Made by a program: the position numbers and the translations under genes | From: an uncultured Acidimicrobiaceae bacterium | GTDB lineage: Bacteria > Actinomycetota > Acidimicrobiia > Acidimicrobiales > MedAcidi-G1 | Direction: 5' to 3' | DNA length: 64,000 nt | Assembly (NCBI GenBank): GCA_963933065.1 | Contig: CAWVUB010000001.1 | Span: 1,508 to 65,507 of the forward strand | Shown here: positions 1 through 64,000 of the stretch, one piece after another | How positions within the stretch are numbered: position 1 is the first letter of the stretch | Layout: every line of letters begins with the position of its first letter | Notes under the pieces: model-generated | Told to the model about the DNA's origin: nothing | The model's input: only the letters and a program-made list of their open reading frames with translations | Databases searched by the model: none

Positions 1-1
1 C

Positions 2-841
2 CGCTTTGGCCCCGCATTCGGCCTACCCCTCGACACCGACCTTGTGAATCGGGCGGTGGGATACGAGGAAGCGATCGAACGCGGTTTAGCCCGTTCAGCT
101 CCTGTTCTTTTAGAGCAGTTGGTGGGCGTGCCTGGCTTTAGGGTCCGGACAGTTGATAAAGATGGCCCAGTCATTGAGCCGGTGACTCCGACCCGCTTTC
201 GTAAACTTGATGTGGTATCACAGTTCTTCCACACGGTGGCCAGTCCCGCTGTGGCCTATCTACTTTTACTAATCGGCATGGGGCTGCTTGTATTCGAGTT
301 GTACACGGCTGGTGTGGGTATCGCTGGTTTCATTGGTGCTGGGTGCTTTCTCCTATCAACTTACGGGTTGGGCGTGCTTCCGGCCCGGGGTTGGGCCGTT
401 GGAGTATTGGTTTTCGCCTTCCTAGGCTTCGCCATTGACGTCCAAGCTGGCGTGCCGCGACTCTGGTCGGTTATAGGGACGATCTCTTTGGTCTTTGGCT
501 CAGTGTTCTTGTTTGAGGGCCAGTCGTTTTCATGGATCACGCTGGTCGTGGGCCTTTTGGGCACAGTTGCCGGGATGGTTGGAGGGATGCCGACCATGGT
601 TCGAACTCGTTTCTCGACACCGACTATCGGCCGGGAATGGATTATTGGTGAGGAGGGGAAAGCCGAAGAAAGACTCTCGCCCAACGGGACTGTGCGTGTA
701 CGCGATGCCGTATGGAGGGCCACTACTAACCGGGCTACTCCAGTGGAGTCCGGTGGCGACATTCGTGTGACTGGTGTAGACGGTCTGTGGCTGGAAGTTG
801 AGCCGACCGAGGGTGGGGCTCGCGATTATCGTCGCCGCTGA
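2..841 (+). CDS. NfeD-family membrane protein, C-terminal part (5' end outside window)
   Basis: The frame stays open from the window edge into ORF 44..841. Several hydrophobic helices are followed by a soluble beta-rich tail (TVRVRDAVWRA..IRVTGVDGLWLEVEP), as in NfeD proteins. Confidence 0.6.
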   Translation, partial: RFGPAFGLPLDTDLVNRAVGYEEAIERGLARSAPVLLEQLVGVPGFRVRTVDKDGPVIEPVTPTRFRKLDVVSQFFHTVASPAVAYLLLLIGMGLLVFELYTAGVGIAGFIGAGCFLLSTYGLGVLPARGWAVGVLVFAFLGFAIDVQAGVPRLWSVIGTISLVFGSVFLFEGQSFSWITLVVGLLGTVAGMVGGMPTMVRTRFSTPTIGREWIIGEEGKAEERLSPNGTVRVRDAVWRATTNRATPVESGGDIRVTGVDGLWLEVEPTEGGARDYRRR

Positions 842-936
842 TTCTTTCGTTTCACTCTTGTCTTGATCTAGGCGCGCGTCGTAGTTTCATTCCTGACAGC
901 CTGATGGAGGGGCTGGTGGAATAGAGGGGGTGTGGA

Positions 937-1191
937 GTGTCGAGCAACGGCGACTTCCAGGAGTGGCGTGATAGGGCGGCGTGCCGGGGACCTCAGGCCA
1001 CCGTGTTTTATCCACCGGACATTGGAGAAAGCCGTGGCGACCGTAAGCTCCGCGAGCTGCGAGCCAAATCAATCTGTGATGGTTGTGCAGTGGTCGCTAG
1101 GTGCCTTGAGTTCGCAGTAGATCGCGGCGAAACTCAGGGGATTTGGGGAGGAACCAACGCGTTTGAACGCCAAGCATTGATTGCTGTTTAA
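937..1191 (+). CDS. WhiB-family Fe-S transcriptional regulator
   Basis: 84 aa with a GTG start. Four Cys (AACRG...CDGCAVVARC, C-x2-C-x5-C) and a GIWGG turn. Confidence 0.85.
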   Translation: MSSNGDFQEWRDRAACRGPQATVFYPPDIGESRGDRKLRELRAKSICDGCAVVARCLEFAVDRGETQGIWGGTNAFERQALIAV

Positions 1192-1258
1192 TCGTGTGCC
1201 TGAGTAAGCATCTGATGCGCTATTCCCACTTTCTATGTGGAGAATCCCGTGGATCAGT

Positions 1259-2977
1259 TCAAACGTGTGGAAGACGCGGTCCAGCAATCCGGATATCGGC
1301 ACGCCGGCGAGTCACACCTGTTCCGTCCAGATGAGCGAGTAGTGGCATGGTGTGCTTGCGAGTGTTGCCGGCTGCCTCCCGAAATGCTGAGACAGTGAAA
1401 CCGTCAGGTTGTTTGGCCAGTATTTGGGCGGCCAACTCGCCAGCAGCCGTGATTGCAGAGGCTGCATAAAAGATCCCCTCCACCTCAACCACGTCGCCTC
1501 GCCGAACTAGTTCTCGTAGCTCACCTCGGTCGACACCATCGGGTTGCGGAGGAGTAAATGGTGAAGCGGTTAAGGCGGCCACGAATGGGTGGTTGGCGAG
1601 CGGATCGATGGCCCCGGTCGGCACCAGCCGACCTGTCTGGATCTCAGCGTCGCCGAGCAAGTGGGCGACAGCTCGTTCAAACTGCTCCAGTCCAGCGAGT
1701 TCCAGGCCCATGGGGCCGGCCGCGTGCATGGCGGTCCGAAGTCGTTCCACTGTTTCGTGGAGAACCTTTGGATCAACCACCCACTGGTCAACATCAGGAA
1801 TCCGGTATTGGCCAGTTAGCCGCTCCAATTCGCTGGCATCGATCCATCCGCGTTCGGCGATCACCCTGTCCACAGAGCGATCTGGTTGGGCTAACGAGGC
1901 TCGCTGCACGGGGTCAACGTCTAGTACTTCACCTCCACCAACCGTCTCTGATCGTCCTGACTCACGTAGCACGAACCGGTCTCCAGGTAGTAGGGGTAGT
2001 GGGCGGGGTAGGTGGATACGCACCGACCCTTCACTGCCAGGTTCCAGGGCTTCGGGTCCGAGAATCCGCATTCGTACCGGATGCTCACCCGAGCCGAGGT
2101 AGACGACGTGGGCCCCGCGACGTGAAACGGGGTGGTCCAGGCGGTCCAGCACTTTCAGTGAGGCATCGAACACCATTGTGTGGTGCCACTGATTCGGTCG
2201 CACGAGCACGTCACCTCGCTCTACCTCGTCATGGGATACGCCCACTAGGTTCACCGCACATCGAGTTCCAGGCGGTAGTTCCTGATGACTGGCATTGTGG
2301 TTTTCCAGTGATCGAACCCGGGCTCCAGTCCCTATCGGGTAGATAGCGAGTTCGTCATTGACTCTTAGGGACCCACCAGAAAGGGTGCCGGTTACCACCG
2401 TGCCAGCTCCTCGAGCCGAAAAAGCCCGATCGACCCAAAGGCGTGGCCACCCGCGATCAATAGCGGTAGGCGTAGAGGCCACTAGATCTTCGAGTGCGAC
2501 CCGCAAGTTCTCGAGACCGAACCCCGTGGGCGCATCAGTGGCCACAACTGGAGCGCCATCTAGGAACGTACCCTCAACCCGTTCTGCTATCTCCAAGCGG
2601 GCAAGTTCGACTAGGTCGTCATCGGCTGCACCAACTTTGGTGAGGGCAATTATCCCATGGCTAATCCCTAGCAATTCAAGTATTTGGAGGTGTTCCTCAG
2701 ACTGGGGTTTCCATCCCTCGGTGGCTGCCACGACGAACAAGCAGGCATCAACGGCCCCTACCCCTGCCAGCATGTTCTTAAGAAACCGTACGTGGCCCGG
2801 AACGTCGACTAGCGACAAGGTTGCGCCTGATGGCAGGGTGGTGGCGGCAAACCCTAGGTCGATAGTCAAGCCGCGGGCCTTTTCCTCCGCGAATCTGTCC
2901 GGATCAGTTCCGGTTAGGGCTCGGACAAGGGTCGACTTGCCGTGGTCGACATGCCCGGCTGTGGCAACGACATGCAC
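1259..2977 (-). CDS. selB: Selenocysteine-specific translation elongation factor SelB
   Basis: 572 aa. N-terminal GTPase (AGHVDHGKSTL, DVPGH), EF-Tu-like domains, then a long C-terminal extension. Starts 4 nt after the selA stop. Confidence 0.85.
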   Translation of the reverse strand: MHVVATAGHVDHGKSTLVRALTGTDPDRFAEEKARGLTIDLGFAATTLPSGATLSLVDVPGHVRFLKNMLAGVGAVDACLFVVAATEGWKPQSEEHLQILELLGISHGIIALTKVGAADDDLVELARLEIAERVEGTFLDGAPVVATDAPTGFGLENLRVALEDLVASTPTAIDRGWPRLWVDRAFSARGAGTVVTGTLSGGSLRVNDELAIYPIGTGARVRSLENHNASHQELPPGTRCAVNLVGVSHDEVERGDVLVRPNQWHHTMVFDASLKVLDRLDHPVSRRGAHVVYLGSGEHPVRMRILGPEALEPGSEGSVRIHLPRPLPLLPGDRFVLRESGRSETVGGGEVLDVDPVQRASLAQPDRSVDRVIAERGWIDASELERLTGQYRIPDVDQWVVDPKVLHETVERLRTAMHAAGPMGLELAGLEQFERAVAHLLGDAEIQTGRLVPTGAIDPLANHPFVAALTASPFTPPQPDGVDRGELRELVRRGDVVEVEGIFYAASAITAAGELAAQILAKQPDGFTVSAFREAAGNTRKHTMPLLAHLDGTGVTRRRADIRIAGPRLPHV

Positions 2978-2981
2978 AGGA

Positions 2982-4298
2982 TCAGCCGTTGGAGCCTGGG
3001 TCCGCGGCGGGCGTCAAACCTCTGATGGTCGCGGCGATCACAACATCGTCATCCGGATGAACGGTTCGTAGGTCGATGACCGTTGCATTGTTTGCTACCC
3101 GGGCAATCACCGGTGGTGATCCAGCTCGTAACTCGGCTACTCGGTCACCGGCCAGTATGAGGCCAACTGATGGAATTTCTACCCCCGGTAGCGTCCCTCC
3201 ACCGGGGACGGACACGGTGTCAGCGGTGAGATGGGGAGCGATTTGATCCGCTCGTTTCCGCAGGTCATCAATCGGGATAGTGGCCATTCGCCAGAATGGG
3301 ATCGCGTCGCCGTCACGGGCCAAGTAGGCCAGTGCCAGTTCCTGGAGCGACTGGAGCACAAGACTCCCTGGGCGCAGGGCCCGGGCCAGCGGATGGGCCG
3401 AACATGCTGCCACCAGGTCAGCTCGACCGGCGATAATCCCTGCCTGTGGTCCTCCCAGCAACTTGTCGCCCGAGAACGTCACTAGGGCCGCTCCGGCGTC
3501 GAGGGTCTGGCGGGCTGCAGGCTCGTCAGATAGCCATTTTGGTGGTCCAGCGTCTAGCCACGGGCACGCGGAGTCAAGCAGACCCGATCCGATGTCAGCC
3601 ACCACTGGTACGTCAAGGCTGGCGAGTTCTGCCACTGAGACCGATTCGGTGAAGCCCTCAATCCGGTAATTAGACTGATGGACGGAGAGGGTTAGAGCCA
3701 TCTCAGGATTTGAGTCAACGGCCCCCGAAAAGTCATCGAGGCGGGTTCTGTTGGTTGTCCCAACCTCCACCAGTTTGGCGCCCGACTGGTTCATCACATT
3801 GGGGATGCGGAACCCCCCACCGATCTCAACCATCTCACCACGTGATACGGCCACGCTCTGTCCAGCAGCCAAGGCAGCAAGTACTAGCAGAACTGCCGAG
3901 GCACAGTTGTTGACAACCATTGCCGCCTCGGCCCCACATGCGCGAGCCAGTAGGGCGGGAGCTCGGTCCTGACGAGACCCCCGGTTGCCGGTGGCCAGGT
4001 CAAACTCCAGAGTGGTATAGCGCTGGCCACCAGCCAAAGGAGGCCTCCACGGTGCGCGTCCCAAGTTGGTATGAAGTAGAACACCGGTGGCATTCACTAC
4101 GTCGGTAAGAAGGGCTCGGACCGTGGTTTCGGCTAAATCACGGGCTCGCTGAGCTGCACCATCAGGGTGACCATCAGCCACCGCAGTCCGTGCGGCGTCC
4201 ACCAAGAGAGGATGAGGTAAGCCGGTATCAACTAGCGATCGGGCTAGTCGATCGACGCTAGGTGGCCGGTCTGGGGAACTTTCAGCGGGTTGCTCCAT
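2982..4298 (-). CDS. selA: L-seryl-tRNA(Sec) selenium transferase SelA
   Basis: PLP-lysine signature FSGDKLLGGPQAGII and SelA-like length. Start moved to ATG 4298 (MEQPAESS...); the listed ORF opens at a TTG at 4355. Lies directly upstream of selB. Confidence 0.8.
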   Translation of the reverse strand: MEQPAESSPDRPPSVDRLARSLVDTGLPHPLLVDAARTAVADGHPDGAAQRARDLAETTVRALLTDVVNATGVLLHTNLGRAPWRPPLAGGQRYTTLEFDLATGNRGSRQDRAPALLARACGAEAAMVVNNCASAVLLVLAALAAGQSVAVSRGEMVEIGGGFRIPNVMNQSGAKLVEVGTTNRTRLDDFSGAVDSNPEMALTLSVHQSNYRIEGFTESVSVAELASLDVPVVADIGSGLLDSACPWLDAGPPKWLSDEPAARQTLDAGAALVTFSGDKLLGGPQAGIIAGRADLVAACSAHPLARALRPGSLVLQSLQELALAYLARDGDAIPFWRMATIPIDDLRKRADQIAPHLTADTVSVPGGGTLPGVEIPSVGLILAGDRVAELRAGSPPVIARVANNATVIDLRTVHPDDDVVIAATIRGLTPAADPGSNG

Positions 4299-4354
4299 AC
4301 AATCGCGATGATAGGCGGAGGGTTGACCTTTGGGTCCCGTCGTAACATGCGGCA

Positions 4355-4837
4355 ATGTTGTTGATCCTATTTCTGATTTTTGTGGTGACCCCGATCGTGG
4401 AGTTGGTCGTGATCGTTCAGGTCGCAGGTTCCGCCGGCGTGATGAATACGATCGGGCTGTTAGTGCTAGTCAGTGCTGCCGGCGCCTGGCTGGTCCGTCG
4501 TGAGGGTTTGGGGATTATTCGCCGGGTCCAGCGGGAAGTAGGCGAGGGTCGGATCCCAGAGCGAGAAATTGTCGAAGGGTTGCTAGTTCTGGGGGCTGGA
4601 GCACTCATGCTCACCCCAGGATTTGTGACTGATGCAGTGGGCCTCTTCTTTCTTTTTCCACCGACCCGGGTACTTGTGCGGTCCGTAACTACCCGCAGGC
4701 TCAACCGTTTAAGGACTAGTAGTCGTGGGAACTTCAGGTTTGGTTGGCGCAGTCAAGACATTGCAGATGGAGGAGGGATCCTCGACACTGACTCTTGGGA
4801 CGGTGGTCTGGGAGGTCCAGACGGGCCTAGCAGTTAG
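4355..4837 (+). CDS. fxsA: FxsA-family (UPF0716) membrane protein
   Basis: 160 aa. The N-terminal hydrophobic MLLILFLIFVVTPIVELVVIVQVAG and FVTDAVGLFFLFPPTR match the FxsA pattern. Confidence 0.7.
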   Translation: MLLILFLIFVVTPIVELVVIVQVAGSAGVMNTIGLLVLVSAAGAWLVRREGLGIIRRVQREVGEGRIPEREIVEGLLVLGAGALMLTPGFVTDAVGLFFLFPPTRVLVRSVTTRRLNRLRTSSRGNFRFGWRSQDIADGGGILDTDSWDGGLGGPDGPSS

Positions 4838-6015
4838 GCGCCGGCTGCGTCTAGTGCGTTTTCGGCTGCTGTGAGGAGCCGGGCACTGCAACCCGCCATA
4901 TCTACTGGTGGTGCCGCTTCGGTGATAATGCGCTCAACGATGTCTCGGTAAGCATCGGCTGCTGGGCCCTCACCAAGGGCAACTGGGAGACCGGCATCAC
5001 CGGCTGCGGCCACGGCCCCATCCAGTGGGATGCTTCCTAGTAGTGGGGCCCCTACCTGTGCAGCCAGCGCATCACCGCCTCCGGTACCAAATAACTCATG
5101 GCGGCTACCGTCGGGGGCCACGTAGGCACTCATGTTCTCGACAACCCCGACAATGCGTAAATAGTTAGCCCGCCCCATGTTCGCAACCCGCACAGCTACT
5201 TTCTGGGCGGCCAGAGTTGGTGTGGTCACCACCACCATCTCAGCTTGGGGGAGCATCTTGGCGAGGCCCATCTGCACGTCGCCAGTGCCAGGCGGCATAT
5301 CGATCAGTAGATAGTCCATTTGACCCCAAGCCACGTCCTCACAGAAGTGTTGGACAGCCCGGTTCAGGATTAAGCCACGCCACATGAGGGCAGATTCTTC
5401 GCTGTCGACAAGGAAGCCCATCGAGACGACCTTCACTAGGCCGCTACCAATCGGGACTTCAATTGGATCAATCTTCCCGACCTCGGGGGAGCCTCCAAGG
5501 CGACCTTCGACACCCAGCATGCGTGGCACCGAGAAGCCCCAGATATCAGCATCCATTACCCCGATGGTCATCCCACGCGCTGCCATTGCGGCAGCAAGGT
5601 TGACAGTTACCGACGACTTACCGACTCCCCCCTTACCAGAGGCCACCATCAGGACTTTGGTTGTTGCAGGGATTTCAGTATCCGGGGCGTTACGACTCAC
5701 GTTGAACCGAGCCCGAGCCATGGCTGTTGCTTTTTCTTCTGCGGAAAGTTCATCCCATGAAAGGTGGACCGATGAGACGCCGGGTAGATCGCTGACCCGC
5801 GCTCGCACATCTCGTTGGATCTGAGCTCTGAGCGGGCAGCCAGAGGTGGTCAAGGCGATAGTTACGTCTACTCGGCCGTCTGCATCAATCTTCACCGCCC
5901 GGGCCATACCAAGCTCGACGATGTCTGTACCCAGCTCCGGGTCGATGACTCCCCTCAGAACTCCAAGTACGTCTTCTTCTGACGGGCCAGCGCTGGTAGG
6001 GAGCGTCTCGTCCAT
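4834..6015 (-). CDS. mrp: Mrp/ApbC/NBP35-type Fe-S cluster carrier ATPase with N-terminal DUF59 domain
   Basis: DUF59-like N-terminus (VIDPELGTDIVELGM) and deviant Walker A (SGKGGVGKSS). 393 aa. Confidence 0.85.
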   Translation of the reverse strand: MDETLPTSAGPSEEDVLGVLRGVIDPELGTDIVELGMARAVKIDADGRVDVTIALTTSGCPLRAQIQRDVRARVSDLPGVSSVHLSWDELSAEEKATAMARARFNVSRNAPDTEIPATTKVLMVASGKGGVGKSSVTVNLAAAMAARGMTIGVMDADIWGFSVPRMLGVEGRLGGSPEVGKIDPIEVPIGSGLVKVVSMGFLVDSEESALMWRGLILNRAVQHFCEDVAWGQMDYLLIDMPPGTGDVQMGLAKMLPQAEMVVVTTPTLAAQKVAVRVANMGRANYLRIVGVVENMSAYVAPDGSRHELFGTGGGDALAAQVGAPLLGSIPLDGAVAAAGDAGLPVALGEGPAADAYRDIVERIITEAAPPVDMAGCSARLLTAAENALDAAGA

Positions 6016-6110
6016 GAGTCCATGATACGGGCCCTAACTCGATGGGGTTGACTTGGCGGGTCGTTGTTACACTAGAGCAATAGTCCGAATCCGAGTTTCA
6101 GGAGGAATCG

Positions 6111-6431
6111 ATGATCACGTTGACGGATGAGGCCACTACCAAGGTAGGCCAACTCATCGATAGCGAATCCGAAGATGGCCTGGCTCTTCGGGTGGCTGTG
6201 CGCCCCGGGGGTTGTTCCGGCTTTAGTTACGAGATGTACTTTGATTCTGATCGTGCTGCAGACGACCTAGAAAAAGCCTTCGGAGACGTTCGGGTAGTAG
6301 TCGATCCATCAAGTGCTCAACTTCTCGAAGGGGCCACACTTGATTACAAGGATGGCCTAAACGAAGCGGGGTTCTCTATCGACAACCCGAATGCTCAGAA
6401 AACTTGTGGTTGTGGGCAGTCGTTTAGTTGA
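6111..6431 (+). CDS. erpA: HesB/IscA/ErpA-family Fe-S cluster insertion protein
   Basis: 106 aa. GGCSGF motif and C-terminal CGCGQSF. AGGAGG RBS upstream. Confidence 0.85.
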   Translation: MITLTDEATTKVGQLIDSESEDGLALRVAVRPGGCSGFSYEMYFDSDRAADDLEKAFGDVRVVVDPSSAQLLEGATLDYKDGLNEAGFSIDNPNAQKTCGCGQSFS

Positions 6432-6525
6432 TTGATGGGTAGTTCATGAGTCGCTGGCTGTCTTTCAGATAAACCACTAGCCGGCGCTTATGGCGACGGC
6501 TTCTGTGGTTCTGAGGCATCTGATT

Positions 6526-7437
6526 TTAGACTGCAGTTTCTATAGCGGCGACCACTTCACTGTTGTCCATGGTGAAGTGCAACGCTGCGGTGATGATGCC
6601 TGCGGAGTTAGCCACGATAAGGCTGGGCTCAAAGGTCAGACCGAGCGCTGTCACTACTGGGGTGGTGTTGAAGTTGCCGGCCTCAGGCCTCTGGTAGACC
6701 TCGGCGTGAACCACGGACCATGGTTCAGGTCGGACTCGCATTGCTGAGCGGAGTAAGCCAACAGTTGGGCCGCACACATCAGACTGACAGAACCGCGGTG
6801 TTGACACCAGTAGCGCAACAGGGCCGGGACGAGCCAGTGCTTCTGTTACTGAGTACTCATGGAACGGACATGGTCCGTTGGGCTCCGTGCAGATCGGATC
6901 GACGTTCTTTGGATCAGCGATTGTCGGGGTAGCTGTTGCTGGGAGCGGGTCGCCTATCTGAAGGAGTTCGGTTTGATCGACATCAATTACTCGGAGGTTA
7001 TGAGGCTCAGACTTATTGTCGATGTGCACGACGTAGTCACCGGGATCGTTGATTTGAAAAACGAGGGGGAAGTATGGGGTGGCAGGTTTACCACCGTGTC
7101 GTTCGACCGTATGTGTGGCTACCACCGTGCCCTCAGCGCCGGCTTGTCGAATGGTGAAGTCCAGTTGTTGAGGACCCTCAGTGTCTATGGGTAAACCGTC
7201 AGTGCCAAGGAGCACGTAGGGCGCACGTTGAAGTGAACCGGCAACTATTGAACTAGGGGCCGTGTAGCCGTCGGCAAACCTGGCCCCCAGTTGCCATCCA
7301 ACTGGGTCCGTTTCTTTGATCTTTGCGGTCGTTGCGGTACCTGATTGGCTGCCTCTTCCACATGCCGCCACCAAGGCTCCGGCCGCCAACCCAACTAGTA
7401 CATGCCGCCGACCGATATACGGTTGGATCTGCTGCAT
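6526..7437 (-). CDS. Predicted exported lipoprotein with C-terminal thioredoxin-fold-like domain
   Basis: Start moved to ATG 7437 (MQQIQPYIGRRHVLVGLAAGALVAACG: RR motif plus lipobox Cys). The C-terminal half carries PRFCQSDVCGP. Function is not assignable. Confidence 0.5.
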   Translation of the reverse strand: MQQIQPYIGRRHVLVGLAAGALVAACGRGSQSGTATTAKIKETDPVGWQLGARFADGYTAPSSIVAGSLQRAPYVLLGTDGLPIDTEGPQQLDFTIRQAGAEGTVVATHTVERHGGKPATPYFPLVFQINDPGDYVVHIDNKSEPHNLRVIDVDQTELLQIGDPLPATATPTIADPKNVDPICTEPNGPCPFHEYSVTEALARPGPVALLVSTPRFCQSDVCGPTVGLLRSAMRVRPEPWSVVHAEVYQRPEAGNFNTTPVVTALGLTFEPSLIVANSAGIITAALHFTMDNSEVVAAIETAV

Positions 7438-7505
7438 GGTCGGTGACCATACCGGTGACCGGGCACACTCTTTGGGTGGGAGCATTTTCGCTAGATGACC
7501 AGACG

Positions 7506-9098
7506 GTGGGAAAATCTGTAAATCTGACCGTCGATGGTCGCAAGGTAGTGGTGGCCGACGAGAGCGGGACTTTGCTTGATGCTCTCCGAGGGCCACTGGG
7601 CTGCCTATCGGTAAAGGACGGCTGTAGTCCTCAGGGCCAGTGTGGTTGTTGCACGGTGCTGATTGATGGTCAACCTCGGGTGTCGTGTGTGACGCCTCTG
7701 CGTCGCGTGGCTGGACGGTCGGTTATTACCCTGGACGGTCTACCGGCCGGTGAAGCCAACCGATGGGCCAAGGCCTTCTGTGCGACCGGAGGCAGCCAAT
7801 GCGGGTTCTGCACACCCGGCATCGTTCTACGTTTCGCTGGACTAGAGGCTTCGGCGCCCGCTGGTACAACTCCCGATCGTGATCAGGCAGCCCGGGCGTT
7901 GCAAGCGCACTTGTGTCGTTGCACAGGTTGGCTAACCGTCTTAGACGCATGGGAGGTAGCCGTCGGTATCCGGCCAGCTCCCTCTGGGCTGGTAGACCGA
8001 AACGCATCGGAACAGCGTGCGTCCCTCGAGGGTCGTAGTCCCCAGATAGTTGGGCCCGAGGTAGCCCTAGGCCGTGGCGGTTTCGCTGCTGATACGGCAC
8101 CGGTTGGTGCCCTAATCGCCGTGCCAGGTGACGGGTCAATAGAGGATCCAGACACCTGGGTTGTAGCCGACACGTTGGCTTCTGCTCGACAGGCTGCTGG
8201 AAAAGTCCAGGGGCGTCGGACCACTGCTGACGTGGTGCCGCCACTGCGGGCGCCGGCGGCGGTTTCTGGTGAGGCTGGCCCTGCTGAGTGGGACGCCGTG
8301 CTGAGAACTGTGTGGGTTGAGCCTGCCCCTCTGGAGACCGACGCCGTTTGGTGTGTTCCTGGTGGTGAAACGTTTGGACCGCTGGCCAACGGCGGTGCCT
8401 TTGGAGCGAAGGTTGACTCGCCTCTTCCTGGTATCGCACGGGCCTTAGCTGACATGCATGACAAGCCGGTCCTAGTGACTCCTTCGCGTGAGGAAACTGT
8501 GCAGTTTGGTCCCAAGCGACCCCCGGTAGCCGGTGGCGCATTGGCTGACGGAACCGGAGTCCTACGGGTAGTCCGAACCCCAGGGATTGTGGAGGCAGTG
8601 GCTTCGGTTGCTCCTGGTTTAACTGTTTTAGAGGTTGACGTGGATGGCCCACCTACAGCGGCCACGGCTCGCGCTGCTGGTTGGGCGGAGGCTATTGTGC
8701 TGTTGACTGGTGCGGGAGCCATGGCGCCTGGTCAACCGGTGAGATCCCCCGATGGGGCGGAGGCAACGGCCACTGTCGAAGACGAGGGCATTTGGGTCAC
8801 CGTCCGATGCGGCAAACCACTTGATGAGGTGGTTCTGAGGTCCTACTGCATTGGCGCCGCTCATATGGCGTGGAGTTGGATTACCTCAGAAGGTCTGGCG
8901 GTCGATAACAGCGGCGTTGTCCATGATCTGACTGTGCGGTCCTTCGGTATTGTCCGGGCGAAGGACACGCCGTTGATAAACGTCGATGTGCTCGCCGACA
9001 GTGGCAGCCCCGTCAACGGATCAGATGCCGTGTTTGCCGCAGTGGCTGCTGCCACTTGGTGTTATCGAGGATGTCCTAATGAACTTCCGACTGGATAG
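7506..9098 (+). CDS. [2Fe-2S]-binding protein fused to a shortened xanthine dehydrogenase/aldehyde oxidase-like domain
   Basis: Start placed at GTG 7506. The N-terminus has both CoxS/XdhA-type cluster motifs (GCSPQGQCGCCTV...SC; QCGFCTPG; LCRCTGW). The remaining ~380 aa keeps GGAFGAK and a C-terminal Moco-domain-like string but is about half the normal large-subunit length. Confidence 0.6.
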   Translation: MGKSVNLTVDGRKVVVADESGTLLDALRGPLGCLSVKDGCSPQGQCGCCTVLIDGQPRVSCVTPLRRVAGRSVITLDGLPAGEANRWAKAFCATGGSQCGFCTPGIVLRFAGLEASAPAGTTPDRDQAARALQAHLCRCTGWLTVLDAWEVAVGIRPAPSGLVDRNASEQRASLEGRSPQIVGPEVALGRGGFAADTAPVGALIAVPGDGSIEDPDTWVVADTLASARQAAGKVQGRRTTADVVPPLRAPAAVSGEAGPAEWDAVLRTVWVEPAPLETDAVWCVPGGETFGPLANGGAFGAKVDSPLPGIARALADMHDKPVLVTPSREETVQFGPKRPPVAGGALADGTGVLRVVRTPGIVEAVASVAPGLTVLEVDVDGPPTAATARAAGWAEAIVLLTGAGAMAPGQPVRSPDGAEATATVEDEGIWVTVRCGKPLDEVVLRSYCIGAAHMAWSWITSEGLAVDNSGVVHDLTVRSFGIVRAKDTPLINVDVLADSGSPVNGSDAVFAAVAAATWCYRGCPNELPTG

Positions 9099-9171
9099 CC
9101 CGTTAAATCAGGGTGTGGAAGGTTATGACTCAATCTATGAAAATCGTGTCTACTAGGAACGGAGCACAGTT

Positions 9172-9519
9172 ATGACCAAGCCTGTCGGTCCCTATACCCC
9201 AGTCGTTCGTGCCGGTGATTTGTTGTTCGTCAGCGGTCAGGTCGGTATTGCAGAAGGGGCCATTGTTGACGGAGGAGTCGGGGCGGAGCTGGCGCAGGCG
9301 CTAGCCAATCTACGGACTCAAGTCGAGGCAAACGGGGCGACGTTGGATCAGGTGGTGAAGACCACGGTGTTCTTGACCGACATGGATCACTACACGGTTA
9401 TGAACGAGGGTTATTGCGATGTGTTTGGTGATCACCGCCCAGCCCGTTCAGCGGTAGCGGTAGCTGCTTTACCGCTTGGCGCCCTTATCGAGGTAGAGGC
9501 CATTGTGAGTTTGAGATAG
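9172..9519 (+). CDS. ridA: RidA/YjgF-family reactive intermediate deaminase
   Basis: 115 aa. GPYTPVVRAGDLLFVSGQVG and the C-terminal ARSAVAVAALPLGALIEVEA are typical of the family. Confidence 0.8.
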   Translation: MTKPVGPYTPVVRAGDLLFVSGQVGIAEGAIVDGGVGAELAQALANLRTQVEANGATLDQVVKTTVFLTDMDHYTVMNEGYCDVFGDHRPARSAVAVAALPLGALIEVEAIVSLR

Positions 9520-9603
9520 CGGTGTCGACCTCTTTTGGGCACGTTTCTAAGTGAATTGAGTTGCGGTGTGCGTCGTGAGTCATGAGGGTGGCAGACTGCG
9601 CCA

Positions 9604-9789
9604 ATGCTCGGCGCCGTTTTGATGATCCTGCTTCTAGTGGTGGTGATGCCTGTAGGCATCTTGATGAGTGGGGCTCTGGCTGCTGCCTTACTCGGAGGTC
9701 TCTTAAAAAAGGACGTTGACAACACACACGCCGGGTCTGAGTTGCTTGATTTGAGCGAAGCTGACCCCTACTCGCAGGCAGTCGACTGA
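9604..9789 (+). CDS. Small hypothetical membrane protein
   Basis: 61 aa with two hydrophobic stretches and an acidic tail. There is no homology argument. Confidence 0.3.
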   Translation: MLGAVLMILLLVVVMPVGILMSGALAAALLGGLLKKDVDNTHAGSELLDLSEADPYSQAVD

Positions 9790-9805
9790 ATAGCGAGTTG
9801 TTAGT

Positions 9806-10486
9806 TCAACCGCCCCACCGGGATTGACCAAACCGGTAGCCCACCGACCGGACAGTGTGGATAAGGCTGGCGTGTTCTTCACCAAGTTTGGCCCGGAGCC
9901 GTCGAATGTGTACATCTACCGTGCGGGCGCCACCGTAGTAGTCGTAGCCCCACACTCTGCTTAAGAGGGTTTCACGCGTGAACACCTTGCCAGGGTGGGC
10001 GGCTAGGAATTTGAGCAGTTCGTACTCCATGTAGGTGAGGTCGAGTGGTTCGCCGTCAATAACCGCCTGGTAGGTCTCAAGGTTTAGGGCGAGCGGTCCG
10101 TATCCGACCAGTTCGGGTCGGACCTCCCGGCCACTACGTGAAAACAAATGCTTGATTCGGGCCTGAAGTTCGGTCGGCCGTAGTGGACTCAGGCAGAAGT
10201 CGTCGAACAAGTCGTCCCGAAGATCCAAGGAGTCGAGTTGGCTACCGCCTACCAGTAACAGCAGAGGCTGTAAGGGCACTTCCACCTTTCTGAGACGCCG
10301 ACACAGGGCAAAGGCTCCCTCTGTATCGGTATCGGCCACCACGACAGCTCCCGCCCAGCCTCCGTCAGGCTCCTCGGCCATAGCGGCTTCTGCATCGCTG
10401 ACGGCCTTCCACGACCAGCCATCCAGATCTAAACACTGGGCTAGTTCTGGCGGTGGGGGATTTGGAAAGACGAGAAGGGGTTCCAT
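9806..10486 (-). CDS. glnR: GlnR-type OmpR-family nitrogen regulator (atypical receiver)
   Basis: The C-terminal winged helix is nearly colinear with mycobacterial GlnR (LDLTYMEYELLKFLAAHPGKVFTRETLLSRVWGYDYYGGARTVDVHIRRLRAKLG). The receiver lacks the N-terminal acidic pair. Lies directly downstream of glnA. Confidence 0.7.
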   Translation of the reverse strand: MEPLLVFPNPPPPELAQCLDLDGWSWKAVSDAEAAMAEEPDGGWAGAVVVADTDTEGAFALCRRLRKVEVPLQPLLLLVGGSQLDSLDLRDDLFDDFCLSPLRPTELQARIKHLFSRSGREVRPELVGYGPLALNLETYQAVIDGEPLDLTYMEYELLKFLAAHPGKVFTRETLLSRVWGYDYYGGARTVDVHIRRLRAKLGEEHASLIHTVRSVGYRFGQSRWGG

Positions 10487-10586
10487 GGTGATTTTGCTGA
10501 TTACGCTTTGGATTCAGTACTTGCAGTCTGCCGGATTTGAGAGTCAAGCACTTCGGTGAGGGTTCGATGGCCGGGTATCGGTTGGG

Positions 10587-11969
10587 TCACCAGTTTGGGA
10601 GGTAGGTCTCAAGTTCGAACGTGGTGACCTGTCGCTGGTACTCGTTCCACTCAGCCCGCTTATTACGAAGAAACCATTCGAAGATGTGGTCACCAAGGGC
10701 GTGGCGCACCAGTTCAGACGCTTCCATCTCATCCAGCGCTTCATTCAGATTATGCGGCAGGTTGGCTACTCCAAGGTCTCGCTGCTCTTCTCGGCTCAGG
10801 TCGTAGAGGTTTACAGCCGCCTCTGCGGGTAGCACTAACTCCTCCTCGATGCCCCTTAGACCAGCGGCCAGCAGAACTGAGAATGCTAAGTAGGGGTTGC
10901 ACGCCGGGTCCAGCGCCCGGTATTCGACACGAGTGGATTCGATCTTTCCCAACTTGGGAATGGGTACCCGTACGAGAGCTGATCGGTTGTTGCGGGCCCA
11001 CGAGACGTAGCGAGGAGCCTCGTAGCCTTCGTTAATCCGCTTATAAGAGTTAACCAGTTGGTTAGTGACCGCAGTGATCTCGCGGGCGTGCCGTAGTAGC
11101 CCAGCGATGAAGGACCGAGCCGTTGTGGATAGGCCGTCAGTTGCGTCAGGATCGTGGAAGGCATTTTTCCCATCACGAAAAAGCGATAGGTGGGTATGCA
11201 TCCCCGATCCTTGAACTCCGTTTAGTGGTTTGGGCATGAATGTGGCATATACCCCCCGGTCCATAGCGATCTTTTTCACAGCCAGCCGGAGCGTCATCAC
11301 GGAGTCGGCCATGGTTAGAGCGTCGGTGTACTGCAGATCAATCTCGTGCTGGCTGGGGCCGTCTTCATGGAATGAGTACTCCACTGGAATGGACAGCGCT
11401 TCAAGCATGTGAAGGGTCTGCTTGCGGAGGTCTGATGCTACGTCGGTAGTGGTCAGGTCGAAGTACGAGGCTCGATCCAACGGGGTCGGTTGCGGGCCGG
11501 CATCAGCAAAGTAGAAAAATTCAACCTCTGGTGCACAAAACATTTCAAAGCCGACCTGGCGGGCCCGGTCTACGTTTCGGCGTAGCACCTGACGTGGGTC
11601 GCCCTCAAATGAGGTGCCATCAAGGTTGGTTATGTTGCAAAAGATCGTCCCCGAGGGCTCGGCCGGGTCAGCCCACGGGAGGAGTTCGAAGGTCGACGGG
11701 TCGGGTCGGGCCAGTACGTCGCTTTCCTGCACGCGGCTGAACCCATCGATGGCTGAGCCATCGAACTGCAGCCCCTCATCGAGAACTGTCTCCAACTCGG
11801 CTGGTGAGATCGCCACTGACTTATGGCGACCCAGCACGTCGGTGAACCAAAGGCGCACTAGGCGTACTCCCCGCTCCTCGACGGTGCGCAGCACGTAGTC
11901 TCGTTGGTCGCGACTTCGGTGTTCGTGGCCTGGACCGCGGTCGGCCTCTCCTGTGTCTTGGGTCTCCAT
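10587..11969 (-). CDS. glnA: Glutamine synthetase type I (GlnA2-like)
   Basis: The N-terminus YVLRTVEERGVRLVRLWFTDVLG and MPKPLNGVQGSGMHTH, NSYKRI, RNRSALVRVP are GSI motifs. ATG 11969 is preferred as the start; the ORF opens at 12026. Confidence 0.85.
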   Translation of the reverse strand: METQDTGEADRGPGHEHRSRDQRDYVLRTVEERGVRLVRLWFTDVLGRHKSVAISPAELETVLDEGLQFDGSAIDGFSRVQESDVLARPDPSTFELLPWADPAEPSGTIFCNITNLDGTSFEGDPRQVLRRNVDRARQVGFEMFCAPEVEFFYFADAGPQPTPLDRASYFDLTTTDVASDLRKQTLHMLEALSIPVEYSFHEDGPSQHEIDLQYTDALTMADSVMTLRLAVKKIAMDRGVYATFMPKPLNGVQGSGMHTHLSLFRDGKNAFHDPDATDGLSTTARSFIAGLLRHAREITAVTNQLVNSYKRINEGYEAPRYVSWARNNRSALVRVPIPKLGKIESTRVEYRALDPACNPYLAFSVLLAAGLRGIEEELVLPAEAAVNLYDLSREEQRDLGVANLPHNLNEALDEMEASELVRHALGDHIFEWFLRNKRAEWNEYQRQVTTFELETYLPNW

Positions 11970-12032
11970 GACACCAGCATGGAGGTAGTTGGGGAGCGAT
12001 CGCCAGTGGTGAGGTGCATCGTTCACATGGTG

Positions 12033-12069
12033 TTAACAGTTGGAGAACAGTCATCAGACCACCAGCAAC
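12033..12069. promoter_or_regulatory. Candidate GlnR box in the glnA / glnII divergent intergenic region
   Basis: TTAAC-n6-AGAAC-n6-CAGAC-n5-GCAAC places AC dinucleotides on an 11/11/10-nt period, resembling gTnAc-n6-GaAAc repeats and the AC-n9-AC core. Confidence 0.3.
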
Positions 12070-12143
12070 GTAGGTTTTCTGTATCCGGCAACACGTCCGG
12101 CCAGCCGGGTCCTTACTGAGACCCACCGATTAGGGAGACCATC

Positions 12144-13157
12144 ATGGCTATTAGGGCTGAGTACATCTGGATCGACGGCACTGAGCCGCTGCCATACGTG
12201 CGTTCGAAGACCAAGATCATCGATAACCCGCAGGATCTCCCAATTTGGGGTTTTGACGGTTCGAGCACAAACCAGGCACCAGGAGACAATTCGGACTGCG
12301 TCCTACGCCCAGTGTTTTCTTGCCCAGACCCGATTCGCGGCGACGACGACATCTTGGTGTTATGTGATGTTTGCCTACCTGATGGGACCATGACTCCACA
12401 CCCGACGAATACGCGGGCCGCTTGTGTTGAGGCGTTAGAGAAGTACGCGGATCAGGAGCCGATTTTCGGGATCGAGCAGGAGTACACATTTTTTCAGGAC
12501 GGGCGCCCTTTGGGCTGGCCGATCGAGGGCTACCCGGCGCCACAAGGCCCGTATTACTGTGGAGTGGGAGCCATTGAGATTGCGGGTCGGGAAATCGTTG
12601 AGGCTCACACCAAAGCTTGCATGGATGCGGGGCTAGCCATATCGGGCACCAATGCTGAGGTAATGCTCGGCCAGTGGGAGTTTCAGATCGGCCCGATTGA
12701 CACGGTGGCTGTGGCTGACCAGATCTGGATGGCCCGCTACCTGCTGTACAGGATTGCAGAGGGCTTCGGTGTAGATGCCTCGGTGGCGGCTAAGCCCATT
12801 AAGGGTGACTGGAACGGCGCTGGAGCGCACACGAACTTCTCAACTAGCGAGATGCGTGAGAACTATGATGCCATCATCACGGCGTGCGAGTCTCTCGGCG
12901 CTGAGGGCAAGCCGTCTGAGCACATTGCTGGCTACGGCTTGGGCTCCGAGGAACGACTTACTGGTGCGCACGAGACTCAACGCTACGATCAGTTCAGTTA
13001 TGGCGTGTCAGATCGTGGTGCGTCAGTCCGGATTCCGTGGCAGGTTCACCTGGACCAAAAAGGCTATATCGAGGATCGCCGTCCAAACGCCAACATGGAT
13101 CCTTACGTAGTTACCCGTCTGATCACGAACACCTGTTGTGAGGCGTTGGCTAGTTAA
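12144..13157 (+). CDS. glnII: Glutamine synthetase type II (eukaryote-like)
   Basis: 337 aa. AEYIWIDGTEP...RSKTKI...PIWGFDGSSTNQA...SDCVLRPVFSCPDPIRG matches actinobacterial GlnII. Confidence 0.85.
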   Translation: MAIRAEYIWIDGTEPLPYVRSKTKIIDNPQDLPIWGFDGSSTNQAPGDNSDCVLRPVFSCPDPIRGDDDILVLCDVCLPDGTMTPHPTNTRAACVEALEKYADQEPIFGIEQEYTFFQDGRPLGWPIEGYPAPQGPYYCGVGAIEIAGREIVEAHTKACMDAGLAISGTNAEVMLGQWEFQIGPIDTVAVADQIWMARYLLYRIAEGFGVDASVAAKPIKGDWNGAGAHTNFSTSEMRENYDAIITACESLGAEGKPSEHIAGYGLGSEERLTGAHETQRYDQFSYGVSDRGASVRIPWQVHLDQKGYIEDRRPNANMDPYVVTRLITNTCCEALAS

Positions 13158-13311
13158 CTGTTTAGATACCTGTTTGACGGCTCTGGGGTCCTGGACTTTC
13201 ATAAGTTGGCTTTTGGTGAACTCTGCTGACCAGAACCGCCTCCGAGCGCTTGTCGAGACGGGGTCTCCATGACCATCGGGGCGGCTAAACCCCCTCGGTA
13301 CGCTGGAAAAC

Positions 13312-15018
13312 ATGAATAGGCTCCGGCTGGCACTGGTTCAAGTTGACATGGTTGTCGGCGACCTAGACGGCAACGTTGATCGGGTACTAGCCAGTCTCGA
13401 TGAGGTAGAGGGCTGCGATCTGGCGCTCTACCCAGAGATGGCGATCACTGGGTATCCCTTGGAGGACCTCGTCCACAAGCCTGGCTTTGTGGCTCGTAGC
13501 CGCGCGGCGGTAGAGCGAGTCGCTGCAGCAAGTGGTGCCTGCGCTCTTGTTGTGGGTTTTGCTGACGCCGGGCCCGACGGGCCCGACGGGCCGGCTCATA
13601 ACGCGGTGGCGGTCTGCCACGGCGGTCGAATTGTCGGCACGTACTTCAAAGAGTGCCTCCCCACTTATGACGTCTTCGATGAGGCTCGGGACTTTGCTCC
13701 AGGTGCTGGCCCACTTGTCCTTTACCGGATCGGCGGGGTCCGAGTTGGGCTAGCGATATGCGAGGACTTGTGGGTGCCCGGTGGCCCAGTGGAACGCATG
13801 GTGGTCGGCGGTGCCGACTTTATTGCCACAGTGAACGGATCGCCGTACCACTTAGGTAAGCAGGCGGAACGTGAGGCAGTGGTCGCCGCCACGGCCGCGT
13901 CTTCAGGCCGACCCGTGGCCTATCTGAACTTGGTTGGCAGTCAGGACCAGTTGGTGTTTGACGGGGGATCAATGGTGGCTAGTTCGTCTGGTCGCATCGT
14001 GGCGCGAGCACCGCGGTTTGATGAGGCTGTGGTGAAAGTGGACGTAGATGTGGAGGTTCACGATGATCCAGTAGGAGACGACACCATTCGGGTGATTGAG
14101 GTTTCTGAGGGAATTGACCGGACGGACTATCTGGTAGTGCCCCCCGTGGATCTATTGGATGACACCACCGAGTTGTACGCCGCCTTAGTGGCAGCAACGC
14201 GTGGCTATGTGACAAAGAGCGGTTTCACCGATGTGTGTCTCGGCCTGTCCGGAGGGGTTGACTCGGCGCTGGTGGCCACTATTGCCGTCGACGCGCTGGG
14301 TTCAGATCGTGTTCACGCGGTACTTATGCCCTCGCGGTACTCCAGTGACCACTCTCTATTGGACGCTCAGGCACTAGCAAACAGCCAGGGAATCGAGACC
14401 CACATCCTGCCGATTGAGGAGGCTCACACAGCTCTAACGGACTTACTGGCCCAGGGCATCACCGATGGGCCAGTTGGTCTTGTTGATGAGAATCTGCAGT
14501 CTCGGATCCGTGGCGTTCTGTTGATGGGCTTGTCGAATGCCCACGGTTGGATGGTGCTGACTACCGGCAACAAGAGCGAATCGGCGGTCGGATACTCGAC
14601 GCTTTACGGAGATACAGCGGGGGCTTACGCAGTGATCCGAGACCTCTACAAGACTCGGGTGTACGAACTCTGTCGGTGGCGCAACATGCAGGCATCTGGG
14701 CTTAACGGCCAACCGGTCATACCGGGCCACATCCTCACCAAGCCACCGTCTGCTGAGCTCCGGCCCGGCCAGACCGATGATCAGAGTCTCCCGCCTTATG
14801 ACGTGCTTGACCCGCTACTTGAGGCTTACGTGGAAGGGAACCTGACTCGAGCTGAATTGATGGCTGACGGCCATACTTCTGACCTGGTTGACCAGGTGGT
14901 TCGTCTGGTGGACGCCGCTGAGTTCAAGCGGCGCCAGACACCGCTGGGTCCGAAGGTCACTACTCGTGGTTTTGGTCGTGAACGTCGAATGCCGATTGTT
15001 AACCACTTTCAGGGCTGA
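13312..15018 (+). CDS. nadE: Glutamine-dependent NAD+ synthetase
   Basis: 568 aa. N-terminal CN-hydrolase domain (LAICEDLW) plus C-terminal synthetase with SGGVDS PP-loop. Confidence 0.9.
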   Translation: MNRLRLALVQVDMVVGDLDGNVDRVLASLDEVEGCDLALYPEMAITGYPLEDLVHKPGFVARSRAAVERVAAASGACALVVGFADAGPDGPDGPAHNAVAVCHGGRIVGTYFKECLPTYDVFDEARDFAPGAGPLVLYRIGGVRVGLAICEDLWVPGGPVERMVVGGADFIATVNGSPYHLGKQAEREAVVAATAASSGRPVAYLNLVGSQDQLVFDGGSMVASSSGRIVARAPRFDEAVVKVDVDVEVHDDPVGDDTIRVIEVSEGIDRTDYLVVPPVDLLDDTTELYAALVAATRGYVTKSGFTDVCLGLSGGVDSALVATIAVDALGSDRVHAVLMPSRYSSDHSLLDAQALANSQGIETHILPIEEAHTALTDLLAQGITDGPVGLVDENLQSRIRGVLLMGLSNAHGWMVLTTGNKSESAVGYSTLYGDTAGAYAVIRDLYKTRVYELCRWRNMQASGLNGQPVIPGHILTKPPSAELRPGQTDDQSLPPYDVLDPLLEAYVEGNLTRAELMADGHTSDLVDQVVRLVDAAEFKRRQTPLGPKVTTRGFGRERRMPIVNHFQG

Positions 15019-15023
15019 CCGCC

Positions 15024-15470
15024 GTGTCCGACTCTAGTTATCCCAACTCAGACCGTCTGACTACCGAGCGGGGCGTACACGAGTTCACACAGTTGGCTGA
15101 ACTCTGCGAGCGGCTGGCGGGACGACTAGGTGGCTGGTCAACTGATGGGGCTGATCCCTCCTCGGCTGGAATGATGTCCTCTCTGGCTGCACGGTTAACT
15201 GAACATGCCGGGTGGTGGCGGAACCTGATCCCCGAGTCGGTGCTGCTCACCCAGGCACGTGATGAAGCTTCGGATCCGGCCCGCCTTGATGCGGTGCTAT
15301 CGATGCTGGATGTCACCCCATCGGACCGAAAGGTTGCACTCGCTTCAGTTCTAGCGGGACTGGCTTCTCACCTCGTTGGTCTGTTTGAGCAGTTGGTCCC
15401 GGTCTGTGATGCGCCGACCCGGCGAGTTATCAAGTTGGTATTGGCTGATTTGGATGACCAACAGGGCTGA
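15024..15470 (+). CDS. Hypothetical protein
   Basis: 148-aa ORF starting 5 nt after nadE. No recognisable motif. Confidence 0.4.
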   Translation: MSDSSYPNSDRLTTERGVHEFTQLAELCERLAGRLGGWSTDGADPSSAGMMSSLAARLTEHAGWWRNLIPESVLLTQARDEASDPARLDAVLSMLDVTPSDRKVALASVLAGLASHLVGLFEQLVPVCDAPTRRVIKLVLADLDDQQG

Positions 15471-15714
15471 GCCCTGTATCGCCTCAGGTCATCTGGGCTG
15501 TATTTCGTTAGGCCAGCGCAGACGTCAACTGGCCGTGTGGTCATACATCGTGACGATGGTCACTTTTTCTTGTTGTCATTCAGAGGGCCGTGGATATGGT
15601 GACCATCGATTGAGGTTGTAGGAGAGTTCCCCGCACAACCAAACAGCCACCCAGCGAGGTGGGTTGATTAGGTGCCGTAGCAGATAAACGATTCGGTGAA
15701 CAGTGGCTTCGTAA

Positions 15715-16689
15715 ATGGGCCAGATGTTTCCCCGGCTGGAGGAGATGAGGGTGGCCAAAGAGCGGGTCGAACGGGACGAGGAAGACCTTGTCCGGCTATA
15801 CCTCACCGACATTGGTCAGTACCCACTGCTGACGAAGGAGGGTGAGGTCCGACTCGCCCAGCAGATCGAAGCGGGGACCGAGGCCAAGGTCGAGCTTGCC
15901 GATAAGGGTGATGGGCTTGCACCAGCCCGTAAGCGTGAACTCAAGCGCAATCTGAAGCGGGGCGAAGAGGCCGAGCGCACGTTCGTCCAATCCAACCTCC
16001 GGCTGGTTGTTTCAATTGCGAAGAAGTACCAAGCTTCAGGGCTGCCGCTACTTGACCTTATTCAAGAGGGGAATCTTGGCTTGATGCACGCCGTCGAGAA
16101 GTTTGACTGGCGAAAAGGCTTTAAGTTTTCTACCTATGCGACGTGGTGGATCCGCCAAGCAATAACTCGCGGCATTGCTAATACCGGGCGGACAATTCGC
16201 CTTCCTGTGCATGCTGGAGACACTCTGGCCCGGTTACAGAAGGCCCGGTCTCGCCTCGAGTTGAAGTTTGGTCGGCAGGCAACACTTGCGGAGCTCTCTG
16301 CTGAGGTCGAAATGCCCGAGGAGAAGGTCACTGAAGCCCTGCGGTTTGCGGCTGAACCTCTTTCATTGAGTGAACCACTCCGCGAGGACGGTGACGCTGA
16401 GCTGGGAGATGTGGTTGAGGATCGGGCAGCCGAGTCACCGTTTGAAGTGGCAGCCACCTCACTGCTACCTGAGGAGATCAGCCGCCTGCTAGCCCCTCTG
16501 GATACCCGGGAACGCGAGATCTTGAAGTTGCGCTTTGGTCTGGACCGTGGAGAGCCCCGCACGCTTGAGGAGGTTGGGGAGCACTTCAACCTGACTCGTG
16601 AGCGGATCCGCCAGATAGAAGCTCGGGCTATGTCTAAGTTGCGCCACCCAAGCAGTGACACTGGTGCACGGGACTTGCTGGCCGTCTGA
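15715..16689 (+). CDS. RNA polymerase sigma-70 factor, group 1/2 (SigB-like size)
   Basis: 324 aa. Region 2 (NLRLVVSIAKKY, YATWWIRQAITR), region 3 and region 4 (LTRERIRQIEARAMSKLR). Confidence 0.85.
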   Translation: MGQMFPRLEEMRVAKERVERDEEDLVRLYLTDIGQYPLLTKEGEVRLAQQIEAGTEAKVELADKGDGLAPARKRELKRNLKRGEEAERTFVQSNLRLVVSIAKKYQASGLPLLDLIQEGNLGLMHAVEKFDWRKGFKFSTYATWWIRQAITRGIANTGRTIRLPVHAGDTLARLQKARSRLELKFGRQATLAELSAEVEMPEEKVTEALRFAAEPLSLSEPLREDGDAELGDVVEDRAAESPFEVAATSLLPEEISRLLAPLDTREREILKLRFGLDRGEPRTLEEVGEHFNLTRERIRQIEARAMSKLRHPSSDTGARDLLAV

Positions 16690-16764
16690 GGTTCCTGTCG
16701 GGGCCCATCCGAATACTGACCACCGACCAAATCCCCACAGGTGGAATTTGGATGAAGGCGAGGT

Positions 16765-16860
16765 TGGCGGAGGTGGACGGGAATCGAACCCGCCGGACGG
16801 GGATCGCCCGTCCCACCCGCTTTGAAGGCGGGGGAGCCCACCAGGTACTCAGACACCTCC
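16765..16860 (-). tRNA. selC: tRNA-Sec (anticodon UCA)
   Basis: The reverse complement reads GGAGGUGU-CU-GAGUAC-CUGGU-GGGCUC-C-CCCGC-CUUCAAA-GCGGG-UG-GGACGGG-CGAUC-CCCGUCC-G-GCGGG-UUCGAUU-CCCGU-CCACCUCC-G-CCA. This gives a 7-nt anticodon loop with UCA, an 8-position acceptor, a 6-position D stem, a 7-bp extra arm, a GUUCGAUUC T-loop, G73 and an encoded CCA. The 5' boundary is ambiguous by 3 nt (an upstream GGC could pair with the GCC of the tail). Confidence 0.8.
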
Positions 16861-16936
16861 GCCGCTGACGGTACGGCTGTAGCGGAGTCTTGCCACCCCT
16901 GTGGACGTGAACGGGTCCTCCCGTAACATGGTGACT

Positions 16937-17011
16937 ATGAAGAAATTCGTGATGTTGGTTGCACTCGGCACTCTGGTCGCCGTAGCGGTCAAGAAAGTTC
17001 GTTCGATCTAG
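16937..17011 (+). CDS. Possible 24-27 aa hydrophobic micro-protein
   Basis: (MVT)MKKFVMLVALGTLVAVAVKKVRSI, read by hand, with an alternative ATG at 16928. There is no supporting homology. Confidence 0.2.
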   Translation: MKKFVMLVALGTLVAVAVKKVRSI

Positions 17012-17071
17012 AAGATCTACTAACAGGGGGTGAGCGCTTGCTTGGCTCTCTGCTGGTATGTAGCGACAGGT

Positions 17072-17857
17072 TCAGTTGGAGTTTCGGCGCCCAAGGCGAC
17101 GTGCCAAGGTCACGGTGCCCGCCACTAGGAGGGCGGTCAGCATGCTCGCGGCTATCCAGTTTCTATCGATCGGGACCCGGTCACCGAGCGGAACTGGATT
17201 GTCAAACTCTCGGATTAACCATCCTCGAACCTCGGCGATCCGGCGCAGTTCCCGGTCGGGATTCACGGCCACCGGATGGCCGATGGCTTCAAGCATCGGT
17301 AGGTCGGTAGCCGAGTCGGAGTAGGCCCACGAGCCGTCAAGGTCGATGCTTAGGTTCTTCGCTAGTCGATTTATGGCTAAGGCCTTATTGGGACCTTGGG
17401 CGTAAAATTCGACCTCACCGGTGTACTTTCCGTCATCATCAATTTCGGGGGTGGTAGCGATGAATTCGTCAACACCTAGGTAGTCCGCAAGTGGGGCCAC
17501 GATCTCGATCGGCGATGCCGAGACCAAGATCAGTAAGCGACCTTCGGCACGGTGGTGGGCGAATAGGTCAAGGGCCTCGTCGTAGACAATGGGTTCGATC
17601 ACCTCGGCGAGGTGATCACGGGCAAACCGTTGGAGCCCCTCTTGTTCCCAACCGGCAGCTAGTCGTAGGGCGGTTTGGCGAGCGCGCGCCATTCTCCCCT
17701 CGTCTGCACCAAAAAATCGAAACAGCAATTGGCCCCACGCAGCTCGCAAGGCCATCGGTGCACTTAAGTACCCAGCGCGATGGAGCGCTGGTCCATACGC
17801 AGCCATCGATGCTCGAGCTATGACCGTCTTATCGAGGTCGAAGAAGGCCGCCTCCAC
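17072..17857 (-). CDS. HAD-IB family hydrolase (SerB-like) with C-terminal hydrophobic tail
   Basis: FFDLDKTVI (DxD motif), LVSASP and YSDSATDLPML motifs. 261 aa. Confidence 0.75.
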   Translation of the reverse strand: MEAAFFDLDKTVIARASMAAYGPALHRAGYLSAPMALRAAWGQLLFRFFGADEGRMARARQTALRLAAGWEQEGLQRFARDHLAEVIEPIVYDEALDLFAHHRAEGRLLILVSASPIEIVAPLADYLGVDEFIATTPEIDDDGKYTGEVEFYAQGPNKALAINRLAKNLSIDLDGSWAYSDSATDLPMLEAIGHPVAVNPDRELRRIAEVRGWLIREFDNPVPLGDRVPIDRNWIAASMLTALLVAGTVTLARRLGRRNSN

Positions 17858-18070
17858 AGTCTCAATCTTACGCCTATCTTCTTTGTCAAGATGTCGCGCA
17901 CAGCCGACACGACGTTCCGTTTGTTATCCAAAAGATTTATTTCACCCTCATTGGGCATGGCTGTTGCATAATGCCGGCCTCAACATCGAGGAGTGGATGG
18001 TCGAGCGGTGGTCTAGCGTCAGTAGGGAGCCGGATGGTCCGGGTCGACCGAACGGAGGAAAGAGTCTCAG

Positions 18071-18442
18071 GTGCAGTTCCACGTCCACCGCCGTGACCTG
18101 TCTTGGACCACCTCCGACGTTGATCCAACCGGTGTGGTCCTGACCGTATTGGGTGACTTGGATATGGCCGGTGCTCCCAATCTGCGCCAGGCAGTGGTGG
18201 CTGAGGTAGCCAATGGATTTCGACTGGTAGTCCTCGAACTCACAGCTGTTGACTTCATTGATTCGGTTGGTCTCGGGGTGGTGGTTGGAGCTCTCCGAAG
18301 GCTGAGGTCACACGGCGGCGATTTGTTGGTGGTTTGTGCCGAGCCCCGCATCCGGGGTGTCTTCGAATCGTGTGATCTGGACCGAGTATTCGACCTTCAC
18401 ATCGACGTGGAAACTGCCTTATCTAAGCGGCTGGCAGCATGA
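18071..18442 (+). CDS. STAS-domain anti-sigma-factor antagonist (RsbV/SpoIIAA-like)
   Basis: 123 aa with a GTG start preceded by GGAGGAAAG. LTAVDFIDSVGLGVVVGALRR is typical of a STAS domain. Confidence 0.75.
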   Translation: MQFHVHRRDLSWTTSDVDPTGVVLTVLGDLDMAGAPNLRQAVVAEVANGFRLVVLELTAVDFIDSVGLGVVVGALRRLRSHGGDLLVVCAEPRIRGVFESCDLDRVFDLHIDVETALSKRLAA

Positions 18443-18885
18443 CTGAGCTTTCTGGACAGGGCATCGAGTTGGTCATTCCTCCAACTCCCGAATTTCTGCA
18501 ACTGGCGCGGGCCATAGTGGGTGTTGCTGCTGGGTTAGGAGGGGGGGCATCATCGTCACTTGACCCCGGCCGGATCGCCGATCTCCGTCTAGTGGTATCT
18601 GAAGCGGTTACCAATGCCATTGAGGCTCAAGGGGAGATCGGTGTATCTGACCGGATCCTCGTTTGCTGCCGTGTTGCGGATGACCATGTTGTAGTGGAAG
18701 TAGTCGATCATGGCCCAGGGTTTGATCCAGATTCTGTGCCTGACCTCCCTGATGTGGAGACACCAGAGCGCTTGTGTCATGAGTCCGGCCTCGGTGTTGC
18801 GCTAATGCGGCGTTTGTCCGATGAAGCAGTGGTGGAGAGTGGTCCTGGCGGCACGACAGTCCGCTTGACGATTCGGCCCTCCTGA
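18439..18885 (+). CDS. Anti-sigma factor / serine kinase (RsbW-like, HATPase_c)
   Basis: 148 aa, overlapping the STAS gene by 4 nt. EAVTNAIEA (N-box), VDHGPGF (G1) and GLGVALMRRL (G2). Confidence 0.7.
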   Translation: MTELSGQGIELVIPPTPEFLQLARAIVGVAAGLGGGASSSLDPGRIADLRLVVSEAVTNAIEAQGEIGVSDRILVCCRVADDHVVVEVVDHGPGFDPDSVPDLPDVETPERLCHESGLGVALMRRLSDEAVVESGPGGTTVRLTIRPS

Positions 18886-19034
18886 CCATTCTCGTCACAC
18901 CCGATACTTAAGGTCGTTACTCACCATCCATAGTGATCTCGTGAGGCGACGGTTACCGTTCGGTCGGCAAAACATCCGGCAGCGGCCATCATGACCATGT
19001 AGACGACGACCCCGAGGGAGTACTGAGAGCGACG

Positions 19035-20372
19035 ATGGCCGGCCAGGAACCTGCATCGAAAAGCACCTGGTTAGGTAGCGACAGACCGCTGGCGCGCACT
19101 ATTGGGCGACCTGTCAGGCGGTTTCTGGGTATCGAAGCAGCTGGTGGAATCCTGCTCATGGTGGCCACGGTGGTAGCTCTCGTCTGGGCAAACTCGCCTT
19201 GGGCGGGTGGTTATGAGGACCTCTGGCGCACCGAGTTTCATCTGGGTGTTGGTGAGTTTCGACTGGAACATCACGGGCATCCGCTGACATTGGTCCAGTT
19301 GGTGAACGATGCCCTGATGGCGATCTTCTTTTTCGTGGTGGGCCTAGAAATTAAACGCGAACTGGTTGATGGTCACCTCCGTAATCGGCGAGCCGCCCTC
19401 CTCCCAGCCGCCGCTGCACTCGGTGGCATGGTTGTCCCGGCGCTCGTCTTCTTCGCATTCAATCCGGCGGGTGATGCATCAGCTGGATGGGGTATACCTA
19501 TGGCTACCGACATTGCTTTCGCCGTGGGTGTCCTGTCCTTACTAGGCGACCGGATATCGACGCCTCTCAAGGTCTTTCTCCTGTCGCTGGCCATCGTTGA
19601 TGACATCGGCGCAATCGTTGTGATTGCCGTCTTTTACACCAACGACTTAGCTAGTGAGTGGCTGGTGCTGGCTGGGGTTGCCACCTTCGCTGTGGTTGTT
19701 TTAAGTCATTTCAAGGTCTGGTACACGCCGTTATACATACTGCTCGGGTCGATTCTCTGGTACGCCATGTTCCGTTCCGGCGTGCACGCCACTATCGCTG
19801 GAGTAATTATGGGTTTGTTGGCCCCAGCGGGTGCCCTCCTAAAACCCGGTGAGGTGGCACCCATTGACGTCAGGTCTCTCGATGCGGACGGCCTTCGGTC
19901 GGCAAGGTTCCGGATGAACGAGTCAGTGTCGGTGGCGGCTCGTCTTCAGAACCAACTACACCCGATTACTGGGTTCGTAATTATCCCAGTTTTCGCATTA
20001 GCCAATGCAGGCATCTCGCTCAGTGGAGATTCGTTGCGCGATGCGCTGGGTTCCCCAGTGACCATCGGTGTGGCCCTCGGCTTGGTGGTCGGCAAGGTGG
20101 TGGGAGTCACTCTGTTCAGTCTTGGGGCGGTACGCCTGGGTATTTCAGCACTTCCGTCAGGCGCCACTGCCCGGCATATCGTTGGGGTGGCAGCCATTTC
20201 TGGTATTGGTTTCACCGTGTCGCTTTTCGTGACCGGGCTGGCTTTCGACAACCTCATCCTGCAAGACGAGGCAAAAGTAGGCATCCTCGTTGGCTCGATC
20301 ACCGCTGCCCTACTGGGTGTGTTGATCTTGCGAGGGACCCGCCCAGCTGACAATGGAGAACAATATGGGTGA
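19035..20372 (+). CDS. nhaA: Na+/H+ antiporter NhaA
   Basis: 445 aa, polytopic. LSLAIVDDIGAIVVIAVFYT and PVFALANAG are NhaA motifs. Confidence 0.9.
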   Translation: MAGQEPASKSTWLGSDRPLARTIGRPVRRFLGIEAAGGILLMVATVVALVWANSPWAGGYEDLWRTEFHLGVGEFRLEHHGHPLTLVQLVNDALMAIFFFVVGLEIKRELVDGHLRNRRAALLPAAAALGGMVVPALVFFAFNPAGDASAGWGIPMATDIAFAVGVLSLLGDRISTPLKVFLLSLAIVDDIGAIVVIAVFYTNDLASEWLVLAGVATFAVVVLSHFKVWYTPLYILLGSILWYAMFRSGVHATIAGVIMGLLAPAGALLKPGEVAPIDVRSLDADGLRSARFRMNESVSVAARLQNQLHPITGFVIIPVFALANAGISLSGDSLRDALGSPVTIGVALGLVVGKVVGVTLFSLGAVRLGISALPSGATARHIVGVAAISGIGFTVSLFVTGLAFDNLILQDEAKVGILVGSITAALLGVLILRGTRPADNGEQYG

Positions 20373-23300
20373 CGCACTGGTCATTGTTGAGTCCCCGGCA
20401 AAGGCCAAGACAATTGCCGGGTACTTAGGTGAAGGCTTCGTTGTGGAGTCGTCAATCGGTCACATCCGCGATCTGGCTAAAGCCTCTGAACTGCCTGAGG
20501 AATTCAGGAAAGAATCCTGGGCGTCCATGGGGGTAAACGTCAATGACAATTTCGAAGGTTTCTACGTTGTGCCTTCTGACAAGAAGAAGCAGGTGGCACA
20601 TCTCAAGCGTCTGATGAAAGACGCCGATGCGCTTTATCTGGCGACAGATGAGGATCGTGAGGGCGAGGCCATTGCATGGCACCTGCTGGAGGTTCTTAAA
20701 CCCAAGGTCCCAGTTCACCGAATGGTATTTCACGAGATCACCAAGGGGGCCATAACCGAGGCGTTGGAAAATACCCGAGACATAGACCATGACTTGGTGT
20801 CGGCTCAGAGGGCTCGCCGAAAACTCGACAAGCTTTACGGTTTCGATATCTCGCCCGTGCTTTGGAAAATGATAGGCCGTGGCCTTTCAGCTGGTCGAGT
20901 CCAGAGTGTGGCCACTCGGATGATCGTGGAACGAGAACGTGAGCGAATGGCCTTCACGTCAGCCGACTACTGGAATCTGACGTGTGTGATGGTTACCGGA
21001 TCAGGAGCTGGCTTCACGGCTCGACTTTTGGAGTTGGATGGTCGTCGTGTGGCACTGGGGCGTGACTTCGGTGATGACGGACAGCTAACACGGGCCGATG
21101 TCCTAGTGCTGGACGAGGTGTCGGCGAGCGCAGTCCGAGACAATCTCAAGGGACGGCCGGCAATCGTGGAGTCTGTCGAGCCCAAGCCGTTTCGTCGCCG
21201 ACCGCCGGCTCCGTTTACCACGTCGACCTTTCAGCAGGCAGCAGGCAGCCGCCTAAAGCTCTCAGCCTCACGGGCCATGCACGCCGCCCAGGGCCTATAC
21301 CAGAAGGGCTACATCACCTACATGCGTACCGACAGCACGACGCTGTCAGACACCGCTGTCCGGGCTGCCCGACAGGCAGCCACCGAACGCTTCGGTGGCG
21401 ACCACGTTCCTGACGCCCCACGTGCTTACACCAACAAGGTCCGCAACGCCCAGGAGGCCCATGAGGCCATCCGCCCAGCTGGCGATCGCTTCCGCCACCC
21501 CGACACTGTGCGAGGCGAACTCCCGAAATCTGAGGCTGATGTCTACGAGATGGTCTGGTGTCGAACTGTTGCTTCCCAGATGACCGATGCCGTTGGTGAG
21601 ACGGTTCGGTTCCGAATGGGAGCCAGCTTGCCCTCATCTGCGGTCGCGGTTCATGCCACGTTTGTAGCCAGTGGCACCGTCATCCACCATGAGGGATTTC
21701 GACGGGTCTACCAAGAGACCCAAGAAGATCCACCCCGTCGAGGCCCTGAGACAAAGAACTCTGAGGAAGATGATGCTGCCGAGTTGACGCTCCCCGCAGT
21801 CACAGTGGACGAGTCGGTAGACGTGACATCAGCCACCGCTGAGGGCCACGAAACTACGCCGCCTGCGCGGTACAGCGAGGCATCTTTGGTAAAGGGTATG
21901 GAGCAGCATGGTGTGGGGCGGCCCTCCACCTACGCCTCGATCATGGAGACCATCCAAAAGAACTACGTGTTCAAGAAGGGCACGGCGCTGGTGCCCACGT
22001 TGAGTGCCTTCGCCGTTACCAATCTGCTGGAGCGACACTTCCCCCGGTTGGTCGATTTTGATTTCACGGCAGCCCTAGAAGACGAACTTGACGCTATTGC
22101 TAACGGTGAACTGGATTTCGGCGATTTACTGAATGCCTTCTATTTCGGATCAGACAAGGACGAGGGTCTGCATAAAAAGGTCACCACCCGTCTGGGAGAC
22201 ATCGATCCCCGAGGTGTCAGCACAATCGAACTAGGGGTGACGTCGGACGGTGAGCCAGTGGTAGCTCGCTTCGGCAAGTTTGGGCCATATGTAGCGGTGG
22301 ATGATGAGACGGCCTCGATTCCTGATGATGTTCCGCCTGACGAGCTGACGGTGACTCGCGCACTCGAGTTTTTGAACGCACCTGCCGATCGTGAACTCGG
22401 CACCGATCCGGAGACCGGGCTCGTGGTGGTAGCCCGATCCGGGCGGTTTGGTGCCTATGTTTCGCTCGGTCGACCGCCGGATCGCCCCACTCCATCTTCA
22501 CCAGAAGGTCAACTTATGGCCTTACCGGGCAACAAAAAGGAACTGCGTATTGCTCTTGGCTACCTACGGCTAGCCGCCGGACGTCTGGACATGTCTGTCG
22601 CTCGACAGGTGTTGAACGTACCGAAACGCGGTGTCAGCTCAGCAGCCATAAAGAAGGTGGCTGAGGCAGTCGACGCTGGCCAGTCGATAATTGATGTCCT
22701 GCACGACCCGGAGTCTCTTGGCATTTCAGCTAAGGCCTGTACTGGTATTGCTGCTTTCTTGGCCTTAGGTGAGGAGTTGGCGGTGTTGCATTCAGAAGGC
22801 CCACGGGCCATGGTCGGAGGAGCAATCGAACTTTCGGGCTACGGCGCAGAAATCCGGTCCGCCGATGATGGGGGTGCCGCCCGACTAGAGAATCTGGAAA
22901 AGTTAGCTGACGCCGCTGGCAGATTTGAGAGTTTGGAGTCGTTGCTCGACGAGATGGATCGACAGTCCGAAGCCGATGACCGTCCGAGGCCCAAGACAGC
23001 ATCCCTCTTCCAGACGATGACAGTGGACCGGGTCACTTTTGAGGAGGCTCTCGAACTATTGAGTCTGCCTCGGATTGTTGGTGCCGACCCGGTCGACGGG
23101 GTGGAAGTCACCGTGCATAACGGGCCGTACGGTCCGTATCTCAAGAAGGAGTCTGATAGCCGCAATATCGAAACTGAAGAGAAGCTGCTCACTATCACGC
23201 TCGAAGAGTGCCTTGCGCTGTTGGCCCAACCTAAGCGTCGTGGTCGTACCGCTCCGAAACCACCGTTGCGTGAACTTGGTGTGGATCCGGAGAGCGGTAA

Positions 23301-23463
23301 GACAATGGTACTTAAGGACGGAAACTGGGGTCCGTACATAACCGACGGTGAGTACAACGCGTCGTTGAAGCGGGGTGACGCCGTCGAGGAACTTACCGAT
23401 GAGCGGGCTGCCGAACTTTTGGCTGAACGCCGTATGAAGGGTCCCGCTAAGAAGAAGCGTTGA
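20365..23463 (+). CDS. topA: DNA topoisomerase I (type IA) with an unusual internal insert
   Basis: TOPRIM (LVIVESPAKAKTI, ATDEDREGEAI), active-site region (GYITYMRTDS) and four C-terminal repeats (GKFGPYV, GRFGAYV, GPYGPYL, GNWGPYI) plus a basic tail. ATG 20365 is preferred as the start (GGAGAA RBS); the ORF opens at 20353. Confidence 0.9.
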   Translation: MGDALVIVESPAKAKTIAGYLGEGFVVESSIGHIRDLAKASELPEEFRKESWASMGVNVNDNFEGFYVVPSDKKKQVAHLKRLMKDADALYLATDEDREGEAIAWHLLEVLKPKVPVHRMVFHEITKGAITEALENTRDIDHDLVSAQRARRKLDKLYGFDISPVLWKMIGRGLSAGRVQSVATRMIVERERERMAFTSADYWNLTCVMVTGSGAGFTARLLELDGRRVALGRDFGDDGQLTRADVLVLDEVSASAVRDNLKGRPAIVESVEPKPFRRRPPAPFTTSTFQQAAGSRLKLSASRAMHAAQGLYQKGYITYMRTDSTTLSDTAVRAARQAATERFGGDHVPDAPRAYTNKVRNAQEAHEAIRPAGDRFRHPDTVRGELPKSEADVYEMVWCRTVASQMTDAVGETVRFRMGASLPSSAVAVHATFVASGTVIHHEGFRRVYQETQEDPPRRGPETKNSEEDDAAELTLPAVTVDESVDVTSATAEGHETTPPARYSEASLVKGMEQHGVGRPSTYASIMETIQKNYVFKKGTALVPTLSAFAVTNLLERHFPRLVDFDFTAALEDELDAIANGELDFGDLLNAFYFGSDKDEGLHKKVTTRLGDIDPRGVSTIELGVTSDGEPVVARFGKFGPYVAVDDETASIPDDVPPDELTVTRALEFLNAPADRELGTDPETGLVVVARSGRFGAYVSLGRPPDRPTPSSPEGQLMALPGNKKELRIALGYLRLAAGRLDMSVARQVLNVPKRGVSSAAIKKVAEAVDAGQSIIDVLHDPESLGISAKACTGIAAFLALGEELAVLHSEGPRAMVGGAIELSGYGAEIRSADDGGAARLENLEKLADAAGRFESLESLLDEMDRQSEADDRPRPKTASLFQTMTVDRVTFEEALELLSLPRIVGADPVDGVEVTVHNGPYGPYLKKESDSRNIETEEKLLTITLEECLALLAQPKRRGRTAPKPPLRELGVDPESGKTMVLKDGNWGPYITDGEYNASLKRGDAVEELTDERAAELLAERRMKGPAKKKR

Positions 23464-23516
23464 GAGGATATTCGGCCCCGCCCGAGCTGCTGGTTTCTCT
23501 CCCGTAGAGTGAAAGG

Positions 23517-24947
23517 GTGATCGGAGCGACGGGACCGGACCCGGGCGGCCCACGTCCTGGGGATGAATTCACCCCGTTCTTGCCGCTGGAGGGGCGGCCA
23601 CCGCTGCGGGTCCGCCTATTTGGCACTCCGGCCTTCTTTCGTTTGTGGATGGCCCAAGTCGTTTCTGCTACAGGTGACTGGCTTGGGCTGCTGGCCATCT
23701 CGATCTTGGCCATAAGAGTTGGTTCGGGCAATGAGGGGGCGGCACTGAGTCTTGTGCTGGCGGCTCGTATCGTGCCAGGTTTCTTTTTTGGCCCGATAGC
23801 CGGTGTGCTTGTTGACCGTTGGGATCGAAAGCGCACCATGGTCACCTGTGACGTAGGTCGTGCTGCGGTGATGTTGGCCCTCCCATTCGTAGACACGTTG
23901 ATCGGCCTGTTCGCAGCGTCGCTCCTGCTCGAAGCCTTCACGATGCTCTGGGGGCCAGCCAAGGAGGCCTCGGTCCCCCACGTGGTTCCCGCCGATCAAC
24001 TAGCGAGCGCCAACTCTCTGTCGCTGGTTGCTGCCTACGGGACCTTCCCCATCGGGGCTGGGCTCATGGCCCTTTTTGGACGCCTATCTACGGCCCTGTT
24101 TGACTCTGCATGGGCCGAAAACGTTCGATTAGACGATATGGGTTTGGCCTTTTATGCCAACGCTCTGTCGTTCATGGTCACTGGCTGGTTGATCTTGACC
24201 CTGGATCTACCCAAACGTCCACGGGACCACAAGAAGGTAACTAAGGGCAGTCGGACTGGCCTTGCCCACCCGATTGCCGAGTTTCGTGAAGGCTGGCGCT
24301 TTGCCTTCGTGAACCCGGTCGTGCGCACTGTGAACATGGGTTTAGCGACCGGCTTGATGGGTGGGGGAATGCTGGTGCCCTTGGGGGCCATCTACGCCGA
24401 TGAGGTTTTAGGAGCTGGGAAATCTGGTCTAGGAGTGTTAATCACAGCGTTGGGCTTAGGAGTTGCCGCGGGGGTAGGAATCGTGTCCCTGTTGCAGCGT
24501 CGGCTGGATAAGGCACGGGCGTTCACCATGGCACTGGTAGGGGCAGGTCTGTTTCTGGCTCTGGCAGCATCAATTAGCCAAGTCCACGCGTCGACGGCCA
24601 TGGTGTTCGGGATTGGGATCTGCGCTGGGGCTGTCTACGTTCTCGGCTTCACCCTCTTGCATGAGAACGTGGACGATGAGATGCGAGGCCGGGTCTTTTC
24701 GACTTTCTACCTACTGGTCCGGGGTTGCGTTCTGCTGGCCTTGGTGGTGGGACCATTGATGGAAGACCTATTAGATCGACTATCCAGTCTCCTGTGGGAT
24801 CGTCGTCTGGATTTGTTTGGAGTAGGCATCGATGTGCCGGGGGTTCGCCTGACGCTCTGGTTGGCGTCGCTTATAATCCTTGCGTCGGGCGCGGTTGCTG
24901 TCCGTTCTCTTAAGGCCGGGATCCGCACCGGGGAGCAATCTTCATGA
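23517..24947 (+). CDS. MFS transporter
   Basis: 476 aa with about 12 hydrophobic helices and a VDRWDRKR loop between TM2 and TM3. The start is uncertain. Confidence 0.7.
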   Translation: MIGATGPDPGGPRPGDEFTPFLPLEGRPPLRVRLFGTPAFFRLWMAQVVSATGDWLGLLAISILAIRVGSGNEGAALSLVLAARIVPGFFFGPIAGVLVDRWDRKRTMVTCDVGRAAVMLALPFVDTLIGLFAASLLLEAFTMLWGPAKEASVPHVVPADQLASANSLSLVAAYGTFPIGAGLMALFGRLSTALFDSAWAENVRLDDMGLAFYANALSFMVTGWLILTLDLPKRPRDHKKVTKGSRTGLAHPIAEFREGWRFAFVNPVVRTVNMGLATGLMGGGMLVPLGAIYADEVLGAGKSGLGVLITALGLGVAAGVGIVSLLQRRLDKARAFTMALVGAGLFLALAASISQVHASTAMVFGIGICAGAVYVLGFTLLHENVDDEMRGRVFSTFYLLVRGCVLLALVVGPLMEDLLDRLSSLLWDRRLDLFGVGIDVPGVRLTLWLASLIILASGAVAVRSLKAGIRTGEQSS

Positions 24948-25570
24948 ATGGTCGATTTATCGCGGTGGAGGGCGCTGACGGGACCGGCAAGAGTACTCAG
25001 GCTCGTCTACTGGCAGAACGAATCGGTGCGCTGCTTACCAGAGAGCCTGGGGGGACACCGCTAGGTGAGCGCATACGCGATCTTTTACTGGACCCGGAAG
25101 GCGACACCCCAGTTGATCGAGCCGAGGCGTTACTCATGGCGGCCGCCCGAGCGCAGCATGTCGACGCAGTGATAGCCCCAGCGCTTGCCACCGGCCGAGA
25201 CGTGGTATCAGATCGTTACGTGGCGTCGTCCATCGCCTATCAGGGCTATGGCCGCGGTCTGGGCGATAGGCCGGTCTACGAGGTGAACCAGTTTGCCACC
25301 GGAGGGTTAACTCCTGACCTGGTGGTCCTCATCGAGATCGAGGCCTCGGTGGCCACGAGTCGGCTAGGTCACGACCTAGCCGGTTCCCTAGATCGAATCG
25401 AGCGGGCCGGAGATGATCTTCAGTTGGTGGTAGTGGAGGCCTACCAATTAATGGCAGCCTCTGATCCTGAACGCTGGGTGGTCGTCGACGGCGCTGGAAC
25501 CATCGACCAGGTGGCGGCTCGAGTTGCCGAGGCGGTGGATATCCGAATAGGCCTTCGGTCGGAGACATGA
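24944..25570 (+). CDS. tmk: dTMP (thymidylate) kinase
   Basis: FIAVEGADGTGKSTQ P-loop, the DRY motif (SDRYVASSIAYQG) and 208 aa. Confidence 0.9.
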   Translation: MNGRFIAVEGADGTGKSTQARLLAERIGALLTREPGGTPLGERIRDLLLDPEGDTPVDRAEALLMAAARAQHVDAVIAPALATGRDVVSDRYVASSIAYQGYGRGLGDRPVYEVNQFATGGLTPDLVVLIEIEASVATSRLGHDLAGSLDRIERAGDDLQLVVVEAYQLMAASDPERWVVVDGAGTIDQVAARVAEAVDIRIGLRSET

Positions 25571-26685
25571 GTAAGTCGATTGATGCGTTCGATGGTGCAA
25601 TCCCATTGGACGACGAAGCTCTGTGGGCAACTGTTGTCGGTCAGGCGGAAGCTGTGGCGCTCCTCAGGCGAGCCGCCTTTGAACCTGTCCACGCGTATCT
25701 TTTAGTCGGACCCCAAGGTGCTGGACGGACCGAGGCGGCACGTGCCTTTGCCGGCTCACTGTTTGCTGAGTTAGAGGGCAGTGTTGGTGAATTGAGCGAT
25801 AGGCACCGTGGCTTGGCCGCAGCAGGTCGCCATCCTGATCTGATTCTTGTGGAGCCAGAGGGACGGGCCCTGCTGGTCGCCGATGCCCAACGGATCATCG
25901 TGGAGGGTTGGCGATCACCGATAGAGGCTGATCGCAAGGTCATTATGGTCGACCGGTTTGATACCGCTGAGCCGTCCGCTGCTGCCAGTCTGCTCAAGAC
26001 AATCGAGGAGCCACCAACCTCTACGGTATTCGTTCTCCTTGCTGAGGAAGTACTAGATGAGCACGTCACTGTCGCTTCGCGTTGCGTGCGGATAGAACTG
26101 CCGCCGGTTCCGGCCCCGTTGATAGCTGAGGCACTGGTGGCTGACGGGATCCCCCGTGAGAAGGCGCTCGAGTTGGGTGAGGCTTCGGCGGGCAGTGTGG
26201 CACGCGCTCGATTACTGGCCACTGATCCAGCGTTCTTGGGCCGCCGGGACGCCTGGGACTCGGTGCCAGATCGTCTAGATGGATCGGGCGCTGCCGTCGC
26301 CGTTGTAGTCGAGGAGTTGAAGAGCCTGATCGACAATGCACAGGCGCCGTTGGCTATTCGACACCGAGATGAGCTTGAGACCCTGACTCAACGTGAGGAA
26401 GCCTTCGGTAGTCGGGGATCGGGTCGCCGCGAGATGGTCGATCGTCAGAAACGGGAGATCCGACGACACCGAGATGACGAACTCCGATTCGGCCTAGCGA
26501 CCTTAAGCAGAGCTTATCTAGCGTTATCGATTCTGGATAGTTCGACTCCGTCCGAGGCGCTACTGGCGGCCGTCGACCGCATTACAGCGGCTGGTGGGGA
26601 TCTGTTACGTAACCCCAATGAGACGCTGCTGCTGCAGGCTCTTCTACTGGATCTGCCAACGTTGCAGTCTGTTGGCGTGGTTTAG
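25567..26685 (+). CDS. holB: DNA polymerase III delta-prime subunit
   Basis: AYLLVGPQGAGRT and LLKTIEEPP motifs. Overlaps tmk by 4 nt, matching the conserved tmk-holB order. Confidence 0.8.
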   Translation: MSKSIDAFDGAIPLDDEALWATVVGQAEAVALLRRAAFEPVHAYLLVGPQGAGRTEAARAFAGSLFAELEGSVGELSDRHRGLAAAGRHPDLILVEPEGRALLVADAQRIIVEGWRSPIEADRKVIMVDRFDTAEPSAAASLLKTIEEPPTSTVFVLLAEEVLDEHVTVASRCVRIELPPVPAPLIAEALVADGIPREKALELGEASAGSVARARLLATDPAFLGRRDAWDSVPDRLDGSGAAVAVVVEELKSLIDNAQAPLAIRHRDELETLTQREEAFGSRGSGRREMVDRQKREIRRHRDDELRFGLATLSRAYLALSILDSSTPSEALLAAVDRITAAGGDLLRNPNETLLLQALLLDLPTLQSVGVV

Positions 26686-26687
26686 TC

Positions 26688-27473
26688 GTGGGATCTTTCG
26701 ACCCGTCGCCAATAGACGGGTTAAGGCATCCGATGAATACTCTGGAATATCGTCGGTGGTGCCGGGAGGAGCTGGAGGCAAAAGGCACTCTCGTATTAAG
26801 AGATTTTCTCACCGTCGACGCTATCGCTCAGGTAGTGGGTGACTTGGCGCCGCGTGAAGGCGAGGCCTACTACGCCATGTCATCCCACAATGTGTATCTG
26901 ACGCCCCCCGATTCAGACCTACCTCCTGATCACCCGTTCAACCGGCAGGTCATCTCCAGCAAGGGCTTGATCGCAGACGACCAGATTCCGCCTAATTCAC
27001 CCCTGCGAACGGTCTACGAGAATCCGTCCTTTCGGGACTTCCTGTGCGCGGTGCTCGGTATTGACCGTATCTACTCTTACGCCGATGATCTTTCGTCGAT
27101 CAACGTCCACTTCGCATCAACTGGCCGTGAGTTGGGATGGCACTTCGACAATTCGTCGTTTGCCGTCACGATGATGCTCCAAACACCCGAAGGTGGTGGT
27201 GTCTTTGAATATGCGGCCAACCTACGGAACGCTGATGCCGGGGAGATGGCATTTGGCATGGTTGAAGCAGTGCTTGACGGCGATCACCCTGTTGAGACAC
27301 TGGTTTTCTCGCCAGGTGACCTTGTTTTGTTCCGAGGTCGTAATGCCATGCACCGGGTTACCCCCACAAAGGGTTCGGTGCCCCGGCTACTAGCGGCATT
27401 CGCCTTCAACGATCGTCCTGGCGTGGCGCTTTCAGAGTCGGCCTTGTGGACCTTCTACGGCCGAACCTCCTAA
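26688..27473 (+). CDS. Fe(II)/2-oxoglutarate-dependent oxygenase family protein
   Basis: 261 aa. The WHFDNS (HxD) ... NAMHRV (distal His, Arg) arrangement is typical of the fold. The substrate is unknown. Confidence 0.55.
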   Translation: MGSFDPSPIDGLRHPMNTLEYRRWCREELEAKGTLVLRDFLTVDAIAQVVGDLAPREGEAYYAMSSHNVYLTPPDSDLPPDHPFNRQVISSKGLIADDQIPPNSPLRTVYENPSFRDFLCAVLGIDRIYSYADDLSSINVHFASTGRELGWHFDNSSFAVTMMLQTPEGGGVFEYAANLRNADAGEMAFGMVEAVLDGDHPVETLVFSPGDLVLFRGRNAMHRVTPTKGSVPRLLAAFAFNDRPGVALSESALWTFYGRTS

Positions 27474-27513
27474 GCAGCATTTTTTAAAATGTCCTAGATT
27501 CAACCGCCGTTAC

Positions 27514-28302
27514 CTATTCAGGGGTGACGTAGGCGGCTGTTAATCCACCGTCGACAGCAAAGTCGGTACCGGTCACGTACGACGACTCGTCTGACGCCAG
27601 GAATAGGGCAGCCGAAGCAATTTCGACTGCCTCGCCGAAACGACCCATGGGCACATGGACTAGGCGACGGTGCTGTTTGGCCTCCGTGTCCAGATACGAC
27701 ATCAGCAGTTCGGTACGCAATGGTCCGGGACACAGGGCGTTGATCCGGATGTGCTCCCGGGCGTGCAGGACCGCTAGTTCGCGAGTCATGGCCAGTACCC
27801 CACCTTTAGAGGCTGTGTAGGCCAGTTGTGGGGTGGCCGATCCTTTGAGGGCTACGAAACTGGCGGTATTGATAACTGATCCACCGCCCGCCCGTCGAAG
27901 TGCTGGGATGCCATGGCGACACCCGAACCAGACGCCTTTGAGGTTGATATCCATAGTGAGATCCCAGACTGCCTCCTCGGTCGATTGGGCGTCACCGTCT
28001 TCGGCCAGCATGATTCCAGCGTTGTTGAACACCACATTGAGGTATCCGAAGGCCTCCTCGGCGTCACCAATGGCTTCGGCCACTGAAGCTTCGACAGCCA
28101 CGTCGGCGGTTAGTCCCACAGAGCGTCCCCCCGCAGCGGTAATTTCTGCAACTACGTCGGTCACTCCGTCCCCATCTCGGTCAACCACTGCGACCTCTGC
28201 TCCCTGTTCTGCAAACAGCAGGGCAGTCTCGCGACCGATGCCAGCTGCTGCGCCAGTGATGAATGCCGCTTTGCCGGCCAGACGACCCGTGGTGGTTTTC
28301 AT
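27514..28302 (-). CDS. SDR-family oxidoreductase
   Basis: Start moved to ATG 28302 (MKTTTGRLAGKAAFITGAAAGIGR). TGxxxGIG, NNAG and YTASK motifs. Confidence 0.85.
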   Translation of the reverse strand: MKTTTGRLAGKAAFITGAAAGIGRETALLFAEQGAEVAVVDRDGDGVTDVVAEITAAGGRSVGLTADVAVEASVAEAIGDAEEAFGYLNVVFNNAGIMLAEDGDAQSTEEAVWDLTMDINLKGVWFGCRHGIPALRRAGGGSVINTASFVALKGSATPQLAYTASKGGVLAMTRELAVLHAREHIRINALCPGPLRTELLMSYLDTEAKQHRRLVHVPMGRFGEAVEIASAALFLASDESSYVTGTDFAVDGGLTAAYVTPE

Positions 28303-28443
28303 GGGTTGAGCATCGCACACCTGCGTAGGGTGCTTGCAGAGTAGACCTCTTAACCGATCTGGCTGCAACGTCAAAGGTCTTTCAGTTGGATTTCATGACA
28401 CCTGGTTCCGGTTGAGCGCCTTGGCAACTGGCGAGGAGAGAAG

Positions 28444-29310
28444 ATGACTACGACAGTAACGATCACAGGAACGGGCACACCTATCCCAACTCCAGACCGA
28501 GCCGGTCCAGGGGTTCTGGTCACCTATGAGCCGCCTGGCGGTGACTCTGTCCGTATTCAGATCGATGCTGGTCGGGGCACAGTAATGCGCCTTTTGGGGG
28601 CTGGTACGAGCCCGGGTGACCTAGACGCCGTGTTCCTCACCCACCATCACTCGGACCACCTAGTTGGTCTTGATGACCTATTGCTGACTCGCTGGGTGAT
28701 GGACCGCACACGCTCGTTGCCGCCCCTACCTGTCGTTGCTCCGGCTGGTCCCTGCACCCGGTTTGTTGGTGGGTTAACTGAGCGATGGTCTGAGGACCTT
28801 GCTGTGCGGTTGACTCATGCCGGACGGGAGCATGGCCCTGTGTTCGATGTTCGAGGTTTTGATTACCCGGTTGCCCCTTTAGAGGTTTGGCGGTGCAATG
28901 GCCTCCGGGTCCTAGCCGGTCAGGTTCGCCACGAACCCGTGCATCCAGCGGTGGGTTACAGGGTTGAGACACCGGACGGGGTAGTAGTCATTTCGGGTGA
29001 CACCGTGGTGTGTGACGAGATGACAGAACTAGCGACCGGCGCTGATGTACTGGTCTATGAGGCGATGCGTTTCGCTGAGGTCCGGCTACTACCGGCACAT
29101 CTGCAGTTCATACTTGATTACCATGCCGACACCGTCGAGATAGGTCGCCAAGCTCGCAATCTGGCAGTTCCAACTTTGATGCTGACCCACCTGATCCCAT
29201 CCCCCAGAAGTGACGAAGACGAGGCTGCCTTCGTCGACGATGTGAGGAGCAGTGGATATGAGGGTGAGGTAGTGGTAGCCCGTGATTTGACGTCGGTTGT
29301 CTTGGGCTGA
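28444..29310 (+). CDS. MBL-fold metallo-hydrolase (RNase Z-like)
   Basis: LTHHHSDH motif, later His/Asp ligands, 288 aa. Confidence 0.75.
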   Translation: MTTTVTITGTGTPIPTPDRAGPGVLVTYEPPGGDSVRIQIDAGRGTVMRLLGAGTSPGDLDAVFLTHHHSDHLVGLDDLLLTRWVMDRTRSLPPLPVVAPAGPCTRFVGGLTERWSEDLAVRLTHAGREHGPVFDVRGFDYPVAPLEVWRCNGLRVLAGQVRHEPVHPAVGYRVETPDGVVVISGDTVVCDEMTELATGADVLVYEAMRFAEVRLLPAHLQFILDYHADTVEIGRQARNLAVPTLMLTHLIPSPRSDEDEAAFVDDVRSSGYEGEVVVARDLTSVVLG

Positions 29311-29374
29311 TTGGGTCCGTTCGCCAAGAGTTGAGACGAACGTTGACTGGCGGTCGGGCTTGAATCTATTTTGA

Positions 29375-30088
29375 TTAATCGTCGTGGAGAACGAACCTGA
29401 TCCGTTTAAAACCCTTGCCCTTGGACTCAGTTTTTGTTACCTCAAGGCGCCCCACCTGGCCTGTAGACGAAACATGGGTCCCACCATCAGCCTGTCTATC
29501 GAGGCCCACGATGTCTACTACTCGTATCTCGGTAATTGACTCGGGTATCAGGCTCACCTTGGTACGGATGAGTTCGCGGTCCAGCACGGCATCTCCCCGG
29601 TCAATGAACGAGACCTCAATGGGGCGGTCCGCCGTAATTTCGTCATTGCACAGCGCCTCTATGTGTGTGCCAAAACCATCAGGGAGTTGGCCCACTTCGA
29701 AGTCCATGCGGCCAGACAAGGCTTCCATGTTCCCGCCAGTTACGACTCGCTTCCAGTGCTTCCACATGACTCCACACAGCACGTGCATGGCAGTGTGGGT
29801 TCTCATCATCTGGCGTCGTCGATTGTCATCGACCTCGCCGGTCACCAAGGAGCCAACCTCAGGAACTGGTCCCGCCAGGGTATGGAGCAAGCAGCCCTCG
29901 ACTGTCTGGACGTTGGTGACGGTCGCTGCCCCGCTGGCCCAAACTAGATAGCCGGTGTCGTGTGGCTGACCTCCACTGGTGGCGTAGAAGGCTGTGCGGT
30001 CCAGTTCGACTCGGTCGCCATCGATAGCCACTACCTCAGCCTCGAATGACCGTAGGTCAGCATCCTTTAGGTAGAGGCGTTCAGTCAT
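29375..30088 (-). CDS. AlaX-type alanyl-tRNA editing-domain protein
   Basis: 237 aa. The HTAMHVL (HxxxH) motif is present. The second zinc motif reads DGGTHV where the family normally has CGGTH. Confidence 0.7.
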   Translation of the reverse strand: MTERLYLKDADLRSFEAEVVAIDGDRVELDRTAFYATSGGQPHDTGYLVWASGAATVTNVQTVEGCLLHTLAGPVPEVGSLVTGEVDDNRRRQMMRTHTAMHVLCGVMWKHWKRVVTGGNMEALSGRMDFEVGQLPDGFGTHIEALCNDEITADRPIEVSFIDRGDAVLDRELIRTKVSLIPESITEIRVVDIVGLDRQADGGTHVSSTGQVGRLEVTKTESKGKGFKRIRFVLHDD

Positions 30089-30573
30089 GGTCCTGTCGAT
30101 GTGTCGCCGACAAAGCTAGCAACGTCGATACGCAGCTCCCCAGTGACCACAGTCCACTTGAGGTGCATCAATCCGGTCCCGTCGGCCGGCCAGGTTGTGG
30201 TCGGGTCGCAGCCGTTAATGAAGTTTTCTGCTTTGTCGTCCCACTGCACTAGGCAGTCGGTGCTGCCAGGGACTCGGGCTGATACTGCTACCCACCCGAT
30301 GGCCGGATCAGCACCAAAGTGCGATACCCAGATTGGGAGTTCGTTGCCTACCAAGTCAGGAAATGGCACGGGCCCACGTTCAGAGATCTCGACAGCCAGA
30401 TTGGCGGCTTGGATGCCGCGGAAGTCTGGATCACCCAACTGAACGTCGATGGCATCGGATGATCCGGCTAGTTGGAGCACCAAGGCTAGGGCACCCACTG
30501 CACCGGCTAGGCCAACCGCAGTTACTGCAACTGCCCGCTTCAGGTCGAGGCGGACTCCCCGGGCGACGGTCAT
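30085..30573 (-). CDS. Hypothetical membrane-anchored/secreted protein
   Basis: Start moved to ATG 30573 (MTVARGVRLDLKRAVAVTAVGLAGAVGALALVL). Its stop overlaps the AlaX start (ATGA). Confidence 0.4.
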   Translation of the reverse strand: MTVARGVRLDLKRAVAVTAVGLAGAVGALALVLQLAGSSDAIDVQLGDPDFRGIQAANLAVEISERGPVPFPDLVGNELPIWVSHFGADPAIGWVAVSARVPGSTDCLVQWDDKAENFINGCDPTTTWPADGTGLMHLKWTVVTGELRIDVASFVGDTSTGP

Positions 30574-30730
30574 GGTCGGATGGAACTCTCTTTTCGGCGT
30601 GTCTGGTTGAGTGGAACAGAGGGTAGACGTCACACCTTCCCGTTGGGGAGGGTGTGACAAATCTGAGCCTAGGATCAGGCGGTCTACGCCGGCGAACACA
30701 CGCAGGCAAAAATCGTCGGGAGGCGACCGG

Positions 30731-31891
30731 GTGGATCTGTTCGAGTACCAGGGCAAACAGTTCTTTGCCCATTACGGCATGCCGATTTCTGATGGGGAGA
30801 TCGCCTTTACAGTGGATGAGGCTGTATCGGCAGCTGAACGCCTTGGAACCCCGGTCATGGTTAAAGCCCAAGTTCATACTGGGGGGCGAGGCAAAGCCGG
30901 GGGGGTCAAGTTTGCCGCCACGGTCGAAGACGTGCGCACCCACGCCACATCCATTTTGGGTTTAGACATCAGTGGACACCTCGTGGGTCGGGTCTGGATC
31001 GAACGGGCATCTGATATCGCTGAGGAGTATTACGCCTCCTTCACCTTGGACCGTTCAGCTAAAAAGCATCTTGGGATGTTGTCGGTTGAGGGTGGCGTGG
31101 AGATTGAGACGGTGGCCGCTGACAACCCCGATGCCATTGCCAAGGTCTGGATTGATCCCGTTGATGGGCTTAACGAGGCTACGACGCGTAGCTGGGTAGG
31201 TGCCGCAGGCCTTCCGGAGGCCGCCGTGGAAGACACAGTGACCATCCTCCAGCAGTTGTACAGGGCATACGTCGAGGGTGACGCCGACTTGGTAGAGATC
31301 AATCCACTGATCCTGACTTCTGAGGGCCGAGTCCATGTCCTTGACGCCAAGGTCACGTTGGATGCCAATTCTGTTTTTCGCCACCCGGACTACGCGATCT
31401 ACGACGAGACTCAGACTCGAGACGAACGAGAGACGGCGGCTCATGCCCGAGGTCTGCAGTACGTGGGTCTAGGAGGCTCAGTAGGTGTGATTGCCAATGG
31501 TGCCGGCCTGGCTATGTCTACGGTTGACGTGGTGAGTCAGGTTGGGGGTAGTTCGGCCAACTTCTTGGACATTGGAGGCGGCGCTAACGCAGACGTCATG
31601 GCTGGAGCGCTGGAGGTCATTAATAATGATCCAGCAGTGCGGTCCATATTCATCAATATCTTTGGTGGGATTACCCGGGGCGAAGAGGTAGCCAACGGCA
31701 TTCTGGGGGCCCTTGAGCGGGTTCATATCGATGCCCCAATCGTGATTCGCTTGGATGGCACTAATGCCGACGAAGGACGCGCCATCTTAGAGCCACACCT
31801 TTCTGAGAGTCTGCAGATGGCGCCGACCATGTTGGAGGCGGCCCGACGTTCCGTGGAGTTGGCTGGCTCTTTTGAGGGGAGGACCCTATGA
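30731..31891 (+). CDS. sucC: Succinate--CoA ligase beta subunit
   Basis: Start at GTG 30731 (VDLFEYQGKQFFAHYGMP). KAQVHTGGRGKAGGVKF and NIFGGITR motifs. Confidence 0.9.
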   Translation: MDLFEYQGKQFFAHYGMPISDGEIAFTVDEAVSAAERLGTPVMVKAQVHTGGRGKAGGVKFAATVEDVRTHATSILGLDISGHLVGRVWIERASDIAEEYYASFTLDRSAKKHLGMLSVEGGVEIETVAADNPDAIAKVWIDPVDGLNEATTRSWVGAAGLPEAAVEDTVTILQQLYRAYVEGDADLVEINPLILTSEGRVHVLDAKVTLDANSVFRHPDYAIYDETQTRDERETAAHARGLQYVGLGGSVGVIANGAGLAMSTVDVVSQVGGSSANFLDIGGGANADVMAGALEVINNDPAVRSIFINIFGGITRGEEVANGILGALERVHIDAPIVIRLDGTNADEGRAILEPHLSESLQMAPTMLEAARRSVELAGSFEGRTL

Positions 31892-32787
31892 GTATCTTTA
31901 TCGACGCTGAGACCAAAGTTGTCTACCAAGGCCTCACGGGTAGTCAAGGCCGCTATTACGGACTCCTAAATCGTGACTACGGCACACAGGTGGTAGCGGG
32001 GACAAACCCGCGCAAAGCCGGGACCGACGTCGATGGTATTCCGGTTTATGCCTCGGTAGCCGAGGCTGTCGCCGAGTCCGGGGCTACGGCTTCGTGCATT
32101 TTTATTCCGGCGCCCGGGGTACGCGACGCAGTGCTGGAGGCGGCCGAGGGTGGAGTGGAGTTCATTGTCGCTATCACTGAGGGTGTACCAGCCCATGATG
32201 AAGCCGACTTATTCAATCGACTGAAGCGCGATCATCCTGAGGTACAACTATTGGGCCCAAACTGTCCAGGAATCATCTCTCCCGGGCAGGCCAATATTGG
32301 CATCACTGCTGGACACATCGCCTTGCCTGGCGGACCGGTGGGGATTGTTAGTCGCTCAGGTACTTTGACCTACCAAGCTTTGTACGAACTTCGGGAGAAA
32401 GGCATTGGGTGCACCACCTGTGTAGGCATCGGTGGTGATCCGGTGCCTGGAACGTCTTTCATTGATTGTCTTCGAGCTTTCGAGGCTGATCCTGAGACTG
32501 AAGCCGTAATGATGATTGGCGAGATTGGTGGATCAGCAGAAGAGGAAGCTGCTGAATTTATTGCCGAGCACATGACTAAGCCGGTATCTGCCTACGTAGC
32601 CGGTGTTACAGCTCCTCCAGGCAAGAAGATGGGTCACGCCGGCGCCATTGTGTCCGGTGGACGCGGTACCGCAGCAGCCAAGATGGATGCCCTCCGTGAC
32701 GCTGGTGTGCGGGTGGGACTTAACCCCACCGAGGCTGGCGAACACATGGCTGACATCGTTTCTGAACTGGCTGCTGAACGGAACTAG
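31888..32787 (+). CDS. sucD: Succinate--CoA ligase alpha subunit
   Basis: [20 protein letters not shown] and [10 protein letters not shown] (phospho-His) motifs. Overlaps sucC by 4 nt. Confidence 0.92.
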
Positions 32788-32823
32788 CAACAGCATTGCG
32801 AGGGCACTGGTACGGTCGCCGGC

Positions 32824-33414
32824 ATGTCACTGGCGGTACTGGCCTCGGGAACCGGCTCAATTTTGGATGCCATGGTTAGAGCCGATTTGCCTGTCGCCCT
32901 TGTGGTTTCAGACCGTCTGTGCCCCGCTGTGCGTTGCGCCGTTGGCCACGATGTGGAGGCTTTGGTGGTCCAACGTGAGTCGTTTGGTGCTGACTTCGAC
33001 CGGGTCGGTTACTCGGCGGTGCTGGCTGACCGGCTTGCGGAGCATGCCGTGACGATGGTGGCTATGGCTGGATTTGGCACCATTCTGGGTCAACCCTTTC
33101 ATGATCGGTTTGCTGGTCGGGTTCTCAATACTCATCCGGCCTTGCTGCCTGCTTTTCCAGGCTGGCACGCTGTACGCGATGCTTTGACCGCTGGAGTCGG
33201 CGTTACGGGCTGCACGGTGCACCTAGCCACTCTTGAGGTCGATGCCGGTCCGATTCTGGCCCAAGAGGAGGTGCTGGTGTGGCCTGATGACGACGAGGCC
33301 TCTCTGCATGAACGTATCAAGGTGGTCGAGCGTCGTCTCTATGTTGACACGCTGCGGTCTATCCTCGCTGGCGAAATTCTTCTCGAATCAGTGTTTGAAG
33401 GAGCCAAGTCGTGA
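32824..33414 (+). CDS. purN: Phosphoribosylglycinamide formyltransferase
   Basis: LASGTGS, LNTHPALLPAF and GCTVH..LEVDAGPI motifs. Confidence 0.85.
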   Translation: MSLAVLASGTGSILDAMVRADLPVALVVSDRLCPAVRCAVGHDVEALVVQRESFGADFDRVGYSAVLADRLAEHAVTMVAMAGFGTILGQPFHDRFAGRVLNTHPALLPAFPGWHAVRDALTAGVGVTGCTVHLATLEVDAGPILAQEEVLVWPDDDEASLHERIKVVERRLYVDTLRSILAGEILLESVFEGAKS

Positions 33415-34970
33415 GTCCGCCACCGACCCCTATGCCGCCCCGAGCGTTGATATCGGTTTACGACAAGGCAGGGATCGTCGATCTTGCCCGAGATTTGGTG
33501 GAATTAGGCTGGGAACTCGTAGCGAGTGGTGGGACGACAACGCTGCTCTCTGGTCAAGGGATTCCAGTCACTGAGGTGGTCGAGATCACCCATGCACCGG
33601 AGATGCTAAACGGGCGCGTTAAGACACTTCATCCCGTGATCCACGGGGGGATCTTGGCCGACCGTTCTGACCCAACCCAGATGAAGGACTTATTAGACCG
33701 GGAGATCACACCTATTGATCTGGTCGTTAGCAACTTCTACCCATTCTCGACTGATCCCGGGATTGATTCGATTGATATCGGTGGGCCGGCCATGGTTCGG
33801 GCCGCTGCTAAGAACCATGCGTTCGTTGGGGTGCTTGTTGACCCGGCTGACTACAGCGAGATATTGGCTGAGCTACGGGCTGATGAGTTGTTGTCAGAGA
33901 GGACACGTCGCCGTCTCGCTCGGAAAGCCTTTGCTCATAATGCGGCTTATGAGGCCGCCATCGTCCAGTGGTTTGATGGAGATGAATCGTCGGATCCGAA
34001 TGCTGACCCGTTGAAGCCGTCGATCCACTTGACGTTAGAGCGGGTTCAGGACCTCCGGTACGGCGAAAATCCCCACCAGATAGCAGCTCGTTATCGCACC
34101 GTGGGGGTGTCAGGGTGTTGGGATACTGCTGTGATCCACGGTGGAAAAGCCATGTCGTATCTAAACCTCTTCGACACCGAGGCGGCTTGGCGGCTTGTAC
34201 ACGCTCTCGGAGCTTCAAATGGTCCGCGAATGGACGAGCCGACGGCGGTGGTCGTCAAACACGGCAACCCCTGCGGCGTGGCAGTTCGCGCCGATGTCGC
34301 CGAGGCATGGTTGGCGGCCCATGAGTGCGATCCAGTATCAGCTTTTGGGGGCATCGTGGCTGTAAACCGAACGGTGACCATGGCCATGGCTGGACCGTTG
34401 GCAGACGTGTTCACCGAGGTAGTGGTGGCCCCGGGCTATGAGCCTGATGCACTAGTTCATCTTCAAGGAAAGGCCAACTTGCGAATCTTGGAGGCTCAGG
34501 CGCCGACTTGGCCCGAACTTGACCTCCGTGGCATCGACGGAGGCCTACTGGTTCAGACAACAGACCGAGTTGTCGCCGATCCATCACAGTGGGAAGTGGT
34601 TACTAAGCGGGAGCCCACGGCTGAGGAGTGGAACGACCTGATATTTGCTTGGCTGGTGGCGGCCCGGGTGAGTTCCAACACCATTGTGCTGGCCAAGGAT
34701 CGTCAAGCGGTTGGTATCGGCGCTGGGCAGCAGAATCGTCGTGACGCCGGTCAGGTTGCTGCAGATAAAGCGGCTGGGCGAGCTAACGGCGGAGCATGTG
34801 CCAGTGACGCTTTTTTCCCGTTTCGTGATGGTCTCGACGTTGTGGCGGCGGCGGGGGCCACCGCGGTGGTCCAGCCAGGTGGTTCAGTGCGGGACCACGA
34901 GGTGATCACAGCAGCCGACGAACAGAACATGGCCATGGTGTTTACCGGTGAGCGCCACTTCCGTCATTGA
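33411..34970 (+). CDS. purH: Bifunctional AICAR transformylase / IMP cyclohydrolase
   Basis: [25 protein letters not shown] and the C-terminal TGERHFRH. Confidence 0.92.
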
Positions 34971-35050
34971 ACTGTCTGCAGTACGTCGGTCCTTAGAGTT
35001 CCCTCATTTACTACTAGCCCGAAGCTTTGTGGGAGGTAACGTCACCTCGT

Positions 35051-35902
35051 ATGAGCGCAAAACTTCTTGCAGGGGCACCAGTCGCTGAGGCTGTCCTTGA
35101 TGATGTCCGTGCCCGGGTTGACGTCTTGAAGGCCGCTGGGGTAACACCAGGTCTGGGCACCATCCTGGTTGGCGACGATGGTGCCAGCGCCGGCTACGTC
35201 CGGAAGAAGCACGAGACTTGCGAATCGGTTGGCATGGCATCACATCACATCCAAGTGGGGGCTGACGATCCTCCGGATGCACTAGATGAGGCGGTGGCCC
35301 GGTTCAACGCAGACCCCTTGGTCCACGCCTACATCATCCAGCACCCGGTGGCTGACGGCTTCGACTTCAATGCTGCCCTGTCGGCTATGGACCCTGCTAA
35401 AGATGCTGACGGCCTTCATCCGACCAACCTTGGTCGGCTAGTCCTCCAGGAGGACGGGCCAGTGCCGTGCACCCCAGCTGGTATCCAAGCCATATTTATC
35501 CATTACGAAATCGAGATCAGTGGCAAGCATGTGGTGGTTATTGGACGGGGTCCGACCTTGGGTCGACCGCTTTCGCTACTACTAACCACCAAGGCCCTAG
35601 GTGCCAATGCTGCGGTCACGGTTGTCCACTCGGCGGTGCCCAACTTGGCCGACATAACCCGTGAAGCCGACATCGTTGTGGCTGCTTTGGGAGTGCCGTC
35701 GTTCGTGCAGCCCGAGATGGTCAGGCCAGGGGCTGTGGTAGTGAGTGGTGGTATTTCCTGGGAGGGGAAAAGGCTCTTAGCCGACGTAGACGAGTCAGTC
35801 GGTGAGGTTGCTTCGTGGATTACTCCCCGCCTGGGTGGAGTGGGTCCGACGACAGTGGCGATGCTTCTACGTAACACCGTCGAAGCCGCTGAAGCTTCTT
35901 GA
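35051..35902 (+). CDS. folD: Methylenetetrahydrofolate dehydrogenase/cyclohydrolase
   Basis: Start at ATG 35051. SAGYVRKK, GLHPTNLG, VVIGRGPTLGRP and GGVGPTTVAML motifs. Confidence 0.9.
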   Translation: MSAKLLAGAPVAEAVLDDVRARVDVLKAAGVTPGLGTILVGDDGASAGYVRKKHETCESVGMASHHIQVGADDPPDALDEAVARFNADPLVHAYIIQHPVADGFDFNAALSAMDPAKDADGLHPTNLGRLVLQEDGPVPCTPAGIQAIFIHYEIEISGKHVVVIGRGPTLGRPLSLLLTTKALGANAAVTVVHSAVPNLADITREADIVVAALGVPSFVQPEMVRPGAVVVSGGISWEGKRLLADVDESVGEVASWITPRLGGVGPTTVAMLLRNTVEAAEAS

Positions 35903-36077
35903 GGTAGTTGGAGAGTTGTTCTCTAGGTTTGACGTAGGTTGGGTTTGCGTGAGGTCTGACTCCCGTCTGATTTCTCACTGAGTTGTCTGCTGGTCTGGTA
36001 CCTGGCTTAATTGGCCGTTTCCTCGGACAAAGGTTTCTCTGAGCTCGCCGAGGTCGAAAATCGGTAGGGTCAGTTGC

Positions 36078-37274
36078 ATGGCAGAAAAGATCATCATGGG
36101 CGCGGACGGCGCCCTTCAGGTACCAGTCAACCCCATCATTCCCTTCATTGAAGGTGACGGAACCGGTATAGACATCTGGCCAGCAGCGCGCCTGGTGTTG
36201 GATGCTGCGGCGGCCAAGTACGGCCATACCGTGGAGTGGCGAGAAGTTCTGGCTGGCGAGAAGGCCTATAACGAGACCGGCGAGTGGCTTCCTCAGGAGA
36301 CCGTCGAGATCTTCACTGATTACCTGATTGGTATTAAGGGTCCGCTCACCACCCCCATTGGTGGTGGGTTCCGAAGTCTCAACGTGGCGATACGTCAGAT
36401 CCTTGATCTGTATGTCTGCCTGCGCCCGGTGCGCTGGTTCCAGGGCGTGCCGTCGCCGGTTAAGCACCCCGAACTGGTCGACATGGTTATTTTCAGGGAG
36501 AATACCGAAGACATTTACGCTGGCCTCGAGGTGGAGGCTATGACTCCTGATGCCCTCAAGTTACGTGAACTTTTAGAAGATGCTTTCGGGTGGAAGATTC
36601 GTGAAGACGCTGGTATCGGTATCAAGCCAATTTCCAAGATGGGATCGCAGCGTCTTCAGCGCGCAGCCCTCCAGTACGCCGTAGATCGTGGGCTCCCCAG
36701 AGTCCACTGGGTGCACAAGGGCAACATAATGAAGTTCACCGAGGGCGCATTTCAAAAGTGGGGCTATGAACTAGTCCGTGAGGAGTTCGCTGACGTGGCA
36801 GTTGGGTGGGATGACTGCGGTGGTGAACCTGGCGATCGGGTTCTCGTGCAGGACACCATCGCCGACATCGCGCTCCAGCAGGTTCTTACACGTCCAGCCG
36901 AGTTCGACGTGATCGCCACGATGAACTTGAACGGCGACTATCTCTCTGATGCACTGGCTGCCCAGGTCGGGGGTATTGGCATAGCCCCGGGTGGTAATGC
37001 CAACTATGTCACGGGACACGGAATCTTTGAGGCCACTCACGGGACGGCTCCAAAATACGCCGGCCAGGACAAAGTCAACCCTTCGTCGGTCCTTCTCTCA
37101 GGTGTACTTATGTTCGAGCACATTGGTTGGCAGGAAGCAGCGGATGACATCGTGCAGGCTGTGGAGTCAGCGGTGACCGACAAGATCGTGACCTATGACT
37201 TTGCCCGTTTGATGGACGGGGCTACCGAGGTGAAGTGCTCGGAGTTCGCCTCGGCCGTGGTCGACCGGCTCTGA
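36078..37274 (+). CDS. icd: NADP-dependent isocitrate dehydrogenase (homodimeric prokaryotic type)
   Basis: [34 protein letters not shown] and [17 protein letters not shown] motifs. 398 aa. Confidence 0.9.
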
Positions 37275-37294
37275 GCACCGGATCCGGCTACACC

Positions 37295-39088
37295 GTGCCC
37301 GAAAGTGTGGTGCGCCGCGGTGTGCGGCTGGTTTGGCAGTCCTTGCGGCTACACCCGTGGGCTCACGCAGCGGCGATTATGGGCGCCAACGTGTTCGCTC
37401 TAGCTGTCGTGGGTTTCACAGTGGTGATCGGGCGGATAACCGATGAGGTGATTATCCCTGGTCTAGACGGTGATGGGGTAAGCCGAGATTCGGTGGGTGG
37501 CGCAGTATTGGTGGTGGTGCTCGTTGGTGTGGTGCGGACGGCCTCGATAATGGTCCGGCGTTGGTTCAACATGCTGGCAACCGTTAAAACCCAACGCACT
37601 TGGCGCTGGGCTGTTACTGATCGGTTCCTTGATGTTCCTTTGGCCTACTACCGGTCCCGACCCGCCGGGCAACTATTGGCCCATGCTGACGCAGATGTCG
37701 AAGTCGCCACCTCAATGCTCAAACCGCTGGCATTCTCGCTTTCAGTGGTGGTTTTAGCCCTTGCCGCCTTGATCAGCTTGCTGTTAGTCCATCCGTTGTT
37801 CGCTTTGGTTGCCGTAGTGATGTTTCCGACGTTGACCTTTCTTAATCGTCAGTTCACCCGGAAGGTGGAGGTTCCGGCGGCTGCCGGGCAGGAGGCTGTG
37901 GGTACGTTGTCAGGGATTGCCCATGAGAGCTTTGATGGCGTGCTGGTTGTTAAAACTTTGGGACACGAGAGCGTTGAACTAGAAAGATTCAGCAGTTCAG
38001 CCCGTGCCCTTAGAGAACATCGATTAGCGGTGGGTCGACTTAGAGCTAAATACGGGCCAGTGAACTATGCCCTGCCCCAGCTGGGGATCATTGTCCTACT
38101 GATGGTGGGAGTCTGGCTAGTCGATAGTGGATCTGTGTCAATCGGTGATGTGGTCCGGGCTATGTCTCTATTCAGCATCCTTACCCTGCCGATGGAGATT
38201 CTCGGCTACCTGTTCCAGGAGATGCCCCGCTCGGTGGTTGCTATGGACCGTATTAACGGGGTTATGGCCGAACCGATCGAACCTCGACCCGTGGCACCGT
38301 TGATCTCTAATCCCAGGTCAGCTAGCGAGGTAGAGGTCGAATTTGATGCTGTGGGCTTTACACACCCGGCTGGCTTAGCAGTTCTTAACGGACTTAACTT
38401 AAGTCTAGAACCAGGTGAATCGGTGGCCTTAGTAGGTGCAACTGGATCGGGTAAAAGTACAGCAGTGGCTTTATTGGCTGGTCTCGTGCCACCCACTGTC
38501 GGTGAGGTTCGCATCGGTGGGGTACCCACTACTGTGCTGGGCCCTGGGGGAGTAGCCGCCTCGGTGGCCACCGTCCTACAGGAGACCTTTCTGTTCGCCG
38601 ACACGGTGCGGGCCAACCTGACGCTGGGGCGCGACGTCAGCGACGAAGAACTGGTTGGGGCACTTACAGCAGCTTCGGCGGATGGCTTTGTAACTGGACT
38701 AGAAAACGGCCTTGAGACCGTGATTGGCGAGCGGGGAGTGACCCTGTCGGGTGGCCAACGCCAGCGTCTGGCTATCGCCCGCGCTCTGCTGCGTTGCCCC
38801 GCCGTCCTTGTGCTCGACGACGCGACTTCGGCTGTCGACCCGCTGATCGAGGAGGGAATCCTGGCTGCCCTGCGCCTCCCTACCTTCGCTGCCGGGGATC
38901 GGATGACTTTGCTGGTAGTAGCCCATCGTCTAGCTACTATCCGCCTAGCTGATCGAGTCTTGTTCCTCGACGATGGGTGTATCGCTGCATTTGGAACCCA
39001 CGAGGAACTCCTCGACGTTGAGGGCTACGCCACTTTGGCTCGTGCCTACGAGATGGCTGGAAGCCAGCTACGTGGAGATAGAAATTGA
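37295..39088 (+). CDS. ABC exporter, fused permease/ATPase subunit (consensus-deviant Walker B)
   Basis: Six-TM domain plus NBD. Walker A GATGSGKST, signature LSGGQRQR, Walker B LVLDDATS (Asp where the catalytic Glu is usual). Start uncertain (GTG 37295/37307/37310; the ORF opens at 37235 inside icd). Confidence 0.8.
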   Translation: MPESVVRRGVRLVWQSLRLHPWAHAAAIMGANVFALAVVGFTVVIGRITDEVIIPGLDGDGVSRDSVGGAVLVVVLVGVVRTASIMVRRWFNMLATVKTQRTWRWAVTDRFLDVPLAYYRSRPAGQLLAHADADVEVATSMLKPLAFSLSVVVLALAALISLLLVHPLFALVAVVMFPTLTFLNRQFTRKVEVPAAAGQEAVGTLSGIAHESFDGVLVVKTLGHESVELERFSSSARALREHRLAVGRLRAKYGPVNYALPQLGIIVLLMVGVWLVDSGSVSIGDVVRAMSLFSILTLPMEILGYLFQEMPRSVVAMDRINGVMAEPIEPRPVAPLISNPRSASEVEVEFDAVGFTHPAGLAVLNGLNLSLEPGESVALVGATGSGKSTAVALLAGLVPPTVGEVRIGGVPTTVLGPGGVAASVATVLQETFLFADTVRANLTLGRDVSDEELVGALTAASADGFVTGLENGLETVIGERGVTLSGGQRQRLAIARALLRCPAVLVLDDATSAVDPLIEEGILAALRLPTFAAGDRMTLLVVAHRLATIRLADRVLFLDDGCIAAFGTHEELLDVEGYATLARAYEMAGSQLRGDRN

Positions 39089-40869
39089 TAGGGGGAGATC
39101 CTCGTCGGATCGATGGTGTCAGTGCTTTGTCGGTGCTCCGACGAGGCCTCGCGGCTTCACCCGAGTTGCGGGTTGGGGCTGGCCAGACCGTGCTTATGGC
39201 CATGTCGGTTGCCGGAGGAAAGTTACTGGTCCCCCTTCTGATCCAAGCGGTTATGGACCTCTCTATCACCGTCGACGGAATCCGCTTGGGCCGAGCGGCT
39301 GTCCTTTGTTCCGCGGCAGTAGTTCTGGTGGTAGGAAGCATCTTCCTTGGGAAGGTGACCTACTTTCGGTTGGTTCAGACCGCTGAAAATGTGTTACTCG
39401 GCTTGCGGGTGCGTACTTTCGAACACATACATAAATTGAGTCTGGCCGAGCATTCGTCCTCAAGGAAGGGCGTACTCACTGCCCGAGTGACAAGCGACGT
39501 TGAGACACTCACTCAGTTCGCGCAGTGGGGAGCCGTCGCTTGGGTCATTGACTCAGTCCAGATAGTGACCGTGTTAATTATCATGGTCGTCTACTCATGG
39601 CAGCTCACCTTGGTGGTGCTGTTACTCCACTTACCGTTACTACCCATTTTTCGGTGGATGCAGGCTCGCCAATTGATGGCTTACGAGGAGCTCCGAACCC
39701 GGGTATCGGACACTATGGGTGTGGTGTCCGAGTCGATCCACGGGGTCGAGGTGATTCGTGTGCATGGCCACCGGGAACCCATGCGGCGCCGGGTACACCA
39801 GTCAATCGATGCCCAGTTCGATCAGCAGATGGTTGCTGCTAGGTATTTCTCACTGGTCCTGCCGTTGAGTGACGTTTTCGGAGTGACAGCCATCGCCGCA
39901 GTTATTGGTGCTGGTGTTTGGTGGGGTGAGGCCTGGGGTGTTAGTTCGGGTCAACTTGTGGCTTTCATCTTTCTTTGCAACCTTCTGGTTACGCCGATCA
40001 CTTCGCTAGGCGAGGTGCTCGACCAAACTCAAACCGCGCTGGCTGGCTGGTGGAAGATTCTTGACGTGCTCGACACTGAGGTGGACCTAGTTGATCCGTC
40101 TACGCCAGTGCCGCTGCCGACTGGAGCCCTCGGGGTGAGGGTTGAGACGGTTGAGTTCCGATACCGAACGGGTGGTTTAGTGCTGCAGGGGATCGACGTA
40201 GACCTATCGGCCGGCGCGTCTGTAGCCGTTGTTGGAGAGACCGGCTCAGGCAAGACCACATTTGCCCGTCTGCTGACCCGTCTGGCCGATCCCACAAGTG
40301 GACAGGTCTTGGTGGGTGGGGTGAATCTCAGGGATGTCTCTCCGGCTAGTCGGCGCCGGTCAATCCGGATGGTGCCTCAAGACGGCTTTCTGTTTGACAC
40401 GTCGGTTATAGACAACATCCGGTATGGGCGGGCTGGTGCCAGTGAAGAGAACGCGGTCGCTGCTATCGAAGCTTTGGGGCTGACGGACTGGGTGGGTGGT
40501 CTAGTTGATGGGATCCATACTCGTGTGGGTGAACGCGGCGAGGGACTGTCAGTTGGAGAGCGGCAGTTAGTTGCCCTGGCCCGAGCGCATCTGGCCGATC
40601 CGGGCCTGCTGGTGCTAGACGAGGCCACTTCAGCTGTAGATCCGGAGACCGAGACAACTCTGGAGCGAGCGATGGAACGTCTGGCTGCGGGACGGACCAC
40701 GGTCAGCGTGGCTCATCGATTATCGACTGCAGAACGTTCGGATCTAGTACTGGTGTTTGACAACGGTCGAATCGTCGAGTCCGGACCGCACGCAGAGCTA
40801 GTGGACCAAGGTGGGATCTACGCCGGGTTGCACGCCTCATGGCTGGGTGGAACCCGGCAGATGTTCTGA
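39085..40869 (+). CDS. ABC exporter, fused permease/ATPase subunit (degenerate signature)
   Basis: Walker A GETGSGKTT, signature LSVGERQ, Walker B LVLDEATS. Overlaps the previous gene (TTGA). The pattern fits an asymmetric heterodimeric exporter. Confidence 0.8.
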   Translation: MIGGDPRRIDGVSALSVLRRGLAASPELRVGAGQTVLMAMSVAGGKLLVPLLIQAVMDLSITVDGIRLGRAAVLCSAAVVLVVGSIFLGKVTYFRLVQTAENVLLGLRVRTFEHIHKLSLAEHSSSRKGVLTARVTSDVETLTQFAQWGAVAWVIDSVQIVTVLIIMVVYSWQLTLVVLLLHLPLLPIFRWMQARQLMAYEELRTRVSDTMGVVSESIHGVEVIRVHGHREPMRRRVHQSIDAQFDQQMVAARYFSLVLPLSDVFGVTAIAAVIGAGVWWGEAWGVSSGQLVAFIFLCNLLVTPITSLGEVLDQTQTALAGWWKILDVLDTEVDLVDPSTPVPLPTGALGVRVETVEFRYRTGGLVLQGIDVDLSAGASVAVVGETGSGKTTFARLLTRLADPTSGQVLVGGVNLRDVSPASRRRSIRMVPQDGFLFDTSVIDNIRYGRAGASEENAVAAIEALGLTDWVGGLVDGIHTRVGERGEGLSVGERQLVALARAHLADPGLLVLDEATSAVDPETETTLERAMERLAAGRTTVSVAHRLSTAERSDLVLVFDNGRIVESGPHAELVDQGGIYAGLHASWLGGTRQMF

Positions 40870-40871
40870 CG

Positions 40872-41654
40872 GTGAGCGACTTAGGCGGGATTGACCGGAT
40901 CAATCCGGTATCTGGCCGGTTGGCGACTGAGTGGGATGCGTTAATTGGGGCACTACCGCCGGTGGCTGACCTAATGGAGAGTGGGGGCTGGCCGCCTTCG
41001 GGTCCAATTGTCGTGGTGGCCCCCCATCCTGACGATGAGTTGCTAGCTGCCGGAGCCACGCTGGCTGCGGCTTCTGACGCTGACACAGAGATCCGGATTT
41101 TGGCGGTCACTGACGGAGAGATGTCCCACCCGTACCTTGCTGCCACTGGTCCTCATGGACTCGTCCAGAGACGTCTAGCAGAGACAATCGCTGCATATAA
41201 GGCCGTTGGAATTGTGGCTGACCGTTTGAGACTCTCGCTCCCTGATGGTGGTGCAGCGGGTCTCAATGGTGCCGACTGGGAGGTCCGGTTAGCTGATGCT
41301 CTCAGGTCAGTTGTAGCCGATGCTGCCGTCTGCCTGGCCCCGTGGGCATCGGATGGACATCCGGATCACGACGCGTGTGGGCGGATTGCTAATGAGGTAT
41401 GCGGAGAGGCTGGTGTGCCGATGGTCTCTTTCCCGATTTGGTCTTGGAACTGGGATGACCCGGACGACCCGGTTATCCCGTTCGACCGTGCAGGCCGTTT
41501 CTCGGTGCCAGCTGAGATTCTGCAGCGGAAGCTGGACGGTATCGACGCCTATGTAAGCCAGATCAACCCCGAAGACGGAAATCGGCCCGTCTTGCCGCCC
41601 GGGTTCCTCGCCCACTTCAGTCGTTCCTCGGAGGTATTCCTGAGTCCCTCTTGA
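40872..41654 (+). CDS. PIG-L/LmbE-family deacetylase
   Basis: VVVAPHPDDELLAAG and later DGHPDHDA motifs. GTG 40872 is preferred as the start, just after the ABC gene stop; the ORF opens at 40839. Confidence 0.65.
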   Translation: MSDLGGIDRINPVSGRLATEWDALIGALPPVADLMESGGWPPSGPIVVVAPHPDDELLAAGATLAAASDADTEIRILAVTDGEMSHPYLAATGPHGLVQRRLAETIAAYKAVGIVADRLRLSLPDGGAAGLNGADWEVRLADALRSVVADAAVCLAPWASDGHPDHDACGRIANEVCGEAGVPMVSFPIWSWNWDDPDDPVIPFDRAGRFSVPAEILQRKLDGIDAYVSQINPEDGNRPVLPPGFLAHFSRSSEVFLSPS

Positions 41655-41768
41655 AGATTTTCCACACGTCGTAACCTGAGCCGTGTGTCACTTCTGCAGG
41701 GTGGGTCCGAATTGGGAAGCAATCGGTAGTCTCCGAATACCATTCAGCCCAGTTGTCAGGAGCCCACC

Positions 41769-42761
41769 GTGAGCGCCACCCCTGTTCGAGTTGCCGTCAC
41801 TGGCGCCGCAGGCCAGATCGGCTACAGCCTTGTATTTCGGATAGCCAGTGGAGCCCTTTTGGGTCCCGACCAACCAGTTGTCCTGCAGTTACTGGAGATC
41901 CCTCCGGCTATGGGTGCGCTAGAGGGTGTTGCCATGGAACTTGATGACTGCGCCTTTCCAATGTTGGCCGACATGGTGTTGAGCGACAATCCAGACACAG
42001 CGTTTAAGGATGCTGAGATTGCACTATTGGTTGGATCTCGCCCACGCACGGCGGGTATGGAACGCCAAGATCTACTTGAAGCCAACGGTGCTATTTTCAC
42101 CGTGCAGGGGCGGTCACTTAACGACCACGCATCCGAGGATCTGAAGGTTCTAGTGGTTGGAAACCCGGCTAATACGAACTGTCTAATTGCCATGAACAGT
42201 GCCCCAGACGTCCCAACTGACCGCTTCACCGCAATGATGCGCCTCGATCACAATCGGGCCATGTCTCAGGTAGCTCAGAAGGTTGGTTGCCCGGTGAGTG
42301 AGGTCTCTCGTATGACTATTTGGGGAAACCACTCGGCTACCCAGTACCCCGATTTGTTCCACTGCGAAGTACGGGGTGAGTCTGCGGCGACTGTGATTGA
42401 CGATCAAGAATGGTTGGAAGGGGAGTTCATTCCTAAGGTGCAGCAGCGTGGTGCCGCAATTATTGGAGCGCGTGGTGCATCGAGTGCGGCCTCGGCGGCA
42501 AACGCCGCTATTGAGCATGTCCGGGACTGGGTCGTGGGAACCCGTGATGGAGACTGGGTGAGCATGGGCGTGCCGTCTGACGGTAGTTACGGCGTGCCCG
42601 AGGGGCTTCTATGTGGATTCCCCACCATGTGTGTCGATGGAAGGTGGTCCGTTGTGGAGGGTCTCGAACTAGATGATTTTTCTCGAGATCGCATCGATAT
42701 CTCAGTGGCAGAACTGAATGCTGAGCGTGAGATGGTCCAGAGCCTCGGCCTTATTAAGTAA
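41769..42761 (+). CDS. mdh: Malate dehydrogenase
   Basis: [29 protein letters not shown] and IWGNHS motifs. AGGAG RBS before the GTG start. Confidence 0.92.
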
Positions 42762-42807
42762 CGCTTCGAGGAAGTAACGGCTGTGTCGGTTTGGCTGATG
42801 CCGTGAG

Positions 42808-43155
42808 TTAGTCAGAGGCCAGAAGGTCGCCAAGGTCTTCGAGTAGATTTTTCGCTGCGACAAGCTTGCGTGGATCACCTTGCAGGATTAGATCTCCGTC
42901 GATAACCGCCTTCAGTGGATCCAACGAACCATTCGCCATGGCCAGAGCGGTGGATCTTTGGGTGTGAAACGAAACGTCGGGTGTCTGGGCTGGGCCAAAT
43001 TGGACCTGTACCGTTCCGTTTGCTACCACTAGATGCCATGTTGGGCCGTCAACTACTTGGTACTCCAGCACAAGGGCTATTCCCTCAGCCACAAAGCGTC
43101 CGTGGGCGGCTTCGGCAAGCGCCTCTATCCATTCCTTGGTAAGCGGTTGGGCCAT
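42808..43155 (-). CDS. SCP2 sterol-carrier-like domain protein
   Basis: 115 aa. The GSLDPLKAVIDGDLILQGDPRKL pattern is typical of an SCP2 fold. Confidence 0.6.
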   Translation of the reverse strand: MAQPLTKEWIEALAEAAHGRFVAEGIALVLEYQVVDGPTWHLVVANGTVQVQFGPAQTPDVSFHTQRSTALAMANGSLDPLKAVIDGDLILQGDPRKLVAAKNLLEDLGDLLASD

Positions 43156-43198
43156 CTACGGGAGCCTAAGGGTGGAGCGCAGACCCTGGGGGGTGAGC

Positions 43199-43624
43199 AT
43201 GGTCTTATCGTGTCATCACGACTACGGTCCCGTGTCAATGAGAGAGACAGATGAAGTGGGACGCGGACAGAAGACCTACGACTTCGGAACTGTGCGAGGT
43301 CGGTGGCTTCGTCTTGAGGGTCCGGACGACGTTTTGGCCCTTATGGATGCTGAGGGTTCAGATGCTGGAGCTCAAGGTGTTATCGCTGTGGTCCGTGATG
43401 CCGGGGCCACATTTCTAGGTCCGATATTTGCCGATTTGGCAGGCGTGGTTTGCACGGGTGGCACCATCCGCAGCCATATCGGAATCATTAGCCGGGAGTA
43501 TCGAATCCCTGGGTTGATTGCCATGGAGTTCACCGCCCCGGACGCCTCCGAGCCATCGGACGGGACCTTGGTAGAGATGGACGCTTCTGGCGGAGATGGC
43601 GTGTTACGTCTGCTGACACCGTGA
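43199..43624 (+). CDS. Stand-alone PEP-utilising-enzyme mobile (phosphohistidine swivel) domain protein
   Basis: GVVCTGGTIRSHIGIISREYRIPGLIA matches the GG-x-x-SH-x-AI-x-ARE-x-GIP swivel motif (His codon at 43475-43477). Start uncertain (43136/43199/43238). Confidence 0.7.
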   Translation: MVLSCHHDYGPVSMRETDEVGRGQKTYDFGTVRGRWLRLEGPDDVLALMDAEGSDAGAQGVIAVVRDAGATFLGPIFADLAGVVCTGGTIRSHIGIISREYRIPGLIAMEFTAPDASEPSDGTLVEMDASGGDGVLRLLTP

Positions 43625-44766
43625 GTACCTCGGAGACCGACCCTTTAGTTCGCGATCGGGTCAACGGGTGGATCGGCGCCATCAACCCGATCACTCGTCG
43701 CCTGGTTAACGAGCGCACGGCTTACGAATCCCAACTCATTCCAGTGAGTCAGTACGTGGCCGTATCGTGCATTGAGGCTTTCTTGCGCTATCCCGAGGCC
43801 ATCGAAGTCATCACCGCCGCCCGATCGCCGGCCGATATTGGGGCAATGGCCCGTCGGCCAAGTTGTCAAGCCAACTCTGTTTTCTTGTGGGGTGTGGCCA
43901 ATTTTTTCTTAATCGGTCGAAACGTTATGAATATGGTCGACCCGTCGATTGACGCCGGAGCGGTGGGTCTGGCCCGGGCCGAGACCGTGTTGGAATTCTG
44001 GGCTCAGACCTCGATGTCCTACCGAGGAGGCAGCCATCTCCACGCGGGTGAGGTTGGCGACCGCAATGACGTGCTGGGTGCTGATTTGGTCGAAACCCTG
44101 GTTGCTGGTGTCACGCCAGTCGATGATCGACGTCAAGAACGGATCCGTCGGGCTAACGCCACCATCATCAATCACCTCTTCCTGCTTTACTTCGATACGC
44201 GCGTGGGCCATGGCGATACTGGTCCTTACCAGTTGGGAGATGGTCGCACTCTGGTAGTGCGCGACTACTTTCGCTTGGGTCGAAGTGACTTTGCCTGGTC
44301 CAACGTGGCAGCCGATGTGCCATTCGTCAACCTGACAGCAGCCTTCGTGTTGGGTGATGGAGTCGAGATATCAATTACTGACTATGGAACCACGGTGTCT
44401 TCCCCGGAGGACTACCTCGAGCATCTAGTGGGATTCGGTCTGTGGAGCACTGACGGTGTAGCACCGGGCGGTGCGCCACGGCTGCTAGATGATGACGATA
44501 TGGATCGGGTGGCCATGGCCTGTCGAGCAGCCCAGAAGCGGCATTACCGAGATATTGTCGCTATGACCCGTGATCAGCGGATTTCCTGTGGGGCCTACGT
44601 CTACTTCACCTTCCTGCGCCCGTTTGCCGAACTGGCTGGTGTGACTAACGAGATTGACTGGGCGTGTCCGCGTGACACTCCAGACGAGTTGTACCAACTA
44701 GTCACGGTTGAAGGTGACCCGCCGGAACAGGATTCCGATGCCGCACCCTTTGCTCTCTACAGCTGA
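43621..44766 (+). CDS. Hypothetical protein (381 aa), translationally coupled to the swivel-domain gene
   Basis: The GTG start overlaps the upstream stop (GTGA). Coding-like composition, but no motif I recognise. Confidence 0.45.
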   Translation: MSTSETDPLVRDRVNGWIGAINPITRRLVNERTAYESQLIPVSQYVAVSCIEAFLRYPEAIEVITAARSPADIGAMARRPSCQANSVFLWGVANFFLIGRNVMNMVDPSIDAGAVGLARAETVLEFWAQTSMSYRGGSHLHAGEVGDRNDVLGADLVETLVAGVTPVDDRRQERIRRANATIINHLFLLYFDTRVGHGDTGPYQLGDGRTLVVRDYFRLGRSDFAWSNVAADVPFVNLTAAFVLGDGVEISITDYGTTVSSPEDYLEHLVGFGLWSTDGVAPGGAPRLLDDDDMDRVAMACRAAQKRHYRDIVAMTRDQRISCGAYVYFTFLRPFAELAGVTNEIDWACPRDTPDELYQLVTVEGDPPEQDSDAAPFALYS

Positions 44767-44771
44767 GCGCG

Positions 44772-45509
44772 GTGTTAGATCATGGGGTTTCCCACTGTTT
44801 GGCCTGGTGGGCAGAAGATGGGCTGATGGCTGGGCTGCTGAATCTCCAGGTGCGCAGCGGCTCGGTTGATGTACGACCGGCCCGATTTGAATTCGGGTTG
44901 GTGGAAGTGGCAGAGCCGTCAGTGCTGATTGTTGATCATGATGTGCTGCCGCCACGTGGTGGTGGACTGGAAATTCGAGCATCAGGTCTCTGGGCTGAGG
45001 TGGTAGTTGAAGAGCCACCCAGTGGTGAACGGGGGCATGTGGGAGTAGGACTGGAGGCGTTTGGGGTGGCTCTCGACGATCCAGAGGATGCTTGGAGAGG
45101 TGGTCCTGACCACCAGTTTCGTGGTGTACGAACCCCGGTGGGCCTAGATCTTGGTGGGGAGTCGATAGGTGCGCCTGTTGAGGGCCAATGGGGCGTAGGT
45201 GTGCCCTGTCGGGTCGTTGGTGAAGTGCTGACTGCTGACCGGGTGGTCGACCTTGATGGTTGGGGCTGGTGGCTTGTAGGAGAGTGTGATTCGGTTGCAG
45301 CAACTGCGTTGGTGCGCCTCGATGATGGGACTTGGGACCCGCCGGATGTTGAACCAACCAGTTGGCAGATCGACAACTTGGTCGGTCGATTCCCGATTCT
45401 TAGGAGTGGTTCAGGAGGTGTGGTGAGGAAGATCGACCGTCGGTTCGGCACTGTTGTTCATGTAGACGGGCGTCGCGGGCTCGGCTGGATTGAGGAGCGT
45501 TTGTCCTAG
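44772..45509 (+). CDS. Hypothetical protein (245 aa)
   Basis: Starts 5 nt after the previous gene. Gly/Trp/Val-rich, probably beta-rich. No recognised motif. Confidence 0.4.
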   Translation: MLDHGVSHCLAWWAEDGLMAGLLNLQVRSGSVDVRPARFEFGLVEVAEPSVLIVDHDVLPPRGGGLEIRASGLWAEVVVEEPPSGERGHVGVGLEAFGVALDDPEDAWRGGPDHQFRGVRTPVGLDLGGESIGAPVEGQWGVGVPCRVVGEVLTADRVVDLDGWGWWLVGECDSVAATALVRLDDGTWDPPDVEPTSWQIDNLVGRFPILRSGSGGVVRKIDRRFGTVVHVDGRRGLGWIEERLS

Positions 45510-46438
45510 TTGGCGTCTCTGTTGATTAGAGAACGTTGTCGAACCAGGCGCTCGACGCTAAGAACTACGACCACCATGCTGGCAGCTAGCAGGGTCGGTA
45601 CCACCAGACCACTGGCGGCATCGGGCCAGCCGACGGAAGTACCTTCCATGGACTCTTCGACATGGCGGCCGGCGACTCCAACACCGTTGGGCCAGGGCCA
45701 TAACACCCGTACCGATCCAAGCAGTAGTCCCACCATGGCGGCCAGCACCTCGTCTGGATGATCAGCCAAAAGTCGGGCCAGCAGTGTCGAGAAGCAGACC
45801 AGACCGACCAAGGCGCCACCCCCGAAGATTGCAGCTTCGATTATCATCCGATCATCGACTATGTCGAGCATCGCGGTGTACATGCCCAGCATGAGTAGAA
45901 GAAACGAGCCGGAGATTCCTGGTAGGACCATTGCGCAAATAGCTATGGCACCTGACGCGAACAGCGCCGCTGCGGATGGCTCATCCAAGGGCGCGCTCTG
46001 CCAGCCCAACGCTACGAATAGGGCCATGCCGATGGCGCCAGCGATGGTGACACGACGTGCAGTCCAATTTACGTCCTTCTGGACGACTATTACTGAAGCG
46101 CCCACTAAACCCATGAAGAGTCCAGCCATTGGTTCAGGATGCTCCACGAGGGCGTTTTCGATCACACTGGCGAGCAGCACTACGGCGGCAAGGAGTCCTA
46201 TCAGCAGTGGGATGAGGAATCCCCAGTCGATGCGGGTGAACTGACGGACTGCTCCACGGAGATCGCCTCTGATGAGGCGGCGGATGGCCTTCCCACCATT
46301 GTCGATATTGACGATGAGACGGTTGTAGATACCAGTAAGTAGGGCAACTGTGCCGCCGGAGACACCGGGAACCAGATCGGCGGCACCCATAGCTGCACCC
46401 CGACCAACTAGTCCCACGGTTTTTCGCAGGCTGGTCAT
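45506..46438 (-). CDS. DUF368-family membrane protein (family implicated in undecaprenyl-phosphate recycling)
   Basis: LVPGVSGGTVALLTGIY near the N-terminus with a second LPGISGSFLLLMLGMY repeat. Polytopic. Confidence 0.75.
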   Translation of the reverse strand: MTSLRKTVGLVGRGAAMGAADLVPGVSGGTVALLTGIYNRLIVNIDNGGKAIRRLIRGDLRGAVRQFTRIDWGFLIPLLIGLLAAVVLLASVIENALVEHPEPMAGLFMGLVGASVIVVQKDVNWTARRVTIAGAIGMALFVALGWQSAPLDEPSAAALFASGAIAICAMVLPGISGSFLLLMLGMYTAMLDIVDDRMIIEAAIFGGGALVGLVCFSTLLARLLADHPDEVLAAMVGLLLGSVRVLWPWPNGVGVAGRHVEESMEGTSVGWPDAASGLVVPTLLAASMVVVVLSVERLVRQRSLINRDAN

Positions 46439-46468
46439 TTCGTTATCCAGTCCATGTCACCTTCAAGG

Positions 46469-46945
46469 TCATTTAGGGTCCACCGCGGCCAGGTCTGAGG
46501 CCAAGTAGGGGCTAAGGCGATCAATCATCGAAGCAGGAAATCGGGTCGGTCGGCCGTTAGTTCCGGTAACCGCAGCTACAACGTCTTGGGTGGCTAATAC
46601 TTGGTTGGCTCCAGACTCGGTATCTAGGCGTAAAATTCGCTGTCCCCATAGCGACGATGCCCGGCGGATTTCTAGAACTTCGGTCTCTACGATAAGCGCG
46701 TCCCCACCCACAGCAGAGGCTAAGAATTTTGTGGAGATCTGACTGACTACGAAGCGGAAGCCCGCACTCTCCAGATCATGAAGCCCTAGTCCGGCCTCCT
46801 CGAGTAGTTCGATTCGTCCGGTCTCGAACAACTGGACGTAGACGCTGTGGTTGAGGTGGCCGTAAGGATCTAGTTCGTAGAAACGGACTTTGACGGGATG
46901 GAGGTGGGGCACATCGTCGACGCTAGCCCCACCCCCGAAGGCCAC
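46469..46945 (-). CDS. Acyl-CoA thioesterase, 4HBT/YbgC-like hotdog fold
   Basis: VRFYELDPYGHLNHSVYVQLFETGR motif. Start moved to GTG 46945 (AGGG RBS 5 nt upstream); the ORF opens at 47023. Confidence 0.7.
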   Translation of the reverse strand: MAFGGGASVDDVPHLHPVKVRFYELDPYGHLNHSVYVQLFETGRIELLEEAGLGLHDLESAGFRFVVSQISTKFLASAVGGDALIVETEVLEIRRASSLWGQRILRLDTESGANQVLATQDVVAAVTGTNGRPTRFPASMIDRLSPYLASDLAAVDPK

Positions 46946-46961
46946 GGGTACCCTCGGCGCC

Positions 46962-47825
46962 GTGGTAAAGCAAACTCCTTTCACCGTCGAGATTTTCTCA
47001 GAGTGCTTTGAGGCATCAGCCACAGATAAGACTCACACTGATTCCCTGCCGGTGCTCTTGGTTTCAGGGGCCGACGCCCAATGCACACAATGGGTGCCGG
47101 CACTTATCGAGCCACTGCAGGCGCTCGGTCACCAAGTGGTTCGCTATGACCACCGGGATAGCGGTCTATCCACGAAGGTGCCAGCCGATGTCTTCTACAC
47201 GTTAGATGACCTAGCCGACGACGCGTTAACTGTGATGAAGACTTACGGGATACAGCGCGCTCACATCATCGGGCGATCAATGGGTGGCATGGTTGGCCAA
47301 CTTTTAGCCCTTAACCACCCTGACTGTGTTGCCACGCTCACCCTGGTTTGCTCAACTCCTGGATTAGGTGATGAGCGCCTCCCGATGGCTGCCGACTGGC
47401 TTTTGGAGCTTATGACCGAAAGGCTGTTTGCCGGGCCGCCACTGTCTGATGTTGACCGTGCGGCCTGGATAGTGGAACAAGATGAGTGGTTCGCAGGGCC
47501 CCGTTTTGTTGAGCGAACTGAGTTGCGGATCCGTAAGGCATTAGACGAAGTGGCCCGGTCCTGGTATCCGGAGTCAGGTCACGGAGCGGCGGTGGGTGCT
47601 TCACCGTCGCGTCTAGATCGTTTAGATGAGATCACAGCACCCACTCTCGTTGTGCACGGCACAGTTGATCCGGTGTTCAGTGTTGAGCACGCTCTGGCAC
47701 TGGCCGAGGGCATCTCAGGCGCCGAGCTTTGGCTGGTTGATGAACTTGGCCACGAACTGCCTGACAGCCTGCTACCAGAATTAGTTGAGCGACTGCGCCG
47801 ACATTTTTCACAGCCCCCTAACTAG
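46962..47825 (+). CDS. Alpha/beta-fold hydrolase
   Basis: PVLLVSGA, nucleophile elbow GRSMGG and a C-terminal His region (ELGHELP). Start uncertain (GTG 46962 chosen; the ORF opens at 46890). Confidence 0.7.
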   Translation: MVKQTPFTVEIFSECFEASATDKTHTDSLPVLLVSGADAQCTQWVPALIEPLQALGHQVVRYDHRDSGLSTKVPADVFYTLDDLADDALTVMKTYGIQRAHIIGRSMGGMVGQLLALNHPDCVATLTLVCSTPGLGDERLPMAADWLLELMTERLFAGPPLSDVDRAAWIVEQDEWFAGPRFVERTELRIRKALDEVARSWYPESGHGAAVGASPSRLDRLDEITAPTLVVHGTVDPVFSVEHALALAEGISGAELWLVDELGHELPDSLLPELVERLRRHFSQPPN

Positions 47826-48278
47826 CGGTGAATCCGGGAAGTGACTGTGTCTCACATCCAAGGGCGACAGTGTTGGCGGGTTTGTTTTTGGGCCACCACC
47901 TATCGGGGTTCTCCCCCGGCCGGCATGTCTCTACTTCTGGAAGATCGGTTGGGCGAACTCGTTAATTAGGACTTGGAGTTGCCTATCAGGCCCCGAGCCG
48001 GAAGCTGATCACCTAATTCTCTGATCAGGATTAACGGTGAGACAGTTGCTTTGGAACGCGAGCAAGTTTCCTTCCCGCCAAAGTTAATTATGGTTGGCCG
48101 CTTCAATAACTTGCTCTCACGAGCACCCGTAGTTTGATTTAGTTGAACGTGGGGTGATCGCATAATCGAACTCCAGTCAAAGGGTTGTGCTGAAGGAGAC
48201 TCGTGTCAGCGAGTCAGGGCGTCCCGATTTGCGATGGGTTAGTTGCAGTTACCACTATTCAGGCAGCGAAAATCTGGA

Positions 48279-49061
48279 CTAGTGCTGTCCGGCTAACGCT
48301 CGATTCTTTATCTTTGCCTTCATATAGTCCCGGTTCATGAATGCAATGAAATCCAGTGAGATCTCCTTTGGGCACGCCGCAGAGCATTCACCATGGTTGG
48401 TGCATGAGCCGAAGAACTCTTCCATGGTCTCGACCATGGTTTCGGTCCGACTCCACCGTTCAGCCTGACCTTGAGGCAGGAGTCCAAGGTGGCCGATCTT
48501 GGCCGATGTGAATAATTGGGCAGCGGAGTTAGGGCAGGCCGCTACACAGGCACCACACCCGATGCACGCCGCAGCATCGAACGCCATGTCGGCAGCCGCT
48601 TTGGGCACCGGGGTGAGATTGGCTTCGGACGCAGCACCAGTATTGACCGAGATGTAGCCTCCGGATTCGATGATGCGGTCCAGCGGCGAGCGGTCTACGG
48701 CTAAATCCCGAATTACCGGGAAGCCGGCGGCTCGGAACGGCTCAACGACAATCTGATCTCCGTCATTGAACTCTCTCATATGTAGTTGGCATGTGGCCGT
48801 GGCCTTCTGTGGCCCGTGAGCTCGACCGTTTATCATCACACCACAAGTGCCACAAATACCCTCTCGGCAGTCGCTCTCGAAGGCCAACGGTTCAGTGCCA
48901 ACCTCGTTGAGTTGCTCGTTGAGCTGATCAAGCATCTCTAGGAATGAGGCGTCTGTGCTGATGGTTTGTTGGTGGACTTCGAACCCCCCAGTGTCAGTTG
49001 GGCCGTCTTGGCGCCATACCTTCAGGGTTACGTTGATGGTCTCGCCATGTCCAGAACTCAT
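48279..49061 (-). CDS. sdhB: Succinate dehydrogenase/fumarate reductase iron-sulfur subunit
   Basis: CREGICGTC, CIGCGACVAACP and CTNHGECSAACP cluster motifs. Confidence 0.9.
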   Translation of the reverse strand: MSSGHGETINVTLKVWRQDGPTDTGGFEVHQQTISTDASFLEMLDQLNEQLNEVGTEPLAFESDCREGICGTCGVMINGRAHGPQKATATCQLHMREFNDGDQIVVEPFRAAGFPVIRDLAVDRSPLDRIIESGGYISVNTGAASEANLTPVPKAAADMAFDAAACIGCGACVAACPNSAAQLFTSAKIGHLGLLPQGQAERWSRTETMVETMEEFFGSCTNHGECSAACPKEISLDFIAFMNRDYMKAKIKNRALAGQH

Positions 49062-49087
49062 GTCGAACCTCTCCTTCTAGCCTGCGT

Positions 49088-51052
49088 TTACTTGTACGAG
49101 CGCTGTGATAGCGCCACGTTTTCGAATGACAACTCCTCGCGGTGGCGGGTCTGGGCAGTGCCCACCCCATTCCATTCCCAGGCAGCGACATGTGAAAAGT
49201 TCTCGTCGTCTCGTTGCGCCTCACCGTCGTCTGTTTGGTGCTCCTCACGAAAGTGGCCCCCTGCCGATTCTTCCCGTTCCAGAGCATCTCGAGCCATCAA
49301 TTCTGCCAACTCAAAGAAGTCGGCCACCCGGCCAGCTTTTTCCAGTGACTGATTGAGTGTCTCTGCGCTGCCTAACACTCTCACATTGGTTTGGAACTCC
49401 TCGCGCAAGGTGGGGATCTCGCTGAGCGCCTTCTCCAAGCCGACTTTGCTACGAGCCATCCCGATGTAATCCCAAACGATCCGACCCAACTCACGGTGGT
49501 AATAGTCGACCGAGTGGGTGCCGTTGATTGACAGCCATCGTTGCTGTTCATTTTTAACTTCAGCCACTGCATTGGTGAACACTGGATCGTCGGTGGGCAC
49601 AGCCTGCTGTCCCAGCATGTCGGCAAGGTTGTCACCAATCGTGTACGGCAACACGAAGTAGCCATCCGCCAGTCCTTGCATGAGGGCACTGGCCCCAAGC
49701 CGATTGGCACCGTGGTCAGAAAAGTTGGCCTCGCCTATTGCGTACAGGCTGGGGATAGTTGTCATCAGGTTGTAGTCCACCCAAAGTCCACCCATCGTGT
49801 AGTGGATTGCCGGGTAGATCCTCATTGGCTGTTCGTACGGGTTTTCACCAGTGATGCGTTGATACATGTCGAAGAGGTTTCCGTACTTGGCTGAGATGGC
49901 CTCCGCTCCGTCGCGGGCGATGGCCGCTGCGAAGTCGAGATAGACCCCATTTTTCAATGGACCAACGCCACGGTTCTCGTCGCAAACCGTCTTGGCGTTA
50001 CGCGAGGCAACATCCCGGGGCACCAAGTTACCAAAGGCTGGATATTTGCGTTCCAAATAGTAGTCGCGGTCAACCTCGGGAATGTCGGCTGCCGGTCGGC
50101 TGTCGTCGAACCCTTCGGGCACCCAAATCCGACCGTCATTGCGGAGCGATTCCGACATGAGGGTGAGTTTTGACTGGAAGTCGTCACTTACCGGAATACA
50201 GGTCGGGTGGATTTGAGTGAAGCAGGGATTCGCGAAAAAGGCTCCTTCTCGATGGGCCCGCCAGGCTGCTGTGACATTACACATCATGGCGTTGGTCGAG
50301 AGAAAGTAGACGTTGCCGTAGCCGCCAGTTGCAAGAACTACAGCGTGGGCTGAGTGTGAGGTGACTTCCCCGGACAGAAGGTCCCGAACAATGATGCCGC
50401 AGGCCCGACCATCCTTGACCACTACCTTAAGCATCTCTGAGCGGGTGTGTAACTCCACGGTGCCTGCACCGACCTGGCGCATCAGCGCCGAGTAGGCACC
50501 CACCAGTAACTGTTGGCCGGTTTGGCCTCGGGCGTAGAAGGTACGTGAGACCTGGGCTCCACCAAATGACCGATTATCCAGAAGCCCCCCGTAATCGCGG
50601 GCAAATGGCACACCCTGTGCGGTGGCTTGGTCGATGATGTTGACTGACACCTCGGCTAGGCGATGGACGTTGGCCTCCCGGGATCGGTAGTCGCCTCCCT
50701 TAACGGTGTCGTAGAAGAGCCGGTGCACTGAGTCACCATCGTTCGTGTAGTTCTTAGCCCCATTGATGCCGCCTTGGGCCGCGATGGAGTGAGCCCGGCG
50801 AGGGCTGTCGTGAAAGGTGAAGGCCTTAACCCGGTAGCCAAGTTCACCAAGGGAGGCTGCCGCCGATGCACCTGCCAGTCCAGTGCCAACCACGATTACT
50901 TCGAACTTGCGCTTGTTGTTGGGGTTAACCAACTTCATAGAGAACTTATGGTTCTCCCATTTAGTGGCAATGTCACCGGGAGGGACTCGTCCATTGAGAG
51001 TCGGGTTTTCTGTTCTAGGGGTCTCTGGCATCGAAGCGTTCATCTCATTCAT
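49088..51052 (-). CDS. sdhA: Succinate dehydrogenase/fumarate reductase flavoprotein subunit
   Basis: [22 protein letters not shown] (FAD-His) and HYTMGG motifs. ATG 51052 preferred as the start (GGAGAA RBS). Confidence 0.92.
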
Positions 51053-51069
51053 GTGGTCGTTTCTCCGGC

Positions 51070-51909
51070 TCAGTGATCTAGTGCCTGTTCGGCAAGGCAC
51101 GCGTTGCCCTCGATCTCACCGATCGGGCAGTGCCGTTCGTCCTCATCGATCAGTCCAGCCTGAGTCAGAACTGGAAAACTCAGGTTGCCGACCAAGATAA
51201 GGCCAGCCAAAACGGTAGCCAAGCTCCTGCGTAGTTTGTTGTAACGCGGGTTGTTCACGCCGAGGCTCTGGAACATCGACCACGCCCCGTGGAAGATGTG
51301 CCATGCCAGTGCCACGTTGGCAACTACGTAGAGAATGGCCACCGGCAGGTTGCCCAGTGATGTGGACACGTTGTGGTATGGGTCGCCGGGTACGAAGGCA
51401 TCACCCAGCCACCACCCCCAGGTCAGGTCGGCCAGGTGGTAGAACACGAAGAGAGCGATGATGGGCCCAGTCCAGCGCATTGTGCGACTGGCAAACGTTG
51501 CAGCCACATGGTCGCGGCCACCTTCGTACTTCTTGACTCCGCTGATCCGACTGGCGTTTTCGCTGGCGTTGCCGCTCATTCGGCTCAGAGTGATCGCTGA
51601 GTGCAAGTGCAGAACAAACATGCCAAGCAGGCCAACGCGGAGGAGCCACAGAACGGCACCTTTCGGGATCAGACCACTTCCTAGAGTGCGAAGCGACTCG
51701 GCGTACTCGTGCATCCGGGCTGGGCCTTCGTACACGTGGAGGTTGCCAATCATGTGGACCAGCACGAAGCCGATTAAGCCAATGCCTGTGATGGCCATGA
51801 CCCACTTGCGGCCTACAGCGCTCTGGTACAGGTTCAGTGGGAAAGGGTATTGGCGACCTTGAGGTCGAATCGGCGCCACGCGGTAGCGCTGATCAGTGGT
51901 CTGGGCCAT
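51070..51909 (-). CDS. sdhC: Succinate dehydrogenase cytochrome b subunit (b558-type, Sdh1-like)
   Basis: About 279 aa and polytopic with conserved His residues. ATG 51909 is preceded by GAGGAGGAG. Gene order is sdhC-A-B. Confidence 0.75.
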
Positions 51910-51981
51910 GGTCTCCTCCTCGCGTGTCAACCCCAGAGCGGCGGGCGGGGCGACTTCTACCCGGATGGTAGCGGGCGCTGT

Positions 51982-54108
51982 TCAGTCAGCACCGATACGG
52001 CCTTCGTAGCGGTTGGTTACTGTATGGCCCCCGTCGATAGTCAGCCCTAATTCGAGAACTACTGATCCGGTTGCATCACCGAGAGGAAGCTCGAAGGTCC
52101 CAATCATGGTGACTGAATCGGCCTCGAGAGATCCTCCCCATGATCGTTCAACAACTAGTTCCTTAGTTTTGATGAGGAGACGACTGTCTACTCTGCATTG
52201 GGAAATTGGTTCGCGGCCGTCGTGCACGACAAACACCTGGGTCCGGAGAGTTGAGCGGGGGGCGATGGATTCCAGCGGTGGGTCAGCCACTACGATCGTT
52301 GGAGCGCACGCTGCCATGACAGTTGCATATGCAGGCTTAGGAACCCGTCGGTAGTCGACCAGGGACCCGGAGATAGCCGCCGCCCCATCGAGTAGACGGT
52401 CCAGAGTAAACCCCCCGGTAGGCCGATACTTACGTCGGCGCAAAGCCTCAATCTGGATTCGTAGCAGACGGGCCTGGTGTTCACGGGTGCTGGACGCCCA
52501 CTCTTGGGGACCTGGGTGATCACCAGGGGGAAAGCGGCGGGTGATTACGTCTGCCTCTGCGCCATGGTCCTTAGCGAGACGCTGGAGGTCGATTTTGGGC
52601 CACGATGCGGGGTCCAGCGTCCCATCGGTTAAGGCTGGCGACTCGTGGGGAACTGACTGCGTTCCAAAAGCTGCGACAAAACGACCGGCTCGTGCCACTC
52701 GGTCCACGTACTCGGCCAAGTCACCACGCCGTCCGCTGTACCACCCGAACCATAGGTGGACGGCCGCATCGTCGATTCGTGGTGGGTTGGGCAGCACGCC
52801 AGAGTGGCTAATTACTGGGCGAGACGGATCGGCTTGCTCGAGAGAGCGGCGCACAGAACGGTCTAGGACTGTCCGATTCCACGTAGGGATTTGCTGGTCT
52901 ATTTGGCGGGGGACAGCCCGGGTCCGATCTACAGGATCGGGGACATCGTGAGCGCACCAAACTATTACTGACGGATGGTGCCCCAAAAGGTCGACCACAT
53001 CTCGGGCTTGTCGGGCCGCTTGGTTCCGGATCCCCCTGTGGTAGCCACCGGTTAGGGGCAGGTCCTGCCACAGCAACATGCCGGTTCGGTCGGCTTCGGC
53101 GTACAGCTCAGGGGCCGACACGTGTCCGATCATCCTGAGGAAGTTCAAACCGGCATCGCGCGCCAGAGTCAAGTCGGTAGTTGTTGATTCGAGAGTCACT
53201 CGAGATAGGTCGCGGTCTAGTGGTGGGACAATCGCCCCCCGGAGGAAAAGTCGTTGTCCGTTTATTGACCAGATCTGATTGCGCATGTGAACAGAGCGAA
53301 AACCAGTGCGACGTAACGCCCGGTCGCTTACTTGGCCGTCTTCGGTCGCCACGATTAATTCCACATCGTGCAGATGCTGTTCACCCATTTCGGCAGGCCA
53401 CCACAGTGGTGGCCTGGGGACCCGAATAGACCATTCGACCCGATTCTCGCCACCAGCCAATGGCTGTCGATGACGGTGGTCGATGCCCAGCACTTTCGTG
53501 TGGAAGATCGCTTCCCGAGGCCGGTCAGCGTGAACTACTGCCCGAAAGGTCAGGGTGGCCACTGATTCTGTTGCCCTGCTGCACAACACCCGGATGTGTA
53601 GTAGGGGAACTGGGCCGGTCTCACGCAATTGGACATGGCGTCCGATCCCACCAGGGTTCCATGCGGCGATGCCCCGGCCGCCTTGGGTAGTCCCGGTAAG
53701 AGTCCGCTTCTCGTCCGGTTTACCAATGGGTGGGCATGTGGCTTCCACAGCCAGAAGATGGTCGGAGCGGGCGCGGGCGGCGGCAGTGATTTCCAATAGG
53801 TGAGGAGTGAATGAGCCTTCAGTGGGGCCGAGGTATGAACCGTCGAGCCACACATCTCCCTGGCACGTAACGCCGGCAAATTCTAAAAATGTACGTCGTT
53901 CGGCTCCCGGTGGCGTAGTGGTGAACTGGGTCCGGTACAGCATCGGCCCATCAGAATCTGTGAAGGCCTGTGTGCTTCGCCAAGAGCCAGGGACAGTGAC
54001 CTCCAGCCAGTTTCTGTCATCGAGACTTTCGAGTGGAAAGTCGCGCCGGAGTACTTCGTCAGCTTCAATGGCCCGCCACGGACCAGGTAGCGCCTCAGAG
54101 TGTTCCAT
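51982..54108 (-). CDS. Glycoside hydrolase family 2-like protein (beta-mannosidase-like) lacking consensus catalytic glutamates
   Basis: Sugar-binding N-domain, PLWWP..MGEQ, LLWQDLPL, HPSVIVWCAHDV (family: WCGNNE) and RFVAAFGTQSVP (family: F-x-SEFG-x-QS-x-P). Confidence 0.7.
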   Translation of the reverse strand: MEHSEALPGPWRAIEADEVLRRDFPLESLDDRNWLEVTVPGSWRSTQAFTDSDGPMLYRTQFTTTPPGAERRTFLEFAGVTCQGDVWLDGSYLGPTEGSFTPHLLEITAAARARSDHLLAVEATCPPIGKPDEKRTLTGTTQGGRGIAAWNPGGIGRHVQLRETGPVPLLHIRVLCSRATESVATLTFRAVVHADRPREAIFHTKVLGIDHRHRQPLAGGENRVEWSIRVPRPPLWWPAEMGEQHLHDVELIVATEDGQVSDRALRRTGFRSVHMRNQIWSINGQRLFLRGAIVPPLDRDLSRVTLESTTTDLTLARDAGLNFLRMIGHVSAPELYAEADRTGMLLWQDLPLTGGYHRGIRNQAARQARDVVDLLGHHPSVIVWCAHDVPDPVDRTRAVPRQIDQQIPTWNRTVLDRSVRRSLEQADPSRPVISHSGVLPNPPRIDDAAVHLWFGWYSGRRGDLAEYVDRVARAGRFVAAFGTQSVPHESPALTDGTLDPASWPKIDLQRLAKDHGAEADVITRRFPPGDHPGPQEWASSTREHQARLLRIQIEALRRRKYRPTGGFTLDRLLDGAAAISGSLVDYRRVPKPAYATVMAACAPTIVVADPPLESIAPRSTLRTQVFVVHDGREPISQCRVDSRLLIKTKELVVERSWGGSLEADSVTMIGTFELPLGDATGSVVLELGLTIDGGHTVTNRYEGRIGAD

Positions 54109-54348
54109 GACCTGACGCTAGGCCTCCGACAGACAACTCTTGATTCTACTGCTGGAAGTTGGAGGTTCTCTCGACCGGAAGACCCTTCGTCTGAGATGGT
54201 CAGTACTGTTGAACTGGTCCTAGAGGGGTTGCATTTATCCCAAAGACCAAACAAGCAGACCTTAAGGCTCAGGATCTTTTTACCTCGCTAGAAGTGAAGC
54301 CTCCCAAGACGGAGATTCCAAGATCAAATTCTCTAGAGGTGCAGGGCA

Positions 54349-55656
54349 TTAAGAGAACGATGGGGGGGCGGGACGTCCAGTTATTTGTTCAGATAACCAT
54401 CGCCCGCTGTCCTTTAGCCTGCGGTCCCGGGTGACTAGCCCACGGGGCCCAGCAAAACCCGGCGCCGTTCCCCAGCCTGCGGTTGCGTAGCCGTCCAACA
54501 GGGAGTCGTGGAATAAGCCCACGACGGGTATTCCATCCTCTACCGCTGATTCGATTTGTGCGATTACATCTCGGAGCATTTCCTCGCGCCACTCGTCGTC
54601 GGTGGTTGATACTCCCCAGCCAGCCACTACTAGGTCCCGACCGTTGAGTCTGTGATGGATCTGCCGGAGGACTACTCCTAGTTCTTCGGGTAGTGGAGCG
54701 GCACCCGTGGCGTCCACTCGGGCATTGGGTGGATATGGGCCGGGGGTACCGCTGGCGTCCACCCTTACCGGGTGGTCACCAACTAGGCCAATGAGGTCAA
54801 AGGCGCCAGCCAACTCAGGTCGATCAGTTGGGGTTCGCCACGGCCAGGCCAACTCTCCGTCGGCTAGTGCCCGAAGCCACGAATCCCATAGCACTCGTTT
54901 CCAGTGAAGGGCCTGTTCACGCTCCAGGTTGTTATTTTTGGAACTGGATTGGTCATGGCCAATACCATCGTCAGGTAATGCAGCAAAGATGGATGGGGCA
55001 GCGAAAACGCCCATGACCGGAGCGTTACCGCTCTGAAGCAGTCGGCAGGCGTCAAAATTTGCTTCGAGCGCGCCTTCGAGGACTACGCGAGCTTTCTCAG
55101 GGTTAGTCCGACCAGGGGGACGGACGCCTAGTAGGTGGCCACGGACCGTTGAACCGATCGGATCCTCGATGGGTACCCATCCGGCTGTCAGATCTTCTAA
55201 GGCTTCGGCGGTGCGGTCTACATGCCGGGCCCACCAACTACTCCGACTTGATGTTTCGGCAAACCCTCCTTCGTCATCGACGAACCAACCCGGGAGCGTT
55301 CCGTTCACCAGTGTGACCCATGGTTGTATCCCAATATCAACAGCTGAGGAGAGAATGCTTCGGGCCTGTTCAAGTGCGCGACCATCGAGCACTCCGGGTC
55401 GAGGTTCCAAGCGGGCCCATTCGATGGTGATGCGTATGTCGGTGAATCCCAGAGCAGCGGCAAGGCGGAGGTCATCGACATAATCGCTAGCGAAACCTGC
55501 TCCAGCGCCGGAGGTTGAAACCCGACCATCGTCTTCCCAACGTGACCAATCGGCGGCCGGTGCTACCCCTTCGGCCGACAGAGACGAGTCGGTTACACCC
55601 CATCGAAATTCCTTCCCATGCAGTTCAGACGGTGTGCTCGTTTCTCGGGTGAGCAT
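54349..55656 (-). CDS. Glycoside hydrolase family 1-like protein lacking the nucleophile glutamate
   Basis: The protein is colinear with GH1 (FRWGV..AEG; IRITIEWARLEP; WVPIEDP for the W-x-T-x-NEP motif; LVVAGWG for the ITENG motif; GLFHDSLLDGY for the GYF-WSL-DNFEW motif; LKDSGRW). Confidence 0.7.
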   Translation of the reverse strand: MLTRETSTPSELHGKEFRWGVTDSSLSAEGVAPAADWSRWEDDGRVSTSGAGAGFASDYVDDLRLAAALGFTDIRITIEWARLEPRPGVLDGRALEQARSILSSAVDIGIQPWVTLVNGTLPGWFVDDEGGFAETSSRSSWWARHVDRTAEALEDLTAGWVPIEDPIGSTVRGHLLGVRPPGRTNPEKARVVLEGALEANFDACRLLQSGNAPVMGVFAAPSIFAALPDDGIGHDQSSSKNNNLEREQALHWKRVLWDSWLRALADGELAWPWRTPTDRPELAGAFDLIGLVGDHPVRVDASGTPGPYPPNARVDATGAAPLPEELGVVLRQIHHRLNGRDLVVAGWGVSTTDDEWREEMLRDVIAQIESAVEDGIPVVGLFHDSLLDGYATAGWGTAPGFAGPRGLVTRDRRLKDSGRWLSEQITGRPAPPSFS

Positions 55657-55663
55657 GCTGATC

Positions 55664-56509
55664 TCAGCCGTGTCGTGTCATTACACCGGAGTCGAAGACC
55701 ACCCGGTCGCTGACCCGAGTCTGGAACAGCACGGTGGCGTCTTCGGTCTCCCAGATATGAACATCAAGGACCTCACCGGGCATGACCGGTGACTTAAAAC
55801 GCCCACTCATGCTGCCGAAGCGGCTCGGATCTGATCCACAGACGGCGTGTAGAAGTGCCCGCCCAGTGAATCCGTAGGTGCAAAGGCCGTGAAGGATTGG
55901 TCGGTCAAATCCGGCCGCTGAGGCGAACGTCGGATCGGAATGTAGTGGGTTTCTGTCGCCACTGAGTCGATAAATTAGGGCTTGATCGGCTCTAGTGGCG
56001 TATGAGACCACGTGATCAGCATCTCGGTTGGGTGCCGCCCAGTCGGTAGCGGGGCCGCGGTCGCCGCCCCAACCGCCTTCACCGCCGATAAACAGGCCTG
56101 AACTGGTGGACCACAACGGCTTGCCGTCAGGGTCAGCGACTTCGGTCTCGAGGTACACGAGAGCCGCTTTACCCTTGTCCCAAATTGGCCCAACTTTTCC
56201 GATGGCCATGCCGGTGCCCTCAGCGGGGATCTCTCGATAGCAAGTTATGGATTGTTCAGCATGGAGTAGGAAGACTGGGTTAAAACTGCCAAAGTCTGGG
56301 GTGCTACCTCCACCCATCACTACGACCTGGGTGGGGAAGGTCCGTTGGGTAATCCCGTTGGAATTCTCGGTTGTGAACTCCAACTCAAAACCAGTGGGGT
56401 CGGCCACACCGGCTCCGATACCGAGGGCGTACAGCAGACTCTGCTTAGAGGTCCAGGAGATTTCAGTGGGCTGGCCGGTTGATCCGGTGGAATCTGGGTT
56501 TATTGGCAT
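55664..56509 (-). CDS. MaoC-family double-hotdog (R)-specific enoyl-CoA hydratase/dehydratase
   Basis: 281 aa. YRLSGDRNPLHSDP and ILHGLCTYG are typical of the MaoC dehydratase domain. Confidence 0.75.
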   Translation of the reverse strand: MPINPDSTGSTGQPTEISWTSKQSLLYALGIGAGVADPTGFELEFTTENSNGITQRTFPTQVVVMGGGSTPDFGSFNPVFLLHAEQSITCYREIPAEGTGMAIGKVGPIWDKGKAALVYLETEVADPDGKPLWSTSSGLFIGGEGGWGGDRGPATDWAAPNRDADHVVSYATRADQALIYRLSGDRNPLHSDPTFASAAGFDRPILHGLCTYGFTGRALLHAVCGSDPSRFGSMSGRFKSPVMPGEVLDVHIWETEDATVLFQTRVSDRVVFDSGVMTRHG

Positions 56510-57080
56510 CGTGGCTCCCGTGGGCTCGTGATTTCGTCGACTCTGTGGTCGTTGGATGGGCCAATTATCTGACCCACCTCAACGTCAACGCTACGGTCAG
56601 TTTGTGGAGTATCCGAATTAGGGCTTGGTCCAGCGACAACGTTGTGGAGTCGACGACGGAGACGAGGTCCTGAGTCGCGTCGCGTCATCTACTTCTGGTG
56701 GACCGCACACTTCGAGTAGCCCAGCGCTGCACTCGTGAGGACATACGGATCAATGTGTCCACAGTGGACACCACGCGCCGTCTGACTCGGTTTGTTGAGT
56801 AGACAATTCTGCTGAACAGGGGGCAGGCCTGTATGACCGATGATTGAGAACTTAGCGATTGCGTGTTAATCGACTTTGTCGAACACCCTCGAATGGTTCG
56901 TTCTCGCCGTTGATCAGGTTGAGTTCGCGCCGTGGCGATCGTGTGCGAATTCAACAGGTGGCTTATCTGTAGGGATAAAATCATGATTTCTCTTGCAATT
57001 AGGGGAATGACAGTGGTGTAATTCCAATAGAGGAACTTCTTTGGAGGTTCTGGGGAACCAAAACCGGTTCCAGCGGCCGG

Positions 57081-57094
57081 ATCGACCGGTCGAT
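57081..57094. promoter_or_regulatory. Perfect 14-bp palindrome 27 nt upstream of the whiB2-like start
   Basis: ATCGACCGGTCGAT read directly from the sequence. Confidence 0.25.
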
Positions 57095-57120
57095 TAACCG
57101 GTGAAAGGCGTAACAGCACG

Positions 57121-57405
57121 ATGGGAATGATCGCAAAACCTGATCTAGACACGGAATGGAAGGACTCGTCGAACTGTCTTGGCGTGGATCCTGACCTGTT
57201 TTTTCCTGAGCGCGGGGCCAGCACTCGAGAGGCTAAAGAAGTGTGTCGGGGATGCATCGTGAGAGAGGACTGTCTGGAGTACGCGCTGTTGAACGGCGAG
57301 AAGTTTGGCATCTGGGGTGGAATGAGTGAGCGAGAGCGTCGTCGAATCCGGCGACAGCGCGCCTTGGAACGTCAGGCTGTTGCCCGAACCGCTGAGGCTG
57401 TGTGA
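57121..57405 (+). CDS. whiB2: WhiB-family regulator, WhiB2/WhmD-like
   Basis: CLGVDPDLFFPERGASTREAKEVCRGCIVREDCLEYALLNGEKFGIWGGMSERERRR is close to my recollection of WhiB2/WhmD. Confidence 0.8.
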   Translation: MGMIAKPDLDTEWKDSSNCLGVDPDLFFPERGASTREAKEVCRGCIVREDCLEYALLNGEKFGIWGGMSERERRRIRRQRALERQAVARTAEAV

Positions 57406-57497
57406 GTGTCGTTCCTAGCAAAGATTTGTTTTGCTAAGAAGTTCTTTGATGGATCGAGTGCTGTGCCCAGCGGTTGGACAGTGAGTAGAGTCCTGTT

Positions 57498-57686
57498 ATG
57501 AGCACTCTCGCATTCTTGGGAACCCAGGAACTGATTATCGTTGCGGTCATTGCCTTGGTTCTGTTTGGTGGAAACCAGATTCCAAAGTTGGCTCGTAACC
57601 TTGGTAAGGCCCAAAAAGAACTCCAGAAGGGGCTGGCTGAGGGCCAAGCGGCAGTTGATGCTGAGCCTGATACGGACAGCAGTTAA
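57498..57686 (+). CDS. tatA: Twin-arginine translocase subunit TatA/E
   Basis: 62 aa. TM helix followed by FGGNQIPKLARNLGKAQKEL, an amphipathic helix. Confidence 0.85.
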   Translation: MSTLAFLGTQELIIVAVIALVLFGGNQIPKLARNLGKAQKELQKGLAEGQAAVDAEPDTDSS

Positions 57687-57758
57687 GCCCGAGCACTTTC
57701 TGATCGGTCTAATGTCGGCCACCCGGTGCCCCTAGGGCCACCGGTACACTTCCCGACC

Positions 57759-58037
57759 ATGAGCAGTCACCCCGACGATCTTCCTCCCCAGCCACCGGTC
57801 GGCGACTTAAAGGTCGTCTATCTTGGACCAGCCGCCCCTCACTGGGAGGTCCGGTCAAATTTTGGCGACCCGCGCTTAATCGAGTCTTTCCGCGACCGTG
57901 TGCAGGCTCGACTTATGTTGTTGCCGCCTCACGATCCCCAGTTCCGACGTAACCGGGAGCGAATTAACCGCGATGCTGAGCGCGAGAACGTGCTTATCTC
58001 CTGGGACCTCGGGTACGAAGAGGAAGACTCGGCCTGA
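57759..58037 (+). CDS. Hypothetical protein
   Basis: ATG 57759 (MSSHPDD...); the ORF opens at 57726. Charged C-terminus. No motif recognised. Confidence 0.35.
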   Translation: MSSHPDDLPPQPPVGDLKVVYLGPAAPHWEVRSNFGDPRLIESFRDRVQARLMLLPPHDPQFRRNRERINRDAERENVLISWDLGYEEEDSA

Positions 58038-58164
58038 TACGGCCCTAGATGCCTCCATGGGGGCAACTAGGTGCCGAAAACGACATCAGCCCCAACGCTT
58101 GGTTCGTCGGGGCTGATGCCGCAATGAGGGGTGAGGAGGGAACTACCCCTCAGGACTTTCTTTT

Positions 58165-58503
58165 TTAGGCTGCCACTGCAATGAACCCGTTGTTTCGTGC
58201 TGCCGCCCGCCGAGAGCGCAAGATTCTTCGCCGCTGGCGTTCGGAGCATCCACCCCAGACGCCGTGTTCGATTCGGTTGGCTAGTGCGTAGTTCAGGCAT
58301 GGCTCAGTGATTTGGCAATCTGCACAGATCTTCTTGGCGAGTTCAACTCCGACACCGTCGTGGGGGAAGAAGACGTTGGGGTTGCTGCCGGCGCACGCAC
58401 CGAGCGACATCCATGTAGATGCTGACCCCTCTGAGTCAAAGGGGTTTTCTGCTTTGTGGAAATTTTTCGGATTGTGTGAAATTTCTAGAAGTTGGGTGTT
58501 CAT
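58165..58503 (-). CDS. WhiB-family Fe-S transcriptional regulator
   Basis: GACAG...CADCQITEPC plus GVWGG and a basic tail. An alternative internal start at MSLGAC is possible. Confidence 0.8.
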   Translation of the reverse strand: MNTQLLEISHNPKNFHKAENPFDSEGSASTWMSLGACAGSNPNVFFPHDGVGVELAKKICADCQITEPCLNYALANRIEHGVWGGCSERQRRRILRSRRAAARNNGFIAVAA

Positions 58504-58720
58504 GTCGATTTATCTCTCATTCCTTTGACTCGTTTCGCAGCCCGAGTCGGTGGCCGCTCCGCCCAGACGATCGCCCCGGACAACACAGTTCTCTCACATT
58601 GGACTTAAAACCTCCGTAAAGAGAGGTTTAAAGAAAGTTCGACAAGGTCTGTTGGGGCGTCGTAGTCAGGTAGCGGAACCTTCTGCCCGCAACCAGCTTG
58701 AAGTGTCTGGTGGGTGAGTC

Positions 58721-58741
58721 CGAATCACTTAAAGTGATTCG
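58721..58741. promoter_or_regulatory. Perfect 21-bp palindrome (10-1-10), operator-like
   Basis: CGAATCACTT-A-AAGTGATTCG lies between the divergent whiB-family gene and the Na/Pi transporter gene. Confidence 0.3.
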
Positions 58742-58762
58742 TTTACCTTTTGTTTACCTAAC
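58741..58762 (+). promoter_or_regulatory. Candidate PHO box (two 11-nt direct repeat units, core GTTTACC)
   Basis: GTTTACCTTTT GTTTACCTAAC lies about 100-125 nt upstream of the Na/Pi transporter start. There is one mismatch per core to the GTTCACC PhoP unit. Confidence 0.35.
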
Positions 58763-58862
58763 GGACAGGCAGAAGCAAGGTAAGAAATCTAAGTTACAAC
58801 TGACCGAGTGGTCGGATGTCTCAGATTCCGGCCTTCTTAGCAAAAGCGATGGGCCGGCGTAA

Positions 58863-60032
58863 TTGAACATGATTGAATCTGTGAGTGATTTGCCCTCCCT
58901 TAACCGGGTTGGTTCCTCTCAGAGAGAAATGCCCACTTTGGCTCGAGCTGCGCTCGTTGTGGCCCTGCTGTATCTGTTCCTTACCGGTGTCGAGTTACTC
59001 AGTGGTGGCTTCAAGACAATGGGCAAGGGTTTTGTCGACGGCCTTTTCGAAGGAGTCTCCAATCCATTGGCTGGCCTGTTCGTTGGCTTGTTGGCTACGG
59101 TGCTTGTGCAGTCGTCGTCAGTGTCGACGTCGGTGATCGTCGGCCTAGTTGCCTCGGGGGTTGTCGGCTCTAGCGAGGCTGTACCGATGGTCATGGGCGC
59201 CAATCTCGGTACGACGGTCACCAACACACTCGCTTCGCTTGGTCACATGCGCCGCGACAACGAATTTCGTCGGGCGTTTGCTGCCGCGACTGTCCACGAC
59301 CTCTTCAACATTCTCGCTGTCGCTGTATTTCTGCCGATCGAACTAGCCACTGGTTACCTATCAAAGACAGCCACTTGGATTACCGGGAAGGTGCTGGGGA
59401 GTTCTGGCGCGTCCTTTAAGAGCCCCTTAAAGACAGCAGTAAAGAAACCGGCTGGCATCGTCAAGGACCTTTTGTCGGATGTTGGTGCCCACGGCAACTG
59501 GAAGGGCGGGCTGATGATTGCCATTGGCCTTGCTTTTATCTTCCTGGCGTTGGCTTTCATCACCCGAAACATGCGGCTCTTGGTCGCCGACCGGGTTGAG
59601 GCTGCAATAAACCGGGCACTAGGAGCTGGGTCAGGGATTGTTGCCATCATTTTGGGAACCATCATCACCATCTCGGTGCAGTCGTCTTCGATTACGACCT
59701 CTGTGCTCGTTCCTCTAGCTGCTTCTGGTGTATTGACGTTGGAAAACATTTATCCGGTGACCTTGGGGGCAAACGTGGGGACCACAGTCACTGCGCTGCT
59801 GGCGTCCTTGGCCACTGGCAACCCAGCGGCGGTCACTGTGGCCATCGTTCACACTCTCTTCAACATAAGTGGGATCCTAGTTTTCTATCCCTTGAAGGCT
59901 CTCCGTCGTATACCCGTCCGGCTGGCCACAGGACTGTCTTACCTGGCAGCGGAACGGCGCACTACTGCAGTTGCCTACGCGATAGGCATGTTTGTAGTGG
60001 TCCCCCTAGTCGGGGTGCTGCTTCTCCGATGA
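58863..60032 (+). CDS. Na+/phosphate cotransporter (NptA/type II-related) family protein
   Basis: Duplicated QSSS motifs (VQSSSVSTSVIVGL; VQSSSITTSVLVPL) and GANLGTT/GANVGTT. ATG 58869 is also a possible start. Confidence 0.75.
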   Translation: MNMIESVSDLPSLNRVGSSQREMPTLARAALVVALLYLFLTGVELLSGGFKTMGKGFVDGLFEGVSNPLAGLFVGLLATVLVQSSSVSTSVIVGLVASGVVGSSEAVPMVMGANLGTTVTNTLASLGHMRRDNEFRRAFAAATVHDLFNILAVAVFLPIELATGYLSKTATWITGKVLGSSGASFKSPLKTAVKKPAGIVKDLLSDVGAHGNWKGGLMIAIGLAFIFLALAFITRNMRLLVADRVEAAINRALGAGSGIVAIILGTIITISVQSSSITTSVLVPLAASGVLTLENIYPVTLGANVGTTVTALLASLATGNPAAVTVAIVHTLFNISGILVFYPLKALRRIPVRLATGLSYLAAERRTTAVAYAIGMFVVVPLVGVLLLR

Positions 60033-60123
60033 TGCCGTTGACGATTACTCGCTGCCTTACCGCCCCCACTGCGCTCGTTGCTGCCGGTACTGTCTCTATG
60101 GTGAAGTTAGGAGTAGTTACGCC

Positions 60124-60792
60124 ATGGTCATGAGTTTTTTTCGCCGCAAGGATGACAGCGGCATAGATCACATTGAGGCGCAGGTGCAGCGCATGGTCAC
60201 TGACGCTCGCCACACCTTCGACTTAGCCATGAACGCCATTACCGGTGGCTTAGTGTCTTCGGTAGCTGAAGAAGTAAGGCGCACTGACCGCCAGATCAAC
60301 ATCACCGAGATGGAAATTAGGCGAGAGCTTGTTGTGCATTTTTCAGTGCACGCCGGTGGAGACGCCACCGAAATGCTTGTGTTCATGAACATGGTTAAGG
60401 ACCTTGAACGCATCGGCGACTACAACAAGAACGTCTTTGACTTGGCTGAGGAAAGCGTGTCCTTCGCTGCAGCCGACGACCTCGAACGAATTCTTGGCTT
60501 CCGTGACGAAATCTCATCTCGGATCGCCTTGATGGGCGAGATTCTTACGGCTCGTGACGAGGAGCGGGCCAGGGCTTATATCGCCCGGGGTGACGAACTC
60601 CGCCAAGAGTTCGACGCCTTAGTCGCCGAACTAGTTCACTCCACCGAGCCCGGCCTGCACGCTGTACCCCGCGCCCTGCTCTACCGCTTCTTAAAGCGGA
60701 TCACTGCCCACAGTGTGAACGTGGTTACCGCCGTAGTCATGCCCGTTGACCGTCTCGATTACTTCGACGAACATGGCGATACCCGTATCTGA
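60124..60792 (+). CDS. PhoU-domain protein
   Basis: 222 aa, helical. DLERIGDYNKNVFDLAE resembles the PhoU E-x-IGD repeat. Follows the Na/Pi transporter. Confidence 0.65.
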   Translation: MVMSFFRRKDDSGIDHIEAQVQRMVTDARHTFDLAMNAITGGLVSSVAEEVRRTDRQINITEMEIRRELVVHFSVHAGGDATEMLVFMNMVKDLERIGDYNKNVFDLAEESVSFAAADDLERILGFRDEISSRIALMGEILTARDEERARAYIARGDELRQEFDALVAELVHSTEPGLHAVPRALLYRFLKRITAHSVNVVTAVVMPVDRLDYFDEHGDTRI

Positions 60793-60866
60793 CCGAGGTT
60801 TAGCCCTTTTTGATACTGCGGTGACCAAGCGGCCCAACTGGTGGCGTCAGCCCCTAGGGTCAAAGT

Positions 60867-61658
60867 GTGCGGATCTTAGTCACCAACGATGATGGAATCT
60901 CCTCGCCTGGTTTACACGCGCTTGCTGTCGCTGTAGCTGAAGAGGGTCACGAACCGGTAATCGCAGCGCCCTCGAGCGACTGGAGTGGGGCATCAGCCTG
61001 TCTTGGCCCCCTCGACGATCCTGACCGCGTACGAGTCGAACGAGTGAATCTCGATGGTTTGCCGACTATTGGCTACGCCGTGGGAGCTCCACCGGCGCTG
61101 ATCACCATGTTGGCTGACTTGGGCGGCTTTGGACCTCCCCCAGATTTAGTGGTGGCTGGCATCAACCGAGGCCTGAATACCGGACGTTCAACCTTGTTTT
61201 CAGGAACGATTGGGGCTATTTTGGCTGGTGAGCGATTCGGTCTTTCCGGTATGGCAGTGAGCGCTGACGTTCAGGTGACTGGGGCTCTAGGCGCTGATGG
61301 ACCAGTCCATTGGGAAACCGCTGCTGCAGTGGCTAAGACAGTCCTACCGTGGTTAATCTCCGCCCCGAGCCGCACGTTGCTAAATCTGAACGTCCCTGAC
61401 CTAGCCCTGACTGAGATTCAGGGCATTCGGTGGGCTGGCTTAGCCCCAGTGGGCGGAGTTCGGACGGTCATTACAGGAAATGACCCGACTGGTCTAAACC
61501 TCGACTTAGTGACCAATGATGAGCTCATGCCTGACAGCTCTGATACAGCGCTAGTGCGCTCTGGTTGGACGACGGTGACCCCGCTGGTGCCCACCAGCGC
61601 AGCCAAGATGTCCCTGCCCGTCGACAAGTGGGAACGGGCGCTCGGGCTGGGAGACTGA
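60867..61658 (+). CDS. surE: 5'/3'-nucleotidase SurE
   Basis: MRILVTNDDGISSPGL and GINRGLNTG, SGTIGA motifs. Confidence 0.9.
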   Translation: MRILVTNDDGISSPGLHALAVAVAEEGHEPVIAAPSSDWSGASACLGPLDDPDRVRVERVNLDGLPTIGYAVGAPPALITMLADLGGFGPPPDLVVAGINRGLNTGRSTLFSGTIGAILAGERFGLSGMAVSADVQVTGALGADGPVHWETAAAVAKTVLPWLISAPSRTLLNLNVPDLALTEIQGIRWAGLAPVGGVRTVITGNDPTGLNLDLVTNDELMPDSSDTALVRSGWTTVTPLVPTSAAKMSLPVDKWERALGLGD

Positions 61659-61755
61659 CCCCGTGGGTATCGCCGGTCGTCGACGACGTACGGATCATTT
61701 CAGGCATCGCACTGCTTCTTCTGGTCAGCCACCAGGTAGCCGAGTGGCTTCTGAA

Positions 61756-62796
61756 ATGGGCGTAACCACGTCGGGTCCTACAAGTGCTGAGGCCCTTGAC
61801 ATGTTGTCGACGGGGATCGTGCTGGCCGACAGGACCGGGCAGATGGTCCGCCGAAACGCAGCTGCTGATGCTCTAGTTGACTCGTGGGACGATGGGGTCG
61901 TGGGCCGACGAGTACTGGAGCGTCTCAGTGATGCGGTACGCCCCGGTGCCAGCGCAACCATCGAGCAGGTCCGTACCCCTGGGGTGCAGCCTCGGGTGTA
62001 CGAGGTAACTGTCCGACCGGTAGGTACTGGGTCACCCATTGGTCAGATCACTAATGGGGCAGTGGCTCTGTTTGAAGACATTACGGAGAGGGTTCGAGTC
62101 GAGGCGGTCCGGCGAGACTTTGTAGCCAATGTAAGCCATGAGCTCAAAACGCCAGTGGGAGCAATCAGCCTTCTAGCAGAGGCGCTGGAGGGTGAACGAG
62201 ATCCGGAAGTGGTGGAACGACTCACTGGTCGTATTGGGAATGAGGCCCGACGTGTCTCCGGTCTGGTAGAGGATCTATTGGATCTGCGGTCTATTGAGGA
62301 GGGTGATGTTGGAGGGGCCACGACTGTGGATTTGGTTGAGGTCGCTGCCGAAGTTCTCGAACGAGTTGAGCCGTTGGCCCAAAGGCGAGGCGTTTCTCTT
62401 AAGGCAGAACTACCTGCATCGGCCGAGGTCATCGGGATCCACACTCAGTTACTGAGTCTGTTACGGAACTTGGTAGAAAACGGCGTGAAGTACTCGGATA
62501 CCGGCGGTTCAGTGCAACTTAATATTGCTAAAAACGGCAATGAGATAGTGGTGCGGGTAACCGACCGAGGAATGGGGATCCCTCAGCGCGACCACGACAG
62601 GGTCTTCGAGCGCTTTTACAGGGTGGACCGGGCGCGAACTCGAGACACTGGCGGTTCTGGTTTGGGCCTGTCGATTGTTCGCAATGTCGTGCAAGGGCAC
62701 AGGGGCAACGTAGAACTGACGTCTCAGGAGGGTGAGGGGACGACGGTGACAGTGCGTCTGCCAATAGGGCTAGTGCCGCCAGAGGCGGACCATTGA
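61756..62796 (+). CDS. senX3: PAS-containing sensor histidine kinase, SenX3-like
   Basis: RRDFVANVSHELKTP H-box, N-box NLVENGVKYS, DRGMGI and GGSGLGLSIV. ATG 61756 is preferred as the start; the ORF opens at GTG 61663 with an Arg-rich, non-protein-like leader. Confidence 0.75.
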   Translation: MGVTTSGPTSAEALDMLSTGIVLADRTGQMVRRNAAADALVDSWDDGVVGRRVLERLSDAVRPGASATIEQVRTPGVQPRVYEVTVRPVGTGSPIGQITNGAVALFEDITERVRVEAVRRDFVANVSHELKTPVGAISLLAEALEGERDPEVVERLTGRIGNEARRVSGLVEDLLDLRSIEEGDVGGATTVDLVEVAAEVLERVEPLAQRRGVSLKAELPASAEVIGIHTQLLSLLRNLVENGVKYSDTGGSVQLNIAKNGNEIVVRVTDRGMGIPQRDHDRVFERFYRVDRARTRDTGGSGLGLSIVRNVVQGHRGNVELTSQEGEGTTVTVRLPIGLVPPEADH

Positions 62797-63542
62797 GCGC
62801 TGTTCGAGTCCTCGTTGTCGAAGACGAGCCTTCATTTGCTGATGCCCTTCAGGTTGGATTGGCCCGTGAGGGTTTTGAGGTCAATGTGGTGCACGACGGA
62901 GCTGCAGCGCTTGAGGTCTTTGACCAATGCCCTGTTGACTTGGTTTTGTTAGATCTGATGCTCCCCAAGTTGTCGGGCATTGACGTTTGTAGGGAGATCC
63001 GAACAAAGTCCACGGTGCCGATCATCATGGTGACAGCGCGTAGCGAAGAGTTAGACACGGTCGTTGGTCTGGAGGTGGGAGCAGACGACTACGTGACCAA
63101 GCCCTACCGGTTACGTGAGTTGGTGGCACGGATGCGGGCCGTGTTACGTCGCGTCGATACGAAAGCGCCCCTGGCTGATCGTGGTGCTAATAGTCCTACG
63201 GGGATAGATGAGGCCGTGCCAAACGCTGGCAGGGTGCAGGTGGGCGACGTCGTCGTCGACCGTGATCGTCACGAAGTCATCGTGGAAGGTGCTGTAGTGC
63301 CTATGCCGCTTCGAGAGTTTGAACTACTGGCCTTTCTCATGGAAAACGCCGGCCGTGTACTTACTAGGGATGTACTTATCGACCGGATATGGGGCTACGA
63401 CTACGTAGGTGATACCAAGACTCTTGATGTTCACGTTAAGCGGATTCGAACGCGTGTTGAGGAAGATCCCAAAAACCCAAACTTGATCGTCACCGTTCGA
63501 GGGGTTGGCTATAAGGCCGAACGTTTGACGCCTTCCCAATGA
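62793..63542 (+). CDS. regX3: OmpR-family response regulator, RegX3-like
   Basis: VLVVEDEPSFADAL, LLDLMLP, GADDYVTKPY and DYVGDTKTLDVHVKRIRTR are nearly colinear with mycobacterial RegX3. The inter-domain linker is about 15 aa longer. Confidence 0.8.
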   Translation: MSAVRVLVVEDEPSFADALQVGLAREGFEVNVVHDGAAALEVFDQCPVDLVLLDLMLPKLSGIDVCREIRTKSTVPIIMVTARSEELDTVVGLEVGADDYVTKPYRLRELVARMRAVLRRVDTKAPLADRGANSPTGIDEAVPNAGRVQVGDVVVDRDRHEVIVEGAVVPMPLREFELLAFLMENAGRVLTRDVLIDRIWGYDYVGDTKTLDVHVKRIRTRVEEDPKNPNLIVTVRGVGYKAERLTPSQ

Positions 63543-64000
63543 GTGACAGCAGATCTCAGCCCAGGCCACCAGTTGGCCCGTTCACTCGGTTGGGCCGGAC
63601 CCATGGGTTAGGGGCTATGTCAGACGCCATGTTGGCAGTCGCTCTCGCAGGTTCAATATTTTTTTCTATTGACCCCAGTGCAGCTCGCTGGCGTGTCGCG
63701 CTGTATCTGCTGCTGACTATCGCCCCGTTTGCTGTGGTCACCCCGCTCCTTGGCCCACTGGTCGACCGGGTTCGGGGTGGGCGTCGGGGAATGATCGTGA
63801 CCACGATTGTGGCCCGGCTACTAATTGCATGGCAGATGATTGAGCACATTGATGGGCTGATGCTGTTCCCACTGGCTTTCGGACTGTTGGTCATGCAGAA
63901 GACGTACTCGATTGCCAAGAGCGCAGTGGTCCCTTCATTGGTCCGTAGTCAACTGCAACTGGTAGAGGCCAACGCCAAGTTGGCCATGCTCAGTTCTGTA
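63539..64000 (+). CDS. MFS-type transporter, N-terminal part (continues past window end)
   Basis: Hand-translated: the ATG overlaps the regX3 stop (ATGA). MSDSRSQ...MLAVALAGSIFFSI...LLLTIAPFAVVTPLLGPLVDRVRGGRRGMIV. The frame has no stop before 64000, which is why it is absent from the ORF track. Confidence 0.5.
   Translation, partial: MSDSRSQPRPPVGPFTRLGRTHGLGAMSDAMLAVALAGSIFFSIDPSAARWRVALYLLLTIAPFAVVTPLLGPLVDRVRGGRRGMIVTTIVARLLIAWQMIEHIDGLMLFPLAFGLLVMQKTYSIAKSAVVPSLVRSQLQLVEANAKLAMLSSV

Follow-up and report, generated by a model that had tools for sequence, protein, structure and literature searches.

In mycobacterial TopA (M. smegmatis, M. tuberculosis), the loop between strands β3 and β4 of the second Topo_C_Rpt repeat (D6) carries a positively charged insertion of ~20 residues, which is disordered in the M. 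smegmatis crystal (6PCM) and was proposed to increase affinity for DNA. The D6 repeat is part of the C-terminal region holding the passing (T) single strand. Reverse gyrase and RecQ-Topo III unite a type IA topoisomerase with helicase-derived parts, a full SF2 ATPase motor being either fused or supplied by a partner. Actinobacterial TopA, such as that of Streptomyces, possesses low-complexity basic tails, the Lys repeats of which were experimentally shown to steady the TopA-DNA complex and to confer processivity (PMC5714199), and Chlamydia TopA has a SWIB domain appended at the protein end (PMC12445093).

The TopA protein considered here carries, in the same β3-β4 loop as the mycobacterial insertion, ~170 residues that are folded, acidic and helicase-derived: almost certainly a complete 2B subdomain of the PcrA/UvrD1 type, captured from hinge to hinge by an otherwise ordinary TopA. 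Like the mycobacterial peptide, it represents an accessory addition to the T-strand-binding C-terminal region; like the Lys tails, it is a lineage-specific addition that may tune affinity or processivity, but as a folded domain with a proposed function only. The C-terminal region of Chlamydia TopA likewise gained a folded domain from a foreign source, though one of different origin and not nested in a repeat. In contrast to reverse gyrase and RecQ-Topo III, the helicase part is a motor-less SF1A subdomain embedded within a repeat. The sequence-only reading from which this analysis started knew of no description of such an architecture; in agreement, none was found in a targeted literature search, nor is it mentioned in reviews of type IA C-terminal domains.

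In monomers of SF1A helicases, the GIG motif of 2B touches duplex DNA (PMC3797037; PMC11912403). Exchange of its first glycine in D. radiodurans UvrD (G424T) impairs DNA binding, while that of the second (G426T) does not (PMC3797037). More recently, the contact between 2B and the duplex has been viewed as regulatory or autoinhibitory, with 2B serving chiefly in dimerisation and as a hub for partners (PMC11912403; PMC13238157).

The topA gene and its divided second repeat

Within the window, i.e., the whole analysed stretch of 64 kb, topA extends from 20353 to 23463 on the plus strand (1036 aa plus stop in the ORF list); all features described below lie on this strand. The true start may be M5 (20365), where a public protein identical to the window TopA (P0160) begins. 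The product scores 709 bits with NCBIfam topA_bact (TIGR01051; cut-off 456). Its TOPRIM domain (aa 9-129, 20377..20739; Pfam PF01751, E=9e-23) contains the acidic metal-binding residues E13 and D99-E100-D101, all invariant in an alignment of 82 sequences, and is followed by the type IA cleavage/strand-passage core (Topoisom_bac, aa 144-592, 20782..22128; Pfam PF01131, E=2e-105). The stretch from Y323 to S328 in the core motif GYITY323MRTDS is invariant in the same alignment, and Y323 is presumed to be the catalytic tyrosine by analogy with E. coli TopA. When modelled at full length with AlphaFold, the protein matches M. smegmatis TopA (6PCM, E=1e-73) and superimposes on M. tuberculosis (Mtb) TopA with a TMt of 0.87 and an rmsd of 3.5 Å.

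The C-terminal region (PF13368, E=1e-60) displays four G-x-[FYW]-G-[PA]-Y motifs at aa 641, 697, 924 and 990. Repeat 1 (D5, GKFGPYV, 22216..22380), repeat 3 (D7, GPYGPYL, 23071..23226) and repeat 4 (D8, GNWGPYI, 23263..23439) were each located by Pfam, motif scan and DSSP of the model, whereas repeat 2 (D6) is divided. Its N-terminal part (aa 679-705, 22387..22467, GRFGAYV) comprises strands β1-β3 (E679-684, E691-697 and E700-705 in the DSSP of the full-length model) and aligns to 6PCM residues 724-737; its C-terminal part (22996..23067), aligning from 6PCM residue 758 onward, consists of strand β4 (aa 882-884) followed by the crossing helix (aa 896-903). Hence, DSSP reveals four β1-β4+α units of which the second is broken between β3 and β4, and Pfam Toprim_C_rpt matches in five stretches, the divided repeat 2 accounting for two of them. 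The full-length model predicts the D6 fold to be complete around the insert. The protein terminates in a short basic tail, GPAKKKR (23440..23460), compared to Lys-rich tails of 30-73 aa in insert-less outgroup TopAs. The normal core, the four repeats with their motifs and the basic tail (found as KGPAKKKR) had all been recognized in the sequence-only reading. Judged from sequence and apart from its insert, the window protein is a usual actinobacterial type IA TopA, with DNA relaxation as its predicted function.

The extra segment extends from about R707 to D877 (~171 aa), compared to ~9 aa in insert-less Acidimicrobiales TopAs, which read GRFGPYVSLGEV-TDDGPRPKTASLF at this site; relative to 6PCM, it takes the place of residues 738-757. 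That mycobacterial TopA holds a short basic linker here, as stated in the sequence-only reading, agrees with the ~20 residues in this alignment. Three parts can be distinguished: (i) an N-terminal linker (aa 706-727, 22468..22533, GRPPDRPTPSSPEGQLMALPGN; delimited by alignments), which is Pro-rich and well conserved (dN/dS 0.05-0.18, pLDDT ~78-80), (ii) the PcrA/UvrD-type 2B subdomain (aa 728-876, 22534..22980; delimited by sequence searches, model, Foldseek and conservation), and (iii) a C-terminal linker (aa 877-881, 22981..22995, DRPRP), recognized by alignment with insert-less TopAs. The sequence-only reading had placed the insert correctly at 22534-22980, where the sequence it quoted is found, and within repeat 2; its estimate of ~150 extra residues rises to ~170 once the linkers are counted, and its position between the hairpin and the helix of the repeat has to be refined, according to DSSP, to the loop between β3 (aa 700-705) and β4.

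Identity of the insert as a helicase 2B subdomain

Searched alone against PDB sequences, the insert matches solely SF1A helicases, in each case at the 2B subdomain: PcrA 388-525 (E=3.6e-11), D. radiodurans UvrD 391-526 (1e-7), Mtb UvrD1 411-548 (1e-6) and E. coli UvrD 385-527 (7e-5). The resemblance to the 2B signature that had been noticed by eye is thereby borne out. A profile built from 20 TopA inserts strengthens these matches (PcrA 389-527, 2e-28; UvrD, 1e-21 to 1e-25, with E. coli UvrD 385-520 at 1e-21; Rep, 1e-12) and yields none outside SF1A. Among 1.84 billion representatives, the checked non-TopA matches are all helicases at ~385-545, except for P0038, an odd protein that is no helicase either and yet, like TopA, hosts a 2B segment. 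The homology spans the subdomain from hinge to hinge, i.e., from 'R-K-E-[IL]-K..AYLRL' through 'F..L..LL[DE]E'.

The checks proposed in the sequence-only reading all had a positive outcome, with a caveat concerning Pfam. NCBIfam pcrA recognizes the insert (E=5e-13) at model positions 381-520 only, with 43-48 bits (cut-off 911). Pfam UvrD_C (PF13361) does not recognize the window copy, its 11.5 bits (E=0.2) lying below the gathering threshold of 25.6 bits, but matches 14 of 20 related inserts at E ≤0.01 (best 7e-8); since the model covers 2A plus 2B, a lone 2B matches only part of it. The motor domains Pfam UvrD-helicase, AAA_19 and UvrD_C_2 are all absent from the window TopA, consistent with the earlier remark that no motor motifs accompany the insert, and on this sequence evidence the protein is not a helicase.

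For aa 706-890, AlphaFold yields a model (pLDDT 88.2, pTM 0.81) with 11 helices; the 2B subdomain is all-α with about 10 helices. In Foldseek searches against the PDB, the matches with a probability of at least 0.77 (31 of the top 33) are all UvrD, PcrA, UvrD1, AddA or AdnB, and no other fold appears above a probability of 0.5; thus, the structural comparison that had been suggested returned confident matches exclusively to SF1A helicases. The best matches reach a TMq of 0.59-0.69, the closest superpositions an rmsd of 2.3-3.8 Å over 129-174 columns.

Compared to the 2B subdomains of PcrA, UvrD, UvrD1 and Rep (1PJR/3PJR, 2IS1-2IS6/3LFU, 4C2T, 9DCI, 1UAA), the insert shares homology over the whole subdomain, the all-α fold, the signature residues E..[AL]AYLRL, P.RG[IV]G, SGY and R..NL..L, the adjacent N- and C-termini of an insertable unit, and an acidic character (mean net charge -6.7 for TopA inserts, -6.1 for helicase 2B). 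It differs in lacking the RecA-like 2A host, 1A, 1B, the ATPase motifs and the Tudor tail. Several positions at which helicases show invariance or strong conservation are relaxed in the TopA inserts, namely D733 (to Val), N743/P744, R752 (an Arg invariant in helicases, 45 % Arg in TopA inserts), E846, E850 and partly the second Gly of the GIG motif. Glu846 and Glu850 (conserved at 0.81 and 0.91 in helicases), the conservation of which is lost, presumably form inter-domain contacts in helicases. Conversely, TopA inserts have gained family-specific conserved positions, i.e., K729, E826, E833, E849 and E867, which are probably surface-exposed as judged from their charge.

A non-redundant set of 29 TopA inserts shows the GIG motif (motif IVc, consensus P-x-R-G-I-G) as P(0.93)-[KR]-R(0.93)-G(0.97)-[VI](0.97)-G(0.66), followed by Lys (0.69) in place of the D/E of helicases. 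In the window copy the motif is weakened to PKRGVSSAA (remnant P757-K-R-G760-V-S): the second Gly is replaced by Ser and the following Lys is missing, while the first Gly, required for DNA binding in D. radiodurans UvrD, is present as G760. Where D. radiodurans UvrD has R392 and R459, the latter a minor-groove contact, basic residues are kept in the inserts (0.90 and 0.65, respectively). Two stretches that lie at the dimer interface in Mtb UvrD1, namely the 'LG[VI]' loop and the segment after the GIG motif, are conserved in TopA inserts at least as well as in helicases. Redox-dependent dimerisation via a 2B cysteine as in Mtb UvrD1 is unlikely, as C796 of the window protein lacks conservation and TopA inserts have Lys or Arg at position 768, which aligns with Mtb UvrD1 C451.

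Distribution and evolution of the insert

Alignment of related TopAs, as had been recommended, revealed the insert to be widespread: it is found at the same site in 65 of the best 120 TopA clusters (i.e., in at least 65) and in hundreds of marine contigs from NCBI, JGI, ENA, Tara and Logan. Loci L003 and L004 contain full-length ORFs in the common synteny NhaA-topA-MFS-tmk-holB. The insert is thus common in its clade and catalogued, but not a described feature; public records name the insert-bearing protein plainly 'type I DNA topoisomerase'. Shorter gene calls of ~315 aa starting at M722 could suggest a separate gene or a split topA; however, the loci display continuous full-length ORFs, and the calls are broken at M722 because of N runs, ambiguity codes and contig ends.

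Among relatives, insert identity ranges from 24 to 100 %, while length varies only from 170 to 186 aa and no decay is apparent. When compared with 139 helicase 2B segments, the TopA inserts all group in a single clade. Based on these sequences, a single capture in the ancestor of a marine Acidimicrobiales clade is most likely, and one lineage with a TopA of 864 aa has probably lost the insert. The insert evolves 2-6 times faster at the protein level than its neighbours, and its dN/dS of 0.12-0.49 lies above that of the neighbouring regions. Taken together with the capture, its retention as a folded module under purifying selection is regarded as nearly certain. The helicases closest to the insert are PcrA/UvrD1 types, one of them in pcrA-sucCD-purH synteny, an arrangement known from mycobacteria; this context of the best helicase match is the sole pointer to an actinobacterial donor, the names of the helicase clusters being uninformative. 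Neither a paralogous 2B nor a helicase gene was detected by tblastn in the 64-kb window.

A recent clean deletion could be read from the comparison of P0204 (with insert) and P0229 (without), which are 91 % identical. However, P0204 derives from a 4.7-kb contig of 3x coverage and is chimeric, sharing 99 % identity with the insert-less group over aa 5-550 but 95 % with another insert-bearing lineage in the C-terminal part; therefore, comparison of the nucleotide junctions was set aside. An origin as intein or mobile element finds no support, since TopA yields no Hint or intein match and no compositional anomaly. Inteins do occur in some of the helicase matches and are absent from TopA.

Possible roles of the inserted subdomain

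As a preferred, though tentative, proposal, the insert may act as a tethered anchor for duplex DNA or for a single-strand/duplex junction. The two Pro/Arg-rich linkers would tether 2B beside the single-strand-binding face of D6. There, 2B would retain the activity it has on its own in helicase monomers, i.e., holding the duplex backbone via the GIG helix-loop-helix, so that D6 and D7 could hold the unpaired T-strand and 2B the adjoining duplex, anchoring TopA where single strand and duplex meet in an underwound bubble. Such an anchor might partly stand in for the long Lys-rich tail of related TopAs. Tails indeed measure 3-23 aa (net +5.5) in the insert-bearing clade and 30-73 aa (+17.5) in insert-less outgroup TopAs, though the link between tail and insert reflects a single evolutionary event; the 864-aa lineage has neither insert nor long tail. 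The anchor is favoured by the site shared with the mycobacterial insertion, by retention of the Arg and first Gly of the GIG motif in most inserts, by the Lys that has replaced D/E behind it, by the basic residues kept at the R392 and R459 positions, and by the lost conservation of Glu846 and Glu850. Several observations speak against an anchor: the domain is acidic overall, the GIG motif of the window copy is weakened and only 45 % of the inserts have Arg at the R752 position; the 864-aa lineage survives without insert and long tail; and purifying selection could merely reflect the foldedness of an insert in an essential enzyme. Furthermore, 1B and the 2A hairpin of helicases share with 2B the holding of the duplex, and a 2B on its own may therefore bind weakly; the recent view of the 2B-duplex contact as regulatory or autoinhibitory (PMC11912403; PMC13238157) likewise speaks against an anchor.

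An unlikely alternative is that 2B serves as a protein-docking handle, pairing with the 2B of the cell's PcrA/UvrD via the 2B-2B interface, with a partner that binds 2B, such as MutL, or with a second TopA. By such pairing, TopA would be recruited to a helicase and possibly activate it, coupling unwinding to relaxation. Partnerships between type IA topoisomerases and helicases recur, for instance in reverse gyrase and RecQ-Topo III, and this was counted in favour of docking. The 2B subdomain is the dimer interface of the UvrD family and the target of activators (MutL/UvrD, PriC/Rep, RepD/PcrA) (PMC11912403; PMC13238157). The interface segments (post-GIG and 'LG[VI]' loop) are conserved at least as in helicases, the rapid evolution of the insert fits a surface co-evolving with a partner, and its nearest helicases are of PcrA/UvrD1 type. 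However, the cross-linking Cys of Mtb UvrD1 is not conserved (Lys or Arg at 768), and retention of the Arg and Gly of the GIG motif is more simply explained by DNA contact. It appears quite improbable that the insert acts specifically as a decoy or docking 2B, which would pair across the conserved 2B-2B interface with a PcrA/UvrD monomer, free it from autoinhibition and thereby link a 3'-5' SF1A motor with TopA. If true, bacteria would have in this pair a non-covalent equivalent of reverse gyrase or RecQ-Topo III, e.g., in R-loop removal behind RNA polymerase.

Distinctly unlikely is a tolerated passenger, brought into a permissive loop by illegitimate recombination and conserved for foldedness without any added activity. 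The loop is indeed permissive, as it varies in length and accommodates a disordered insertion in the M. smegmatis structure; helicase architecture implies that, its termini being adjacent, 2B could be inserted or removed without harm to the host fold. Moreover, one lineage probably lost the insert cleanly and persists, the dN/dS of the insert exceeds that of neighbouring regions, and P0038 represents another odd non-helicase host. Against this stand the undecayed persistence of the insert (170-186 aa) across a deep clade with identities down to ~24-30 %, the specific conservation of K729, E826, E833, E849 and E867 in TopA inserts, retention of the GIG motif and the strongly constrained N-terminal linker. 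On the basis of the aligned sequences, these patterns exceed the needs of bare foldability.

Very improbable is an intramolecular regulator, in which the acidic 2B would swing on its linkers, dock on basic or DNA-binding surfaces of TopA (candidates being the last helices of D4, D8 and the basic linkers) and gate T-strand loading. The net charge of ~-7 and the TopA-specific acidic residues E826, E833, E849 and E867 would suit such a role, and the 2B of helicases swivels and exerts autoinhibition (PMC11912403; PMC13238157). T556 and R565 (D4) as well as R1007 (D8) are specific to the insert clade, the outgroup state being regained in the insert-loss lineage; however, this co-variation concerns 3-5 positions only and has moderate tree support, and the regulator reading is compatible with the others. 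Finally, an assembly or annotation artefact, i.e., a chimeric contig fusing topA to a helicase gene, is practically negligible: metagenomic contigs can be chimeric, as P0204 joining two topA lineages illustrates, and several public gene calls break at M722, but the insert is complete, in frame, compositionally like its flanks, framed by both halves of one 57-residue repeat and, decisively, present at the same site with 24-100 % identity in at least 65 clusters and hundreds of contigs assembled in independent projects.

Irrespective of its role, the insert has led to mis-calls in public records, with fragments named 'hypothetical protein' and one named PcrA. The D6 β3-β4 loop emerges as a site for very different accessories, a basic peptide in mycobacteria and a helicase domain here, and the shrunken Lys tail beside a folded domain points to an alternative tuning of T-strand handling and processivity, for which the insert-less sister lineage provides a natural model of insert deletion. 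For the UvrD family, 2B is the most debated part, seen as duplex grip, autoinhibitor, or dimerisation and partner hub. The TopA of an abundant marine lineage has long kept a natural "2B-only" construct, motor-less and in another DNA enzyme, which allows the solo abilities of 2B to be tested, i.e., duplex binding, dimerising and partner recruitment.

Host protein and site of the insert

The topA gene of the window (20353..23463, plus strand) encodes a protein of 1036 aa with (i) a Toprim domain (aa 9-129), (ii) a Topoisom_bac domain (aa 144-592) and (iii) five stretches matching Toprim_C_rpt (all Pfam); the protein scores 709 bits with the NCBIfam equivalog topA_bact (cut-off 456). An earlier, sequence-only reading of this DNA quoted four G-x-[FYW]-G-[PA]-Y motifs, which are located at aa 641, 697, 924 and 990. 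A full-length AlphaFold model, built from an 82-sequence alignment (pLDDT 84.2), fits solved TopA structures outside the insert (PDB 6PCM, E=1e-73; Mtb TopA, TMt 0.87, rmsd ~3.5 Å), and Pfam and NCBIfam find no motor domain in TopA, in agreement with the earlier statement that no helicase motor accompanies the insert. By every TopA criterion that could be tested, the protein is a topoisomerase I; by helicase criteria, it is not a helicase.

The gene is flanked by an NhaA-type antiporter gene on one side and by MFS, tmk and holB genes on the other. Counted from its first ATG, the gene shares 20 nt (20353-20372) with the end of the upstream antiporter ORF (19035-20372). Relatives and the identical public protein P0160 (1032 aa) begin with the Met codon at 20365 instead, probably the genuine start. 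The sole Rfam match within the window is a selenocysteine tRNA gene (16769-16860, minus strand; RF01852, 67.5 bits, E=1e-11), from which selenoprotein machinery is to be expected in the genome of this member of the Acidimicrobiales.

The insert had been placed at 22534-22980, corresponding to aa 728-876, and the sequence quoted for it is indeed present there. Insert-less Acidimicrobiales TopAs (…GRFGPYVSLGEV-TDDGPRPKTASLF…) have ~9 residues between the conserved flanks of this site, as compared to ~174 residues between the same flanks in TopA of the window; relative to M. smegmatis TopA (6PCM), residues 738-757 are replaced by the insert. GC content and skews of the insert are no different from those of its flanks. 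In the full-length model, the second C-terminal repeat (D6) comprises strands β1 (aa 679-684), β2 (aa 691-697) and β3 (aa 700-705), followed by helices (aa 717-876), β4 (aa 882-884) and a crossing helix (aa 896-903). This order places the insertion site in the β3-β4 loop of D6, so that the previous description, between hairpin and helix of the repeat, was roughly correct and can be stated more exactly from the model. The predicted structure shows a folded 2B module, i.e., the regulatory subdomain of SF1A helicases, nested beside the ssDNA-binding face of D6.

Relationship to the 2B subdomain of SF1A helicases

The proposed identity of the insert as an SF1A helicase 2B subdomain is borne out by sequence, profile and predicted fold, all of which match at 2B. 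With the insert alone as query against all PDB sequences, SF1A helicases are the only matches, each at 2B: PcrA (residues 388-525, E=3.6e-11), D. radiodurans UvrD (391-526, 1e-7), Mtb UvrD1 (411-548, 1e-6), E. coli UvrD (385-527, 7e-5) and, weakly, Rep. The NCBIfam model pcrA matches the insert at model positions 381-520 (5e-13) and uvrD does so with 8e-10. A profile built from 20 diverse TopA inserts recovers PcrA (2e-28), D. radiodurans UvrD (1.5e-25), UvrD1 (7e-25), E. coli UvrD (8e-22) and Rep (1e-12), with no match beyond these SF1A helicases. The homology starts with 'R-[KR]-E-I-K-D..AYLRL', which opens helicase 2B, and ends with the '…F..L..FLE…' helix closing it; therefore, the whole subdomain was captured, hinge to hinge. 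Pfam UvrD_C matches 14 of 20 relatives and is sub-threshold on the window's insert (E=0.2), which may be the reason why automated annotation misses it.

Modelled by AlphaFold from a 53-sequence alignment, aa 706-890 are all-α, with a pLDDT of 88.2 and a pTM of 0.81. Foldseek hits in the PDB with a probability of at least 0.77 (31 of the top 33) are all UvrD, PcrA, UvrD1, AddA or AdnB, the best ones having TMq values of 0.59-0.69 and the closest superpositions an rmsd of 2.3-3.8 Å; no unrelated fold appears in the PDB above a probability of 0.5. By sequence as well as by fold, the insert is homologous to SF1A 2B.

An exhaustive phmmer search with the insert against 1.84 billion representatives yielded 527 hits. 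Of the best 150, the first three are TopA-type and all others are PcrA/UvrD helicases, with matches at approximately residues 385-545, except for two further TopA fragments (P0052, P0064) and a membrane protein (P0038). The latter is a polytopic protein of 1088 aa, encoded on a 3.1-Mb contig (L006, 5001-8267) within a gene cluster for glycosyltransferases and exopolysaccharide. Embedded in it at aa ~776-930 is a 2B segment that closely resembles those of helicases and keeps RREIKD, NRPKRGIG and RLENLAEL, whereas motor domains are absent; three members make up its protein cluster, and their contigs range from 0.3 to 3.1 Mb. P0038 represents either a second non-helicase host of 2B or a fusion artefact.

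Occurrence, origin and probable loss

Of the best 120 clusters (90 % identity) obtained with the whole TopA as query, 65 carry the insert at the same site, with lengths of 1019-1043 aa except for three truncated or partial sequences. Contigs with members of these 65 clusters number in the hundreds (NCBI MAGs, JGI, ENA, Logan and Tara) and include one from an Acidimicrobiales MAG (L001, 96 % identical); a 71-kb contig (L003) and a 40-kb scaffold (L004) contain unbroken full-length ORFs in the same synteny as the window. Recurrence at one site across so many data sources excludes the chimeric assembly for which a check had been advised. Other Acidimicrobiia TopAs (859-935 aa; e.g., L002) are without insert. 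Apparent proteins of ~315 aa starting at M722 were considered as a separate gene and rejected, being truncated calls caused by N, ambiguity codes or contig ends; such topA calls (L003, 6001-6951; L004, 4663-5610; P0001-P0008, P0012) are labelled 'hypothetical protein', and fragment P0012 bears the JGI name PcrA owing to the insert.

When 2B segments are compared by neighbour joining (68 TopA inserts, 139 helicase segments, three PDB references), all 68 inserts fall into one clade, which together with the identical insertion site indicates gain by a single capture. The helicases nearest to the insert are PcrA/UvrD1 types with a Tudor tail, and the best-matching helicase gene is set in a guaA-pcrA-sucCD-purH neighbourhood, a synteny known from mycobacteria. 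Several of the PcrA/UvrD helicases most similar to the insert (P0017, P0019, P0030, P0049, P0072) contain inteins (Hint or Intein_splicing) in their motor domains.

The TopA backbone tree unites insert-bearers and an insert-less group of 864-868 aa against other insert-less TopAs in 200 of 200 neighbour-joining bootstraps, and insert-bearers are monophyletic without this group in only 12-20 % of them. Furthermore, 36 of 49 residues diagnostic of the insert clade are common to the 864-aa group. Therefore, a secondary, precise loss of the insert in this group is favoured, with moderate support from neighbour-joining trees only. P0204, which bears the insert, initially resembled a sister of this group at 91 % identity and was discarded, since its topA (L007, 965-4024) is a chimera: aa 5-550 share 99.2 % identity with the insert-less 864-aa lineage, as does the C-terminal part (94.7 %) with an insert-bearing lineage. 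Its contig has 4.7 kb at 3x coverage, and the chimera arose either by mis-assembly or by natural recombination.

For the 2B part, dN/dS is 0.12-0.49 versus 0.03-0.22 in adjacent TopA regions, which means purifying selection 2-6 times more relaxed than in neighbouring regions; the N-terminal linker is under strong constraint.

Conserved residues and possible role

In helicase monomers, 2B touches the duplex at the ss/ds junction via the GIG motif, in dimers that part of its surface makes up the 2B-2B interface, and the activators MutL, PriC and RepD act via 2B (PMC11912403; PMC13238157). TopA inserts and helicases have in common E730, Y737-L-R739, D746, P757, G760, A772, G829-Y830, R844, N847-L848, L851 and F858. 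Among 29 non-redundant inserts, the GIG motif reads P(0.93)-[KR]-R(0.93)-G(0.97)-[VI](0.97)-G(0.66)/S(0.28) and is followed by Lys (0.69), whereas helicases have Asp or Glu at this position. DNA binding by D. radiodurans UvrD depends on the first Gly of GIG, not on the second (PMC3797037); a basic residue is kept in the inserts at the positions of R392 (0.90) and R459 (0.65) of that protein. D733 (to Val), N743/P744, R752, E846 and E850 are relaxed in the inserts, though invariant or strongly conserved in helicases, and K729, V733, the L740-A-A run, G776, G798, P817, E826, E833, E849 and E867 are newly conserved in TopA inserts only.

The basic tail of the insert clade has 3-23 aa (+5.5; window copy at 23440-23460) and that of the loss group 8-17 aa (+7), as compared to Lys-rich tails of 30-73 aa (+17.5) in insert-less Acidimicrobiales outgroup TopAs. 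Such Lys repeats hold TopA on DNA and confer processivity (PMC5714199). The β3-β4 loop of M. smegmatis TopA carries a positively charged insertion of ~20 residues, disordered in the crystal structure; it shares the site of the window's insert and differs in nature. The DNA-affinity history of the loop, the retained Arg and Gly of GIG, the Asp-to-Lys switch and the shrunken tail favour, tentatively and at somewhat below even probability, the role of a tethered anchor on duplex DNA or at a junction, by which 2B would complement T-strand binding by D6 and the third repeat, D7.

That the insert provides a docking site for a partner or helicase is somewhat unlikely. It is unlikely that it is a tolerated passenger, retained solely for foldability. 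The net charge of the inserts (~-6.7) is like that of helicase 2B (-6.1), and an acidic intramolecular regulator is improbable; a weak lead for it is that T556 and R565 (D4, last helices of the core; aa 556-565, 22018-22047) and R1007 (D8, fourth repeat; 23371-23373) co-vary with insert presence. These residues are specific to the insert-bearing clade, have returned to the outgroup V, N and K in the lineage with the probable loss and, few as they are, may form a surface on which the insert docks.

Among the closest precedents are, besides the basic D6 insertion of mycobacteria, the Lys-repeat tails of actinobacterial TopAs and Chlamydia TopA with SWIB, a foreign domain that is appended; reverse gyrase and RecQ-Topo III pair helicase and type IA enzyme with whole motors, in contrast to the motor-less insert. 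UvrD, PcrA or a helicase-derived insert are mentioned neither in reviews devoted to the C-terminal domains of type IA enzymes nor in a study of these domains in actinobacteria, and targeted full-text literature searches did not find the architecture. The sequences are public under names such as 'type I DNA topoisomerase [Acidimicrobiales / Acidimicrobiaceae / Actinomycetota bacterium]' only, some with an automated PF13361 tag; therefore, the data are catalogued, though the architecture appears undescribed. It is surprising to the specialist and amenable to experiment.

Follow-up and report, generated by a model that had tools for sequence, protein, structure and literature searches.

The window, a 64,000-nucleotide stretch from an uncultured Acidimicrobiaceae bacterium, carries on its minus strand a MaoC double hot-dog gene encoding a MaoC-type (R)-hydratase (55664–56509), a GH1-like gene (54349–55656; 435 residues), a GH2-like gene (51982–54108; 708 residues, with a β-mannosidase-type architecture) and, downstream of the latter, sdhC (b558 type), sdhA and sdhB (48279–51909; sdhC ATG at 51909). 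Two gene remnants were detected on the plus strand by tblastn: the frameshifted 3′ end of a MoxR-type AAA_5 (Rv0958-like) gene (54196–54340), lying in the 240-nucleotide gap between the GH1-like and GH2-like genes, and the 3′ end of an Rv0959-like VWA gene (56698–56895), interrupted by two in-frame stops. Because the MaoC gene ends only 7 nucleotides ahead of the GH1-like ATG, the two are probably co-transcribed in the lineage of the window. A MaoC gene precedes the GH1-like gene in the family to which the window belongs and is absent from this place in most other Acidimicrobiia; a functional link with MaoC was considered and rejected, since MaoC lies upstream only in some lineages and remains where the GH1-like gene has been deleted. 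The GH2-like stop codon and the sdhC ATG are separated by 72 nucleotides, as stated in the earlier note, and an alignment of this spacer across the genus revealed a conserved −10-like element, GCTACCAT (TACCAT, 51965–51970), suggesting a candidate promoter belonging to sdhCAB itself; a promoter and terminator scan returned fewer hits than in shuffled sequence. Both GH-like proteins are predicted to be cytoplasmic and, in agreement with the earlier note, neither N-terminus displays a hydrophobic signal-like stretch and no sugar transporter or sugar regulator was found within about 10 kb. Each of the two genes is single-copy, and no other GH1 or GH2 member was found in the 2.48 Mb genome, which is 91% complete.

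The GH1-like protein is recognized by the Pfam GH1 model (PF00232, 64.3 bits against a cut-off of 22.6) and by phmmer comparison with the β-glucosidase of PDB entry 1VFF (E = 2.8e-28), and its AF2 model (pLDDT 95.2) superposes on GH1 β-glucosidases at a Foldseek TM of about 0.8. A residue-by-residue alignment to 1VFF confirmed the loss of the nucleophile, with ITENG replaced by V-A-G346-W-G (codon 54619–54621), and revealed that the acid/base motif FNEP is replaced by I-E164-D165-P (codons 55162–55167). The acid/base glutamate of active GH1 enzymes (N-E-P, at the end of β4) and their nucleophile (T-E-N-G, at the end of β7) are both absent, leaving two adjacent carboxylates, E164 and D165, and no enzyme nucleophile (G346). 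An alternative NEP counterpart, TLVNGT, was discarded, as the structure-based alignment assigns this segment to a TL(H)H..P motif. Different residues stand at the positions of the glycone-binding Gln, Tyr, Trp, Glu and Trp, and the changed residues map to the C-terminal ends of barrel strands β4, β6, β7 and β8 of the model. A set of residues, D294, E325, D384, G389 and R405, is conserved specifically in the clade, in which the replacements Glu→Asp165 (100%), Tyr→Asp294 (83%), Trp→Asp384 (94%), Asn→Gly389 (99%) and Phe→Arg405 (96%) predominate. About 96 relatives share the same catalytic losses with intact frames, and all members of the 98-row monophyletic clade contain (E/D)-D-P, with Gly, Ala or Ser at the nucleophile position. 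Syntenic orthologues of other Acidimicrobiia retain the canonical NEP and E-x-G motifs. Across the orthologues, the catalytic residues were lost in many differing patterns (the Asn being replaced by Leu, Ala, Phe, His or Asp), some lineages possess versions truncated to 320–360 residues and in one family the gene is truncated or degenerate. Such variety is easier to reconcile with catalysis having become dispensable than with a directed switch.

In the GH2-like protein, the N-terminal sugar-binding and Ig-like domains are detected by Pfam (PF22666, 30.0 against 27; PF00703, 28.7 against 23) and the TIM-barrel model PF02836 finds no match; the barrel aligns to β-mannosidases with E = 5e-25, and the AF2 model (pLDDT 92.3), in which D388 ends β4 and A480 ends β7, matches GH2 β-mannosidases at a Foldseek TMq of 0.79. 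Alignment to 6BYC/6BYG/6BYI and 5N6U bore out the loss of the nucleophile here too, SEYGLQS having become A-A480-FGTQS (codon 52669–52671), and placed WCAH-D388-V389 opposite the acid/base motif WCGNNE (codons 52942–52947). The N-E pair of loop 4 in active GH2 enzymes is thus replaced by H387-D388-V389-P and the nucleophile glutamate of loop 7 by Ala480, while the assisting β2 arginine, Arg325, is kept. Further changes are the gain of D447, the replacement of D322 by Asn and, in the clade of the window, the loss of the loop-2 His327. Besides R325, residues H329, W347-Q348-D349 and W384-C385-H387 reach a conservation of 95% or more whether the clade is canonical or altered, and in every clade the protein is best conserved at the residues lining the pocket. 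More than 40 relatives share the same catalytic losses with intact frames, and the clade of the window (41 rows) is characterized by H-D-x-P and S-A-F-G, the acid/base position varying among A, S, T, V, N, D and G. Other relatives, with H-D-E-P and S-A-F-G, present two adjacent carboxylates and no nucleophile; the protein of the window (D388-V389, A480) has only one. The alteration of the acid/base position in both GH-like proteins had gone unmentioned in the earlier note.

Taken together, these comparisons show that the GH1-like protein descends from a GH1 β-glucosidase-type enzyme and the GH2-like protein from a GH2 'group II' β-mannosidase-type enzyme and, judged by the aligned residues, the classical two-glutamate (Koshland) mechanism is closed to both.

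Loss of the nucleophile has occurred repeatedly in the GH2-like family, with at least nine changes on the tree, at least five of which fall on well supported branches, and the residue was replaced almost always by Ala or Gly. An Asp occupies the position of the C2-contacting Asn in 67 of 68 nucleophile-less rows, compared with five of 71 nucleophile-bearing ones. Among phylogenetically independent pairs, the Asn→Asp change accompanied nucleophile loss in the same direction in about 4.6 of 5 and in the opposite direction in none, a sign test with five events having a floor of p = 0.0625; the pattern was repeated in 80 further species representatives. In addition, the two independent lineages in which the acid/base Glu was lost as well each gained an extra Asp in the 446–449 loop. 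Replacement of Tyr453 by Trp was examined as a tracker of nucleophile loss and set aside, as the association is only partial and Trp is also found there in 21 nucleophile-bearing rows. Because Glu→Ala/Gly is almost always paired with Asn→Asp, the recurrent loss is better read as a functional switch that happened repeatedly than as random decay. The GH2 nucleophile was called invariant across the family in a 2025 subfamily survey (PMC12243196); its repeated loss, as read from these alignments, is new, and literature searches yielded no account of these Acidimicrobiia clades or of bacterial GH1 or GH2 families lacking the nucleophile.

At dS values of 0.4–2, dN/dS amounts to 0.08–0.15 for the GH1-like gene, 0.07–0.15 for the GH2-like gene and 0.08–0.16 for sdhC. 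These ratios, the intact frames and the altered relatives with equally intact frames show, at the level of sequence evolution, that both GH-like genes are maintained by purifying selection, and uphold the earlier proposal that they are retained rather than decaying. The most satisfactory reading, to which a probability of about 0.5 is given, is that the locus encodes two separately descended cytoplasmic members of retaining glycosidase families, kept by selection, each of which would work independently and still act through a rebuilt, clade-conserved barrel pocket.

For the GH2-like protein, the likeliest reading, held at slightly less than even odds, is that the pocket still supports a chemistry in which the enzyme supplies no nucleophile. 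The C2-contacting Asn is replaced by an Asp, and the small residue at the nucleophile position would leave an empty space and, on the invariant Arg325 beside it, a positive charge without a partner; loss of the acid/base Glu was accompanied by the gain of a new Asp, D447. Catalysis could be helped by a group of the substrate itself, acting on a C2-modified or charged glycoside, or alternatively a bound anion such as phosphate could attack such a glycoside. A model of the GH2-like protein as a hydrolase is weakened by the variable acid/base position and the lost His327. For the GH1-like protein, an altered enzyme whose pocket is acidic (E164, D165, D294 and D384) and a non-catalytic ligand binder appear about equally likely.

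The GH1-like protein has the (β/α)8 fold of the β-glucosidases BGPh from Pyrococcus horikoshii (1VFF) and SGR_2426 from Streptomyces griseus (8KAP), the latter acting on β-1,2-glucooligosaccharides (PMC12369401), and differs from them in its acid/base (Glu→Asp), the preceding residue (Asn→Glu) and its nucleophile (Glu→Gly), as well as in having no transporter or glycan-utilization cluster nearby. The GH2-like protein shares the five-domain architecture and TIM barrel of the exo-β-mannanase XacMan2A (6BYC) and the β-mannosidases DtMan (5N6U) and BtMan2A (2JE8); the motifs HPS..WC..(N)E and RF..E(F/Y)G.Q align unambiguously and the β2 arginine is conserved, whereas NE has become DV, the nucleophile Ala, and the chain has 708 residues instead of about 840–860. 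Altered NE motifs are known in subfamilies GH2_16 (SD), GH2_14 (SE), GH2_19 (TV/NA/NQ; PDB 7XYR) and GH2_21; in GH2_21 another Glu has been proposed to substitute for the replaced acid/base, and in GH2_19 the substituted acid/base has apparently relocated (PMC12243196). The substitution of the acid/base within an otherwise conserved pocket and the proposed relocation of the acid are comparable to the situation of D447. These subfamilies, however, keep their nucleophile, which the GH2-like family lost repeatedly along with the Asn→Asp change. In the archaeal GH35 exo-β-glucosaminidase GlmA, the Asp preceding the acid/base in an Asp-Glu motif discriminates the C2 amine (PMC6566704). This motif of a clan GH-A enzyme is also that of the H-D-E-P relatives of the GH2-like protein, but GlmA retains both nucleophile and acid/base, while the protein of the window has neither glutamate. 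Substrate-assisted TIM-barrel hexosaminidases of families GH20 (D-E pair) and GH84 (carboxylate pair) dispense with an enzyme nucleophile altogether (PMC10570127). Their likeness to E164-D165 of the GH1-like protein and to the D-E pair with Ala at the nucleophile position in relatives of the GH2-like protein is one of sequence logic only, without homology, and the window's GH2-like protein has just one of the two carboxylates.

A more far-reaching and rather improbable extension is that, in the GH2-like family and less cleanly in the GH1-like one, the two-glutamate site was converted many times independently to a nucleophile-less site with a changed mechanism. The conversion would combine Asn→Asp at the C2-contacting position with Glu→Ala/Gly of the nucleophile beside the retained Arg, the acid relocating in some lineages, and the resulting mechanism might be substrate-assisted or dependent on an anion (phosphate), acting on a C2-modified sugar. 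If true, this would constitute a recurrent natural change of mechanism within clan GH-A families thought to have an invariant nucleophile. The pairing of the two replacements in any case offers a natural test series, from canonical sites through D-E with Ala to D-x with Ala plus a new Asp, which bears on whether a retaining glycosidase scaffold switches mechanism or turns into a binding protein. Glycosidase homologues with altered catalytic sites are usually set aside as noise in the annotation, but the two described here are under strong selection in small genomes (about 2–2.5 Mb). The findings also caution against taking 'β-glucosidase' or 'β-mannosidase' annotations in Acidimicrobiia for a capacity to degrade carbohydrates.

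The strongest competing explanation, which is possible but held with less confidence, is that both are true pseudoenzymes in which the fold was kept for a non-catalytic task, such as ligand binding, sequestration, sensing or docking (for instance onto succinate dehydrogenase or a MoxR/VWA chaperone pair), and catalysis became dispensable. Klotho is an animal GH1 pseudoenzyme, and the replacement of a nucleophile Glu by Ala or Gly is a classical substrate-trapping mutation, so that a binding-only role fits equally well. Indeed, the substitutions in the window equal those of the engineered mutants 6BYG (E575A) and 9U98 (E318G, in complex with sophorose), which bind without hydrolysing; unlike these mutants and Klotho, the proteins described here are natural, ancient, under purifying selection and altered at many additional pocket positions. 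The many and varied losses of catalytic residues, chiefly in the GH1-like family, the unconstrained acid/base position in the GH2-like clade of the window and the losses at subsite −1 (the Gln, Tyr, Trp, Glu and Trp equivalents in the GH1-like protein; H327 and D322 in the GH2-like protein) are also compatible with such a role. Random loss would, on the other hand, leave unexplained the bias towards Asn→Asp and Glu→Ala/Gly and the compensating new Asp, as well as the outstanding conservation of the GH2-like pocket lining. As to docking, Sdh/Frd-type genes adjoin the GH2-like gene at 46 of 61 loci from species representatives, in three arrangements, and a MoxR-type AAA gene does so at 41 of 64 loci, and the Escherichia coli MoxR/VWA pair RavA–ViaA binds fumarate reductase (PMC10585395). 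Against the pseudoenzyme reading, the GH2-like gene outlives loss of the AAA/VWA pair, the −10-like element suggests a promoter belonging to sdhCAB alone, and neither protein carries an output domain.

Cooperation of the two proteins in an undescribed two-protein module, possibly with MaoC and Sdh, as raised in the earlier note, is very improbable and is largely refuted by the comparative data. In the ancestral Acidimicrobiales order, VWA(−)/GH1-like(+)/MoxR-type AAA(−)/GH2-like(+)/sdh, the AAA gene separates the two GH-like genes on the opposite strand, as it still does in the closest relative (L027, 92% identical), and more genes often intervene in relatives, so that the supposed tandem pair is not a conserved one. 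An intact AAA_5 gene occupies the place of the remnant in L027 and in a second relative, L028; residues 443–465 and 466–490 of the L027 protein match the remnant in two frames (combined E = 2e-06), and the remnant of its partner, the VWA gene, retains 65% identity over 66 residues (E = 2e-18). These data show that both GH-like genes belong to an old VWA/GH1-like/MoxR-AAA/GH2-like/Sdh neighbourhood and that they touch in the window only through the recent deletion of the AAA and VWA genes. Nor do the substitutions in the two genes go together: among syntenic orthologues, canonical and altered sites of the one gene occur in all combinations with those of the other. Most Acidimicrobiia having both genes carry them 2–17 kb apart on one contig and, in a 200-genome sample of the class, strong matches (E ≤ 1e-50) to both were found in ~25 genomes compared with ~13 expected by chance; the same tally, however, gave ~15 genomes with only the GH1-like and ~40 with only the GH2-like gene, and in many genomes VWA and AAA are directly adjacent without any GH1-like gene. 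Within the genus, a search of 19 other genomes found the GH2-like gene in every one and the GH1-like gene in 11, with clean deletions on contiguous contigs in several genomes that keep the GH2-like gene; the GH1-like gene thus is, from its distribution, dispensable within the genus.

Slow pseudogenisation, with both genes dead and on their way to being lost, is scarcely credible: the deletion of the GH1-like gene from some genomes of the genus, its truncation or degeneration in one family and the splitting of the GH2-like gene into pieces in a few genomes (G122, G087 and G110) are outweighed by the intact frames at a dN/dS of about 0.1, the absence of frame disruption in altered clades spanning 43–92% identity, the ubiquity of the GH2-like gene in the genus and the highly confident structure models (pLDDT 95 and 92). 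By contrast, AAA and VWA, the genes of this window that are truly dead, have already come down to broken fragments.

On the minus strand of the window, six consecutive genes encode a MaoC-type double hot-dog hydratase (55664-56509), a GH1-like protein of 435 amino acids (54349-55656), a GH2-like protein of 708 amino acids (51982-54108) and, after the latter, SdhC (b558 type), SdhA and SdhB. The MaoC and GH1-like genes are spaced by 7 nt and the GH2-like stop codon lies 72 nt before the sdhC ATG, spacings that had been given correctly in the earlier note, while the gap between the GH1-like and GH2-like genes is 240 nt. Each of the two is present in a single copy in the genome assembly (2.48 Mb, 91% complete), in which no further GH1 or GH2 member was found. 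Going by the names of its homologues, the organism belongs to Acidimicrobiia/Acidimicrobiales. The longest sdhA ORF (49088-51100, minus strand), with GTG at 51100 as its start, would share 31 nt with sdhC; since sdhA of relatives is called about 16-19 codons shorter (651-654 amino acids), the real start is probably located further downstream.

Catalytic positions were assigned residue by residue by alignment to solved structures, namely 1VFF for GH1 and the β-mannosidases 5N6U and 6BYC for GH2. The F-N-E-P and I-T-E-N-G motifs of 1VFF correspond in the GH1-like protein to I-E164-D165-P and V-A-G346-W-G, respectively, while W-C-G-N-N-E and S-E-Y-G-L-Q-S of 5N6U and 6BYC are matched in the GH2-like protein by W-C-A-H-D388-V389 and A-A480-F-G-T-Q-S. 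Flanked on both sides by conserved residues, these motif alignments are beyond doubt, and they confirm the loss of the nucleophile in both proteins (G346 and A480) that had been proposed from the sequence alone; the acid/base position is also changed in both. The same substitutions were engineered in the inactive mutants of PDB entries 6BYG (E575A) and 9U98 (E318G). AlphaFold models built on family alignments were very confident (pLDDT of 95.2 for the GH1-like and 92.3 for the GH2-like protein) and place the altered residues at the C-terminal ends of barrel strands β4 and β7, the expected site for this enzyme superfamily, with GH1 β-glucosidases and GH2 β-mannosidases, respectively, as the best Foldseek matches. 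Both proteins are Koshland-dead.

In a tree of 139 rows of the GH2-like family, the nucleophile state changed at least nine times, at least five of them on well supported branches, and the acid/base state at least five times. Canonical H-N-E-P and S-E-F-G motifs are carried, for example, by the orthologue of Aquihabitans sp. G128 (NZ_CP077604.1, locus L078), and H-D-E-P with S-A-F-G by relatives of the L001 type. The nucleophile was replaced almost always by Ala or Gly, a rule also followed by 80 further species representatives. An Asp occupies the Asn position of the NE motif in 67 of the 68 rows without the nucleophile, but in only five of the 71 that bear it; among phylogenetically independent pairs, nucleophile loss and the Asn-to-Asp change coincide in about 4.6 of five, with none in the opposite direction, the few events setting a floor of p = 0.0625 for the test. 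Both independent lineages in which the acid/base Glu was also lost gained an extra Asp in the 446-449 loop. The choice of the same residues each time would not be expected of random decay, and that the GH2 nucleophile was lost recurrently and in a regular pattern is a new observation, amenable to testing.

According to a 2025 survey of GH2, the nucleophile is an invariant Glu, with a conserved β2 Arg assisting it (PMC12243196); the latter corresponds to R325 of the window protein and is retained. The only substitutions recorded in the survey affect the NE motif, which is SD in glucosaminidases and TV, NA or NQ in GH2_19, where the consequences are considered unclear; in GH2_21 the acid is relocated, and activities on C2-modified sugars are gathered in the β-mannosidase-related group (PMC12243196). 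In the GH35 glucosaminidase GlmA, an Asp directly before the acid/base Glu recognises the C2 amine (PMC6566704), and GH20 and GH84 function with a pair of neighbouring carboxylates and no enzyme nucleophile (PMC10570127). For the GH2-like protein we favour a putative retained chemistry that would act on a charged or C2-modified substrate and need no nucleophile of the enzyme. Nearly as likely is the main alternative, a pseudoenzyme that only binds its ligand: in the clade of the window protein the acid/base position is unconstrained and His327 of loop 2 is lost, and the exchange of Glu for Ala or Gly is a classic trapping mutation.

The ancestral gene order common to contigs across the class is VWA (minus), GH1-like (plus), AAA_5 (minus), GH2-like (plus) and then sdhCAB. 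In the closest relative (L027, GCA_029242745.1; 92% and 88% protein identity) the AAA_5 and VWA genes are both intact, and in this and a second related contig (L028) an intact AAA gene separates the GH1-like and GH2-like genes. The window contains a frameshifted 3' remnant of the MoxR-type AAA_5 gene (Rv0958-like; 54196-54340, plus strand) and a 3' remnant of the Rv0959-like VWA gene with two stops (56698-56895, plus strand); the adjacency of the GH1-like and GH2-like genes is therefore a recent deletion scar, and accidental. A 208-amino-acid ORF overlapping the VWA remnant (56685-57311, minus strand) is probably spurious. A second lineage (L029/L030) lost the AAA/VWA pair independently, and their being lost together twice fits a joint working of the two. 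Of 19 other genomes searched within the genus of the window, all yielded the GH2-like gene and only 11 the GH1-like gene; on contiguous contigs of four genomes without the latter, the MaoC gene abuts the AAA or the GH2-like gene, and in many other Acidimicrobiales VWA directly adjoins AAA without a GH1-like gene. Among syntenic orthologues a canonical GH1-like protein, with its classical catalytic Glu residues, accompanies an altered GH2-like protein in three loci (L034, L035 and L037) and the reverse holds in L036, with both-canonical and both-altered loci also present; the two proteins are independent of each other. The undescribed module that the earlier note raised as a possibility is largely refuted, as the AAA gene intervenes in relatives, the GH1-like gene was not found in eight of the 19 genomes searched and the substitutions, occurring in every combination, do not go together; that the two form a single two-protein module is very improbable.

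Nei-Gojobori dN/dS values between the window and three related contigs (L027, L028 and L029/L030) were 0.08-0.15 for the GH1-like gene, 0.07-0.15 for the GH2-like gene, 0.08-0.16 for sdhC, 0.05-0.08 for MaoC and 0.02-0.08 for sdhA and sdhB. Both glycosidase-like genes are under maintaining selection. About 96 GH1-like relatives (43-76% identity) all carry (E/D)-D-P together with Gly, Ala or Ser in place of the nucleophile, and in the tree the altered GH1-like relatives form one well supported clade of 98 rows, in which D165, D294, D384, G389 and R405 are fixed, replacing E, Y, W, N and F. The GH2-like protein belongs to a clade of 41 rows that has H-D-x-P and S-A-F-G, and across its family R325, H329, W347-Q348-D349 and W384-C385-H387 show at least 95% conservation among canonical as well as altered members. 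Judging from these residues, the pocket appears to be rebuilt yet conserved within both altered clades, and we infer that the function of both proteins still depends on it. With dN/dS of 0.07-0.15 and such large altered clades, the view that the genes are not in random decay stands, and simple decay of two dead genes is all but excluded. The varied loss patterns of the GH1-like gene across lineages, its truncated versions in one family and its deletions within the genus argue that catalysis by its product is dispensable and that, in places, so is the whole gene. In that family (class-level genomes, L045-L049) the ORFs in the GH1-like slot reach only about 314-356 amino acids, next to a canonical GH2-like gene; as they match no more than the N-terminal half of the GH1-like protein, the gene is strongly degenerate or truncated there.

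Sdh/Frd-type genes adjoin the GH2-like gene in 46 of 61 informative loci, as co-directional sdhCAB (30), convergent sdhCAB (10) or a different SdhA-like flavoprotein (six), and an AAA gene does so in 41 of 64 loci. Order-wide, the conserved neighbourhood in Acidimicrobiales (L031-L050 and L061-L140) reads VWA (minus), GH1-like (plus), AAA_5 (minus), GH2-like (plus) and Sdh/Frd. It recalls RavA-ViaA of E. coli, a MoxR/VWA pair that binds fumarate reductase (PMC10585395), for which reason an Sdh-related role of the neighbourhood may be considered a lead; the persistence of the GH2-like gene beyond the AAA/VWA pair counts against it. The element GCTACCAT, with a -10-like TACCAT (51965-51972, minus strand; 56 nt before the sdhC ATG), is kept as GCTACC(A/C)T in at least eight related spacers of otherwise divergent length and sequence, which suggests that sdhCAB has its own putative promoter. 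L029 (13172-14915) and L030 encode an identical GH2-like protein and differ in sdhA, which is about 270 nt shorter in L029, where the full gene was not called; the difference may reflect either an assembly artefact or a genuine disruption.

Near the pair, the only genes related to sugars or the envelope are one of the PIG-L family (MshB/Mca-like GlcNAc de-N-acetylase; 40839-41654, plus strand) and one for a DUF368 'undecaprenyl phosphate translocase-like' protein (45506-46438, minus strand), located 6-11 kb downstream of sdhCAB. Two WhiB-like genes (57121-57405, plus strand; 58165-58503, minus strand) are followed by a phosphate-type cluster (57121-63542 with the WhiB-like genes) of a Na/Pi cotransporter, PhoU, SurE, a histidine kinase and a response regulator.
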